NCBI GenBank assembly: GCA_032718475.1
Contig: JAUCBJ010008054.1
Location: forward strand, 1-64,000
Origin: Nemertoderma westbladi
Taxonomy: Eukaryota; Animalia; Xenacoelomorpha
DNA: 64,000 bases
Direction of reading: 5' to 3'
A program made the position numbers and the translations under genes. This document shows positions 1-64,000 of the stretch, in pieces. Under the pieces are notes generated by a model, which had not been told where the DNA came from, did not search any database, and saw nothing but the letters and a program-made list of their open reading frames with translations. Within the stretch, counting starts at the first letter, position 1; every line of letters begins with the position of its first letter.

Positions 1-213
1 TGCGCGTATTACTGATACGAAGTATCAGTAATCTAAATCAACAGCCTAAGAATACTCTATTTACTGTACGCTACAGCCTACAGCAAACAATCCGCGTATT
101 ACTGATACGAAGTATCAGTAATCTAAAGTAACAATAATCTAAGCTAACAGCCTAAGAATACTCTATTTACTGTACGCTACAGCCTACAGCAAACAATGCG
201 CGTATTACTGATA
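1..213. repeat. Short tandem duplication, ~90-105 bp unit, 2+ copies
   Basis: CGCGTATTACTGATA recurs at ~3, ~93 and ~199; the ACAGCCTAAGAATACTCTATTTACTGTACGCTACAGCCTACAGCAAACAA block occurs twice. Confidence 0.8.
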
Positions 214-2254
214 AACAACCGCGACCTCTATACTAACAGCAGAACTGTTGAACAGACCAATACCCGTTAATATCCTTCTGCCAACCTAATAAGTTCTCGT
301 CTAACCAATAAGACACAAAGACTGCTCTACTGTTAAGTAAAGGGGATCAGGAGCGTGCTATTACTAAATTGTAAGGGTTGCTAAATACAAAACCGCTACT
401 TACCGTTAGATGGCGCTAATCTGCCGTCCACTAATATATTTTACTAATTTTACACTACTCCTGCAAAATCGCTTGTTCCTTTCTCTACCGATCGCTCGAT
501 AGAGAGCTAACTGTTCGAATCTATGAGCCACGCGGGAATAACCAAAACAATAAACCCGAGTCGGCTCCCTAAGCTTACTTAAGACGAGTGCGAGAGGCCT
601 TGCACTCAGAGTATTCTTACGCCTAATTTTATCACTATTAAAGCACACTATTACCTACGTCTTTCTAATCGCGAATACTGGAGGTTCCCTAACGTAATGT
701 GTGAATGCGAGAATATTTAAAATATCAAAATGGTACAGTATCTGTTTCTACGTGGATAATACCACTCCGGGTCTAAAACTGCCCGCGACTGGCTTTAGGC
801 CAGCAAAATTACTAGCGTATCGTGCGTACCGAATAGTGCGTTCTAGCTGATTGTCCGCTAATGCAAATAACCGCTCAGCGTGAATAGTTTACAGTACACT
901 AATTATTACCTTAGCTACTCTCCGCTATGCTGCGTACTAATTCTTAATTTTTTACTAATTAATTACAGTCACAAATATTTAACAGCGTACTAATTACTAA
1001 GAGTTCCAGAATACGTAATTCTAATTTATCACGCAACAGGTTTCGCTAGTAATAGCCTAATTTGCCGTATTACTTTGACCTAATCAATAACTAATTATTG
1101 TAACTAAGAAATAGAAATCAATCAAAGGAAAAGAGCGCCTATCTAAGCATTCGTAATCTTAGGCACACTTCAATAACACACCAATCAGCGTTAGAAATCA
1201 CAGTTTACAATTGTGCAATTCACTACTCGTACTCCACACTCAACGTTGTAATACGCGCAGGCCTCTCCCGGGTACATCTAGGATTCCTAACTAACCCAAT
1301 TCCTGCCCCCTAATACTAAATAGAGACAAAACCTGGATCATCAGCCCCCTAATTTGCTGTACCGGCGATCGGTCTGCGTGCCGCAGTGCAAGTTACCCGC
1401 CCGCAACGGTGACCCTAGCCAGCGTTGCCCGCTTTGAATCCTCCGCTCTCTCCTAGTCGCCCAACCCCCCGATGCGCCCACCGCCCACTGGCACCTTAGC
1501 CCTCCATTACGCTAATAGCTACCGTAGCGGCGCATGCAAATCACAAAGTCTGACAGTTTCAGGAATCCCTTGGGATTATTGCGCAGAAAAGAATCACATA
1601 GAACCATCAATCAAAGGTAGAAATCATAGTTCGATTGTAATTTGCAGTAATCGAAGGAATTATTGAGAAACACAAGCAAAGTAATCGCACTAGCAAATCA
1701 TTCCAAGAAATTAATCAAAATTAGCAAATTGCAGAAAAATACAAAATTAGAGACAGCTCAGCAAGTAAATTGTAACAGGGGTGTATCATGTGACAGATTG
1801 ATGATAGGCTCTACCGGCACACCGCCAATTTATAGGTGATCCGGATGGGATGATGCAATAGGGTGACTCAATCGCTTTCTTATTGGCTCTCCAGTCCGTG
1901 CTAGCACTAGACCAACCTGGAAGCAGCTAGTCCAATAAGGAGGCCGGATTGTAGCCCTATTTGCTCCCTTTCCTCGAATTATTACCATATATGGTAATGG
2001 TTCACGTCTCTGGCTGCTGAATGGCCAGGACGGCGTCCCTATATGCTAGCCCTACTAAAGCTAATATCAGCAAGCACGGAATCCAGGGTCCGAATAAACT
2101 TACCCTGGAACTATCTACATATAACCTAATACAAAATTACGTAGGTAGAGCTACATACTATACAAAATGAATGGATGCAAAATATATGGGCGTTTTAACT
2201 TCCTTACCTAAATACCACTGCGTTATTATGCCTTATCTAAAATATCATGCTGCA

Positions 2255-2368
2255 CAACGGACTAATATTACATACAGTATAACGGACTAATATTGCATAC
2301 TGCATAATGGACTAATATTGCATACTGCATAATGGACTAATATTGCATACTGCATAATGGACTAATAC
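2255..2368. repeat. 25-bp minisatellite, ~5 copies
   Basis: GGACTAAT recurs at 2259, 2284, 2309, 2334 and 2359 (unit ATAATGGACTAATATTGCATACTGC). Confidence 0.85.
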
Positions 2369-2443
2369 TGTGGATACAGCGCCATATACCGTAACAAATT
2401 AGGTTGAACGAGCTGTATGCCTCGCAGTTGATCATGCTATTTC

Positions 2444-2704
2444 ATGGTCATTATCGTGGAATCAGATCTTCCCCGTAAGAGGTGGCAGACAGGTCGTATC
2501 ATCGAGACTCATATATCCGATGATGGTTTAGTGCGATCGGTAGAACTCGTCGTCATGCGACGTAACTTTAAGAAACCTGGAATTGTGTACGAAATGCAAC
2601 AAATTAATCGCCCGGTTGGTCGTTTATGTTTACTGGAAAGAGACCGAGAGTTGTCTGGTAACTATGGAAGGCAAGAGAGACTCTTCCCACGACCACCTCC
2701 CTAA
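2444..2704 (+). pseudogene. Bel/Pao LTR retrotransposon Pol C-terminal fragment (DUF5641-like)
   Basis: LPRKRWQTGRIIETHISDDGLVRSVEL...INRPVGRLCLLE matches the typical Bel/Pao post-integrase domain. Confidence 0.85.
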
Positions 2705-2752
2705 TCCAACAAACATCTAGGGACTCTCCAATGTAACAGCGTCTGGAGTGGG

Positions 2753-3243
2753 TGTGTGACCACATTATTTTATTTTTTTTATTTTTATATTTATGTATGT
2801 ATTATTATGTAATTTCTATTATTATAATCGTTTTCTTTAATTTTATTTAGTTGAATAATATTTTAATGATTATTCAGTAGATTAGTGCAATATTTCGTGT
2901 TTTATTACTTAATTACTTAGTATAATATATTTCGTTAACGGCGAGAAATAATTTCATTTTCTCTTTCCTTACTGTCCGTATCATACTATAAATACGTGAC
3001 TACAGTAAGATGAAATGTCGGTACTTATTAAAGTACAATATACCGCTCCTACTATACTTAAGTATTATTGGTAAAGTAGAGTATTAGGAATGCAAAGTTC
3101 AGATCCTCGTGTCTCGGCTAAACCAAGCTCTGGGTAGACCTTGGAAACGACTTGCCTCTTCTCACTGACATTGCTTCTTGCAATATTGCTCTCTACCGTA
3201 TCTTAAATAATACATATTATAGTAGAAAGATGTCCATTTAACA
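2753..3243 (+). mobile_element. Putative 3' LTR of the Bel/Pao fragment
   Basis: Purine tract GGAGTGGG then TG immediately after the Pol end; internal TATAAAT; candidate CA end at 3243. No second LTR copy seen, so boundaries are uncertain. Confidence 0.3.
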
Positions 3244-3935
3244 GTAGCGTTGAAGCGTGCAAAATAAATCTGTTAAACTTTTGACCATCTGAAATTCTAG
3301 TCGATTAAGATATCGCGGCACCCACCGATATACTTGAAAGACAAATTTCTAGAATCAGTGGTTAACGTCCCCAGACATGTTCTGGAATAAAACTGTGTCT
3401 ATTTTGATATCTGGGGTGGTATGCAATGCACCAAGCGATCTAATTAGTCTGAACTAGGTAACCTGTTCTAATTAGAACCAGCTCAGTCTAATCATTATGC
3501 ACCAACTTTAGACTAGCCTAATTTCTAGTCGAAATTCGAATAGAAATATTAGATAGCTAATAGGTGTTATTATAGTTTCTGCTCAGCTGCTGATATGTTT
3601 CCAATAGTTACGAGCCAAACAATCAGCAGATTTGCTATTCTATTCTGTTATTAATAAGGTTGAGTAACGAGGGCAATTAACTTTCGATTTAACGTAAAAA
3701 CTATTTACCATTAAGGAAGGTCATGGGAACAGCTCGCTACCCCCACTATATCGAATATTGAGCATAATTATTTAATGGCTGCTTTTAGGAACAAAGATAA
3801 TTTGATACCTTTATCACTCAAAATCTCAAAGTTTATTTAACTTATAGTGCTCAAAATATAAGAATTCGAAAGTAACAGGCTGTTTATTACGGTGGCCAAC
3901 AACGGACACAGTTAATAAAGAAATAACCTCAATTC

Positions 3936-4052
3936 GCGGCATGTTTAGTTTTGCCGTGAAATTCTGCGGCACGTTTAGTTTATGCCGTGAAATTTCACAG
4001 CACGTTTAGGTTATGCTGTGAAATTTCACAGAACGTTTAGTTTATGCCGTGA
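3936..4052. repeat. ~32-bp minisatellite, ~4 copies
   Basis: Repeated (C)ACGTTTAGTTTATGCCGTGAAATT motif. Confidence 0.75.
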
Positions 4053-4199
4053 GATTATATCTCTGAGCGGTGCATACATTTTGGAACGAAAACTACAAGA
4101 ATCGATAGAGGAAAACTCTTAGGAAACCTCTACCTCTAACCTTTAATAATCAAAATAAAAACTGAAATCGAATGCCCAGAAAAATCTGCTTAAGCTTAA

Positions 4200-5207
4200 C
4201 CCTTTGAGCCCTAAGGACGTATATATACGTCCTCAACAGTGTCCTAAGGACGTATATATACGTCCTGGTGTTAATTGCTGCCAATGGGGATGATTCAAGT
4301 TTAGGTTATTCTAGCAGTGTTTATCCATCGCTTAGGACACTATACTATCCGTTTTAGTTAAAAAATAGTGATCTGGTGATTGAGTTAGAGGTTGGAATTC
4401 AACCAATCAGTGATGAGCTCCTTTTCAGAGAAAGCAGGCTGCTTATTGAAAGCAGATTGATTGTACCTTGTACTGTACAGTAGGATATGGCAGAGGTTTG
4501 AATGAGTAGCCCTTGAGAATTCCAACCAATCAGAGTTTATTTCCCTGTCAAGCTTTCCACTGTAATAATCTACTTTGTAAATAAATAAATACATGACTGA
4601 AAAGTGAAAAATGAAAAGTGAAAACCTGGTATTCTTCATATTGGTGAATTACGTAATTGTATTTCGTAAATAGAATAATGGGTATGATGATTGTTCCTGT
4701 ACTAGCATCCTGGTGGATTATTGTGGTAATTCTGCAATAATGAAGCTATATTGCATTTTAGTATTACAATAATTATTCATTTATATTTATCATTCATTCA
4801 CAGTTTAGGGCTCCAGGGCTCTGCCTTGATAAATGCTTTGCAGATTATCATAAATAAGTAATATAGATTATACCGGTACCATAAATAGACCATGAAATAT
4901 AATAATATATATGATATAGTTCAGAAAAATAAATATTTTTTTCATTTTTTAATTTTCAAAATTTTTTTTTTTTAATTAAAAAAAAATTTTAATTAAATTT
5001 TTTTTTTTTATTTTTAAAAATTTAATTTTTTTTAATTAAAAAAATATGAAGAATATCAATCATGACACCTTTTAAGATAAAAGTCAAATCATTTTAAAAA
5101 TGTGTCATAACTTCTAGATGATTGGCAATGCCGTAAATGTGTTTTAAAGTTCGCTTAATTTTTAGGTTCTGGGGGGCTATTTAAAAAAGGGCCTAGTAAC
5201 CAAAGGG
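4200..5207. mobile_element. Non-autonomous piggyBac-like element
   Basis: TTAA|CCCTTTG ... CAAAGGG|TTAA (TTAA at 4196-4199 and 5208-5211); two subterminal palindromes AGGACGTATATATACGTCCT near 4214 and 4247. Confidence 0.75.
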
Positions 5208-6595
5208 TTAAAAAAACAAATTTTGAAAACAAAAACCAGGAATATTGAGGAATAATTTGATCAATTTATGAAAGATAAAGGGGCATAAATAGCGCCAGAA
5301 TTTTAGAATGTTTTCAAAACTACTGTCTGCCACACATAGTATCAACATTCTGTTCATATTTTAGTCATTTTTCGAAGGTATTTATTCAACTAAAACCACG
5401 AATAGCAAAAATCCCCATTCAAATATCTTAATTTATTCGCAAAAAATGTGACAAATTTCTGATTATGCCCTTACTGTATATGCAAGCCATATACAATGAA
5501 GAAACCAGCACCACACAACACAATACCAGCAGAGTACTGTAGTATTAATTAAGGTAACATCCATACAGTGCTAGACAGATAGCCAATGATAAATCTTTAA
5601 AAGAAATGCTGATCTGTGATTGGATTTGATACAATTGGAGCTAATCATTGTATTGGTTCTTCCAGTCTAATCTAATTAGACTGAACTAGGAATAGAATAG
5701 ACTGGAAAATGTTGGTGCATATAGAAATTAGACTGATCTAACTCTAGACTGAGTCTACACTAATTAGTGAACTAATTAAACTCATTCTATTCTAAATTGG
5801 TGCATATCACCCCAAATAATAAAATTCACTGGAATAAAATTTTAAATTCATATCCTCTCATGAATTTAATAAATTGTCATTTTATACAATTTATAAACAT
5901 TCCCAAAATTCCGTTAATTAATAGATCATGGGAGCGGAGATTCACCCTATTAAGTATATCAGTGTGAGAGAATCTCCAGTGTGCAGTCAATAGCCGATAA
6001 AATTCAGAAAATCATGTATAAGGGGAATATTGACAATTAAAGAGTCACTATTAAATAGCATCCCAGATCTGTATGCATGAGAAATACCCAAATTCTACGG
6101 CTAGTTTTGCATAATGTCACCATAGTAACAACCACGCTAGAATTAGAAGTGAGTTAAAAGAACAATAGAAAGCTTGCCACATTGAATAGCATGCGTAATA
6201 AATAGAACTTGCTAGTATCTAGGGATACATAATAATAACGTGGCATTCTGGAAGGCATTTGACTCATGGACAAATGGCCCTAATTTGTAAAAATTGTGGC
6301 AGGAATGTGGAATTTGTGTATTTATAGGTGAATGTTACTACTAAAGTGTGTTTACAGTAGCGAGTCGCAGTTGTGAAAGTTATCCTGCATCTGTAGCAAG
6401 TACCTCCAGTATATTCCAGCCCTTGGGACGGACAGTGGAGTGACTCGCGCTGGTTATTGTTGTCGTTGTGTAGCTACTATGTTGGCGTGAGGCACAGCGA
6501 TGACAGTACATCAGCGCTGAGGATCTCAGGGCTGTCCGGGGGCATAGAGGGGAAGGCAGCAACACCCGCTAGCCTTATTATTATTAACTATAATA

Positions 6596-8991
6596 TTGAT
6601 AAACTCATATAGCAGCTATGACGAGTTGATAGATGATGATCTTGGTATCAGGGAGCGATATACCCTACCACTGCAAGCGTTTGTTGATAGTTTGATAAGC
6701 GGCAACGCGAATCAACACACGACGGAAGACGATGGCCGTTATATCGAACTGCCAATGTCAAAGGAACAGCTCAAGCGTGAATTGGACTATAGAAAATTCA
6801 CCGCTCGCTATACGCATCGTAATGGCACGTATAAGGATTTCTTAACTACTGGTCATCCTATCGATTTACACGATACGGACGATGTAGACACCGAAAGGGA
6901 AATGATTCTATTTAAATATCATGCCCAGTGGAGTTGGAATGATAAACTGAGAATTGAACATGAAAATTCTATTCGAAACTGACTCGAAAGAGAATATGTT
7001 GAAGAACCGGATAAACGTAGTGACTTCAACGAATATTTAGAATTCTTGAGAGAAACTTATCTCAATGTAGCTAGTTAACAAAATCTAGAAACTCGATATC
7101 CTCAAGGTATACATCATAACCCTATGATAGAACTCAAACGACTCTATTTTACTATGATGTATCTTACCGACAATCAACCGCTACCTGTTGTACCGGATAG
7201 CTTCGAACAGATGGAGGAATATTGTTAAACTGGAGAAAGATCACCAGCGTTTCCCTTACAAGACGTGCGTCTTTGGTATTACTGCGGTGAATGCCCTAGA
7301 CCCAATCAACAAACAGAGAGACATAAACATCCGCGGAGACGTTGCACTAAACACAGTTTTACTCACTATACTTACGGGAGTTTTGAGCATAACTTGTTCG
7401 ACGTATCACCTACGCTCGCTCGACTCAAACGATCCTTAAATAAACCTATGATCAGAGTTCCGGAATGCTTGGTCAGACCTCCTCATTCCCTGGTGCGACC
7501 TCAGACTCTCTATCCTAATAGTATGATGGATCCTCCTGAGTTGTACTCATTGTTCAAAGATCTAGTGTTACCCAAACAATTAGTCGGTGGCACTCCGGTT
7601 GTGGGCGCTCTAGATATTTGCCCCTCCTACCTAGCCGGATTGGACATCTAATATCTCCATTCAACCCGTATAATCATCCCGGTTTAACTCCGATACAACC
7701 TGTCACCGAGGTGGAGGAAAGCATTGTACGAAACGCGCTAGATGCTATTCGGCAAAAGATCGGAAAAGGAACCTAAGATTGTTTAGACAAACGTAAATTG
7801 CAACAACAAGTCCAAGCGGTAAAAGAATTAGCTTTACCCCAGTTCGATCGTGAAATCCAGAATCTTGAGGAAGATATCGAACTTGGACGAACATACTCTC
7901 TACAAGAGTTCTTGGACGAACGCTTCCAACGACAAGCGGAGGAGAATCAGCTCGAGGAGAAGCATATCGAAATGGATGAGTGAGAAGAGGCAGCTTTAGC
8001 CCAACCTGAAGCTCAAATACTTATGACTGATCTCTATTCCAAAACCATCATTCATCCTTCGATGGTTCCCCATTTCGGAGATAAACTCTTCGCTACAGCA
8101 CAACCCCAACCGGTTGATATCAACTTAAGATCTAGAGATCTTATCGCTGACGCTCCTATGTTACAGCGTCCACCAATCGAGGCCGCTCGTGTCGACGGTA
8201 TACTCATTGAACCTCCGGACAATCGAGCGGATCTTGTCCGTCGTATGGTACACGAGGTCAACCTACGCGCTAGACCTTTACCGAACTCATTTTACAGGAT
8301 CAAAGATCACCCCAATTATGTCCATTTAACTCAATATTATATGGTGAAACCGGAAGATCCTACACATAGTTTAAAGTTTCTACAATTAATAAACCCCCTC
8401 GATTTGGTTGAACTCAAACAACTACAAAAACATTTAGATTAATTGGTTAAAGTAAACTAATTCAGAAAACCTTATAATGTTTCAAGAATAGAAAAGGACG
8501 TAATACCTCCGTATAATCTCGATGGATTTATATGAATTTATATGTATTGTTCAAGGAATAAAGAATACGTTGACTTGTTCATAAACTCACATCCTGAGTT
8601 ACAAGAAGTTCATAGATGACCATATGAATATAAAGCCAGAGAACGCGAATTAGAGAGAACAATCAAACCGAGGAAATTTCTCACTACACACGGTCAACCT
8701 ACCGCTGTTGGGCAAACGACCCATCAAGGACCAGTAAGAGCTGCTGTCCTGAACGAGCTCTAAAGGTTGTTTGCCCTCGTTCCACCGATGTTGACATCGA
8801 TCAACTGGGTACCTCGACCGGCGGATACCCCGACCGTAATCCAAAACCTTCTGATGCAATCGTATTGCACCCTTCCCCCAGGAGTTATAGCCCTCCTAGT
8901 AAAGTGGCGCGCCCCAAAGAGAAAAAGACACTTATTAGTCTCAAAAAACTTCGTAAATGCTGTTCACGAAAGAAGTGTTTTTGTATTTTAG
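6596..8991 (+). pseudogene. Decayed long coding region of unknown function, probably the extra 3' ORF of an LTR retrotransposon
   Basis: Succession of same-strand ORF pieces (6596-6982, 7265-7651, 7798-7983, 8023-8442) separated by stops, ending just before a purine tract and TG LTR-like start at 9044. Confidence 0.4.
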
Positions 8992-9043
8992 AAACTGTGA
9001 TTTTTTATACTTTATAGACTTAAATCCCATTTTCTGGGAGCGG

Positions 9044-10060
9044 TGTAAAAGCTTTTGCGGACATAACAAGTCATTTTTATACAATGCGCGGAATACTCTA
9101 AAATAGCCCTAAAATTGTTCAACTACGCGTCGGACAGAAATTAGAACCAAGATGACGAAATCTGTCAGCTGATTCTTTGTGTACGTGGAGATTCCTTTGT
9201 TTGAGCTTATTCGGCCAATCAGAGCAATCTTTCCAGTTATGCCAGTAGAGACCTACCTGAGGAAACTGGCGCATACGCTTAGTTATGGTTTTTTCTGAGA
9301 ATTAGATTCCTCTCAGAATTCTGTACTGAGTACGGTCGTTTTCAGACTTTGGCCCAAGAACATCTGATGGCCTTAGTTATAAGAACGTAAATCTATTACC
9401 ATGTCATACCACATCATCCGATGCATTGCACTAAACATAACTTACCTGGAACACATACTGACTGTTCACCGTACTGTTTTAATGCTGTTTTATATTGTGT
9501 TAATTGCTGTTTATATTAATGGATGTTATATTTGGAGAATACCGATAAATAATCGTAAACCCCTCAACTTTCTTGATTACTGAGGTAAGCAGAGGAAGGG
9601 TCTACTGGTAGCAACTGTGACTCAAATTATAGTGGTTTTGGGTGAATTAAATGCTATTTCATAATCCCTGCGTGTGTCAGTTGCAATCCTCCTTATATAC
9701 GATCAAAATCAGTGACGGTTGGCAAATTAGTGTGAATTAGTGTGTAGTAGTGTGAAATCATATGAAGGTTAATAAAGCATCTCCTAAAGAGTGCGCTATT
9801 TACGAAACTCCGTAGCCATCTAGTTGTGATTAGTGTAAGTCATAACTCTGTTTTATACTTAAAGCGCCATGTTCTAAAGGAACTGTTAATATTTCCCTGA
9901 AAGTAAATATAGTTGTCTAGAGATTATATAGTAGCAATCAATCGAATGATACAAAGTAGCCTACACCGCAATAACTTCCTAGGGAACCCGAATCCAGTCT
10001 TCCACACCCTGCGTCATACGCCGCGCACGGACTGGCTTCAGCGGATGTAAATTCAGTACA
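9044..10060 (+). mobile_element. Putative LTR
   Basis: PPT-like GGGAGCGG immediately followed by TGTAAAAG; CCAAT and AATAAA inside; candidate end CAGTACA at 10060. No partner copy found. Confidence 0.35.
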
Positions 10061-10909
10061 CCAGGTAATTGGTAAGGGCTAAAGTCGATTCATAATTAAA
10101 AGGACATTTAAATTGGCAGGTTAAACTGCTAAAGGTCTAAAAGCACGAACAATAATGACCTTGTCGAACTATTGAACGAACTGAAAAAAGTTATTACTGA
10201 AGAAAAGATATTACTCGGAAACTAAACGGGTTTGTGCTTAAAGCATATGTGTATGTATTTGTACTAATTCTCAACAGTTCCCGTGCATACCATATGCTAC
10301 GGGAAGTTGTCGAAATTGGTATGTTGTACCTATTTTGACCAATTTCCATAGCATACGGTATGCTACGGCAATTCCAATATTTTGAGTTATAATGGCTCAA
10401 CGGTGTAGTGGTTAACAGTGTTACAAAGGTAAAAGACCGTAAGTGCCTTAATTAAGTCAACAAGACTTGTGGTTTTGTGTCATTGCATAAATGATAAGAA
10501 ATTATACAGTTTTATTGAAATTTGTGTGTTTTAACTTGCGGTTTTTAAGTTTATTCAAACTTTAAATATTACATAATGAGCTCAGTAATTAGAAGAGGAT
10601 GTGGGGAGAGCCACGAGGGCCGACTGTCATGTGGGGGTGGGCCGTGCCCACAGTTTAGTATGGACCCGATCGGCAATGTCAATCTATCCGTCTGATACTA
10701 TCGGGTCCCACAGTCAGTCACTCATAGACAATCGATCTAAATTCCGGTCTGCAGTACGGAACTGGGGAACTAAATTGGACTCAGAGGGGCAACGTTTCAC
10801 CTGCCCCCATTGCAACAAAAAATATACTTCAGTGTTGTGGTTCAACCGTCATTGTGCGAAGTGCAACTAGCTAGACCCTAACTCATTCGTGGGTGTGTAG
10901 GGAATATTA

Positions 10910-13580
10910 ATACCGGTTCCTGAATGATATCGATATCTCCGTACCTGAACTGGACGTCCCAAAAGTATCTCTCATAGTCGGCATGGACTGCCCGACGGCC
11001 CACGAGAGACTACAGACCATATTCTGAAAGGATAGGGAGCGAGACCCGATGGCGATTCTCACGCCATTTGGATGGACACTCAGCGGCCCAATTAAGACCA
11101 GAATTCCGTTTAGCGTGTCGGAATCCTCAGGGTGCATGTTCACTGGCACAATGAAAGAAATGGAGGACGAAGGAGCAGAGGAGCAACTCAAGAGGCTGCT
11201 GCAGCAGGATTTCGAGGGGTTGAAGGAGACCGGGGTCGGGACCTCGGTGGAGGATAAGCAGGCTCTGAAGAGCATGAAGAACTCAATGAAGTGTGAAGGA
11301 GGGCGGTATACCATAGGGATGGTATGGAAACAACCGAAGTTACTGCTACCAGAAAACAAAAGGATGGTCTTGACGAGGCTTCGAAAGTTGTAACGAACAC
11401 TCAAACGGAGCCCTGAAAAGTATGAATATATCCACAAGACGATCTAGAAGTATGTGGATAGGGGGTGGGCCGTGGAGTTACCGGTCGATGAACCAAACAT
11501 GAACAGGACCTACTATTTGCCACTGCATGTGGCTTTGGACCCTAAGAAGGGCAAACTCCGGATGGTGGTTGACGCGTCGGCCAAGACTAACAGCAAGAGC
11601 TTGAATGACTACCTGCTGGAAGGCCCCAACATTTACAACTCGGGGATAGAGGTCCTGTTGAGATTCAGAAACTGGAAGCCAGCCTTTATGTGCGATATAG
11701 AAGGCATGTTCGACCAGGGCCGAGTGACGGAAGAGGACAGCGATAGTCAGCGCTTCCTGTGGTACAATGGCGACGAGGAACCGTCGGAGATACCGATGTA
11801 CAAGATGGTAGTGCAGAACATGGGGGCCAAATCGTCCTCATTCATAATGACTACAGCTGTGAGAGACACAGTGGAGGATAAGAAGGGAGAATACAGTGGG
11901 AATACAGTACGTCGACATGATTCGATGCGGATTCTATGTGGATGATGGGATGGGATCTGGAAACACAGTTGAAGAAATACTCGAGATAGGAGGTGAAGTT
12001 CGCGACATCCTAAAAGGATCCGGGTTCAACCTCACAAAATTCCAGTCCAATTCCAAGAAATTTATGGAGGCCATAGAAAATAAACGACCAGAGACAACGA
12101 TGGACAACCCCACAATGGCAAAGGGACAGATTATGGTGGATAAGAGGATGGAGCCATAGCAGAAGGCACTAGGGATCGTATGGAACCGGGAGACGGATGA
12201 GTTGGAGTATCAACTAAGTCAAGAGGGTGCCGAAATCCATACCAAATGAGGCTATGTGTCGTACATAGCGAGTATATACGACCCCCTAGGCCTGGCATCC
12301 CCACTGTTAGTCACGGGGAAACAAATACTAAAGAAGGTGCATAAGTTGAAGGATGATTGTGATGCGGAGATCCCGGAGGAGATAAGTAGACAATGGAGCA
12401 AGTGGACAGGAAGCCCAGAGGAGATGGGGACTTACAGTATGCCACGTGTATACTTCCCAGACGGAGACATGACCGATCTGGACCTACATATGTTTTCTGA
12501 CGCATCCTTGGAAGCATATGGAGCAGCACTTTATTTGGTACAGCAGAATGGGGATCATAAGCCCAGGCTTGCGTTTAGTAAAGCGAAGTCGATGCCACCA
12601 GATTCAGCATCGGTACCGAAACTCGAGCTAATGGCTGAGAGATTAGGAGTAAGGGTGACAGCATACTTGATGGACACTATACCCAGCATAGTGGAGACGC
12701 ACTACTGGACGGATTCCATGGTAGTGTTAGGGTGGCTACACAACGAGAAGACACGTTACCCTGTATTTGTGGCGAACAGGGTAGACGAGATAAGGGCAAC
12801 AACTGATCTGGAGAAGTGGCGCTACTGCCCAACCGACGACAACCCAGCAGATCTGCTATCGAGGGGCATTCTACGCCACGCTTTCTCGAGAAAGCAGGAG
12901 TTGTGGCAGCATGGGCCACCTTCCTTAATGATAAGTTGAGTTGGCCACCAATGAGGAAGATAAACCCAGGTGCGGAGGAAGTAGCAGTAGAGCAGGAGGG
13001 ATAGGAGTCGGATGGGGAAGAAATATACAGCCAATTGGCAAGGGAGATTAAGGAGGCGCCACCGAAACCGAGAGAACCATGCGACAACCCAACGGATAGG
13101 TTGCTCAGCTGGTATAAGACTAAAAAGTTGGTAGCATATTTGAGGGCCTATGGGGATTTCCTCAGGGGAGTTGGTAAGGATACCAAAACGAGACCCACTA
13201 TCGATCTGGAAGGGGCGGCCAAAGCCGTGATATGACACGAGCAAAGGAAGGGGTACGCGGATGAAGTAAACAGAGTCAGCAAGAAACAGCGCCTTCGTCA
13301 AGACAGCGAACTCAACGAGCTGCCGCCGCAATTGGACGATGACAGGATCCTGGTGATGAATTCCAGGGTGGTAAACAACGACAGCCCAGTTATTCCACCG
13401 AAACCGATAATAATCCCCAACAAGTCACCAATAGTCCACCAGATCATATGGGATTCCCATAAATCTATACTACATGGGGGTACAAATCAGACCCTGACGG
13501 AGATACGGAACACGTTCTGGGTTATCCAACTCAGAAAGATGGTGAAGGTGGTAGTGGGGCAGTGCCAGACCTGCCGATGG
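10910..13580 (+). pseudogene. Degenerate Bel/Pao pol (protease end, RT, RNase H, integrase H2C2)
   Basis: TPFGWTLSGP; YYLPLH...KLRMVVDASAK...SLNDYLLEGPN; CDIEGMF; FYVDD; IASIYDPLG; LHMFSDAS..AYGA; YWTDS; NPADLLSRG; HKSILHGG...CQTC. Multiple stops and frameshifts. Confidence 0.95.
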
Positions 13581-14326
13581 ACGAAGTCATGGGTGGAAAA
13601 CAAGGAGGAAAGGGACACGGTGGATCAACCGGGTTACCGGGTTCGGATCCACTCCCGGCAGGAGAGGAAGAAGAGGGCGAGTTTGGGGCGATGCCACCGA
13701 TAGAGAGGATTGCAGCCCCAGCGGGGGAAGAGGAGGAGGACGAGTTCGGGGCGATGCCGCCGATAGCGAGGATCGGCCACTCAGATGCAGACTGGGTGGG
13801 CAGGAGGGTGGTGACAGCCAGCGGGGCGAGAGCCTTCTGGGACAAACCCAGTAAGCGGGCCTGGGAGCACGGGGAGCCGGCAATGGATTTCGCAGCGAGT
13901 ACGATCAGGTTGGGCGAGCAACCCGGAACAGCACCACGGGTAGAGTTTGGGGAAACAATGCCGAGGGTGGAGGAGGACATCGACATGGGTAGGGAGGACA
14001 GCGTTCAGATGTTTGCCTACCAGCTGCTCCATAGACCCAGGAGGCCACGCGGAGCCAAGGACGACTTGGGGTGGGACACACTGGTACACTGTTGCGATTA
14101 CTGTGGGAGACTTACCCACCAGCAAAAGAACTATCTGTACCGTTTCCAGAAGGGGACGGCGTGTCTCTACTGCCGCGAGTCGACCCATAAGATGGGTGGA
14201 TGTCCAAGGTTGCACAACCGATGCTCGAAGTGTAAGTTCCGGGGCCACATTGAGCGCCAGTGCGATTGGGTGGATGACGAGGAGAAGTTCCGGATCTTCG
14301 AGGAGTGCAATTATCAACTGCTGTGA
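13562..14326 (+). CDS. Orphan zinc-knuckle protein (CX2CX4HX4C x2-3), TE-associated
   Basis: CLYCRESTHKMGGC and CSKCKFRGHIERQC, plus a degenerate CDYCGRLTH; duplicated acidic PAGEEEE..FGAMPPI repeat. The 5' end is a junction with Bel/Pao integrase. Confidence 0.5.
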   Translation: MPDLPMDEVMGGKQGGKGHGGSTGLPGSDPLPAGEEEEGEFGAMPPIERIAAPAGEEEEDEFGAMPPIARIGHSDADWVGRRVVTASGARAFWDKPSKRAWEHGEPAMDFAASTIRLGEQPGTAPRVEFGETMPRVEEDIDMGREDSVQMFAYQLLHRPRRPRGAKDDLGWDTLVHCCDYCGRLTHQQKNYLYRFQKGTACLYCRESTHKMGGCPRLHNRCSKCKFRGHIERQCDWVDDEEKFRIFEECNYQLL

Positions 14327-15039
14327 TTTATCAACACTGACAATCTAACTCTTTATTTTCAACGGCCTTCGGCCTAACATATCCAGCAATCAGCCAGCAG
14401 CTTACGAACGCGACGACGCGTACAGTCTACACCGGTCGGGAGCTGATACTGTCAACTCCATCAGTCCCGTCACAGTTTGCCGGATATTCAATTGATGTGT
14501 ACCGCCTTCTGGCAAAGCGGCACCCAGTTTAAGCTATCAATCACAGCTAGCGAGTAGCGACCCACGAACGGCGACCTTCAAACAAACAGGTGCAGAGCCG
14601 GAAATAACTGTCGTAGGCTTTGCTTGGCTTGTGGTACCATTTGATTACATAATAGATTTTGGCAGACTGGGCGGTCGCTCTGACAATATGTATTGCGCAC
14701 CAACAATGCCTAAAACATCTATGGGAACAGCCAATTAGTGCGCTCGAATCATTTCTATTTATTCCTGCCTCTATCTTTATTCTTTACTTTGTATAACACA
14801 ATTTACAGTGCGGCAAAGAAGGGCTGGTTGACCATTGAAATAAATGCATTGGTAAAGGAATTCGGCGTTCACATTCCTAAGGCCCTGTGGGCTAAACAAA
14901 TTTAAACAGTACTATACATTAATATAGATAGGGCAACAGACAAACTGTCTAAGACACATTCCGATAGCCCGCAATTATGGCGTCTCTAAAGAGTCAAAAT
15001 ATAAATTAATAAAACCTCTCTGAAACAATAAAAATACCT

Positions 15040-15342
15040 ACAAAAAAATACTGCAGAAATAAATATTAGTTACTGCAGTAACATATAATAATTACTGCAG
15101 TAACAAATATTTATTACTGCAGTAATAAATATTTATTACTGTAGCAACAAATATTTAGTACTGCAGTAACAAATATTTATTACTGCAGTAATCAATATTA
15201 ATAAATTAATAAATAATTGAATAAAAATTCCTACTGCGGTAACACATTATTTGTTACTGCAGAAAAAGAAAATTTATTATTACTGCAGTAAAAACTAATT
15301 CTTACTTTCAGTGACAAATATTTATTACTGCAGTATTTTTTG
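15040..15342. repeat. Palindromic ~22-bp repeat array / fold-back element
   Basis: Repeated TTACTGCAGTAA(C/T)AAATATTTA; ends AAAAAATACTGCAG and CTGCAGTATTTTTT are inverted. Confidence 0.7.
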
Positions 15343-15861
15343 GAGGCATATTTATTGTTATATAGAGGTTTTTATTACTTATATTTTACCCTTTAGTAGT
15401 CAAAGTCAATATACCCCATACCATTGGCAGTTTCAGGCAGGACTGTATGAAATGACTGACAGTACTACTTTGAAATCTTTGAGGACACTTTGTCATTTTC
15501 TTGGACCACTTTTAGAACTTTGAGACACTTTTAGTTCTTTGAGAAAATCTCAAAGAACAGATGCACTTTGAGACCCCGACTGTATATATACTTGCATGCA
15601 AAAATACAGAATGCCAACATCAACTGTAATGTGTAGGTAAAAAAACGCAAGTGTGATTATCTCAGAATTACAGTTTTGTCACATAGGACCTTTTTATGCT
15701 CAGCCCATAAATTTTTTTTAAATTTTCATCAATTTTGGTGTGACTTTAATTGGTAGCCTTTCGTATTGTGTCACGTACAATGAACGAACACATCTCCAAT
15801 CAGACTATACAACATTGGTGGTATTTCATTAGTCTCCCCTAGCTTGACATTTGAACGGAAC

Positions 15862-16048
15862 CGCCGCCGCTTGGCAGGACATTGCTTACGCCGTGAGGAC
15901 CAGCCAGTGCATAATCTTGTACTTTGGCGGCCTCATGGAGAGAATAAACATGGTGGGTGGACAGCCCATGACTTTCTTGAGACGCATCTCCAAAGACACT
16001 GGGCTTGAAGATGCGGATGATCTAGCAACTGTCATGGGTGATAGACGA
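15862..16048 (+). mobile_element. RTE-type LINE 3' end fragment
   Basis: Translates across a frameshift to RRLAGHCLRREDQPVHNLVLWRPHG...PMTFLRRISKDTGLEDADDLATVMGDR, a typical RTE C-terminus. Second copy at ~22688-22832. Confidence 0.7.
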
Positions 16049-16496
16049 AAGTCAATAGGACAGGTTACAGTTAAATTTTGAGAGTATTCAGCTGTTCTTT
16101 GCGTCGATTTTCCCCTGGAGAAGGATGAATTTTTAATTGTGCGTCAAAAGTCCCCCCACACCACCCCATATCTGTTACGTCACTATTCCCCCCTGAATCT
16201 CACTGGAAATATTAAATATTAATATAAGTACGTGGTAAGATCTTCTTAAATAATTATAATTATAAATAGCTAATATATTCCAAGATACTAGTTATAGGTC
16301 GTATAAAAATAATATAAACTAAAGTAACTCAAAAAAGTTCTGAATTCCATAAAACTATACTTGAGGACAATTTACATAATCGCCCTATACATAATTCAAT
16401 CCAAATAGATCGTTTTCATAAGTTTATTATCTACACGGGACATGGCCGTAACCGTAAACATAAGAAATCAACGATGGGAGTTTCCGCACAAAACGT

Positions 16497-17348
16497 TCAA
16501 TTATTTCTCAACCCGAACTCGGTGACTTTCCTCTGAGCATACTGCATCACGACCATGGAGCAGCCGTTGGATACAAAGCTCCGTATAGTACCCGGCCATA
16601 TCCCTCGATACAGACCCTTAAGACCGCCCCTCTCCCGTACCGTTACCCCTAACCTAGTCCACAACGAGCACTGAGTCCCGTAGCCCCCCTGTACCTGAGA
16701 CTTCATGTTCTCTAACGGCCAGACCAGCCACCAACCCAGAGTGGCGGCTACCCCGGAAATAATAAACGGCCCGAGAATCGGCCTTTCGAACGCGCTCGGA
16801 AGGTTCCGTCGACACGAGTCAATCATAATAAAATATGACGTCATTAATCCCATCGTACGTAACCAGGTTACGGAGAACCCGGTGTAGACGGCGCCCACGG
16901 TCCACGACTGCCCAGTCTGTCGTCGCACTTTAATCAACTCCAACGGGCTTTCTATAAGAGCCCGGGCCGATGAACCGGCCATCCCGGCCACGAGGACGCG
17001 CCACTGCAGGCCGAATGTGCCGGGGATCTCGGCCTTTAGGGCCGGCGTGTCGAGGTACGTGTATACGGCCTCGAATACGGCGAACTGGGTGGATCTGTAG
17101 ACCCCAGAGCCGCACAACGGGGGTATACAACCCCGGTAGAATCCTCGCAAACCTTCGCGCGCGTAGACGCCCCCTATCGTACGGAGCATTCCTCCCGACT
17201 CTGCGTAACCGCGTTGCGCTTGCATCTTCGTCTTTACCGTGTCCCACGGGTGACCCACAGCCACACTCGTCGTACCATAGAGAACGCCCACGCACAGACC
17301 TATGGCGCCCTCTTTTAGCCAATTAGATCTATTTTCGTTGTGCGTCAT
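16497..17348 (-). CDS. Mitochondrial carrier (SLC25 family), intronless, 283 aa
   Basis: Three PX[DE]XX[KR] signatures: HPWDTVK, SPLELIK, WPLENMK; EGLRGFYRG and GGLKGLYRG motifs; intact ATG to stop. Confidence 0.93.
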   Translation of the reverse strand: MTHNENRSNWLKEGAIGLCVGVLYGTTSVAVGHPWDTVKTKMQAQRGYAESGGMLRTIGGVYAREGLRGFYRGCIPPLCGSGVYRSTQFAVFEAVYTYLDTPALKAEIPGTFGLQWRVLVAGMAGSSARALIESPLELIKVRRQTGQSWTVGAVYTGFSVTWLRTMGLMTSYFIMIDSCRRNLPSAFERPILGPFIISGVAATLGWWLVWPLENMKSQVQGGYGTQCSLWTRLGVTVRERGGLKGLYRGIWPGTIRSFVSNGCSMVVMQYAQRKVTEFGLRNN

Positions 17349-18227
17349 TGTCTAGTTTCATTTAAGCTTATTTTAGATCCCATTCCCTAAGTTCTCGCCC
17401 CTTTTATGTCCTCCTCCAAGGTAAACAAATTAAAATTGTAGGCCTAATTAACCAAGTTAAGAAAATGAACTAAAAAATATCAATTTCTTTCTTTAAATGT
17501 CATATAAATTCTACATTAAATAATGATCTACAACAAAAAAAATTGCAAAATTATGATTTCATAATGAAAAAAACGGGTAGTTTAATAAATTAAACAAAAC
17601 AACCGCCATCCTTTGAGCTGTACAGTGTGTCAACAATTAATATAGTACAGCAAACAGCAGCACTAATATAATTGGTCGAAATAAACTGCCACATTCATCA
17701 GTTTAGAGTATTGGTTGGTTCTGGTTGACAAAGTATCATTTAGGGATAAAAACGATCAATATACTGTATGTTATGTTGAGTATACAGCTATGTAAGTAAC
17801 AGATGTTTTAAAGCATAATAATTAGGCTAAATTGCGTGTATTTTACGCAATTAATTTTTGGGGGTTGGGGTTGCCATGATTGTGGAATTATAGTTCAAAA
17901 GCACAAAAGGTTTACGGAAAATACAGAATCTCCAGATAACAACTCAAATAGGCCTACCCGCCTTATTTTATTATTGCTGTAGTAATATGTCGAATTAAAA
18001 AGGGTATCCAAACTGTAGGATAGTGATCACTATCAGTATCAACTGTATGTACATATAAATGTAAACCTATATAAGTAACAAGGGAGATTATTATTCTAGA
18101 ACTGAGATGAAAGAACATAGCTACAGTATACGAATATCTTATATTCTAATAGTTATATAATTAAAGTAATACATGAAAATATACTCAATGTCACTTCTTT
18201 CATTATCATACACAAACAACCGGCCCC

Positions 18228-18772
18228 CGACAACTCGTGTCCCAAATCAGGTCCGTATGACAGATTTTAGACATTTCGTGTCCATCAAATAGAAAACCAT
18301 AAGTTTATTATTTTGGTTTTGGTGAGGGTTTGTAAGTTTATGTTTGGTAAAGCCCTCAAATTATTGCCGTCGGCCGAAAGGGCCGTGAACGGCAGTTAAT
18401 TCAGCGAAATTAAACTACCGAGATTTACGTAGGGTTAGGATTCCGTGATAATTTTAATTCGCGTTTAGGCCTGCGCAAAAAATTCTGGGAGTTGTATGGC
18501 AGTATGGACACGGGTTGCATCCGCACAGGAATTCCCCCCTGTCGTTGTTTGGACAAGGGGTTGCGTTCACAAACGATATAGTTAGGTCCCTTTTCAAAAT
18601 CAAGGTGTATGTGGTAGAAGTACGTTGCGTCCACACACGATTTGTCAGAACTCGTATTATTGGTATGGACTGGACACGCGGTTGTATTGGTTTCATCCTG
18701 GGGGTGTCCATTTTCGGACTCGAATTATTTGGATACGGGTTGCGTCTTGCATCCATACTCGATGAGTTGTCG
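18228..18772. mobile_element. Possible MITE in the intergenic region
   Basis: CGACAACTC ... GAGTTGTCG inverted ends; internal GGACACG/CGTGTCC repeats. No TSD established. Confidence 0.35.
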
Positions 18773-19129
18773 TGTTGAAAACATAACATATCCTTTGTCT
18801 TTGTCTTTGTTTATTATTATCATTATTATGTACCGCGTACCGGTACCGTACTGCCGTAGTGTATTAATAACGGTAGTATGATTATCTGATTCTTGTGAAG
18901 ATATTATACACAGTATTATTGAAAAACTGCAAGCAGAAGTGCCAAGTTACTCAAGGACTAGTCTTTAATACAGTACTAGTCAGTCAGTTTCCTACTGGTA
19001 CTGAGGTCTGGCAGTGCTGTATGTTATCGTATCGTCTGATATTCCGATATTTGTTTGTGACGGTAGCAGTATTCCTGGATTCAGGGATTGGAGGATATGA
19101 ATCAAAGGTGACGACTAAAAGTCGGCGAA

Positions 19130-20398
19130 ATGGCTTTCCGCGTGGAGATAATATATTTAATTGGTTTCTTGGATATGTTGGGCGTGGCCTTTGTAATGCC
19201 GTTACGCACACCACGCTTAAACTTACTCGGCGCCAGGCCAGCACTAACCGGCTTGTACACGTCCATCTACGGCGGATTGCAACTGCTAACAGGCCCTTTA
19301 ATAGGCCACTGGAGCGACGAGTACGGTAGGAGATATATCCTTCTGCGATGCTGCGCTGTAATATCTATATGTTATCTCCTAGGCGGACTTTGTGCCTCCA
19401 TCGAGCCTTTCTTTCTATTAGTAGTGCCTTTAGCCTTCTTCAAACACACTCAATCACTATGCAAGATCTATATAACGGACGCAACGCCGTTCGAAAACCA
19501 AGGTCACGTTCACGGCGCTTTCAACGCGATCTCTAATGTTGGATTCGTTGCGGGTCCGGTCATAGGCGGATACATTTGGGACAACCCTGATGGATTTCTC
19601 ATCGTGTCTATTCTAGCTTCGTTATGTTTCATCCTATGCTTCCTAATCTCATTGTTTTTTCTCGGTGAGGTCCATCGGCATGCCACACCGAGCGAGCTCA
19701 GCCTTGATGCAGATCCAGACTCTCGCCTAGTCGGGACTACCGGCCCTACCGGTAGTCTCAGCAGTGTCCAACTCGCGGTCGCCCATTCTAGAAGTTTCCT
19801 TCACTCTCTGCAACAACTCCAATGGCCACTCATATGGGATAACTTCCTCACTCGCTTCCTCATAAGTAGCTCAATCATTATTTACCGAACAAACTTTAAC
19901 AACTTCATGACCGACCAGTTCGACGTTGGGCCCAAGTTTATCAGCTATATGATAGCTTTCGGCAGCATTGTTGGGGCTATCAGCGGCTTTCTCGTTGGCC
20001 ACTTGATGCGACTATGCGTGAACCACGATTTGTTGGAGATTTTCCTAACAACCATCATAGCGGCATCTGTTATCGGGATTACTACCGCCCCCAACGCTAC
20101 CTGCGTCTTCCTATTAGCAGCCCCGTTATCTTTCAGTCTCAGCGCCATGCGAGTTCTAACCAATCACATTCTCATAAGACGGGTTGGCGCCCAAAGTCTC
20201 GGTACGTTGCTAGGCGCCGCCCTATCAGTGACCTCGCTGTCTCGTATTGTGTTCCCTCTTATAGGCGGAGTTGTCTTCGAATACTCCCGGTTCGCCCCTG
20301 GTATCATTGGGGGCGGGTTAGCTAGCTCTGCCCTTGTTATCATGGTGGTTAGGTTATTGGTATTTGGGCAGCGTAGAGTACACGAACATTCCGAATAG
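19130..20398 (+). CDS. MFSD9: Major facilitator superfamily transporter, MFSD9-like, intronless, 422 aa
   Basis: YLIGFLDMLGVAFVMPL N-terminus; MFS motif A GHWSDEYGRR; FFKHTQSLCK; GFVAGPVIGG; about 12 hydrophobic segments. The MFS call is secure; the symbol is less so. Confidence 0.8.
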   Translation: MAFRVEIIYLIGFLDMLGVAFVMPLRTPRLNLLGARPALTGLYTSIYGGLQLLTGPLIGHWSDEYGRRYILLRCCAVISICYLLGGLCASIEPFFLLVVPLAFFKHTQSLCKIYITDATPFENQGHVHGAFNAISNVGFVAGPVIGGYIWDNPDGFLIVSILASLCFILCFLISLFFLGEVHRHATPSELSLDADPDSRLVGTTGPTGSLSSVQLAVAHSRSFLHSLQQLQWPLIWDNFLTRFLISSSIIIYRTNFNNFMTDQFDVGPKFISYMIAFGSIVGAISGFLVGHLMRLCVNHDLLEIFLTTIIAASVIGITTAPNATCVFLLAAPLSFSLSAMRVLTNHILIRRVGAQSLGTLLGAALSVTSLSRIVFPLIGGVVFEYSRFAPGIIGGGLASSALVIMVVRLLVFGQRRVHEHSE

Positions 20399-21330
20399 GG
20401 CGTAGAATATGAATTAATATTAAATAATGGACGTTATTAGTAATAGATAATAATTATTCTCGATCTCAGGGTTTGGATTCTTTCTAGTCGCAATAATATG
20501 TGCTATATTTTATTTTACCTTTTATACATATTTAATCCTAATTTATGTATTTGTAACATATTCTATGTGGGTTGTAATTAGTTTTTATTGTCGGTCAGTC
20601 TGTTTTTCAAAAACGTTAGACCGACAGGGGTCTCTAACATTCTCCCACTTTCATGTACGAAATGAAGGGCCCGGGGGGGGGGGGGGTGTTGGCGGAAATT
20701 CCATCTCATAGTTACAGTAGTGACATCATATTATAACCAAAACAATACAAAAAACGAAAAAACGAAATGAACAAACCCATAATATTACACAAAACAATAA
20801 ACGAATTAGTATCTGTCGCAAATTCCATCTTAGCGAGTTACAGTAACATTATATTCTATCGAAAATTATAAACGAGAGTCAAATATCACAGGATGCAGTG
20901 ATATTTTTGTCCGTAATCGCCTGTTACCGGTACTTGCTTTGTTTTTCTACTGTAGTTCCCCTCCAATTTTTGTTGACGTCATATGGCGAGCCCCCTTTTT
21001 CTATTTAAATAGAGAAAGTAAATGAAACTTTCAACCTATTCAAAATTTGATATGAACTGCTGTGTTTTCAAAATTGTAACTGTAGAAACGATTGTAGATG
21101 GAAAACATCTAATATGAAACATGTTGGTAAAACATAGTAACATATTTGGTGGAATTTATAAAATTGTATATTAATAGAGAATCACAAAATATAACAAGTA
21201 TAAAATGGTTGGATTTATTATTAAAAATGCCATCTTTAGCGTTTGCAGTTGTCTTTACCGTACGCGTATTCCCAATCCTTACACTAGTAGGAACATAACT
21301 TGAATTGTAGCCTGGTTAATGAACTATTAT

Positions 21331-21389
21331 TGGTTCACGGTCCTTGACATAGGTGACCATTATTACCGTAATGTGTGTGTGTGTGTGTG

Positions 21390-21420
<31 letters not shown>

Positions 21421-22396
21421 CCAGAGCGATATCTCAGTTATTTATTAATCAATCGAAACAAAATTTGGACAAAAGTTAGATATAGGGATGGCGAAGGCTC
21501 ATACAAAAAATTGGGTGTCGAGATGGTATTTGTGCGATGTGAGCGCTATATTTGCGTGTTTTCGCATGGTTTAGGAAAAAGCTATCTTGTCATAGGGAAC
21601 GCAATGAATGATTCTGATATTTGGCATGGAGGTACCTGAATTATTTGTAAATCGATTAACGGAGGCCGATTTTTAAATTTGGACCTACATTATGACCTAA
21701 TTGAAGATTTAATTAAGGTAATTAATTAGCACTGCTAGTACTGTCTGATTGTCTGCCTGTAGTAGGCATACCGGACCGGTACTACCTGACCACTGTAGGC
21801 CTATCTGCCTATCTTCATACTGTCATAGGTCAGTACAGCAGTAGGTCCTAGCCTAGCCCTAGCAGTAAATATAATATTTCGCCATGTTCGCAGGCGACTT
21901 CGCACTGACTACCAGTAGGCCTATGCAGCTATGCTATGAGATTAACCGTCCAGTCGTTCAGATGCATATGGTACCGGTACTGGAACGGGTTACGGTTTAA
22001 TCCTGCATTTGTCAATTACGACAATACCGGTACGACTTTGAGTACCGCTGTACCGGTACGCGGTAGCCTACCGTTACCGGTTGACCGGTAGGCGTAGGCG
22101 GTAGACCTACGGTGCGATGGTAGCCAGCCGGTAGGTGGTAGGCTTACCGTACCAGTATAAATGTTGGCGGATGGCGGGATGACGTCGTGTGGCGCGTAAT
22201 TACTTACCGGTTGCCGGTAGACGCCTACCCAACTCGTAACTGGTGGTCGTGGTCGTGGTGGGATGAGCACAGGAGCATGAGGTCGCCTACGATGGGAACA
22301 AGTGAAAAGGAAACATAGGCCTACCCGAACGAAAACGTATTATTATTGTACTGATTAAGTAGGAGGACCGTGAACCTTCCAGGCTTGCCAGCTTGT
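21331..22396 (+). mobile_element. Non-autonomous Helentron (HINE/DINE-1-like)
   Basis: 13-bp subTIRs GGTTCACGGTCCT (21332-21344) / AGGACCGTGAACC (22364-22376); (GT)n near the 5' end; 3' hairpin CAGGCT-TGCC-AGCTTG; inserted in a T run without TSD. Confidence 0.75.
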
Positions 22397-22687
22397 TTGA
22401 TTGGACGTTGAAATCATGTAAGGAATGGAGATAGGGGTCGAACTAGTGTAAGGGTTTTTATACTCAGTTGGAAGGTAGAAAGTGTTCCAAACGCTGTAAG
22501 GAATGGAGAAATTGGGTGAATTCATTCAAGGGTTATTATACCAACAGTATTATAAGAGTAGACTTAGACTAACATGTGATATTATTCTAGGCAGTAGAAC
22601 ATTGTGTAATGGTTTATACAGGGCTGCATGAGTAAGCTAAAACGATTAGATGAACATTGGCTATACTAGTGCCTCGGGATACATTCC

Positions 22688-22832
22688 TTTGCATGACATT
22701 GTTTTTGCCGTGAGGACCAGTCTGTGCCCAATCTTGTGCTTTGGCAGCCCCATGGAGAAAATAACATGATGGACAGACCATGACTTTCTTGAGACGCCTC
22801 TTAAAGGACACCGGGCTTGAATATGCGGATAT
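22688..22832 (+). mobile_element. RTE-type LINE 3' end fragment (second copy)
   Basis: Nucleotide similarity to 15870-16020 (GCCGTGAGGACCAG...CATGACTTTCTTGAGACGC...GGGCTTGAA). Confidence 0.7.
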
Positions 22833-24161
22833 TCTCGCGCGAAATTCATGGGGGATATGGAGTTATGGCGGTGTAACTTTGTTGATAAGCCGGCATAGCA
22901 TTCTTAATGCACGCTGCATTGGGATTCCCAATTGTGGATTGCATGATGGTGACAAAATGTTTTTGTTAAGCTGGCATAGCATCACTATGTGCTGTTTCAA
23001 TGCAGCAGGCCGATTATAGTAGGAATAGTCGGTCTGCTATTCGTGTCTATCCAACTGCACTAGCGCGAGGACGAGTAGCTCTTACATTAAACGGATGCGT
23101 GCTGTGCTGCTTGCCAACCTGCGGTACTGATAAGACTTCACGCGCTAAAAAACGCCCTAGAAACCTGTTGATAAACAAAAATGCAAGTCGAACAAATGCT
23201 AAAGGACATTGCAAATATTATTATTATTATATTATTAATATTAATTATTTCATTTGAGCTTTTATGTTTACATATTGTGAAATGCTTTTATGAATTTAAA
23301 ATGAACGAATTTTAATATTAAATACTACCAGTAAAACTACTTTATTATTATAATCTATTCGATCGGATAAGTCAAGGAGTAAATGGTGTGTAAAACGATT
23401 CCTTATACAACATTATTTCCACTCTAGTATACTGCTATTCGTATACATTTTTTACTGTCGCCTGACAATGAACCGTTTAATAGGCAGATAACCCTTACAT
23501 GATTTCACCCACTTTCTCCATTCCTTACAGCGTTTGGAACATTTTCTACCAGCCAACTGAGTATAAAACCCTTACACTAGTTCGACTCCTCTTTTCCTTA
23601 CATGATTTCAACGTCCAATCAAATAATAGTTAATTAACCAATCCAATGTGTTCATGCAAGAGGTGTTCCTAGTAGTGTAAGGATTGGGAATACGCTTACC
23701 GGTACACAGGCACAGTCTTCTAGATGGTGTTGCTAGTACTGTACATTTGTATTTCATTCATTAATAACAGGGTTTCTTGTCGAGGTTGCCACTACTGTTA
23801 CCGTAGAACCGAAGAGTAGACATAATTTCACTTCCAGGTTCAGTTTATTTGCAAGTTGCAACGTTACACGTCTACATCCTGTAAAGTCTACGTTATTATT
23901 GTTATTAAATTAGAATGCACAAGTGATTGCAACGTGATATTATTTTCTCTAGAAGGATAATATGGCTACAACTCGACTACAACTACATAACAACTCGAAT
24001 AAATTAAATTTCGTTCCTTAAATATCGTGATAGTTCGCACTAAGAAACATCCCTCGCATAACGAAACGGTTTTCTTTTGGGGGTTTACGCGTTTTGAGCG
24101 AAACATACAGTCTACACGCCCGAATCCGGGCGTGAATTAATTATGTACAGTATATGCAGTA

Positions 24162-24524
24162 GGGGGCCGTCCAAGTATGACGTCTGCACTTTTCCCAAAA
24201 ATGTTGACCCCCTCCCTCCTCTAAATCAGATGTCATCCGATAGGCGTTGACCCACCCCCCCCCCCCCCCCTCCCCTAAATCAGATTAAAATAATTTTCGC
24301 GTCCTAATCACTGAAACATGGTAACTGAAACAGAAGGTCGTGCTACGGGCCTTCGAACAATTAAAATAGGCAAGCTATTTACTCTTCTGCTATATCTCTT
24401 CTAGCACCTATAAATGAACATGGTGACGTCAGATTTTGGCTGACCCCCTCCCCTCATCAGCACGTCATCAGATTTTCCCAACCCCCCCCCCCCCCCTAAA
24501 GTGCTGACGTCATACTTGGACGGC
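24162..24524. mobile_element. MITE
   Basis: GCCGTCCAAGTATGACGTCTGCACTTT at 24166 vs AAAGTGCTGACGTCATACTTGGACGGC ending 24524 (27-bp TIR, 1 mismatch). Confidence 0.75.
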
Positions 24525-25777
24525 TTTTGATTGATTGATTGATTGATGTGAGCCTGTAAGGGCTCTTATATTTTGTTCCAGAATGACCGCACACAATTTA
24601 CAGACAATATTTAAATAAACAGTAGTTCACAAAACAAATTAAAATATAATTCACCTTGAGAGCATTTCAAATTTGTTTGTATGTTCTGCAATTTTTTTGT
24701 GTGCTATTATGTTTAAGTGCCCTGGCAGGAACTGACAGTAGCCCCTAGTACGTTGTAAATATAAGATAATATTGGTACAATTGAACAAAGAAATACCTTT
24801 AGACTACTGTACTACACTGTATTAATTATATACTGTAGCATGACGTTTCGTCGAAATTATATCGTTAGCATTTTATCATTAGGTAAGAAGTTATGTTCAT
24901 GTTAGATAATTCCAATGTGTAGGGTCTATTGCGTAAACTGTAAAGCTGTGTTTTAAACTATTAAGTAATATCGCGACACATGTACTGTACCGTTAGTAGT
25001 AGGCCTATAGGCTACAGTAATATAATTCTACAGGTAACCAATTACACATAATGAAAACATTTTGGAAGTGAGGCCTTCGCGCAGCACGAGAACATGAGAA
25101 CATTTAGCCGATTAATCTATTAGGTATGCGAAATCGGTAAAAGTAATTCTCATCATATTAACTTTCCACAATAATTCACTTAGTAACATAGCAAATACAG
25201 TACTGTAAAAAAAAAAAAAAGCAAATCATTCGATCAATCAAAACCAATCCTCATGTCCGACGCTAATAACAGTTGCGATTAAGTAACCAATAAACTGTAT
25301 TCCGTACTACAGTAAAACCGGTTCACTTTTGTTTGGTGTTTTGGTTGGAATAGCATTTTTAGCAACCAGCTCCCATACTTGTTTACCTAAAGTTAATAAT
25401 TAACAATGATGGTTCGCCATTCGTTTTATTGTGGCAATAGTTAAGAATAACTGTCAGTGTCGTTTTTGTGGTGCGTCAATAAGTGATAAGTTTCACATCT
25501 TTGAGGAATGTAAAATGGTGCAATGGTGTTAGTGATGGTAATAATTTAATCCTCCTTAAAAACATTTATATAGCCCTGTGCATCTCCAATGCGTATTTAG
25601 TTAGCTTGGTAAATAATATCGAATTAACCTAATTACCAATCAGCCAATTACAACTAATAACCAATGTTGGTTTTCGTCACTATAGTATATTATTATTATT
25701 ATTATTTATTAATCTGACAATACCAGACTGCCAGAATACAGCAATAGCCAATAACTCGTACTGTCTGAGAGTACCGG

Positions 25778-26320
25778 TGTAACAGCGGATTCTGTCCCCC
25801 CGCGGATATGGTCCGGGGGGACCGAATCCGCTAGCGGATTGAGTCCGGGGGGACCGAATCCGCTAGCGGATTCTGTCCCCCCTCCGCAGATTGAGTCCCC
25901 CCCCCCCCTTAAATTATAATTTTACAGTACAGTCAGACAGTGCTGAGTGCAGCAGTACTGGTACTGACATAGCAGCGTAGCTTATGCATTAAATTATAGA
26001 CTGATTAAAACTGCAGTAGCTACCACTACTGCTACTGATATAGTCGCATCAGTACAGTAGGCTATTATGGCCAACTTCGATGAGACGCAGCTTTATCAAG
26101 CCGTCTATAAGTATATTTCGGGAGATGACACATATCCAGTCAATTCAACAAAGTTGCAGAAGAAAACTATACTCAGGAAAGCGTCTAATTTCAACATTAT
26201 AGATTCATTATGGATGAGCGATGATTACATGATGAGGAGGAAGATATTGTAATTAAACAAAGAACATCAAAACAGTTAAACAGTAAAACATTTACATGAC
26301 CAGTTACAATAGACAAGTAA
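25778..26320 (+). mobile_element. Ginger-like (Gypsy-integrase-type) DNA transposon 5' fragment
   Basis: TGTAAC terminus with GC-rich subterminal repeats (AGCGGATT..GTCC); ORF 26067 AVYKYISGDDTYPVNSTKLQKKTILRKASNF resembles the GIN/Ginger integrase N-terminus; truncated. Confidence 0.5.
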
Positions 26321-26328
26321 CATAAAGT

Positions 26329-28068
26329 TTAGTTTATATCTACAGCATCTAGCTTTATCTTTTTCTGTTCTATTGGAGGATAGTGAGCTAATTTTCGTTT
26401 TACAATTTCCATCGAATATCTTTTAGAGACGTTGGGGGAATCATTAGGGTGAAATAGATTGAGGTGGATCTGCTTGGGGAGGAAAACTGCATCTTTTAGT
26501 GTGCGTTTGAGAAAGTTGATGCAACACTCAACAGCATAGTTTGAAGGTAGGGTTAATTTGTTTGTTGTCTTCAGGTTGACAATAATTGTTTCTGATGGTG
26601 TATGTTGAATGTGTATAAGGGGGGTGAGATAGTAATGGGAGGAAGTGGATTGTTGAATGAGATGAAAGTTGGAGAAATCACTCGCTTTTATATTTAAACC
26701 ATCGGTAAACTGAAACGTAGTTGATTTATAATCTTTTTTGATGACAGGCCATATGCCAACATAGGCTTCACCTTTGAATGAATAAATGAAAGCCGCTACT
26801 GATTCGTATAAATTAAGACGCTGGTGATTAGGTAGTTGTAGTTGCTTTGGTTCATAATCACTATTGTTAGCCAATGACTTTAGTTCAGAGAGTGCTTCTC
26901 GGGCGCGATCTGTATTGTCAATAGAGAACATGTAGTCATAGCGTCTGTCAGAAATTTCAAGGGTTTCGCAGCTGTAAGCGGTATAAATTTTTATTCGATC
27001 TGAAATTAATTATTCGTGGTTGACTTCATCGTAGCATTCGTATCCTTCGACTGCGGAATCGAACCATGAAATTTTAAGAAGTTCATTTCTCGTGAGTAAA
27101 AGTGCATCTCTTGTGGAAACAATAACTTTGTTTGAATCAACCTCAACTCCGCTCGCGATTGCAATGTTTCTTTTATTATTAATATTTGTGATATAACCAA
27201 AAGTAGAACTATCGAAAGAAACATAGTTCTCTGGCTCTAAGACAATGTGCGAGATTGGATTGATGTAAGGATGACAAATGTTTATATAATGTTGTAGTAA
27301 AGCAGCCGCGGTGTCTGAGATGGTTAACCAAACCCCATCTACTGTATCTTCTAGTTGTATTAAATCAATAGGTTTTAGTGGGGATGTTTTCGAATAACGA
27401 ACAACTTTAAAATTAAAACCAAAATAATGTGCTTTGCTGTTGTTGTAGAAACAGGTTATTTCATTCAATTGTTCAATAAAAGTTAGTACGTCATATCCAA
27501 ACAGTTTGAAGAAACGAGATTCATCTTTGAGGGGATGAATCGAGGCGTTCCAAATAATTAAAAGAATTGAGTTTGAAATATTATGAAAATCAAACAGACA
27601 CTCACCAACAAAAAAGGAAGCTTTGAGTGTTGACATACCAAGGAGCTTGTTTGCAGATTCTTGTGTTACATTGCTGTGGATATATTCAACAACTGGTTGA
27701 GGTATTACAAATGTTTCTAATGAGGTTGTCAGATTGAACGTTATATTCGATTCTGATTTGTGCAGTTTGAAACCATGGTTTGCGGAATGAAATTTATCAT
27801 TATTTAGAGTTTGATATTGACCATCCTTCAACTCAAAGCAGGATCGTAGAATGAAATGTGCATAATTTGCTGGAATGAGTTGGGGTTGGTTAGATGAAGT
27901 GGTAACCATCATTGGAAAGCGTTTGTTCGAAGGATCAAAATATAAACCGAAAGAGTTGTCTGAGAGAGATATTTGATTTTCGTTGGAAACAATTTTTACT
28001 TGATTTTCGTTGGAAACAATTTTTACTTGAGGGAAGTTGAACTTTTGAAGGAGTTGAGCTTGAGCCAT
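26329..28068 (-). pseudogene. Orphan ~579-codon reading frame with one internal TAA; contains a PC4-like motif
   Basis: ORFs 27010-28068 and 26329-26931 are in the same frame; the 26 codons between them are open (LISDRIKIYTAYSCETLEISDRRYDY). FIYSFKGEAYVGIW...DGLNIKASDFSNF resembles the PC4/Sub1 core; C-terminal KKIKL is NLS-like. Confidence 0.55.
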
Positions 28069-28174
28069 CTTGAAGAAAATATAATATTATGAATAACAAT
28101 AAATGTATTATAACTTTAAATAAAAAGTAAAATGGTCGATAATATTTTTGTAAGTGAAGTTCAAAGCGATGGAT

Positions 28175-28305
28175 GGGGGTTTATAAGGGAAAGGGTAACC
28201 AATGAAAATAAAAGTGAAGCTTGTGGGAACCAATAGAAATAAAAAGAGAGAGAGAGAGATGCGCTATTGGGTTGAGGGAATAATAAACACATTTCATTGG
28301 GTTAA
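28175..28305 (-). promoter_or_regulatory. Putative Pol II promoter (TATA box plus multiple CCAAT boxes) of the 28068 ORF
   Basis: TATAAA on the minus strand at ~28179-28184, about 110 bp upstream of the ATG; CCAAT/ATTGG at ~28199, 28230, 28266 and 28296. Confidence 0.5.
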
Positions 28306-29118
28306 TTAAATGTAAAACATTAGTTAGGATGGGAAATGGGATGATTTGAGAAGCGGGGGGTACGCTGGAGAAAAGTGTGTGTGTAATGAATGGGTTGCTG
28401 CGTCAGAGTGGGTATGTTAATTAATGTTACAGTAGAGCATCTCTGAAATTACTTCAAACAAAAAAAAACTACAGTATCTACTATAGTATAGATATGGATG
28501 GGGGTTAATTTGACACGTGGTGTTTGGGTAGTGGCTTTGTCGTTGAGCTAATACATGCGTGGGGTGGTTCATAAAGTACAATGCGAAAGAATGCAATCTA
28601 TTGCAAGAGCAGATGTTTATTATAATTTTCTTAGTCGAATTGACATAGGAGGTTTGAATAATTTAAACTCTGTAGCAGGCCTCATCCACATGTTGACAAG
28701 CAGCATAACTCAATAAAGGATTTGATGGTGGGATTAGTCATACTACATCTAATAAGAGCCCAAGCGGCCGTAGATTATTGAGGGACTGAACCAGGGCCAA
28801 ACTGGTCCATTTTATTATCGAGTGAGGCTAATTTATGTTTTGGGCCCCGTTCTCATCTTTATATTTCATTCTACGTTTACCTTCTACTGTATGACAAAAA
28901 TAATACAAATGTACTGTATATTGTATTGTACGGTTCCTATTGTATTGTACATTTCATTTGCTGTAGTACAATTTATTCATCGCGCGTCCCTATCTGATTG
29001 ATTTGTATCAAATTAAATTGCCTTTGGCAACATTATTTGATACAAATCGATTGATTAAACAATTAATTAATTGTTTAATCGACCAATTAATTAATTGTTT
29101 AATTAATTAATGACCTAC

Positions 29119-29815
29119 TTAACACCCAAGGTGTGAAGTGGGTCCAACTGTCGCCGAGGTGGGCAAACTATTACTACTAATATAATCTTGATTTGGCGAT
29201 TTCTTATTCATCAAGATTCGTATACAATTGAAAGTTTCCTCCATGATTCCAACAAATGAAAAGTTACCAAGATCGAATACCCTAGAAATAAGCGTGGTTA
29301 TTTGCGTTTTCAGCCAAATCTTATATTTATTCTTATTATCAATAGTTATTTGAGTTGCTAATGATGGCTCATCTTGACCTTGAACACCATGTATGGCGCC
29401 TGCACCAAAGTAACGTAATGGGAATTGTATACGTCTTCCCATTATCGCATTCCTGCCATAACCAACAACTGTAGGAGGGGGCTGTTTATGTTGGGATAAT
29501 TTAACTGATGGCCATGTAATTGCACTTTCAGGGTTTATCCGAAGGCATCCTTTAGGGACAACAGCTGCTTCCAGTGTATCATCACAATCAGCTAGCACTT
29601 TCGTAAGAATACACAATTGACCAATAGAAAATTTAGGTTGCACAGATTGTCTATTATATGTGAAACGGAGGATCTGGTTTAGGAACAGAATCAATTCCTG
29701 TGGTTCACGACACGATCTGGTTATAGAATTGATAATACTAGTTGAATCAGTATCCCTCCAAGAACTATCGTCTCCAGGATTTCCACTACTTACTTGATCA
29801 TGGCTAGTGATAGCA
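29119..29815 (-). pseudogene. Pif1-family (SF1B) helicase C-terminal fragment, Helitron-like
   Basis: RRIQFPLRYFGAGAIHGVQGQD matches the Pif1 motif RxQFPL...TIHKxQGxT; QITTLISRV matches QxYVALSRV. The frame stays open upstream of the annotated start. Confidence 0.7.
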
Positions 29816-29869
29816 ATTGTCCCAACTTCACTCCGGTGATGTAAAAGATAATTTTGTAATACCTCCTGT

Positions 29870-30890
29870 TCACCAGCCTGAGTTCCTACAACCTTTAGTA
29901 CATCATTTGGAACATCATCAGAACTATCAAGAAAATTTCAGCGCCTCTTTAAGATCGCAATCAATTGATCAATCAAATAACCAAATATATAGCAAATAAA
30001 TACCAAGATCAACAACAAACAGCGAAAGCATATAAATCAGTTCCTACAAATGTCTGCTTGTGTTTTCAATGCTGAAAAACGAACAAGAGAATTTGTAGAT
30101 CAAGCCCCAATTTGTGTTTATTGCAAAACTGTCAATCATAAATCAGATGATTGTGATGTGGTCCCTGGCATTTCTAAAAGAAAAGAATTGCTCGTAAAAT
30201 AAGGCCGCTGCTATAATTGTATCAAACTAAAACATACCAAGGCTTTTTGTAAAAGCCGTGGTCAATGTAAACATTGTAAAGGTAGACATCATAGTTCGAT
30301 TTGCGAAAATTCTAATAGAATCTCAAACGCAACAACTTCTGTATCAAATTCCAATAACGATAATTTATGTCTTTCCAGTAATATTTCTAGTGAAGTTTCA
30401 CAGGCTGAAGCTATGGAAAACGTCATCACCCACACATCTATAAAGGGAGGACCTCGAGCAGGGATACTACTGTGAACAGCTCGAGTTGATTGTATTAATC
30501 CAAAAACTGGAATGACAATGCTGGTTCGGGTATTCTTTGATCCAGGAAGTCATCAATCTTACATAGTAGAGAGGGTTCACTGTGAGTTGGAACTACAAAG
30601 CATTGATAAGGTTAATATTAATATTAATACATTTATGTCGGAACAATTTGAGCATAAACAACTAAACCTTGTGGAATGCATTTTAAAGAAAGAAAATTTT
30701 GAGATTTCAATAAATGTCTTGCGCGTCCCAATAATTTGCTCCACTTTAACTCAAGGCAATGCCAACTTAATCTGTCCATATTATTCACATCTTGCCAGTT
30801 TAGACTTAGCCGACAGTGGAGATTTACCAATTGGTGATAACATCGATATTTTAATAGGAATGGACTATTACTGGGATATTGTGGGATATT
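29870..30890 (+). pseudogene. Bel/Pao gag zinc knuckles and aspartic protease fragment
   Basis: CVYCKTVNHKSDDC, CYNCIKLKHTKAFC, CKHCKGRHHSSIC; VRVFFDPGSHQSYI; IDILIGMDYYW; internal stops. Confidence 0.9.
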
Positions 30891-33257
30891 GTATCAGAAC
30901 ATATGAAATTAAGATTATTTTTCAAAAATTCTTTTACTATAAATAATTACTTTAATTTTTATCTATTTTTCGCCCCACCCCAATGGGTATATAATGGCTA
31001 TAAGTTTGGTACAATTTCAAAGCATTTTATACTTGGGTTGTTTGGCGTGGACGTGGTGTGGTGTTCTAGAATATCGAAAAAAAAATGAAGAGAGCTGCTG
31101 AGCTAGATTTAAGAAGACGGTTGAACCGAGCCCGAATTTCACGTCAGGCAAAAGAGACTTACCGCTGCGCCGGTACTTCACTTTCCGTTCACTAGTAGCC
31201 AAGGTATTGTATATGGCCTAAGAAATTCTGAAAAAAAAAGAAAGAAAGAGAATCTCTAAGAAAGAGATTCTGCCTAAGAAATTCAAGGATACAGTAATAA
31301 TGCTGTAGCAATAGTACTTTCAAATATTGTTTTGCTGCTTGCTTGTTTTTATTAGAAATTATACAGATAATACAAACAAAACAAACACAAACTAAACTTG
31401 CTCAGCTATTAGCACGCGCTCTCGTTCCATTTTCATTATAAAATAGGTTACATGTTATTTTTATTAATTATATTATATATTTTATTAATTGGGACCCAGA
31501 GTCAATGGCAGTCAACCATTATCTCAGGTGGACACATCATAGCAGTTGCCACTTCTTCCCATGGTTTAAATTAAATAACCTCCCTATCTATATTTATCTA
31601 TTTCAACTTCGGGTGCAGGATTCCTAGACTTACTTAAAAACGTTATGCAAAACTTACTGCTAATTTTACGATATATTGTTTCTTCCAACACATCTATCTA
31701 CCTTTAAGAAGAATACATGTTGAAGTATGAAGTATTATTATCTGCGTTGAGGAGATTGATTCACTGCATCTTGCTGTACTGGTTTCTTATTCTAAGGGTG
31801 CATATGGTATTTCTGTTCAAATATAAGCTAGGTCATTGGGGTATGAGTATTGGCCTCCCCTGAAGCCAAATTATCACTTGATACTGTTGTATCTGTATCC
31901 ATCAGCAGCATCAGCAATGGTAGTAACTGCACCCATGCTGTGATTTATTTATTAAATTTATAACTATTGGATCATGTTCTTCTACAGCAGTGCCTTTTGT
32001 ATCAGAAAGTTTTGCTTTCTTTGTGTCATTCATGATCATGTAGTCTTACAATTATATAATACTTAGCCGACTTGCCAGAAGGTAACTTTGTTTTTGCACT
32101 GGTAACTCGCAAACAATTCCAAACAAAGATAAGAAAAATTAAATTTAAGAAAAGTCCGCGGACGACCGGCTAATTGGAGGGCTGAAGGTTAAAAAACACT
32201 CTATTAATGTTACCGAACTGAACTTTTTTAAATAAATATTATTTGTGAATATTTTAGAAACTAAAGGTGTCTGTCTCCAATTTTTGAAAATAATTTTGTG
32301 TCATTGATTTTATAATCTTGAGAACCCGAGATTCAAATGAAATGTGTCCATCTTGTAAGGCTTAAAAATTTCAGGGGTAATATAAACATTAATAACTTAG
32401 AAGCAAATTACATAATAATAATTGTACACATGTACAGTAGTACAGTACAGTCAGTAGAGTAGAGACAGTGTGCACAGAAATGTAATCACATAACTTAGTC
32501 AATATATGGTAATAGTTCAATAACTACGAAATACAACAGTACCGTTAGTGGACAGGAAAAGATAAAACGTTTCAAAAGGTGGAGTTTTACACAGGTTAAA
32601 AGGCAATAAGTTTACTGTTTTGGGTAGAAAGAATGCATTACATTGATAGAAATATTAGTTTATAATACTGTAAGCACATACCGGTAGACCTATTAAATTA
32701 TATTGATAAACAAGTACGGTACTAAGCCTACTTCAATGTACACATAATAGCATAATACTGCTGTAGGCCGGCCAACTGTAATAACAAAATACACATAACT
32801 GCATAAGATATTATTATACGTAATATTTGATTTAATGATAACAGGATAATAGGATATAAGAAGCTATTGCTTATAAAACCCGTACACTCTAGCCTATAAA
32901 TAAAATTAACTAACAGTAGACTATAAAATTAACTAACAGTAGGCTATAAAACTAACAAACAGTAGGCTAAGATTACTGCATTATATACTGTTATAATATG
33001 TAAACTGCCGAACTGGATATGTACGAAATGATACTGGAAAACTGCTGTTCTGCAGTACTGTGTGTGTACCGTACCGCAGTACCATACCGCATTACCATAC
33101 GTATATATTCTACTTTTATTAAGTAACAGTACCGGCGTCGTAATATAATAATATCTGTAGGCCTAGGTTTACTTATAAAAATACGTCGTAATATAATAAT
33201 ATCTGTAGGCCTAGGTTTACTTATAAAAATAACAGTTAATGAGCCTGTACATCTGGA

Positions 33258-34594
33258 TTATTCTGGATCTGGTGACGAATCAACGGCAGCTTCGGGATCA
33301 GCATATAGCGGTACATCTAGCGGCGCATCAGCAGCTTCGGGATCAGCTTGTAACGGTACCACTGGTGGCGCATCGGGATCAGCTTGTAATGGTAACTCTA
33401 GCGGCGCATCAGCAGCTTCGGGATCAGCCTGTAGCGGTACCTCTGGTGGCGCATCACCAGCATCGGGACCCAAAACATCAGGAACTGGGGCGACCTGAAT
33501 TATCGGGACCAGTCGAGGTTGTAGAACATGAACCACAGGAACGAGAGGGGCGGCACGGCGATATTTCATGTTCTCAACATTAACGGGGTTGGATGGCTTC
33601 AACGTTGATATGTGAAGCTCATTCACAGCGCTGGTAGTAGCGTCCTCCTTCGATACTGCGCACTTGTACCAGCCCGTGACTGTCCAACCACTGCCATTAT
33701 TCACAGCTGCAGCAATGCCGCGGATGGATTGCCTTAACCCATCTTCGTCAATGAGGGAGGGTGGCAGATTCAGCGACTGAGATGAAACAAATAATTTAGT
33801 AAGACTCCAACTTACGTAAGCCATTCCAAAATCTATGATGTCGTTGTTAAAGCACCGCACTCGCAACGACAACGCCCATCCGCCAACTTACGTAAGCCAT
33901 TCCAAAATCTATGATGTTGTTGTTAAAGCACAGGCAATCGCAATGACAACGCCCATCCGCGTTCCTGTGGTTTTGTCACGCAAACACATTGACTGACGGG
34001 TCCCAGCTCCTCCCGCCTGTCACAGAGCCAACCGCCACACGTTGGCGACACCACGCGGCCGCAGTCCAACCTTAGATTCAAATTCCTCAAAAGGAATTGC
34101 TGAAATCCAACCTTCCCTTCCAAGGATAAGTGGAAGGGAGGAAGGAATAGCAGCCGCGGGTGTGGCGGGGAGGAGCGGGTAGAAGGTAACTACCACAGGG
34201 TTATCCATGTCGTTACCAAGGAACCTGGTTCCTTTATTGCAACGACTGAGCCGATTGTAAATTCTTTATACTTCAGAACTTTAGCTGATTCCCGCGAATT
34301 AGCCGATTCCCGCGAATTATCCGTAAACATAAAAAAGCACCTCGACTCAGCCAAATCTCCCATAACAAACATTCTATCATAAATGGGTTCCTTTATGGTC
34401 CTCTTTGTCCCGGAAATCTCGGGTTCCTTTATGGCCCTCTTCGTCCCGGAAATCTTAACAGTTTTGTATTTGTCTATTGCTGCTGACGGCCTGGTTAGAA
34501 TTGTAGCGAATAGTCTATTCCCTTCAGGAGAGAACTCAATATCGTTAGAATTCTCTTGCAACTGGGCTAGGGTTATAACTTCGATTTGCGCCAT
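33258..34594 (-). pseudogene. Frameshifted orphan gene: OB-fold-like N-terminus, Cys-rich motif, acidic repeat tail
   Basis: Overlapping pieces 34190-34594, 34020-34208, 33923-34123 and 33258-33872 read as one gene; DL..RCFFMF...FTIGSVVAIKEP (OB-fold-like), CGGWLCDRR...QCVC, GWTVTGWYK, ADPEAADAP repeats; internal tandem duplications. Confidence 0.5.
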
Positions 34595-35106
34595 ATAAAA
34601 ATATTATTATTAAAATATATAATCTATACACAACACCACCAGCGTAGTAAATTGTTGTGTGATTTTAAAAATATACAAAAAAAATATTAATAAAAGAAAT
34701 TATTAGTATTCAGAGTTATTTTATTAATTATTTGCTGAAGACAGTTCGGCAAGAGGTGGGACAGCGGGACATTTGAGAGAGTGTTACCTTGTTAAAAATT
34801 ATTTACATACCGGTACATTTAATGTTTTCATACAATGTATTTCAAATAGGTGAGGAGTTGAGGAAGTTCGACATTTCCTCTAGGCCCGGCTCTGCACCTT
34901 TCTTCTCCCGGGTGGAGAAGGCGATCTTCCTCAATTACAATTACACAAAGTGTATACTGTAGCATGAGATAAGTTTGCTCTCAGTGCATTTGATGATAAA
35001 CTTTATTGGGTTAATAAAAATCATTCGCTTCCCTGGGGTCACTATCAAACAAAGGTTGAAAAACCGATAAAAAAAAACAATATACCTATTTATCGGGAGC
35101 CAAACA

Positions 35107-35661
35107 ATGAACTATCAGATAGTCAATAAGAATGTAAGTTGCCAGCAAGTGTCAGTGATTAATTTGAAAGAATTAAAAAATCAATTATCTGGTAAACACA
35201 TACTCAAACCAAATCAGTTTATATATAAGATATTTGGTGCCACATTATTAATATTTAAAAATGGTCGTATTACATTATTAGGTAATAAGTATAATTTCCA
35301 AAAAGTAAAAAAGCATATATTTGATAAAACTAGTATTAATTTGATTTTAAAATCTGTTAATTTATGTACTTATATTTTTAGTATTAAGTCTGTAGTCTAT
35401 AGGTTATTGATAAACAATACCGGGTTTTATGTTGTCTTTGATAATGTGCAACTTCAAGTTATATATGAACCTGAAATTTTTAATAATTGCAAAATAAGAA
35501 TAAATAATACCGTAGTCATTTGCTGCTTTCATACAGGTAAATGTACTTTAATGTGTTCACCTAGCAAATTTCACATTTATTACCCTATATTTAGTAAACT
35601 TGTTAATTATTTATTAATGTTTGGTGTTGTGACTTTAGGTGTAGAATATATTGGTGATTAG
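35107..35661 (+). CDS. TATA-binding-protein (TBP)-like protein, intronless, 184 aa, probably viral/Polinton-derived
   Basis: Two TBP-core repeats: YQIVN...INLKEL...GATLLIFKNGRITLLG and VIYEPEIFN...VICCFHTGKCTL (cf. YEPExFPG and LLIFxSGKxVxTG). AT-rich, no N-terminal extension. Confidence 0.7.
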   Translation: MNYQIVNKNVSCQQVSVINLKELKNQLSGKHILKPNQFIYKIFGATLLIFKNGRITLLGNKYNFQKVKKHIFDKTSINLILKSVNLCTYIFSIKSVVYRLLINNTGFYVVFDNVQLQVIYEPEIFNNCKIRINNTVVICCFHTGKCTLMCSPSKFHIYYPIFSKLVNYLLMFGVVTLGVEYIGD

Positions 35662-38097
35662 AAGGTGAAAATTAAACATTATTATTTTTCAATCAATCTA
35701 TCGGTAGTTAGGGAAAACTAACCTCGTTTGAATAAGTATGACTCTCACTGGCTGACTGCGTGCCTAGCCGGCAGTAGCTGCGTGGCTGGCTGGCTGACTG
35801 GTTGGCTGATTGGCTGGCTGCGAGGCTGACTGCGTGCCGCGAGGCTGACTGCGTGCCGCGAGGCTGACTGCGTGACTAGCTGCGAGGGTGGCTGGGTGGC
35901 TGCGAGGTGGACCGCATCCTAGCAACATGGGTGACTGCGCGCACATCCGATTGTAACTGGCTCACGATATTGTATACAATGGTTTAGTTTGTTACTGCGG
36001 GTGCTGTTACATTAATACTGTGGTACCGGTACTGCGGTACAATGCTAATAAAAGGAAATCAACATGTTGTATCTGACTATACTATTACAACAACAACAAC
36101 GACAGTATCTGATTGTAACTTGCTCACGATATTGTATACAATGGCTTAGTTTGTTACTACAGGTACTGTTACCCCTGCTAACCAGACACGCTACACGCTA
36201 TTATACCAAACGTTTGTTTATATGCTTGAATCATGTTGACATGTTTTTTTTCTAAACTTGTTTTAATCAACATGTTATTTTAACATCTAAATAACATAAT
36301 ATCCAATCATGTTATAATCAAACATTTGTTGATCACGTTTTTATGATACCTAAATGTAACATGTTTTATCATGTAATTATTTAACATTTGTTTTACACGT
36401 TATTGTGTAACATAAATCATACATGTTTATTCCAGCTGTTTGTTAAATGCTACTTTGTCGTGTTGAACAAACATCCTGCACATCATTGCCAATATGTCTT
36501 AAGGCTGTTTGAATAAACCGCCTAAAATTTACCGCCAAATTCGTTTATAGGCCTATAAATCATGCAGCAGTGCATGCAGTACTGCAGTACATCAGTCAGT
36601 CAGTAGACACTCCACTGCCTGCCCCAGCCTACCAGCACCCACTCAGCCACATTCTGAGAGCTTGACAGTAGTGCTGCAGGTAGGCAGTGTGTAGGCCAGC
36701 TGTTTACTGGTTTAAGTGCTGCAATAGGGTTGACCATACTCTGACAGTCTGATACTGCCATATGTTTGTTTACTGCCGTATGCCTATATTAACTGTTTAA
36801 GTTATTTTTAATTAAGCTTCATACTGCCTGACTGTCATATAAACTGATAAATCTTTTTATATTATACATTCAGACATTATATGTTATATAGGCCTACATA
36901 ACATATATAATACATAATACTGTAATATATGTCATATACATTATATATTATTTATGTACATTATATAGGCCTAGCAGCCTAGCCTAATTGTATTGTAATA
37001 CCAGAATACAGTAATATGTCTGTATGTAATGCAGTCAGGCAGTGCAGTGCCAGTAATTCGATGACGACGACAGTTTAGATTGGGCTCTGTCTTCCTGGCG
37101 CTGGTTGGTCGAAACAACAGGCAAGCGGCAAGGGCTGCACTGGCAGACTGGCTGACTGGAAAAATATTATGGCCTCCTCGAAATGCCGGCCTACTACCGG
37201 TACAGTGGTACGTTGGAAAGAATTTTCGAATCCAGATCTTCTGTCAACTCCACATTTAATGCGAAGGTTCTTCACTTAACAGGTTTGTATTGAACTTGAA
37301 TAGGCTTCTTACACATCGTTATTTCAGTGATTCAAGTGATTAAAATCCTAATCCTGTAATCTATTTGGATCAAATAGAGGGAAAAAGTGCCGGCGGTCGG
37401 AAGTAAATTACACATGCCAGCATGCGGTCCCAGGCAGCCAGCTAAAGATACGCATCAGATTCTGGCGATGAGGTTATTATTTTACTTACTACTACTGTAC
37501 TAGGCATTGCTGTTAGGTTAGGCCAACTTGGTACTTTGGGCCGTTTATAAATCGTCAGATCGTGCATATGCTTAAACTGTAATTTAAAATAAAACATGCC
37601 TTACTCTGGCTATCTATGGTAGGTAAGTAAATGTTTGCTTTATTTTTTACTCATTTCCTCTTTATAAACCAGTCCCCAGTGCAGTGGTAATGTGAAACAG
37701 TCTGTGATGGGTTGTGGTGACTTGTGCACGTTGATCTAATTGCTCCAATGCTATATGTATATATATTATTATCATTTTAGGTGGAATATATGAGCGACAA
37801 TGAATCCAATCATGTTTCCAATACGATACTCACACTGATTACCCAGACAACTAACAATACGTTGATCATTGATACTCAGAGGTGAGTTGTGATACCGCCT
37901 CTCCCTCTATCTACAACCTAACCCTATTCTAAGACAACACTAAACTCTAGACTTACCTAACCAAACCCTTTCACCAAGCTACCACTATATATCCCATGGC
38001 GATATTTTCTCGAAATATTTTCCAGTCTCGATGTTTTATATATCGAGACGCTTTTTTATACTTTTGGAAGCAGAGACAGAAGTTGGGCGAGACAGAA

Positions 38098-39645
38098 GTC
38101 ACAGCCACTCAAAGCTATGTTACAACCACTCAATGCTATGTCACAGTCACTCAACGCTATCTCACAGGCGCTCAATGCCATGTCACAGCCAATCAACGCT
38201 AGCCACCCAACGCTATGTCACAGCCAATCAACGCTATGTCACAGCCACTCAATGCTATGCCACAGCCACCCAACGCTATGTCACAGTCACCCAACGCTAT
38301 GTCACAGCCAATCAACGCTAGCCACCCAACGCTATGTCACAGCCACTCAAAGCTATGTCACAGCCACTCAACGCTATGTCACAGCCAATCAACGCTATGT
38401 CACAGCCACTCAATGCTATGCCACATCCACCCAACGCTATGTCACAGCCGCTCAATGCTATGTCACAGCCACTCAACGCTATGTCACAGCCAATCAACGC
38501 TAGCCACCCAACGCTATGTCACATCCAATCAACGCTATGCCACAGCCACTCAATGATATGTCACAGCCGCTCAATGCTTTGTCACAGCCACTCAAAGCTA
38601 TGTCACAGCCACTCAACGCTATGTCACAGCCAATCAACGCTATGTCACAGCCACTCAATGCTATGCCACAGCCACCCAACGCTATGTCACAGCCGCTCAA
38701 TGCTATGTCACAGCCGCTCAATGCTTTGTCACAGCCACTCAAAGCTATGTCACAGCCACTCAACGCTATGTCACAGTTACTCAACGCTATGTCACAGCCA
38801 CTCAACGCTATGTCACAGCCAATCAACGCTAGCCACCCAACGCTATGTCACAGCCAATCAACGCTATGTCACAGCCACTCAATGATATGTCACAGCCGCT
38901 CAATGCTTTGTCACAGCCACTCAAAGCTATGTCACAGCCAAGCCACTCAACGCTATGTCACAGCCAATCAATGCTATGTCACAGCCACTCAATGCTATGC
39001 CACAGCCACCCAACGCTATGTCACAGCCGCTCAATGCTATGTCACAGCCACTCAACGCTATGTCACAGCCAATCAACGCTAGCCACCCAACGCTATGTCA
39101 CAGCCAATCAACGCTATGTCACAGCCACTCAATGATATGTCACAGCCGCTCAATGCTTTGTCACAGCCACTCAAAGCTATGTCACAGCCACTCAAAGCTA
39201 TGTCACAGCCACTCAACGCTATGTCACAGCCAATCAACGCTATGTCACACCACTCAATGCTATGCCACAGCCACCCAACGCTACGTCACAGCCGCTCAAT
39301 GCTATGTCACAGCCGCTCAATGCGTCACAACCGCTCAATGCTTTGTCACAGCCACTCAAAGCTATGTCACAGCCACTCAACGCTATGTCACAGTTACTCA
39401 ACGCTATGTCACAGCCACTCAACGCTATGTCACAGCCAATCAACGCTAGCCACCCAACGCTATGTCACAGCTAATCAACGCTATGCCACAGCCACTCAAT
39501 GCTATGCCACAGCCACCCAACGCTATGTCACAGTCACCCAACGCTGGCCACCCATCGCTGGCCACCCAACGCTGTGTCACAGTCACCCAACGCTGGCCAC
39601 CCATCGCTGGCCACCCAACGCTATGTCACAGCGACAGCCACTCAA
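38098..39645. repeat. 21-bp satellite, ~70 units, with 14-bp deletion variants
   Basis: Unit GCTATGTCACAGCCACTCAAC; periodic CAATCAACGCTAGCCACCCAAC variant. Confidence 0.95.
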
Positions 39646-39814
39646 CAATTCCCCATTTATTTTTATTTAGGTTTACATCTAGTAGATAATTTATTGTAGA
39701 TGATGAAGTCTTAGTCTAATATAATCGTAGTCCGAGCCTTATATTTTTTTAACACATAAATAAATTAATTTTCCAGATCCAAGATACGGGAAAGTTATTC
39801 CACTTTGCTAGCAA

Positions 39815-40310
39815 CGGATATCCTTGGTGGAACGGACTCCGGATTCAATGATATCGACGGATCCTTGGCGGAACGGACCTCCGGATTCAGTGATATCGAC
39901 GGATCCTTGACGGAACGGACTCCGGATTCAGTGATATCGACGGATCCTTGGCGGAACGGACTCCGGATTCAGTGATATCGACGGATCCTTGGCGGAACGG
40001 ACTCTGGATTCAGTGATATCGACGGATCCTTGGTGGAATGGACTCCAGATTCAGTGATATCGACAGATCCTTGGCGGAACGGACTCCGGATTCAGTGATA
40101 TCGACAGATCCTTGGCGGAACGGACTCCGGATTCAGTGATATCGACGGATCCTTGGCGGAACGGACTCCGGATTCAGTGATATCGACGGATCCTTGGCGG
40201 AACGGACTCCGGATTCAGTGATATCGACGGATCCTTGGCGGAACGGACTCCGGATTCAGTGATATCGACAGATCCTTGGCGGAACGGACTCCGGATTCAG
40301 TGATATCGAT
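39815..40310. repeat. 41-bp minisatellite, ~12 copies
   Basis: Unit GACGGATCCTTGGCGGAACGGACTCCGGATTCAGTGATATC, head-to-tail with no spacers. Confidence 0.95.
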
Positions 40311-42449
40311 GCGGCTGAAACTGAATGATCAATGTAACTGAAAACTCCCCGTGACGTCCCAACATTATAACAGATGATTTCTCTCAAAAATAAAACTGTA
40401 ACCTAATCTATTGTGCTTAGTTTATTGTTTTGGTTAAAATAATGTGCCACTGTAACCTGCTCCTTTCCCTAAATTGAGAATTTAACATTGAGGCGGGATA
40501 TTAATTCGCCAAGATGAGATTTGCGTCCAGTTACCCCCCTTGTCTCCAATTTTGGAACATTGAAGTGAACAGGGAAATTTTTGCAACTATTTATTATATT
40601 TCAATATTGGATAATAATTTCCTTTGTGCTCTGATGGATAGCCCATACAATTTTAGGAAAAGTCACAGAATCTCGGTTTTCACAACATATCTGTTTCAGA
40701 GATACCGATTAATTTCAAAAAAATTTAAATGACCCTCACCCACCCACCCCCCCCCCCCCCCCCCAGGCCAAATAGCGTTAAAGAAGGCTGCGGTTGGTCT
40801 ATATTATTACAGTTCAAATGGAATTCTGTTTCACTTTTGTATATTATATGTATACTGTATTACAGTACAATTTTACTTAAAGTTTGTGCAATGCAGTTCA
40901 TTTGTTTAATAGGTGTTGTTGTTATTGTGAACAATAACACTAGTTTTTAGGTGGTTAAGTTGTGCTGTACTGGCTACTACTACCTTGTGCTTAATAATAT
41001 TCATGTTTTACACATAAATTATCTTCTTAATTCGAACAATTGCATACCATGGGAACAATCCGGTGGTCGAATCAATGGATGACCAAATTAGTGTAGAGAA
41101 TAACGATTTACAACGTTTAAAACAAACGTTTTCTTTGCATTAAAAAAACGTATATTTCCAAGCAATTTCGAAAGAACCGACGCATGATTCACGTTAGTTA
41201 CACATGCTAGACACACGTTTAATTCAAACGTCATAAAGAACCGGCGATTGGGTAACGTTTGTTTCATGCTATTTACACGTTTACTTCTAAACGTTTATTA
41301 CATGCCACCCGCTTGGACAAAATAACATGAAAATTACCTATTTCTGGACGTGTCGCAAATGTTTTTTCAAACGTTTGCCATGTTCAATAAAAATGTGATA
41401 TAAACATTAAAATAACATGCAATTGTTATCAGGGACATTAATACTGCGGTACCGGTACTGCAGTACAACAACAGCGACAGTACAGCAGTACTGTATTGTT
41501 TGGGTAGGTGATCTAATCCCTATATGTGAGAGCCACGCGTACCTTCTAGGTTATGACAGCAGTATGCTAATCAAGGTTCGGGTAGACAGCAGTATCCTTA
41601 TAGGTGAAAAAAAACAAATGCTATTGCATCAAATTACTGCTGTACTGATAAAGTAGATGACAGTTGTGGATAGGAGCTGCGAGGGTAGCTGTGAGGTTGA
41701 CCGCTTCCCCGCAGTGTGGCTGACTGCGTACACATCTGATTGTAACTGGCTCACGATATTGTATACATTGGCTTAGTTTGTTACTGCAGGTACTGTTACA
41801 TTAATACTGTAGTACTGGTACTGCAGTACAATGCTAATCAAAGGAAATCAGTATGCTGTATCTGACTATGCTGTTACAACAACAACGACAGTACTGCAGT
41901 ACTGTATTGTTTGGGTAGGTGATCTAATCCCTGTATGTGAGACCCCTGCGTGTAATCCGGATCATGACAGCAGTATGCTATTGCTTCAGATTACTGCTGT
42001 ACTGATACCAGTAGACTGTGACTACAGTGTTGGAAGAGTAAAACACTACCGGTACTGATAAAGCGGATGACAGTTGTGGTTAGGCCTATAATAAATTATT
42101 GAATTTATCAGTACCGGTACCAACAGGTTAACACTACATCCTATACAGTTTATGTTGCATTTCTGACTAATATTACTAGTCAACTACTGTATGTGTTATT
42201 AGTTTGCGATGTATAGGATGTTTCGCAATACCAGTACATCTATATTATAATGATATCGAGAATACTTACTGTACATGTTACGTCTACTTCATATTGTTAA
42301 ATGTGTATGGTTAACCTAGCGCAATTGACTCTTTTTTAGAGAACTTGTTGTAAAAAAATTATATTTTATTATATTTTTATATTAACATCAAGATCATCAC
42401 CAAAATAAAATTATATTATATCCCATCACATTACAAGCTTACAGTAAAC

Positions 42450-43046
42450 CTACAGTACATCTTCCACCGCAGTTATTTCTTTCTGTTTATCATCATCAGT
42501 CGCAGTTAAACGCTTTCTCATGAAAAAGTGTAGCATCTCATACCCCCCAACGCGTTTTGCTGAGCAGTATCGCAGACAGTTATCCCTTATGTTTAAGTGG
42601 AACGCACATTTATTTTCCACTGTAGTAAATTGATCGTGGAAGCGACAGGGGGTTAAATAATCATGATATTGCTTATATATTCCCAATTTCTCCACCGAAT
42701 TTGGCGCGAGAACATCGAGTTGGGTGTTTAATATTGCCCGCTTCATCAACCCAAATACATGTATATTTTTTTTATATTTTAAATGTCTCTTCATGTATTT
42801 TTTAAAGTCATCTTGCGAAATGTCACCGTAATCCCAAGGTAAATGCGAAGTCATGTCTCGTAAATTGTTTACGTGAGCTACATCTAAAGCTGATAACTTA
42901 ATATTAGGTGGGCCTTTAATTAAAAACGTCTTTACATTAGTTTTGGTGTAATTAGAATCGAATATAGCAAATTCTTTAAATACTACCGGATACTCTTTAT
43001 TGTCTATCTTATAATATTGAAAATCAACAAAAATAATATTATCCAT
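42450..43046 (-). CDS. Conserved Polinton/Maverick protein with a DEDD/RNase H-like N-terminal motif and Cys/His cluster
   Basis: FVDFQYYK...VFKEFAIFD, PWDYGD, C..H...CS; a paralog (VIDFQFYK...VFKEISV) follows the protease in the second module. Confidence 0.6.
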   Translation of the reverse strand: MDNIIFVDFQYYKIDNKEYPVVFKEFAIFDSNYTKTNVKTFLIKGPPNIKLSALDVAHVNNLRDMTSHLPWDYGDISQDDFKKYMKRHLKYKKNIHVFGLMKRAILNTQLDVLAPNSVEKLGIYKQYHDYLTPCRFHDQFTTVENKCAFHLNIRDNCLRYCSAKRVGGYEMLHFFMRKRLTATDDDKQKEITAVEDVL

Positions 43047-43077
43047 TTTATCTGATAAACAAAAGCTAAATGATTAA

Positions 43078-43530
43078 TTACAACGCTTGTTGGTTTATTT
43101 TATAATAATTAACAAGCCATTTATATAATATTATTTCATTTATTTCCACATTATTTGTAAACGCACTCATTGGATAGTTTGTGTGAATTCGATTTACCAA
43201 GTAATAAAGACAGTATAGGCCGCATGTGGTCCTCCTTGGGTCTTGAAATTGTTTGCGAGTAGTACGCCATCTTGCGGAATTTTTCTCAAGCCATTTTTCG
43301 ATGCATCTGTTTGGATATTTTGATCCGAATGAATCAAATAATTCAGCCTCATTATCTCGTATATATATTGCGATCCAATGAATCCCGGGCAGATGCTCTT
43401 TATCGGTATTTACTATTAACCCATAATCTCTTCGCTTATTATTATCTAATTTAGGTAATTTATTAGCTGGAAACACACCCAAATAGTGACCACCCACTGG
43501 AAACATATCAAGGTCCTCTGTAGATAACAT
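43078..43530 (-). CDS. Adenain-like cysteine protease (Polinton PRO)
   Basis: Catalytic motifs GIHWIAI, FDSFG, QFQ...TCGLYC; 150 aa; intact. Confidence 0.9.
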   Translation of the reverse strand: MLSTEDLDMFPVGGHYLGVFPANKLPKLDNNKRRDYGLIVNTDKEHLPGIHWIAIYIRDNEAELFDSFGSKYPNRCIEKWLEKNSARWRTTRKQFQDPRRTTCGLYCLYYLVNRIHTNYPMSAFTNNVEINEIILYKWLVNYYKINQQAL

Positions 43531-43532
43531 AC

Positions 43533-44792
43533 TTAATTGATATGTATTTCTTTCCTGCTATTTAAACTTAATGATTGATCATAAATATTAAAAACGATTA
43601 CATTTATGGTTTCAACCAACGGTTCGGCAAATCTTAATTTTAATTGGCCGTTAGTATATATCAACGGTTGCGGATCTCTAACATAGCCGTCAGCGGTTAA
43701 GTCCCAGGATAGGAGGGGGCAATTACCTAAGTAGGTTTCATGGTCTATATTATTACCTCCATAACCGTTAATATATGTATTAATGTTCTTCATTAATTGA
43801 GTATACTCAAAAATATATGTTCCATCTGTAAAATTAGGCTCGTATATTACACCACCTACTGGAAGACCGTCTACAATCAGTTCCGCGCGTCTAAGGTTAA
43901 AATGTTCAAATTTCAAGGGATTGCTAATTAATTCTCCCGAATAAGCGTTATTTGTTATGAAGCCGATAATAACTAATTTGGGTTTTTTACCATCAAATAT
44001 GTTTGTTTGGGTGTAATTTGTGGTTTGAGCGGGAATAGTAAATGTTGTAACCTCCTTTTTTTGGAATTGATATTCAATATCGTAACTCTCTAAACCTTTT
44101 ACGTGACTGCTTTCTATTACAGGATTAACCTCCATTCTTGGGATTAGGATCTTTATTTCATCTAATTCTAGCCGAAGATTTGTCACCGCGTTTGCGTTTG
44201 GAGTGATTTTAAAAATAAACGAATTTGATACTTTTCTAAAATGCATTCTTAAATCATACCCGGGTTGTATTATTTTGCTTTCAGTATCAAAATCAATCAT
44301 CAATCCACTTACAAATTGCATTTGTTTACTAAAGGCATCGCCAATAGGATGCGCGCCGGGATCAATTTCATTTCCGTGTTCAGATAAAGGCTGATGAAAG
44401 CCACCCGCACCCAGTAGCCCATTTTTATCCTCGTAAGTTGTAAATAATAAATTGGATAAGTACGACTTGTAGAAATAATGGTTATTGCTATTTTCAACCT
44501 GCTTCTCATTAAGGTCTATTTTAATATCACTCCACATAGTTTCAGCGGGGTAATTCAGCATATATATATGGGAATTTTCAAGTCGTCTATCCCACCGTAC
44601 AGTACATTTTGTAATTAATAACGCATCTTGCAGTTTCGTATAGAATTCATTGGATCTCGGTACAAGGAACGTGACTTCCCTAGACTCACTTCTGAGATTA
44701 GATACGGGGTAAATTGTTTCATAATGCTTTGCTTTAAATTCAGTCTGTATTGGCTGTGTAGAAAATAAATCTAATTCCTTAATAATTGACAT
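43533..44792 (-). CDS. Polinton/adintovirus-like major capsid protein (double jelly-roll, hexon-like)
   Basis: ELDLF..PIQT N-terminus, NIFDGKKPKLVIIGF, AYSG...NPLKFEHFN, WDLT, LKLRFAEPL; position between basic protein and protease; 419 aa, intact. Confidence 0.85.
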   Translation of the reverse strand: MSIIKELDLFSTQPIQTEFKAKHYETIYPVSNLRSESREVTFLVPRSNEFYTKLQDALLITKCTVRWDRRLENSHIYMLNYPAETMWSDIKIDLNEKQVENSNNHYFYKSYLSNLLFTTYEDKNGLLGAGGFHQPLSEHGNEIDPGAHPIGDAFSKQMQFVSGLMIDFDTESKIIQPGYDLRMHFRKVSNSFIFKITPNANAVTNLRLELDEIKILIPRMEVNPVIESSHVKGLESYDIEYQFQKKEVTTFTIPAQTTNYTQTNIFDGKKPKLVIIGFITNNAYSGELISNPLKFEHFNLRRAELIVDGLPVGGVIYEPNFTDGTYIFEYTQLMKNINTYINGYGGNNIDHETYLGNCPLLSWDLTADGYVRDPQPLIYTNGQLKLRFAEPLVETINVIVFNIYDQSLSLNSRKEIHIN

Positions 44793-44794
44793 TA

Positions 44795-45355
44795 TTAAAA
44801 AATACTTTTTTCGCAGTGTTTCAGTTTGCCTTTTATATTTCTCTTTTTACTACGTCGATGATGTATGTTCATAGACATTGGTCTAGTGGGTCGCTTTAAA
44901 TCTCTATAAACTTTTTCTACAACTGACCTTGTTGACGGTTTCATTTTATTTAATGCTTTATTAATAACCGTATTAGCCTGCTGATGTAAGACCCGCTTAC
45001 CTTTTGGTATTACGTGTTGTCTCATAAATTTTGTGGTAAATGGAAAAGCTTTTTGTAAAACTTTTTTAGCTAATGGCTTACCAAATTTTTTCAATGTCGA
45101 TAAAGCGTCTGTAAATATACCTTCTCCGTGTTGATTTGCCCGCATACCTCTAGGATAACGTTGAAAACGACGTTGTTTTAAGTTTGGACCAAATGAGCCA
45201 ATTTGTTGACCGTAAGGGTCAATATATAAACCACCTCGAAAAACAGGAACTTGCGTCGAGCCTCTCGTACTTCTACCACCTTTAAAAACAGCAAGATTCG
45301 AGTCTGCACCACCATATTGAGGTTTACTGTATCTTTGAAATAAATCAGAATCCAT
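44795..45355 (-). CDS. Basic virion core / membrane-lytic-like protein with GG and GxG motifs
   Basis: Lys/Arg-rich; QYGG, FKGG, FRGG, QHGEG followed by amphipathic IFTDALSTLKKFGKPLAKKVL; directly upstream of the major capsid gene. Confidence 0.65.
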   Translation of the reverse strand: MDSDLFQRYSKPQYGGADSNLAVFKGGRSTRGSTQVPVFRGGLYIDPYGQQIGSFGPNLKQRRFQRYPRGMRANQHGEGIFTDALSTLKKFGKPLAKKVLQKAFPFTTKFMRQHVIPKGKRVLHQQANTVINKALNKMKPSTRSVVEKVYRDLKRPTRPMSMNIHHRRSKKRNIKGKLKHCEKSIF

Positions 45356-45356
45356 T

Positions 45357-46093
45357 TTAATTTATTCGTTTAAAGTGTAATGTAATAGATATTGTCCCGT
45401 ATTCAAAATTCAAATCTTTTCCTTCTTTGTCTGTTATTTCAATATGAATGTATGTTATCTTATATGATTTTTTTACAGGGATATAATGAATTGTATCCTT
45501 GACAAATTCTTTATTTATTACGCTACCATATTTCACGTCATCAGGTATCGCAACACGACGAAGTAAAGCTAAACCAAAGTCATTAATATATTGATTTTCA
45601 ATTATATTAGTTGTCACGTACATGTTCGACTTAGGTTCTGGAATAGAATTGGGTGGTTGAGGGCATAAAAATACCATCTGGTAAGCTTTTTCTCCAATTC
45701 CGATAACCTTTATTAAATAACCCTTTATATTATTTTTCGTCTTCAAAATAATTTTAAAATTTGGATTTAAATTCGCGCCGAGATTATTTTCAGTAATTCC
45801 AAAATAATAGGCTAATTGTTGACCTATAAATAAATACTGTAGAACAAACCGTATGGAAGTGTATCCTCAAAATTTTTTTTCCCTTTTTTTAATAAAATAA
45901 CATTCTCTACATTGTTATACATGGACGGCAACGTTGCTAAGTAAAATATACTTTTTATACCTACCACCCAGTTTTCGTTTGGGTTTATAGGTAGGTAAGG
46001 CGCCATGGAAATTGATCTGATAACTACTAGCGCTATTGCGGGGAAAATCAATTGGACAGGAGTTACTCGGTAGTCTTACGTAGAATTCATCCA
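45357..46093 (-). pseudogene. Minor capsid (penton-like) protein, copy 2, frameshifted
   Basis: MDEFYVRLPSNS...FPRNSASSY N-terminus; C-terminus MYVTTNIIE...LLR...HYIPV...IEITDKEG...ITLHFK; split over frames with stops. Confidence 0.7.
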
Positions 46094-46959
46094 TCACCGC
46101 CACCCCGTATTAACTTAAGTGTTATAACAGTGCGACCTCCGCTAAAATTAATTAATTCGCCTTGTCCGTCATGTAAAGTAATTAAGATTGTTTTTAGTTT
46201 TTTATTCAACAATGGGTAATAGCAAATGCTCTCGTATTCGTGATTAATATATTTTCGATTTAATTGCGTTAAAGGGCAGGTTCTTAAGAGCGGAGCTAAA
46301 GCGTCACCAACAAATGAGCTCTTAATAATATCTGTATATATAAAGATAGTGTCTTTATTACGTGTTATATTCGTGGGAGCTGGAAAATCTAAAATGCCAA
46401 TTTCCGAAATTTTTGGTCCGCTATAATTTAAAATTAATATCAGCTGTTCTATATTGCTTAATTCATCTACTGTAGTGGTACTGTATATATCCCAATTCGG
46501 AATATCCGGATGATTCTGATCCAATAACGGTTTTAAGCCTAGAAATTGTATTAAATCACCACGTAGACTTAATTGTATTTTTTTCAACTTTTTAGGAAAT
46601 TTAAATTTAATTCTAGAATTATTTGTATTAAAAATGAATTCGAAATCTCTATATTTCGCTTCAGAATTAAACAGTTTATTTATATCATCAATAATCACTT
46701 GAATAGAGCTATGCATACCAGGAAATAAACTATATAATTTGGCATCTTTTGCATATACCCCGATTGACAGCGAGATTTGAGTTTGCAGCGTAATATTACT
46801 GTATGTTGCTTGGTATTGAAGCTCAGCCAAACCAATTTTAGCGTTTGGACCAATATATAATTCTTCGGCTAAATCAACAGTAAACTCACTAGGATTATTA
46901 TTGGGGTAAGTGTTTAATGAGCTATCTTAAAGTAGAGTGATATATGTATCTGTGGCCAT
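46087..46959 (-). pseudogene. Minor capsid (penton-like) protein, copy 1, one premature stop
   Basis: In-frame ATG at 46959: MATDTYITLL*DSSLNTYPNNNPSEFTVDL (TAA at 46927-46929); C-terminus IFIYTDII...VGD..APLLR...YYPL...LHDGQGELINF. Confidence 0.75.
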
Positions 46960-47203
46960 TATTATTATTATTATTTAAGCTCTCTCTACTTGACTCCATT
47001 GTACATACAGTATAATGTTAAATTATAGACATCTGTGACCACGTTCATTGTCGCATCTTCTACAGTATATGCGAGGGATCAATATTTTACTGACTTTATT
47101 TAAAGCGGATGAACTATAGATATAGTAATATCATTCGAGTTAATATTGATTAATTACGGTCATATGCGACCAAAATGAATTAACATACAGTATAAACCTA
47201 AGC

Positions 47204-47710
47204 TTATTGAATATGCTGTACCCACGACTGTTTCTTGGATCCGATGAATCGGACTAAATATTCTTTCTTCCCATTGCGTACACGTTCTTTAAGTTTGCCA
47301 ATATTTTTGTCAATTGGTAGATAAATATTACTATTCGGGTGGACCTTTTGGAGTTCGTGAGAATAAAATGCGCCATTTATTATAGCTCCAGCGCTGTCCT
47401 TAATATCGAACATTACCGCTGGTACTCTATCCAACCTGACACGATGAATAATAAATAATTCACGTGTCCATTGTTCTCGATAGCCTTTAGCAAAAGCAGT
47501 ACGAGCGATAGATAATCGTACTGTATCTCCAACTTTAAATTTTATTTTCTTGTGATTAATCTGTCTATATTTACCATATAATATATTCATTAATTCAGTT
47601 TCATTAAATTTATTAACATCAATGGGAGTCATTTGTATTGTCCTATGATATGACCTATTATAAGCTGAGATAAGCTTAGGTAAAATTTTTATCCAAACAT
47701 TATTTCCCCG
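47204..47710 (-). pseudogene. Polinton/Maverick retroviral-like integrase, C-terminal half
   Basis: WIKILPKLISAYNRSYHRTIQMTP, KFKVGDTVRLS, FAKGY..QWTRELF, GAFYSHELQKV and chromo-like KEYLVRFIG..SWV; catalytic DDE N-half missing. Confidence 0.88.
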
Positions 47711-49999
47711 TTGCGTGGTATCCTTAGCGTTCGCTCCACCGATATTGCTAAGAGATTTTATCTGGTAAAAAATAAAAGTAAGAAAATTAAGTTTATAAGT
47801 TTGTATAAGTAATAGTTAGTGAGACTGAGAACTATGGAGTTGATGTAACCATCGAGCTTAACTACCGTATTTCTTCGACTAAGAGCCTGGACGTTTAAAT
47901 TCAAGAAAACAAGTTAAACAAATGAAATAATTCAAATAAAAACAGGATTACCGTTATTACAATGCAGCCTATTACAGCGGTACAACACCTCAGAGTTGGA
48001 CAGGACACAGGCCGGTTTTTCACGGCCCGAGCCCGTTAATATATATTAATGATAAAATCGTGTGCTAGTGGCATCGCTCACTAATCGTGGCTCGCCCCAC
48101 ATTGTATTATTATTAAATGCCGGGGAGTTTATTCGGGGAAGGGGTTTAAGTTGCTAATTTGATGGTAAGGGGGGGGGGGGGGGGTGGGGGGGATTAATAA
48201 AAACTTTAATATGACTTACCAAGTTTGATTTGAACTTGTCGTCATCATGTAATTGTTCTTCCAGCTCATTGACCTCTTCAATACGGCTCATGGGGAACTT
48301 TGGGATATAGCCTGATTCTGCTGCAGAGGAGTCGCCGTCTATGATTCTCTCAATTTTAATACCAAGTTCGACTTGTCGCTCCCCTTGCCTTTTCAGCTCC
48401 TGCTGAAGACACTCTAATTTGCTAAGAAGCTTCTTACCCAGAGCTAAAATTCAACAATTACAAATATTAATAAATATATATGAATATTTTTTAAGCCCCT
48501 CTTTTTTATTTTTAAGTCGGATTGAAATACGCCATGAAATAAAGTAACAGTATTCTAACTTGAATTGGTAACATTGTTTCAAAGTATAATATTTAACTCT
48601 TGCACACTGTGGAATTGTTGGTTGAATTGGTAACATTGTATCAACGTATAATATTTAACAAAAATACAATTATGTTCATTGTCGTTGAATTTTAACGTTG
48701 AGGAAACAGTAACATTTCAGAAAAATTTAAACTAGTTATTGCAGTTAATTTGTTAACGTTACACAAACGCATAATATTCAACGCATACAGTTTAATGAAT
48801 ACAATACATACATTTAAATAACGCAAAATAAACTAGGCATCATGGTTAAAGTTCTTACATTGTATCAATGTTAGTCCTTGATATAAAACTAAACTAGGAA
48901 ACTAAAAGGCATGGTAGATTTTCTGGTAATTGTAAACTTGTAATAATGATGTATAAGGATGAACTTACACTCCATAATTAGCACGGGTGAGGTCGGATTA
49001 TAATTGGCCAGATGTTGTTGTTGTTCAATGGGCGTCACGGCAATTATCTCAGCGTCTGATCCACCCCGAGTTCTTGGAGTGGTGTTTATACCTGTTGGTG
49101 GCGGTGTTGGATGATCCGGTGCTCCAGGAAGTTCCATTTCACCATTAGTATCGTCGGATTCGCTATCGCCATCAAATCGTGGTGGGGGTCTATATCAAAA
49201 TTAATATTAACGTTGATGTTACGGTAATAGAAAAATAGCATAAAAATTGATGAAAATGACGATTTAAAATGTTATGGGTGTGCACTGTGCAGTAGCCTCC
49301 TACTACAAGTAAAGACAAACATTTTGTTACATGCACTCTTAATGTTGAATACACATTGTATTTTCATATAGAATGTACCATAACTTTAAATTAAATTAAA
49401 AATTAAGTAGTTATATGTACAATTTATTTATAAAGTTTTATATATAAACTAAGTAGATATATATATATACAACAGAACATATAACCGTACTACCGGTAGT
49501 TAGGACTCCGGGAGGTTTAGACTAGGTTGAAGTGGGAGGAACAAAGATAGGCCTACCGGTATGGTAGGCCTATATATGATATCAGGTCAGGATATAGGCA
49601 GACAACCAAATGGCTGAATGGTTCAGTACCGCTAGCCTAATCATCTAACCTAACAGCTAACCTTGCATCACGTTTCCTTTTGCGATGATTGCCGGTAGTA
49701 GATTGTTGACCTCCTCCTTCGGACTCAAGCGCCCTATTGTTTTCAGCCAGTTTTTGGTATTTAATTACATCTCCATACGTGCAGCCTCTCCGTATGATAA
49801 CAACTGGGTATAGGTCCCAATTCTTTTCTGGTTGGGTGTAATTTTTGATGGCATTCGATACATTTTTTGGAGGCCAATAGCATTCCGCAAGAGGTCGCTC
49901 ATCCACATCATTTGTTTCGAGTATTCTAGTTAGCCATGTTTGTGGGACAGCGGCTAACGCATTATCCTCATCCACAAACTCGACAAGAGAATAATACAT
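47204..49999 (-). CDS. Spliced DUF4806-type transposon accessory gene (exons 49999-49662, 49189-48969, 48443-48220, 47761-) reading in frame into the integrase C-terminus
   Basis: GT-AG introns with compatible phases; N-terminus YSLVEF...VPQTWL...CYWPP; FPMSRIEEVNELEEQL|IKSLSNIGG is typical of DUF4806 proteins. Confidence 0.6.
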
Positions 50000-52922
50000 T
50001 CCGTGTTTTGTTTATTATTATTACAGTAGAGTATTCAGGTCAGGTGATAGTTTCCCGTTTACCATTACCTACCGTTACGTTACCTGAATGTATACTGGTA
50101 TAGGTGTATACCGTAACTAATTAATACATTACCTGAATGCATACTGTATGTATACCGTACGGTACCGGTAACTAGGTCAAAAATTTTATATCGGTAGCCT
50201 ACCGGTAGGCCTACTGCTTCTGCTACAACAATCTGACAATGGTCCTTTACAGCCTTAACAATCAGACAATAGGCCTACAGGCGGACAAGATAAAATAAGA
50301 ATGAAAATGCAGACAGACCAGCCAGCCAGCAGACAGATCTAAAATAAACTGATAAAAGCAGCCTCTGGCCTCTCGGCCTAACCCCACGAACCCTCCATTT
50401 TTTCTTTAAAAAAATACCATGGTTTTGTTCAGCCTCTGGCTGCTTGTGGCTGGCAGGGGCAGCCTGGACCGGGCCCGCACATCCACACGGCACGACCAGA
50501 ACTTCTCAATAAGCAAAAGGAAAAGGCTGAAAGGTGAAATGGCTAAGAAGAATTATATAGACCCGGTAGGGCCTACCGGTGCGGTGACCTGTAAAAGAGA
50601 AATAAATAAAAATGGCCCAAAAATATTCGGCAAACTCGTAAAGCAGCAAAGGCAGAAAGGTCACTAGTTTTCAACTAGGCTAGGCAGCTAGGCCTGTCTG
50701 CCTGTAGGCTTTAGGCAGCTAGGCCTACCACCGGTCCTGGGGCTGGAGCCATTGGTATTTCCATCATCTGAATGAAAAACTGGTTCTGGTACTATGATTG
50801 TCTCTGCATTTGTTTTGTCATTAGGGCTACCACTACCAGTAGTCGTACTACTGCTAGGCGTAATATCGGTAGACGATACAAACGCATTATCAATTATATT
50901 TTGCCATTCTTCATCCACGGCATTACTAAGTCTCCTCCTCTTTGTCCAATAAGACATAACGCAACGGCCTGACGGTAGGCTAGCTAGAAAAGCCAGCAGG
51001 AAGCATATGCCAGTATAGTATGCAGTATGCGTACAAAATACAACAGAATTCAACAGAGCTCTCTGCTCTGGCTGTCTGGCATAGCTCTGCAGCTCTGTAC
51101 AGCTGTAGCTGGAGCTGTGCCGCTGAACTTCCGCACCAGTACAGTACTGCAGTACCGGTAGGCAGATAGACCTAAGTACTAAAGTATTGAAGTGACTGCA
51201 GACAGGTGAGCAACAAAAAGCAGAAATGCTGAAATGTGAACACAAGTACTGTTGCATATACTGATGTAGTAAGCAGCACATAACAGCATAAGGCAATAAG
51301 GGTATAAATAGAAGGCATGGCCTACTTTGCAAAATATGTAGTACATTTGGCTCTGCTATACAAGGTGATTTGATTTACCACATGTTGAGGTTGAATCTAC
51401 TGTATAATGTTTAATATTTAACAGCAATTCAAACTACTGTAGTTATTGCAGTTGAAATGCTAAAATTGAATCAAAGTATAATATTTAACTCTTGCACACT
51501 GTGGAATTGTTGGTTGAATTGGTAACATTGTTTCAACGTATAATATTTAACTCTTGCACACTGTGGAATTGTTGGTTGAATTGGTAACATTGTTTCAACG
51601 TATAATATTTAACTCTTGCACACTGTGGAATTGTTGGTTGAATTGGTAACATTGTTTCAACGTATAATATTTAACTCTTGCACACTGTGGAATTGTTGGT
51701 TGAATTGGTAACATTGTTTCAACGTATAATATTTAACTCTTGCACACTGTGGAATTGTTGGTTGAATTGGTAACATTGTTTCAACGTATAATATTTAACT
51801 CTTGCACACTATGTAATTGTTGGTTAAATTGGTAACATTGTTTCAACGTATAATATTTAACTCTTGCACACTGTGGAATTGTTGGTTGAATTGGTAACAT
51901 TGTTTCAACGTATAATATTTAACTCTTGCACACTGTGGAATTGTTGGTTGAATTGGTAACATTGTTTCAACGTATAATATTTAACTCTTGCACACTGTGA
52001 AATTGTTGGTTGAATTGGCAACATTGTTTCAACGTATAATATTTAACTCTTGCACACTGTGGAATTGTTGGTTGAATTGGTAACATTGTTTCAACGTATA
52101 ATATTTAACTCTTGCACACTGTGGAATTGTTGGTTGAATTGGTAACATTGTTTCAACGTATAATATTTAACTCTTGCACACTATGTAATTGTTGGTTGAA
52201 TTGGTAACATTGTTTCAACGTATAATATTTAACTCTTGCACACTGTGGAATTGTTGGTTGAATTGGTAACATTGTATCAACGTATAATATTTAACTCTTG
52301 CACACTGTGGAATTGTTGGTTGAATTGGTAACATTGTTTCAACGTATAATATTTAACTCTTGCACACTGTGGAATTGTTGGTTGAATTGGTAACATTGTT
52401 TCAACGTATAATATTTAACTCTTGCACACTGTGGAATTGTTGGTTGAATTGGTAACATTGTATCAACGTATAATATTTAACAAAAATACAATTATGTTCA
52501 TTGTCGTTGAATTTTAACGTTGAGGAAACAGTAACATTTCAGAAAAATTAAAACTAGTTATTGCAGTTGATTTGTTAACGTTACACAAACGCATAATATT
52601 CAACGCATACAGAGTAAGTATTTTTGGTTTTATTATTAACAATATAATAACGTAATATAAATAACACAAGTAAAAATTTGGCATCATGGTTGAAGTTCTT
52701 ACGTTGTATCAATGTTAGTCCTTGATATAAAACTAAAATAGGTATTTGTGGTTAAGTTCCTAACGTTGATGCAACATTTAAAGTTCAACTAAATAGCATG
52801 GTAGATTGTATGGTTGAATTGCTAAAGTTTCTATAACGTAATTTGCATAACGTTGGTTTGAGGCACAATTTGCAACTTCATATCAACGTACATAGAAGGT
52901 TTTAGTGGATATTGGATAGTGG
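47710..52922 (-). mobile_element. CMC/EnSpm (CACTA-like) element remnant
   Basis: Candidate terminus TAGTG(G) at 52917-52922 (CACTA on the minus strand); AACGTT-rich subterminal region; DUF4806-type gene; possible transposase first exon MSYWTKRRRL at ~50957. Other end lost. Confidence 0.5.
51470..52480. repeat. 62-bp satellite, ~16 copies
   Basis: Unit TGGTTGAATTGGTAACATTGTTTCAACGTATAATATTTAACTCTTGCACACTGTGGAATTGT; a 1.5-unit copy with the same flank lies at ~48570-48895. Confidence 0.95.
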
Positions 52923-53226
52923 ACATTGAAAAATAGTAGAAGTTACCTGATGCTAAGTGTAGACACCCGAACACCTGTAAAATAAAGGTTGGTGATTGGA
53001 TGCAGTACTAGCGTTGGGTGACTAATAACGCCTCTAGCGGAATAAGCGGGAACTTGAGAAGTTACCATGGTTACGGATGAAATGCTGACATCTGATTGGT
53101 TGAAATAATAACGACCACTGCTAATGGTTGAAATGGTGGCTTCTGATTGGCTGCAGTACTAGAAATGGATGGTAATGATGGGCTACGGGTGACCTTGTGC
53201 GGGGGGACATGTAATATATACTACTA

Positions 53227-53988
53227 CCCTGGGCGACGTTGAGTGGAGCACCCTGACCCTGGGCGACGTTGAGTGGAGCACCCTGACCCTGGGCGACGTT
53301 GAGTGGAGCACCCTGACCCTGGGCGACGTTGAGTGGAGCACCCTGACCCTGGGCGACGTTGAGTGGAGCACCCTGACCCTGGGCGACGTTGAGTGGAGCA
53401 CCCTGACCCTGGGCGACGTTGAGTGGAGCACCCTGACCCTGGGCGACGTTGAGTGGAGCACCCTGACCCTGGGCGACGTTGAGTGGTGCACCCTGACCCT
53501 GGGCAACGTTGAGTGGAGCACCCTGACCCTGGGCGACGTTGAGTGGAGCACCCTAACCCTGGGCGATGTTGAGTGGAGCACCCTGACCCTGGGCGACGTT
53601 GAGTGGTGCACCCTGACCCTGGGCGATGTTGAGTGGAGCACCCTGACCCTGGGCGACGTTTAGTGGAGCACCCTGACCCTGGGCGACGTTGAGTGGAGCA
53701 CCCTGACCCTGGGCGACGTTTAGTGGAGCACCCTGACCCTGGGCGACGTTGAGTGGTGCACCCTGACCCTGGGCGACGTTGAGTGGAGCACCCTGACCCT
53801 GGGCGACGTTGAGTGGAGCACCCTGACCCTGGGCGATGTTGAGTGGTACACCCTGACCCTGGGTGATGTTGAGTGGAGCACCCTGACCCTGGGCGACGTT
53901 GAGTGGAGCACCCTGACCCTGGGCGACGTTGAGTGGAGCACCCTGACCCTGGGCGACGTTGAGTGGAGCACCCTGACCCTGGGCGATG
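53227..53988. repeat. 30-bp GC-rich minisatellite, ~25 copies
   Basis: Unit CCCTGACCCTGGGCGACGTTGAGTGGAGCA. Confidence 0.95.
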
Positions 53989-54519
53989 TGGTGGGGAGCG
54001 TCCTGGTCGACATATTTTCTGAACACGTGCTCCCTATTGATTGGCACTATTTTGATAATATGTACATGGGCAGCCATCACCATCCCTTCCACGTTAGTGG
54101 CTGACTTCGCACACCAAAACACATTCCACCGACGATCTCCGTACCGGTCGAATTCACCAACAACGTGGGCCCGGGCAGCGCCCCCTGGGATGCGATTCGT
54201 CTTTGCCTACATGATTATATAAAATGTGTAAATGAAACATAAAAAAATATGGATATTCTTGTCCCATGCATTTTTACAAGTATTTTTGTTATTCTATAAA
54301 TATTACAATTCAACATACTGTATGTAGTAATTCAACTAATTAATATAATTCAAAAGCTTGAGTTCTAATTTTTGCTGTTAGTTTTTGTAATTATGATAAC
54401 TTTTATCCAAAAATACATTAGGTTCTAAAATGTCAAACATGTGAGTGCCATATAGTTAGTTTTTTAGTTTATACTAATATGATTCAATACAGCAAATGTA
54501 TTGTAGTTTTGTATTATAT

Positions 54520-56050
54520 TGTTAGCTTATCCAATTCCGCTAACACCCCACAAAGTAAGCCGTTAAGCAATATTGGGAGCACGAGGTTGGGTAATCAACA
54601 ACTCGTGTCACCCCAACAAAGTGGGAAGGAGATACGCACAATAAGGGTCAGGGGTCACACCCCTGACAGAGAGAGAATAGCAGGAGTGAAGGGAAAACAC
54701 TCCAAAGGGCGCCAACAAGGTTATACCAGTTACACATTATTGCTGTATTACCGGTCAATGGTGCTATCTGCTATCATCCAATATATATTATTAGTACGAC
54801 TATATACAGGATTCAGGAACACAAACTCTTATCCTTTTCCATCACACGGTGTGGCTGACGCATACGAAACGACACCGGATAAACCGGGATCCTCTCGGAT
54901 CCCGTCACAGTCTCAACTCTAGGCCTGCCGAACTGTGACTGATAGCCACTGAAAGACCAAAGATGAGTCGGAAAGGAAAGACAACACCGCCGCGGACCCC
55001 GGACGACAACTCAACGATCCGCGAGGCCACGGCCCGCAATCCGGCAACCCAAGAGAAGGGGGGCCGTCTACAACGAGAAGGTGAGGGCGAGTTGGAAGGA
55101 GAAAGAGACGAGTCGACACACGACGGCGGTCGACGTGCCGATGTTGCCGGCCAGCCACAGGCCGAGGGCGACAGATGGCCCACCGGAACTGCAACGGTGG
55201 GGCCGCCGGTACGACGTCGGACCCGGAGAGATGGAGGAGAGGTCGGCGACGAGGACGTCGGGGTTTCTGATTGACTTCGACGGGCCTACAACGCGACCCG
55301 GAAGTTACTTAAGGAGGCCAAGGAGGGGGCGAGGATAGACGAGGTAAAGCTGACAAAGGGACTAGGTGAGTCGGATAAACATTTTAGTTATCTAATGCGC
55401 TTCGGGCAGAGAGAACTGACCAAGGAGAGAGCGAGAGGGGTTGCCGAGGAACTGTGTGATTTATGGCGGTGTAGGGGTATGCAACCTAGTGTAGTGTACA
55501 TAGGGCCATACTTAGTCGATGCCCGGGGAATAAAATTAGTGGGTTGGAGAAGACCTGAGGAGGGCGAATCCGAGGTTAATCCCGAGGATTCGGTCTCGTC
55601 GGTCGGAGGGAATTCCAGTTCCGGGAGGCGGGGGAGAGTTAGTAGGACGGGAAGGCGGAGGGAATCCGTCACAACCGATAAGTCCGCTACATCCTCCGCA
55701 AAAGAAAGACGGGTGATGGAAATAAATGCGGTGTACCATCTCGATCTGATAGCGCAAGACCAGAGAGAAATACAGAGACAGTTAGAGGAAGGGGGTGTGC
55801 TATTAGAGAAGGAAATTGAACTGGTTAGAGAGACCGGAGAGAGGGCCGAGAGAGCCGCGAGAAGCTTTAGAGAGAGTGAGGGAATAGGGTGGAAGGAACG
55901 AGAAGAGCGTGAGGCGAGAGAGGAGAGGGAGCGTAAAGAGCGCAAGGCGGAACGTAAAGAGCGTGAGGCGAGAGAGGAGAGTGAGCGTAAAGAGCGCGAG
56001 GCGGAATGTAAAGAGCACGAGATGGCGAAGGAATTTTTAAAGGTGGAAGT
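54520..56050 (+). mobile_element. 5' part of an LTR retrotransposon (Bel/Pao-like gag N-terminus with coiled coil)
   Basis: Possible LTR TGTTAGC...ATCACA (~54520-54846); purine-rich ORFs 54963-55274 and 55395-56078 with VNPEDSVSSVG and ERE/RKE coiled-coil repeats; abruptly joined to the Polinton module. Confidence 0.5.
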
Positions 56051-56053
56051 CAC

Positions 56054-56497
56054 TTGGGTGTATTTAAAGGCTGTTTGAGTCCTGGAATTTATGGACGAGT
56101 TAGAAAAGGTCAGTCACTACCAATTGGTTACTTCCCTAATGGAAGATACAATGGCCAAAGAGGGAAGGGTATTCTCGGTAACATATTAAGAACAGTTATA
56201 AAAGTAGCCAAGCCAATAGCTAAAGTGGCTGTAAAGTTGGAAAATTTGTACGAAAATCAGTTATACCAGCTGGAAAAAAACTTAAAAATTAAAAAATTAA
56301 AAAAAAAGTAAAACATATAGCAATTAAGGCAGCTTCTCGAATGAAGCCTAGTACACGAAAAGTAGCTAAACAAATTTATAAAGAGGTCTTAAAAACAGGA
56401 AAGTCAATCAGCAACTCCCCAACTATAAACGAAGGTCGACAGGGAATTAGGAAGAAAAAGAAGAACAAACATTGTGAAGATATATTTGGTGAATAAT
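56054..56497 (+). pseudogene. Basic core-like protein of the second Polinton module, frameshifted
   Basis: VFKG, QRGKGILGNILRTVIKVAKPIAK and, after a frameshift, MKPSTRKVAKQIYKEV...KNKHCEDIF, matching MKPSTRSVVEKVYRDL...KLKHCEKSIF of 44795-45355. Confidence 0.7.
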
Positions 56498-56504
56498 AAT
56501 AATA

Positions 56505-57755
56505 ATGGCAACTGTAACAAAAAGAGAAATTGCTCTATTTGATTCTAAACTATCGCAAACTGAATTTGCATCTTGTCATGTACAGGAAGTCCACCTTATA
56601 TCTCCTTTGCATGCGAGTTCACTCATTAATGAATTCGATTTTGGGACATCTGATCGCTTCTATACGCCACTGCATAAGACGCTATTGGAAATTCCTTATG
56701 AAGTTGGCTGGGATGCTCGTGAGGGGGAGGCTTTAGTCCATCATACAAACTATCCTATTAATACACTATTTAGTAACCTACAACTACTCCTTAATGATCA
56801 AGAAGTTGAGACGGCAAATAATCATTATGCACAGAAAGGTATATTCCAAGTTATTTTATTCTCAGACAATGATCTCAAGAAAACAACATTACAAGCCGGT
56901 GGATTCGTTAAACCAAGTGATACAAATGGAATTGCTGTTGCTAATGTTATTGCCCCTAATAAACATAAGCGTCAAATCATTGGTCCTATAATTAGTGACA
57001 TTTTTGCCCAAGGAAAAGCAATTCCTCCTGGTGTTTCTATTAAAATTAGATTTACACGTCATTCAAATTCATTTTTTATCAAATCTGATGGTAATGTAAC
57101 AAACCCTCGTGTTCAAATTACCTATGCCGTATGTCACGTGACTAGGTATGAACTAAATAGTGAAATAATGCGAGCACATCAAATGGGTCTTCAAAAGGAT
57201 GATTTTAAATTTCCTTTAAACAAACATCTTGTTACAACATTTACTATTGCAAGAGGAACCAACACACATACCCGAAATGACCCATTTCAAGGTACTTTAC
57301 CTAAATTTGTTGTCATGGCAATGACCAATCAGACCAATTTAGCCTACAGTGGATCATTTACATCCGACCCTTTATTATTTAATCATTTTAATATAAATCA
57401 TGCCGAATTGAATGTTGATGGGAAAATAATTAGAGGAAGGGCATTTAAACCTAATTTTCCCAACGATACTTTCATGAATGAATACCTTGCCTTTCAATTG
57501 ACTTTGAATGATTATATGCTTGGATCAGGAAATGCTATTAAACCTGATGATTACAAAAACTACTATCCGTGGCTAATTTGGGACCTTACAGCTAATAACG
57601 ACTTAATTGACCAATTTCAACCAAAACAATTTTCCAATGGAATATTGAAATTGCATTTTGGGACTGGTTTACCTGAGACAGTAAATGTGATTCTATTATG
57701 TGGATATGATGCAATGATGAGAATCAGTCTCGATGGACAAGTTCGCATATTCTAA
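56505..57755 (+). CDS. Polinton/adintovirus-like major capsid protein, second divergent copy
   Basis: Collinear with 43533-44792 (VTTFTI, PKFVV, AYSG...PLLFNHFN, WDLTA, NGILKLHF, ETVNVI); 416 aa, intact. Confidence 0.85.
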   Translation: MATVTKREIALFDSKLSQTEFASCHVQEVHLISPLHASSLINEFDFGTSDRFYTPLHKTLLEIPYEVGWDAREGEALVHHTNYPINTLFSNLQLLLNDQEVETANNHYAQKGIFQVILFSDNDLKKTTLQAGGFVKPSDTNGIAVANVIAPNKHKRQIIGPIISDIFAQGKAIPPGVSIKIRFTRHSNSFFIKSDGNVTNPRVQITYAVCHVTRYELNSEIMRAHQMGLQKDDFKFPLNKHLVTTFTIARGTNTHTRNDPFQGTLPKFVVMAMTNQTNLAYSGSFTSDPLLFNHFNINHAELNVDGKIIRGRAFKPNFPNDTFMNEYLAFQLTLNDYMLGSGNAIKPDDYKNYYPWLIWDLTANNDLIDQFQPKQFSNGILKLHFGTGLPETVNVILLCGYDAMMRISLDGQVRIF

Positions 57756-57758
57756 ACA

Positions 57759-58217
57759 ATGCTAAATTCTAGAGACTTAAAGAACTTTGAAATTGGTAAA
57801 CACTATTTAGGTTGCTTTGCCAGTAACCAAATACCGAAGTTGGTGAATAAAGGTCAGGAATTTGGTTTAATAAGTAATACCCAAGGCAGTCATTTACCTG
57901 GTTCCCATTGGGTCTGTATTTATGGTAACAATCACAGAGCTGAATATTTTGACTCATTTGGTCAGTATCCTCCACCTCAAATAGAAACTTGGTTGAATAA
58001 TAATACAATGACATGGAGACGAACAAGGCGTATCTACCAACACCCAAAGTTTACTACATGTGGAGGGTATGTGATTTTTTATTTGACTAAAAGACCTTAT
58101 ATACATAATCCATTGGGGATATTTACTGATAATCTGTTTTTAAATGAAAAGATACTTGGATGTTGGTTTCGTAACTATGCAAAAATTGTTCAAAAGGATT
58201 TAAAAAAAAGTCTATAA
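57759..58217 (+). CDS. Adenain-like cysteine protease, second copy
   Basis: GSHWVCI, YFDSFG, YQ...TCGGY; 152 aa, intact. Confidence 0.9.
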   Translation: MLNSRDLKNFEIGKHYLGCFASNQIPKLVNKGQEFGLISNTQGSHLPGSHWVCIYGNNHRAEYFDSFGQYPPPQIETWLNNNTMTWRRTRRIYQHPKFTTCGGYVIFYLTKRPYIHNPLGIFTDNLFLNEKILGCWFRNYAKIVQKDLKKSL

Positions 58218-58287
58218 TTTATTATTATTAATATAATTATTAATGTTCTCAAACTATAATCAATACATATCCTGAATTAATCCATGT

Positions 58288-58530
58288 TTGGAAGCTATAT
58301 ATAATATGAGTGGAAATTCTTATTCGGTTGGTGTATTACCTAAGGTACTAGCAACATCAGTGATTGATTTTCAATTTTACAAATTAAGCAATGGAGAAAT
58401 AGTCTTCAAGGAAATATCAGTGGCAGATGACTTTGGAATAAGCAATTTCATAATAAAACCGCCATTGAATAGAAGTCTAAACAAAAATGATATTGTGATA
58501 ATCGGTTGGATAGAGAGAAATGGGAGCTAA
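58288..58530 (+). pseudogene. Truncated paralog of the 42450-43046 Polinton protein
   Basis: VIDFQFYK...VFKEISV...FIIKPP; cut off by the G-rich satellite. Confidence 0.6.
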
Positions 58531-59043
58531 TGGGAGCTATGGGCAATGGGATCTATGGGAGCCAATGGGAGCTATAGGAGCCAATGGGAGCTATAGGAGC
58601 CATAAGGAGTCATAGGGAGCTATGGGGAGACTCCTCGGCTAATGGGAGCAATGGCCAAGGGAGCTATAGGAGCCATAGGGAGCTAATGGGAGCTATGCGC
58701 AATGGGAGCTATGGGAGCCAATGGGAGCTATAGGAGCCATAAGGAGCCATAGGGAGCTAATGAGAGCTATGGGCAATGGAGCTAATGGGAGCTATGGGCA
58801 ATGGGAGCTATGGGAGCCAATGGGAGCTATAGGAGCCAATGGCAGCTATAGGAGCCATAAGGAGCCATAGGGAGCTAATGGGAGCTATAGGGAGCTAATG
58901 GGAGCTATGGGCAATGGGAGCTATGGGAGCCAATGGGAGCTATAGGAGCCATAAGGAGCTATAGGGAGCTAATGGGAGCTATGGGCAATGGGAGCTATGG
59001 GAGCCAATGGGAGCTATAAGAGCCATAAGGAGCCATAGGGAGC
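58519..59043. repeat. G-rich ~10-bp satellite with higher-order periodicity
   Basis: GGGAGCTAAT / GGGAGCTAT / GGAGCCAAT / GGAGCCATA variants recurring in a fixed order. Confidence 0.9.
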
Positions 59044-59088
59044 GAGTGGGGGGGGGGGGGGGCTGGTCCAAAGCGGGGCAATCCCTCA

Positions 59089-60610
59089 CTACTCAAAAGC
59101 TGCTCCGAAAGTGATAAAGTGCTTCTTGAGATCAACATCCCTGCTACAGTTTCGTCGTAGCCTTAAAGCTACACCATACGGTACATACTTGATCTGAGAC
59201 GGTGGGTGAGACGAAGTCCTATGCAAATACTGATGTATGTCCATAGGTTTGAAAAAAATATCTGTTTGAATGGTTCCATGGGCGTCAATGAAAATTTTTA
59301 GGTCCAAAAAATTAACTTCTCTCCCCCTCTGTTCAGTAACGAATTTAATTTGTCCTGGCTTTACTTGATCATTTAAATCCTCAACTAATTGTTTTAATTT
59401 TAAATCTATATCATGTAAATATAAAACTAAAATGTCATCCCTATATCTTCCAAATTCATCTGGGGAATTATCAGATTGATCTGCAATGGTGTCTATTTTG
59501 CGAGCTCCATAGGCATCAGTGTAAGAACAAGAGTAACTGGGACCCATTGCTGATCCTGAACACTGTGTGTAATGTTTATTGTCAAAAGTACAGTTATTAA
59601 TTTCTAGACATAATTTGAGACCTTCTAGGATACAATCTTTTGGTGGTGCATTAACTGTTAGGAGTTCTGGATAAAGGTCAAGTAATTCTTTGACGCTGTC
59701 AAGTCCATCTTTATTATCTACACTAGGGAAGAAATTTGCAATAACCAAACAAGCAAATTGGGCCGTTGATGGAAGTGGAGCATACTTTATATTATAGTTA
59801 TCTATTTTCTCTAAAAGGTGTAATGTGTTTTTAATGTAGGCTGGATGCTTTGTTGCAAATGGCTTAAGAAAATTTTCAATTAAGATACTCAAATTTTGTG
59901 AAGCAGTTGAACAAGATGATAAAATATTTCTAAGTGGCCAATTGGGTTTGTGGGTTTTTATATTAGCGAAACCAACTCTAGCTTTCGCATGCTTATTAAC
60001 AAGCCATTCTCTGTTGACTTTAATAACTTCAATATGTTTCCATTTGTTAACAAATGCAGCTATTCGTTTTGTATACTCTACTGTAGGGTTTACCTTCCCT
60101 TGCTGTGTAAATTGGGCTGTTTCACCAAGGTAGTTATTTATACCGTCTTTGTAAATTTGTCGTTCAGTTGCAACAAATCTTTTTGAACCTTTATCTTGAA
60201 GGCGCAACACAAAATCGTTGTCTGCCTTTATGTTTTTCATTGCTGCACGTTCGTCCGGGTTCAAATTGTCATTACATTTATTCCTCAGTTTGGGATTAAA
60301 TAAATCTGAATAAATGGCTGAGAGGAAATTGTCTATAGTTTGATTTGTCGATGTTAAATTAAAATAAACACTTCTAGCACCCTTGAAAGGTGGCGCCACT
60401 GTTGAATTACTTTCAGTTTCTTGTAGCTCCAAGTTCAACGGATTAACAATCTGTGTTTTTTCTGTGTTAGTCTTAGTGGCCCTATTAATTTGCTTTTCAA
60501 ATTGGAGAAACTGATAACGAACTTTAGTGGCAAATGATGCAAAATCTAAATGTGCTTCATGAAGCTTTGGTTGCCATGGTAAAGGAACGAAAGAAGGACC
60601 TTTATTTAGA
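59089..60610 (-). mobile_element. Penelope-like element reverse transcriptase (3'-truncated, no GIY-YIG seen)
   Basis: LNKGPSFVP upstream in frame; QDKGS; KTHK..WPLRNILS; GSAMG; RYRDD; FLDL; DIFFKPMDIHQYLHRTSSHP; VPYGVALRLRRNCS. Confidence 0.9.
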
Positions 60611-61002
60611 AATAAATACCTTATAATATATACCTACCCATTACTGTTGTAATGATCAACAGGTTTTTAAACAATATTTTTTATTTGTATAATAATTTCA
60701 ATTATTTTTTGCCGGTATTATATATTTTTAATTATTACTTTTTATTACTTTATATTTGTACCTATATTAAACATCTATATCGTCTTATTTTTATATTTTC
60801 TAAATTGAATCATAAACCATTTTGAAACCCATTAGGCCATTTCGTGCTCATCAACCCCCTTGATTAGTATAGTTTACCTCTTTAAATATAACGGGGGATA
60901 TATATAAATTGCCAGTGAGTTTGTTTTTGCTGCTCATATAAATGGGAGGAGTTCAGGTTATTAAACAACGATATATATCTACATAAATATAGTGCTACTT
61001 GA

Positions 61003-61656
61003 TTGTGTTTAATTGTGGTGTGTTTCCATAGCTGTTTTCTATAGCATTTGTGTTTCCATAGGTGTTTTCTATAGCATAGGTAATTTGAAATCTGCATATG
61101 TTCAATCTTTCTATAATAAAACTGCCCAACGTCTGTGAAAAAAGTCTGTGTTATTGTGTTTAATTAGTCACTTATATAATTGTGTTGTGTTTCCATAGCT
61201 GTTTTCTACAGCATTTGTGTTTCCATAGGTGTTTTCTATAGCATAGGTAATTTGAAATCTGCATATGTTCAATCTTTCTATAATAAAACTGCCCAACGTC
61301 TGTGAAAAAAGTCTGTGTTATTGTGTTTAATTAGTCACTTATATAATTGTGTTGTGTTTCCATAGCTGTTTTCTACAGCATTTGTGTTTCCATAGGTGTT
61401 TTCTATAGCATAGGTAATTTGAAATCTGCATATGTTCAATCTTTCTATAATAAAACTGCCCAACGTCTGTGAAAAAAGTCTGTGTTATTGTGTTTAATTG
61501 TGTCACTTATATAATTGTGTTGTGTTTCCATAGCTGTTTTCTACAGCATTTGTGTTTCCATAGGTGTTTTCTATAGCATAGGTAATTTGATATGTGCATA
61601 TGTTCAATCTTTCTATAATTAAACTGCCAAACGTCTGTGAAAAAAGTCTGTGTTAT
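61003..61656. repeat. 167-bp tandem repeat, ~4 copies
   Basis: TAATTTGAAATCTGCATATG at 61081, 61248 and 61415 (period 167), with a variant copy near 61583. Confidence 0.9.
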
Positions 61657-62200
61657 TCAAGAAAAATTCCATTTTTTATATTCAAACTGCCACTTTTATT
61701 CAAGCAACTTGCATTCTTTTATCAAACAAGAGGATCTCGTCCAAATAGAAAGTCCGTGTTATTCAAGAAAAATGCCATTTTTTATATTAAACTGCCACTT
61801 TTATTCAAGCAACTTGCATTCTTTTATCAAACAAGAGGATCTCGTCCAAATAGAAAGTCCGTGTTATTCAAGAAAAATGCAATTTTTTATATTAAACTGC
61901 CACTTTTATTCAAGCAACTTGCATTCTTTTATCAAACAAGAGGATCTCGTCCAAATAGAAAGTCCGTGTTATTCAAGAAAAATGCCATTTTTTATATTCA
62001 AACTGCAACTTTTATTCAAGCAACATCCATTCTTTTATCAACAAGAGGATCTCGTCCAAATAGAAAGTCCGTGTTATTCAAGAAAAATGCCATTTTTTAT
62101 ATTAAACTGCCACTTTTATTCAAGCAACTTGCATTCTTTTATCAAACAAGAGGATCTCGTCCAAATAGAAAGTCCGTGTTATTCAAGAAAAAGGCCATCT
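61650..62200. repeat. 105-bp tandem repeat, ~5 copies
   Basis: TGTTATTCAAGAAAAA recurs with ~105-bp spacing; the two long ORFs here are artefacts of the period being a multiple of 3. Confidence 0.9.
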
Positions 62201-62568
62201 TATAAAAATTAAACAACCACTTATTAATTTTATAACTGCAGGTTTGATAAGCAACTATAATTCTAATAAGCATTAGTTTATTTGAAATTTTTTAACCGCT
62301 GGTTTTCCAAAAAAAGCGCCTCGTTCTGGTGTTGCACTTTAAGCGCAACTTTTTTGGAAAACCGGTTTTTAGTAAAAAAAACGCCAGTTACTTCTTTCAG
62401 TGTACAGACTTACGGTGTTTTGTCATTGTGACATTTGTTTTGTCATTGTGACATTTGTTTTGTCATTGTGACATTTGTTTTTGCATTGTATCTAATGTAT
62501 TTACATGCAGGTTGTACAATGCAAAAAGACCGTAAGTACAAAAAATAACGCTGAAGTCAAAATATTAA

Positions 62569-63060
62569 TTGAAACGACAAGTGACATTGGACAGCTACGA
62601 AGTGTCTCTTGTTACTTCATGGGCTAGAACAATGCCGTTGAAGTATATGACTGTACCTCGTGGAGAGCTGCAAGCCGGGACGTTATCCACCGACATTGTC
62701 AGTTTAGTTCAACGCGAGCTGGAGGCTAACTTGAAGGTCACATATTGGATGGATGCGACGTTGGTACTTTGGTACATAAACAGCGAAACATTTAAGTTCA
62801 AGACTTTCGTAGCCAACAGACGGGCTGAAATATTGGACCGGTCGCTCAAACAAGATTGGCGTCACTGTCCAGGGAAGCTGAACCCAGCTGACATCGCGTC
62901 ACGGGGGATGCTACCGATCGACTTTTGTAAACTGGACAATAAATCCTTTTGGTTTAGAGGACCCGATTTCCTACAGCGACCATCAGACGAATGGCCACCG
63001 TTATTCGACGCGACAACCAATACCATACCAGAGGGTGCCGAGATAAAAATTGACACAGTT
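62569..63060 (+). pseudogene. Bel/Pao RNase H region fragment
   Basis: TVPRGELQA, YWMDATLVLWYI, FVANR, WRHCPGKLNPADIASRG, WFRGPDFL...WP. Confidence 0.9.
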
Positions 63061-63261
63061 GTCAAATCTAAAGCGAAAGCCAATGCCAAGGTCAAGAGGA
63101 AACAAGGACGGACGAAATCTGATAACCTGGACGCTAGACCTGACATTACGCCAGATGTCTCACCAGACTCTCGACCAGACGCTTGTATGAATCTTTCACC
63201 GGATTAGACCTGACAGTCCTATAAATCCTCGTCCGATTCCAACGGTCGGCTTAACATCGGA

Positions 63262-64000
63262 TCAAGTTTCTACAACGCTGGGAGGAAGTCGAAAGGGTAG
63301 GACCGTTCCGTCCATTGACACCTCGCTCTCTGACGTCGTTTGAATCCTAATGGGTTCCGGCAAAGCGTATCCTGTCCCTCCGCGTGGTTCTCTAGCAAGG
63401 GAAACTGTGCCCCGAGTCATCCGGATTTGCGACTTCGATGTCGTCCTCTCGGCGACATTTACTACTTTCTTTATCTCTTGTCCGGCCTTTTGGGCTCTGA
63501 GTATACGAAGTTGTGGATCATCTTGTGGGTGACGCGTCTTTTCAGCTAACGGCGTGGCCTTGAAGCCAGTCTCACGCAAAACGTCGGTCTCGTCTAGAAT
63601 GCACGAGGTTACGCGTTTGTGATAAAATACGCTCCTGTATGCCCAAGCTATCAAATGCCAAGCTCCTCGATTCCGCTGTTCAACTCGCAATTTGTCGAAT
63701 TCCCCGGCGGTAATCTTGTTCACCACAGTTTGAAAGTTCCAAGTATTCTTGTTGTACCTGTAGAAAGTAGTCCCGCACAACTTTAAATCCGCTATCCAGT
63801 GGCAATATATCCAACACCTCCAGAAGTTTGTCGTACTGAGGCATAGCCGACATGCTCATCTGCTAGATTCTCCCAATGGTCGAATAGCTGTCGAACGATT
63901 TTAACTGACATATGCTCATAGGGAACGTCTCTAAGTTGACATTCGGACGCCCTATGGCCTTTAATATTACAATATGTGCACTGCGCCACGAAACGCCAGC
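63262..64000 (-). pseudogene. Orphan zinc-knuckle-containing ORF, frameshifted, running off the window end
   Basis: CTYCNIKGHRASEC (CX2CX4HX4C) followed by RQLFDHWENLAD; downstream ORF 63262-63780 lies in another frame. Confidence 0.4.

What the first reader, a model, noticed from the sequence alone, without database searches (positions are those of the whole stretch)
26329..47710. Candidate system: endogenous Polinton-like virus carrying its own basal transcription kit (TBP-like + PC4-like) next to a capsid module
Seen: three AT-rich, intronless, compact coding blocks within 21 kb, namely a PC4-motif frame with TATA/CCAAT promoter (26329-28068), a two-repeat TBP-like ORF (35107-35661) and a virion module (42450-47710). 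Removing the 5.26-kb transposon at 36173-41434 leaves the TBP-like gene only ~1.5 kb from, and convergent with, the capsid module. Known: TBP and PC4 both act at the Pol II pre-initiation complex; Polintons carry variable accessory genes. Inference: one lineage of adintovirus-like elements encodes factors that redirect host Pol II to viral promoters. The TBP-capsid link is fairly well supported by proximity; the PC4-capsid link is weaker because other TE fragments intervene.
Basis: partly seen in the sequence, partly recalled or inferred. Interest (0 to 1): 0.82.

Follow-up and report, generated by a model that had tools for sequence, protein, structure and literature searches.

The report
Polinton virus carrying its own TBP
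A broken copy of a very abundant virus-like element (Polinton) in an animal genome carries its own altered TATA-binding protein facing its capsid genes, which likely steers the host's RNA polymerase to the viral late genes, while the nearby gene called 'PC4-like' matches no PC4 profile and likely belongs to another repeat.

Summary
Half right. The TBP-like gene (35107-35661) passes Pfam's TBP cut-off. It keeps three of four DNA-bending phenylalanines and the acidic TFIIB-binding motif. It belongs to the Polinton: without a 5.26-kb transposon it lies 1,524 bp from the virion block, both share one very high contig depth in three of four runs, and 8 of 48 informative related loci carry a TBP gene facing the protease. 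Two related lineages have a variant box (AYGCAAA) before late genes; this copy shows none. The 'PC4-like' frames form one 579-codon gene that matches no PC4 profile and shows over tenfold lower depth. True PC4 genes fill the same slot in 21 other loci, never beside TBP: alternatives, not a kit. Best reading: a herpes-like late-promoter factor (inferred). The copy is a defective 7.6-kb fragment. TBP is named in one published MELD-virus figure legend; this scan found Polinton TBPs before in other genomes.

The parts
35107..35661 (+). Divergent two-repeat TBP-like gene, 184 aa, intact frame
   Evidence: Pfam PF00352 E 3.1e-9; Atlas 0.95 to TBP clusters; profile A5 hits 35 solved TBP sequences, best E 1.5e-23; HMM of four related-locus TBPs hits only this of 643 window frames at E<=1, E 1.2e-8
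34886..35129 (+). Left end of the abundant block; short open frame (about 53 codons) overlapping the TBP start, likely the remnant of an upstream gene; family not identified
   Evidence: Depth step and loose ends at 34938-34989; frames; relatives have an overlapping upstream gene
35662..36172 (.). Spacer, left part, degenerate tandem units
   Evidence: Self-matches 35894-36107 with 41683-41893; high depth
36173..41434 (.). Unrelated 5,262-bp DNA transposon with short TIRs, 2-bp duplication and internal satellites; splits the block
   Evidence: boundary contigs and low depth
41435..42449 (.). Spacer, right part
   Evidence: Depth 140k-276k in X1; some copies diverge at 42422 (loose ends)
42450..43046 (-). 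198-aa accessory ORF; DEDD-nuclease-like by eye only
   Evidence: Weak relatives beside the protease in L021 and L039; no Pfam or PDB hit
43078..43530 (-). Adenain-type cysteine protease
   Evidence: PF00770 E 2.2e-6; hits 69 of 81 loci
43533..44792 (-). Major capsid protein, 419 aa, intact frame, long branch
   Evidence: 45 homologues at 21-29% identity; hits 81 of 81 loci; tree
44795..45355 (-). Basic core-protein-like ORF
   Evidence: Position and weak hits (E 0.02) to the genes in the same slot of relatives
45357..46094 (-). Penton-like gene 1, broken by two in-frame stops
   Evidence: hits in 25 loci
46087..46958 (-). Penton-like gene 2, broken by one stop near its start
   Evidence: hits in 46 loci
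47204..47770 (-). 3' part of the retroviral-type integrase; right end of the abundant block
   Evidence: Hits in 38 loci, best E 5e-32; relatives' integrases are rve+chromo; depth falls after 47787
26329..28068 (-).
   Evidence: 11 of 15 listed variable sites at third codon positions, p 0.002; no homologue; depth 5k-13k in X1
28180..28300 (-). Host-type promoter of the orphan gene: four CCAAT/ATTGG boxes and TATAAA
   Evidence: Sequence; function untested

Best explanation
The stretch 34.9-47.8 kb is a defective 7.6-kb fragment of an abundant Polinton/adintovirus, split by a later transposon, whose own TBP-like gene faces the capsid-protease block and likely encodes a promoter-selection factor that brings host Pol II to the viral late genes. 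Shown: the TBP fold by profile, the residue pattern, the layout, and the same layout in related elements. Inferred steps: (1) the gene is made early, since in L009 and L013 it lies on the pPolB-like strand; (2) the protein binds a box that host TBP reads poorly, since one intercalating Phe is Pro in all 8 aligned proteins; (3) it recruits host TFIIB and Pol II through the kept acidic YExE motif; (4) capsid, penton, core, integrase and ATPase genes are switched on. The 579-codon gene at 26.3-28.1 kb is a real gene of unknown family on a less abundant repeat. PC4 is what another Polinton lineage carries in the TBP slot instead.
For: TBP. Invariant N7, P35, F50, Y120, E121, E123, F125, F141; the profile's alignment to 3oc3_C puts P35 on the first Phe. 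Depth, X1: TBP bins 110k-178k and 41444-47787 140k-557k, against 240-315 to the left, 616-1,273 in the transposon and 177-2,675 to the right; X2 and X3 show the same steps. Relatives: of 48 loci with 250 nt or more past the protease, 8 have TBP, 21 PC4, 19 neither, none both; all 8 pass Pfam's cut-off. L013 holds ATPase-like, integrase, capsid, protease, TBP and pPolB-like genes in 14.8 kb. The capsid tree puts all 7 TBP rows, the window included, on one side of a 96* branch, away from the 8 PC4 rows. AYGCAAA lies within 70 nt before 16 of 25 starts in 5 TBP loci and 4 of 5 in L012, against 4 of 214 elsewhere. Canonical TATAWA precedes 1 of 19 starts in TBP-clade loci and 37 of 120 in the other 24 loci (my sum).
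Against: No contig is shown to bridge TBP and capsid genes; the two sides were laid separately. Summed depth is no copy number by the tool's own warning; X1 and X3 are one sample; X4 shows no such steps; TBP and spacer depth are about a third of the capsid's. No variant box in this copy (best: TATAA before 4 of 6 starts, p 0.03, one of 7 patterns tried). The AYGCAAA motif was picked by eye from these loci, its capsid-gene hits lie in coding sequence, and L009/L014 have 0 of 6. De novo it is significant only in L008 (p 0.003, 28 loci tested; L013 p 1.0). The carriers are two kin lineages. The window's capsid is a long branch (1.71) and the tree is unrooted. The TBP model was unreliable (pLDDT 40). 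No expression data.
Confidence: 0.6

Rival explanations
1. The TBP-like gene is a true Polinton gene but works as a decoy or repressor: it ties up TFIIB, NC2 or Mot1, or sits on early or host promoters.
For: Acidic motif kept while the DNA surface is altered; no variant box in this copy; canonical TATAAA before two of its six genes.
Against: Variant box gained and canonical TATA scarce specifically in TBP-clade loci; three Phe and the first Asn are invariant.
Confidence: 0.2
2. One reading: the 579-codon gene is a very divergent multi-repeat PC4-fold protein of the same element, acting with TBP at the pre-initiation complex or on single-stranded DNA.
For: Strand-helix pattern by eye; weak internal repeat (segments 1 and 5, 0 of 500 shuffles, 28 pairs tried); Polintons do carry PC4 genes (A3 hits solved PC4, E 6e-10); the gene upstream of TBP in relatives is faintly PC4-like (hhalign E 0.14; one member P 4e-4).
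Against: No PC4 match; Atlas best 0.76; depth over tenfold below TBP in X1-X3, with 7 kb of mostly low-depth DNA and retrotransposon debris between; TBP and PC4 never together in 48 loci.
Confidence: 0.12
3. The TBP-like gene is a host retrocopy or part of another repeat that lies here by chance.
For: GC 0.25 against 0.32-0.36 in the virion genes; repetitive spacer; some copies diverge at 42422.
Against: No single-sequence hit to any TBP in PDB at E<=1 or to any of 1.84 billion proteins at E<=0.001; shares the Phe-to-Pro change with Polinton TBPs; same slot in 8 loci.
Confidence: 0.05

Closest known systems
Polintons/Mavericks/adintoviruses (PMC8502044, passages and section 3.4; PMC8097293, passages)
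   Same: Capsid, penton-like, core, adenain and rve integrase genes in the usual order; accessory genes flank the core.
   Different: A TBP gene marks one capsid lineage. PMC8502044 lists 'TBP' only in the legend of Fig. 5 (MELD viruses); the figure is not held, so which virus is unknown. No mechanism in the text I saw.
Beta/gammaherpesvirus TBP mimic, KSHV ORF24 with TATTWAA late promoters (PMC12529657, passages)
   Same: Virus without its own RNA polymerase encodes a TBP-fold protein; variant box before late genes (seen here in relatives only).
   Different: ORF24 keeps four Phe, lacks the acidic TFIIB residues, has extra domains and five partner proteins. The Polinton protein is a bare 184-aa core with three Phe and the acidic motif.
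Cellular TBP (PF00352; PDB 3oc3_C, 1tbp_A)
   Same: Two-repeat core, first Asn, three Phe, YEPExF motif.
   Different: Too divergent for single-sequence hits; first Phe is Pro; second Asn is Ser here, Asn or Thr in relatives.
Mirusvirus TBP (PMC10132985, passages)
   Same: Viral TBP gene (59% of mirusvirus genomes).
   Different: Those are large viruses with their own RNA polymerase subunits.
PC4/Sub1 (PF02229; PDB 4usg, 1pcf)
   Same: Matches the gene in the same slot of 21 other Polinton loci.
   Different: Does not match the window's 579-codon gene.

Membership tests
Polinton/adintovirus | Major capsid protein | tested here: met
   Homologues named capsid protein; 81 of 81 loci; fold itself not shown, no PDB sequence hit
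Polinton/adintovirus | Adenain protease | tested here: met
   PF00770 above cut-off
Polinton/adintovirus | Penton (minor capsid) | tested here: inconclusive
   Two broken genes match same-slot genes of relatives; the name rests on position and recall
Polinton/adintovirus | rve integrase | tested here: met
   3' fragment only
Polinton/adintovirus | pPolB and packaging ATPase | tested here: inconclusive
   Absent from this truncated copy; like genes lie beside TBP in L013 (both), L009 (pPolB-like), L008 (ATPase-like) by similarity to L001; Pfam gave no polymerase family
Polinton/adintovirus | Terminal inverted repeats and target duplication | tested here: inconclusive
   None at the block ends or in four incomplete TBP loci
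TBP (PF00352) | Two-repeat TBP core | tested here: met
   single-sequence model inconclusive
TBP (PF00352) | Four intercalating Phe | tested here: not met
   Three kept, first is Pro in 8 of 8
TBP (PF00352) | Acidic TFIIB-binding motif | tested here: met
   E121 and E123 invariant; role from PMC12529657 passage and recall
TBP (PF00352) | Binds a TATA box | not testable with these tools
   Needs biochemistry
PC4/Sub1 (579-codon gene) | PC4 profile match | tested here: not met
PC4/Sub1 (579-codon gene) | PC4 fold | tested here: inconclusive
   pLDDT 32; no Foldseek match at E<=0.001
Herpesvirus late TBP-mimic system | Large multi-domain mimic with partner activators | tested here: not met
   184-aa core only
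Herpesvirus late TBP-mimic system | Variant late box | tested here: inconclusive
   Seen in L008/L011 and L012/L013, not in L009/L014 or the window

The most novel reading that the evidence does not exclude
Animal Polintons split into lineages with interchangeable transcription cassettes in one slot facing the protease: a minimal TBP that reads a private late box and still docks host TFIIB, or a tandem PC4. The TBP form would be the smallest known viral system for retargeting Pol II, one 20-kDa protein, possibly with a far-diverged PC4-fold partner encoded just upstream.
Probability: 0.4. Interest if true: 0.82.

Novelty: new variant of a known kind. Interest (0 to 1): 0.62.

Why it matters
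How Polintons time their genes without an RNA polymerase of their own is open; coral polintoviruses show gene-class-specific expression (PMC11131425, passage). A self-encoded TBP with a matching box gives a directly testable early-to-late switch, argues that these elements run a viral programme, and would be a natural TBP-promoter pair with altered specificity. The TBP-or-PC4 slot gives a built-in comparison.

Tried and rejected
No whole genome is held, so copies could not be mapped. Single-sequence searches with the TBP-like protein found nothing; its model was poor and Foldseek gave no match at E<=0.001, with TBP chains only among weak rows. The 579-codon gene: no homologues, Atlas under 0.8, model unusable. 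None of 10 window proteins is in the collection exactly. Viral-contig scans gave only L001. Complex prediction of the L011 TBP with its upstream gene: no answer, score 0.00, no evidence either way. No RNA holder listed: no evidence on expression. Run X4 (kind only guessed) covers the orphan gene, TBP, pentons and integrase but not 43640-44859: not interpreted. No TIRs in four TBP loci. Boxes from earlier notes (TATAAG, TAAGA, YATAAAC) and TATTWAA: 0 of 6 starts here. No cellular TBP sequences were obtained, so no TBP tree. Literature: searches found no paper on a Polinton TBP mechanism or Polinton PC4; term searches of main texts gave no TBP in PMC8097293, PMC11131425, PMC11071296, PMC10748475, 10.64898/2026.06.19.733378 and 10.64898/2026.10.13.758929; one supplement file of PMC8502044 had no hit. 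Figures, preprint supplements, Repbase and subscription journals were not seen and may hold prior annotation.
Full report
What is there. The three blocks exist as described. The virion block reads, on the minus strand: integrase 3' end, two penton-like genes, core, major capsid, protease and a 198-aa accessory gene. It is a defective fragment: the penton-like genes carry one and two in-frame stops, the integrase lacks its start, and ATPase, pPolB and TIRs are missing. No genome is held, so I used public runs and related loci.

The TBP-like gene. It passes Pfam's cut-off with two stretches; 29 of 30 Atlas hits are TBP clusters, best 0.95. Alone it finds no TBP in PDB and nothing among 1.84 billion proteins, so it is no recent host copy. 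Aligned with 7 relatives it hits 35 solved TBP sequences. N7, F50, F125, F141 and the acidic YExE motif are invariant; the first of the four intercalating Phe is Pro in all 8. The roles of these residues are from passages of PMC12529657 and recall; the mapping is my reading of the alignments.

Link to the capsid block. The transposon 36173-41434 is real and removable on paper, leaving 1,524 bp. In X1, X2 and X3 summed contig depth jumps near 34.9 kb, drops inside the transposon, resumes at 41.44 kb and drops after 47.79 kb. X1: TBP 110k-178k, right part 140k-557k, left flank 240-315. X2: 15k-30k, 9k-95k, 98-152. X3: 8k-31k, 12k-102k, 57-118. Limits: the tool says this is no copy number, X1 and X3 are one sample that may be the source, X4 shows no steps, and no contig bridges the two sides. 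Of 32 listed variable sites in these genes 17 are third positions (p 0.016; only the 40 best rows of each table were shown).

Relatives. A capsid alignment gave 81 loci: 1 viral contig and the best 80 of 370 confirmed metagenome stretches. Of 48 with 250 nt or more past the protease, 8 have a TBP gene on the opposite strand there, 21 a PC4 gene, 19 neither, none both. The 8 are 6 after merging near-identical pairs; all pass Pfam. The PC4 set hits solved PC4 (17 of 22 ORFs aligned). In a tree of 40 capsid proteins (32 of 75 rows, near-duplicates dropped by hand, plus 8 of the 45 homologues; quick, unrooted) TBP and PC4 carriers each lie on one side of a branch; the window is a long branch, so its place is unsure.

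Promoter box. The idea came from earlier notes of this scan, which are unchecked AI notes on other genomes. In my loci AYGCAAA precedes 16 of 25 starts in 5 TBP loci and 4 of 5 in L012, against 1 of 81 in PC4 loci and 3 of 133 in others; it often sits 30-47 nt before the ATG. Canonical TATAWA precedes 1 of 19 starts against 37 of 120. Against: the motif was picked by eye, capsid-gene hits are in coding DNA, the de novo test holds only for L008 (p 0.003 among 28 loci), L009/L014 lack it, and the window's six starts show no variant box.

The 'PC4-like' gene. It is one 579-codon frame with one stop; the runs' contigs differ from the window in that codon, so the break looks private to this copy. 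It is under coding constraint (11 of 15 sites at third positions) and has a host-type CCAAT/TATA promoter. It matches neither Pfam PC4 nor the Polinton PC4 profile, has no homologue, and could not be folded. Its depth is 5k-13k, 1.1k-1.9k and 1.3k-2.1k in X1-X3, over tenfold below the TBP gene's peak. A remote PC4 fold is not excluded, but nothing ties it to this Polinton. The better candidate partner is the gene overlapping the TBP start in relatives, faintly PC4-like, of which the window keeps at most a remnant.

Mechanism. Most likely (0.6) an early-made minimal TBP binds a lineage-specific box and recruits host TFIIB and Pol II to late genes. That the gene is a Polinton gene I put near 0.93; binding, timing and activation are inferred. 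Rivals: decoy or repressor (0.2), the full kit (0.12), chance neighbour (0.05).

Novelty. It works like the herpesvirus late TBP mimic but fails that family's features. TBP appears in the Fig. 5 legend of PMC8502044 (figure not held). Eight searches and six main-text checks found no account of a Polinton TBP mechanism or of the TBP-or-PC4 slot (83, 88, 101-103, 113). This scan has noted Polinton TBPs in other genomes, none like this DNA. Verdict: new variant of a known kind, interest 0.62.

Noticed in passing
window 29119-29937 (-): 272-codon stop-to-stop frame whose end recalls a Pif1/Helitron helicase motif (from memory); no Pfam hit. It lies upstream of the orphan gene on the same strand.
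   Followed up: partly
window 33258-33824 and 34190-34594 (-): Two unidentified ORFs with short internal duplications; one X4 contig covers both without them.
   Followed up: partly
window 31600-34885 and 48276-48500: Both flanks of the Polinton fragment have similar modest depth (X1 about 170-315), above the 28-39 of contigs near 25 kb: the fragment may ride in a larger few-copy element. A contig spans the right junction (X3 record 23).
   Followed up: no
window 26975-27765: The orphan gene is covered by single long contigs of high depth (5,104 in X1): a very homogeneous family.
   Followed up: partly
L008:7197-8244, L011:8139-9186, L015:2281-2640: L008 and L011 have two paralogous unknown genes upstream of TBP; L015 has a RING-finger-like ORF there (by eye).
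   Followed up: partly
L006: Falls in the TBP clade and has AYGCAAA before its core gene, but the contig ends before the TBP slot.
   Followed up: no
window 30512-30946, 12250-12936, 62569-63204: BEL/Pao retrotransposon fragments (DUF1758, Peptidase_A17).
   Followed up: no
window 16500-17351 and 19112-20395: Host-type genes: mitochondrial carrier and MFS transporter.
   Followed up: no
window 51327-52618, 53106-54125, 38019-40411: Satellites of 62, 30, 21 and 41 nt.
   Followed up: no
window 56493-58217 (+) and 59089-60633 (-): Long frames without a clear family; weak Ulp1 protease hit (E 0.013) at 57756-58214.
   Followed up: no
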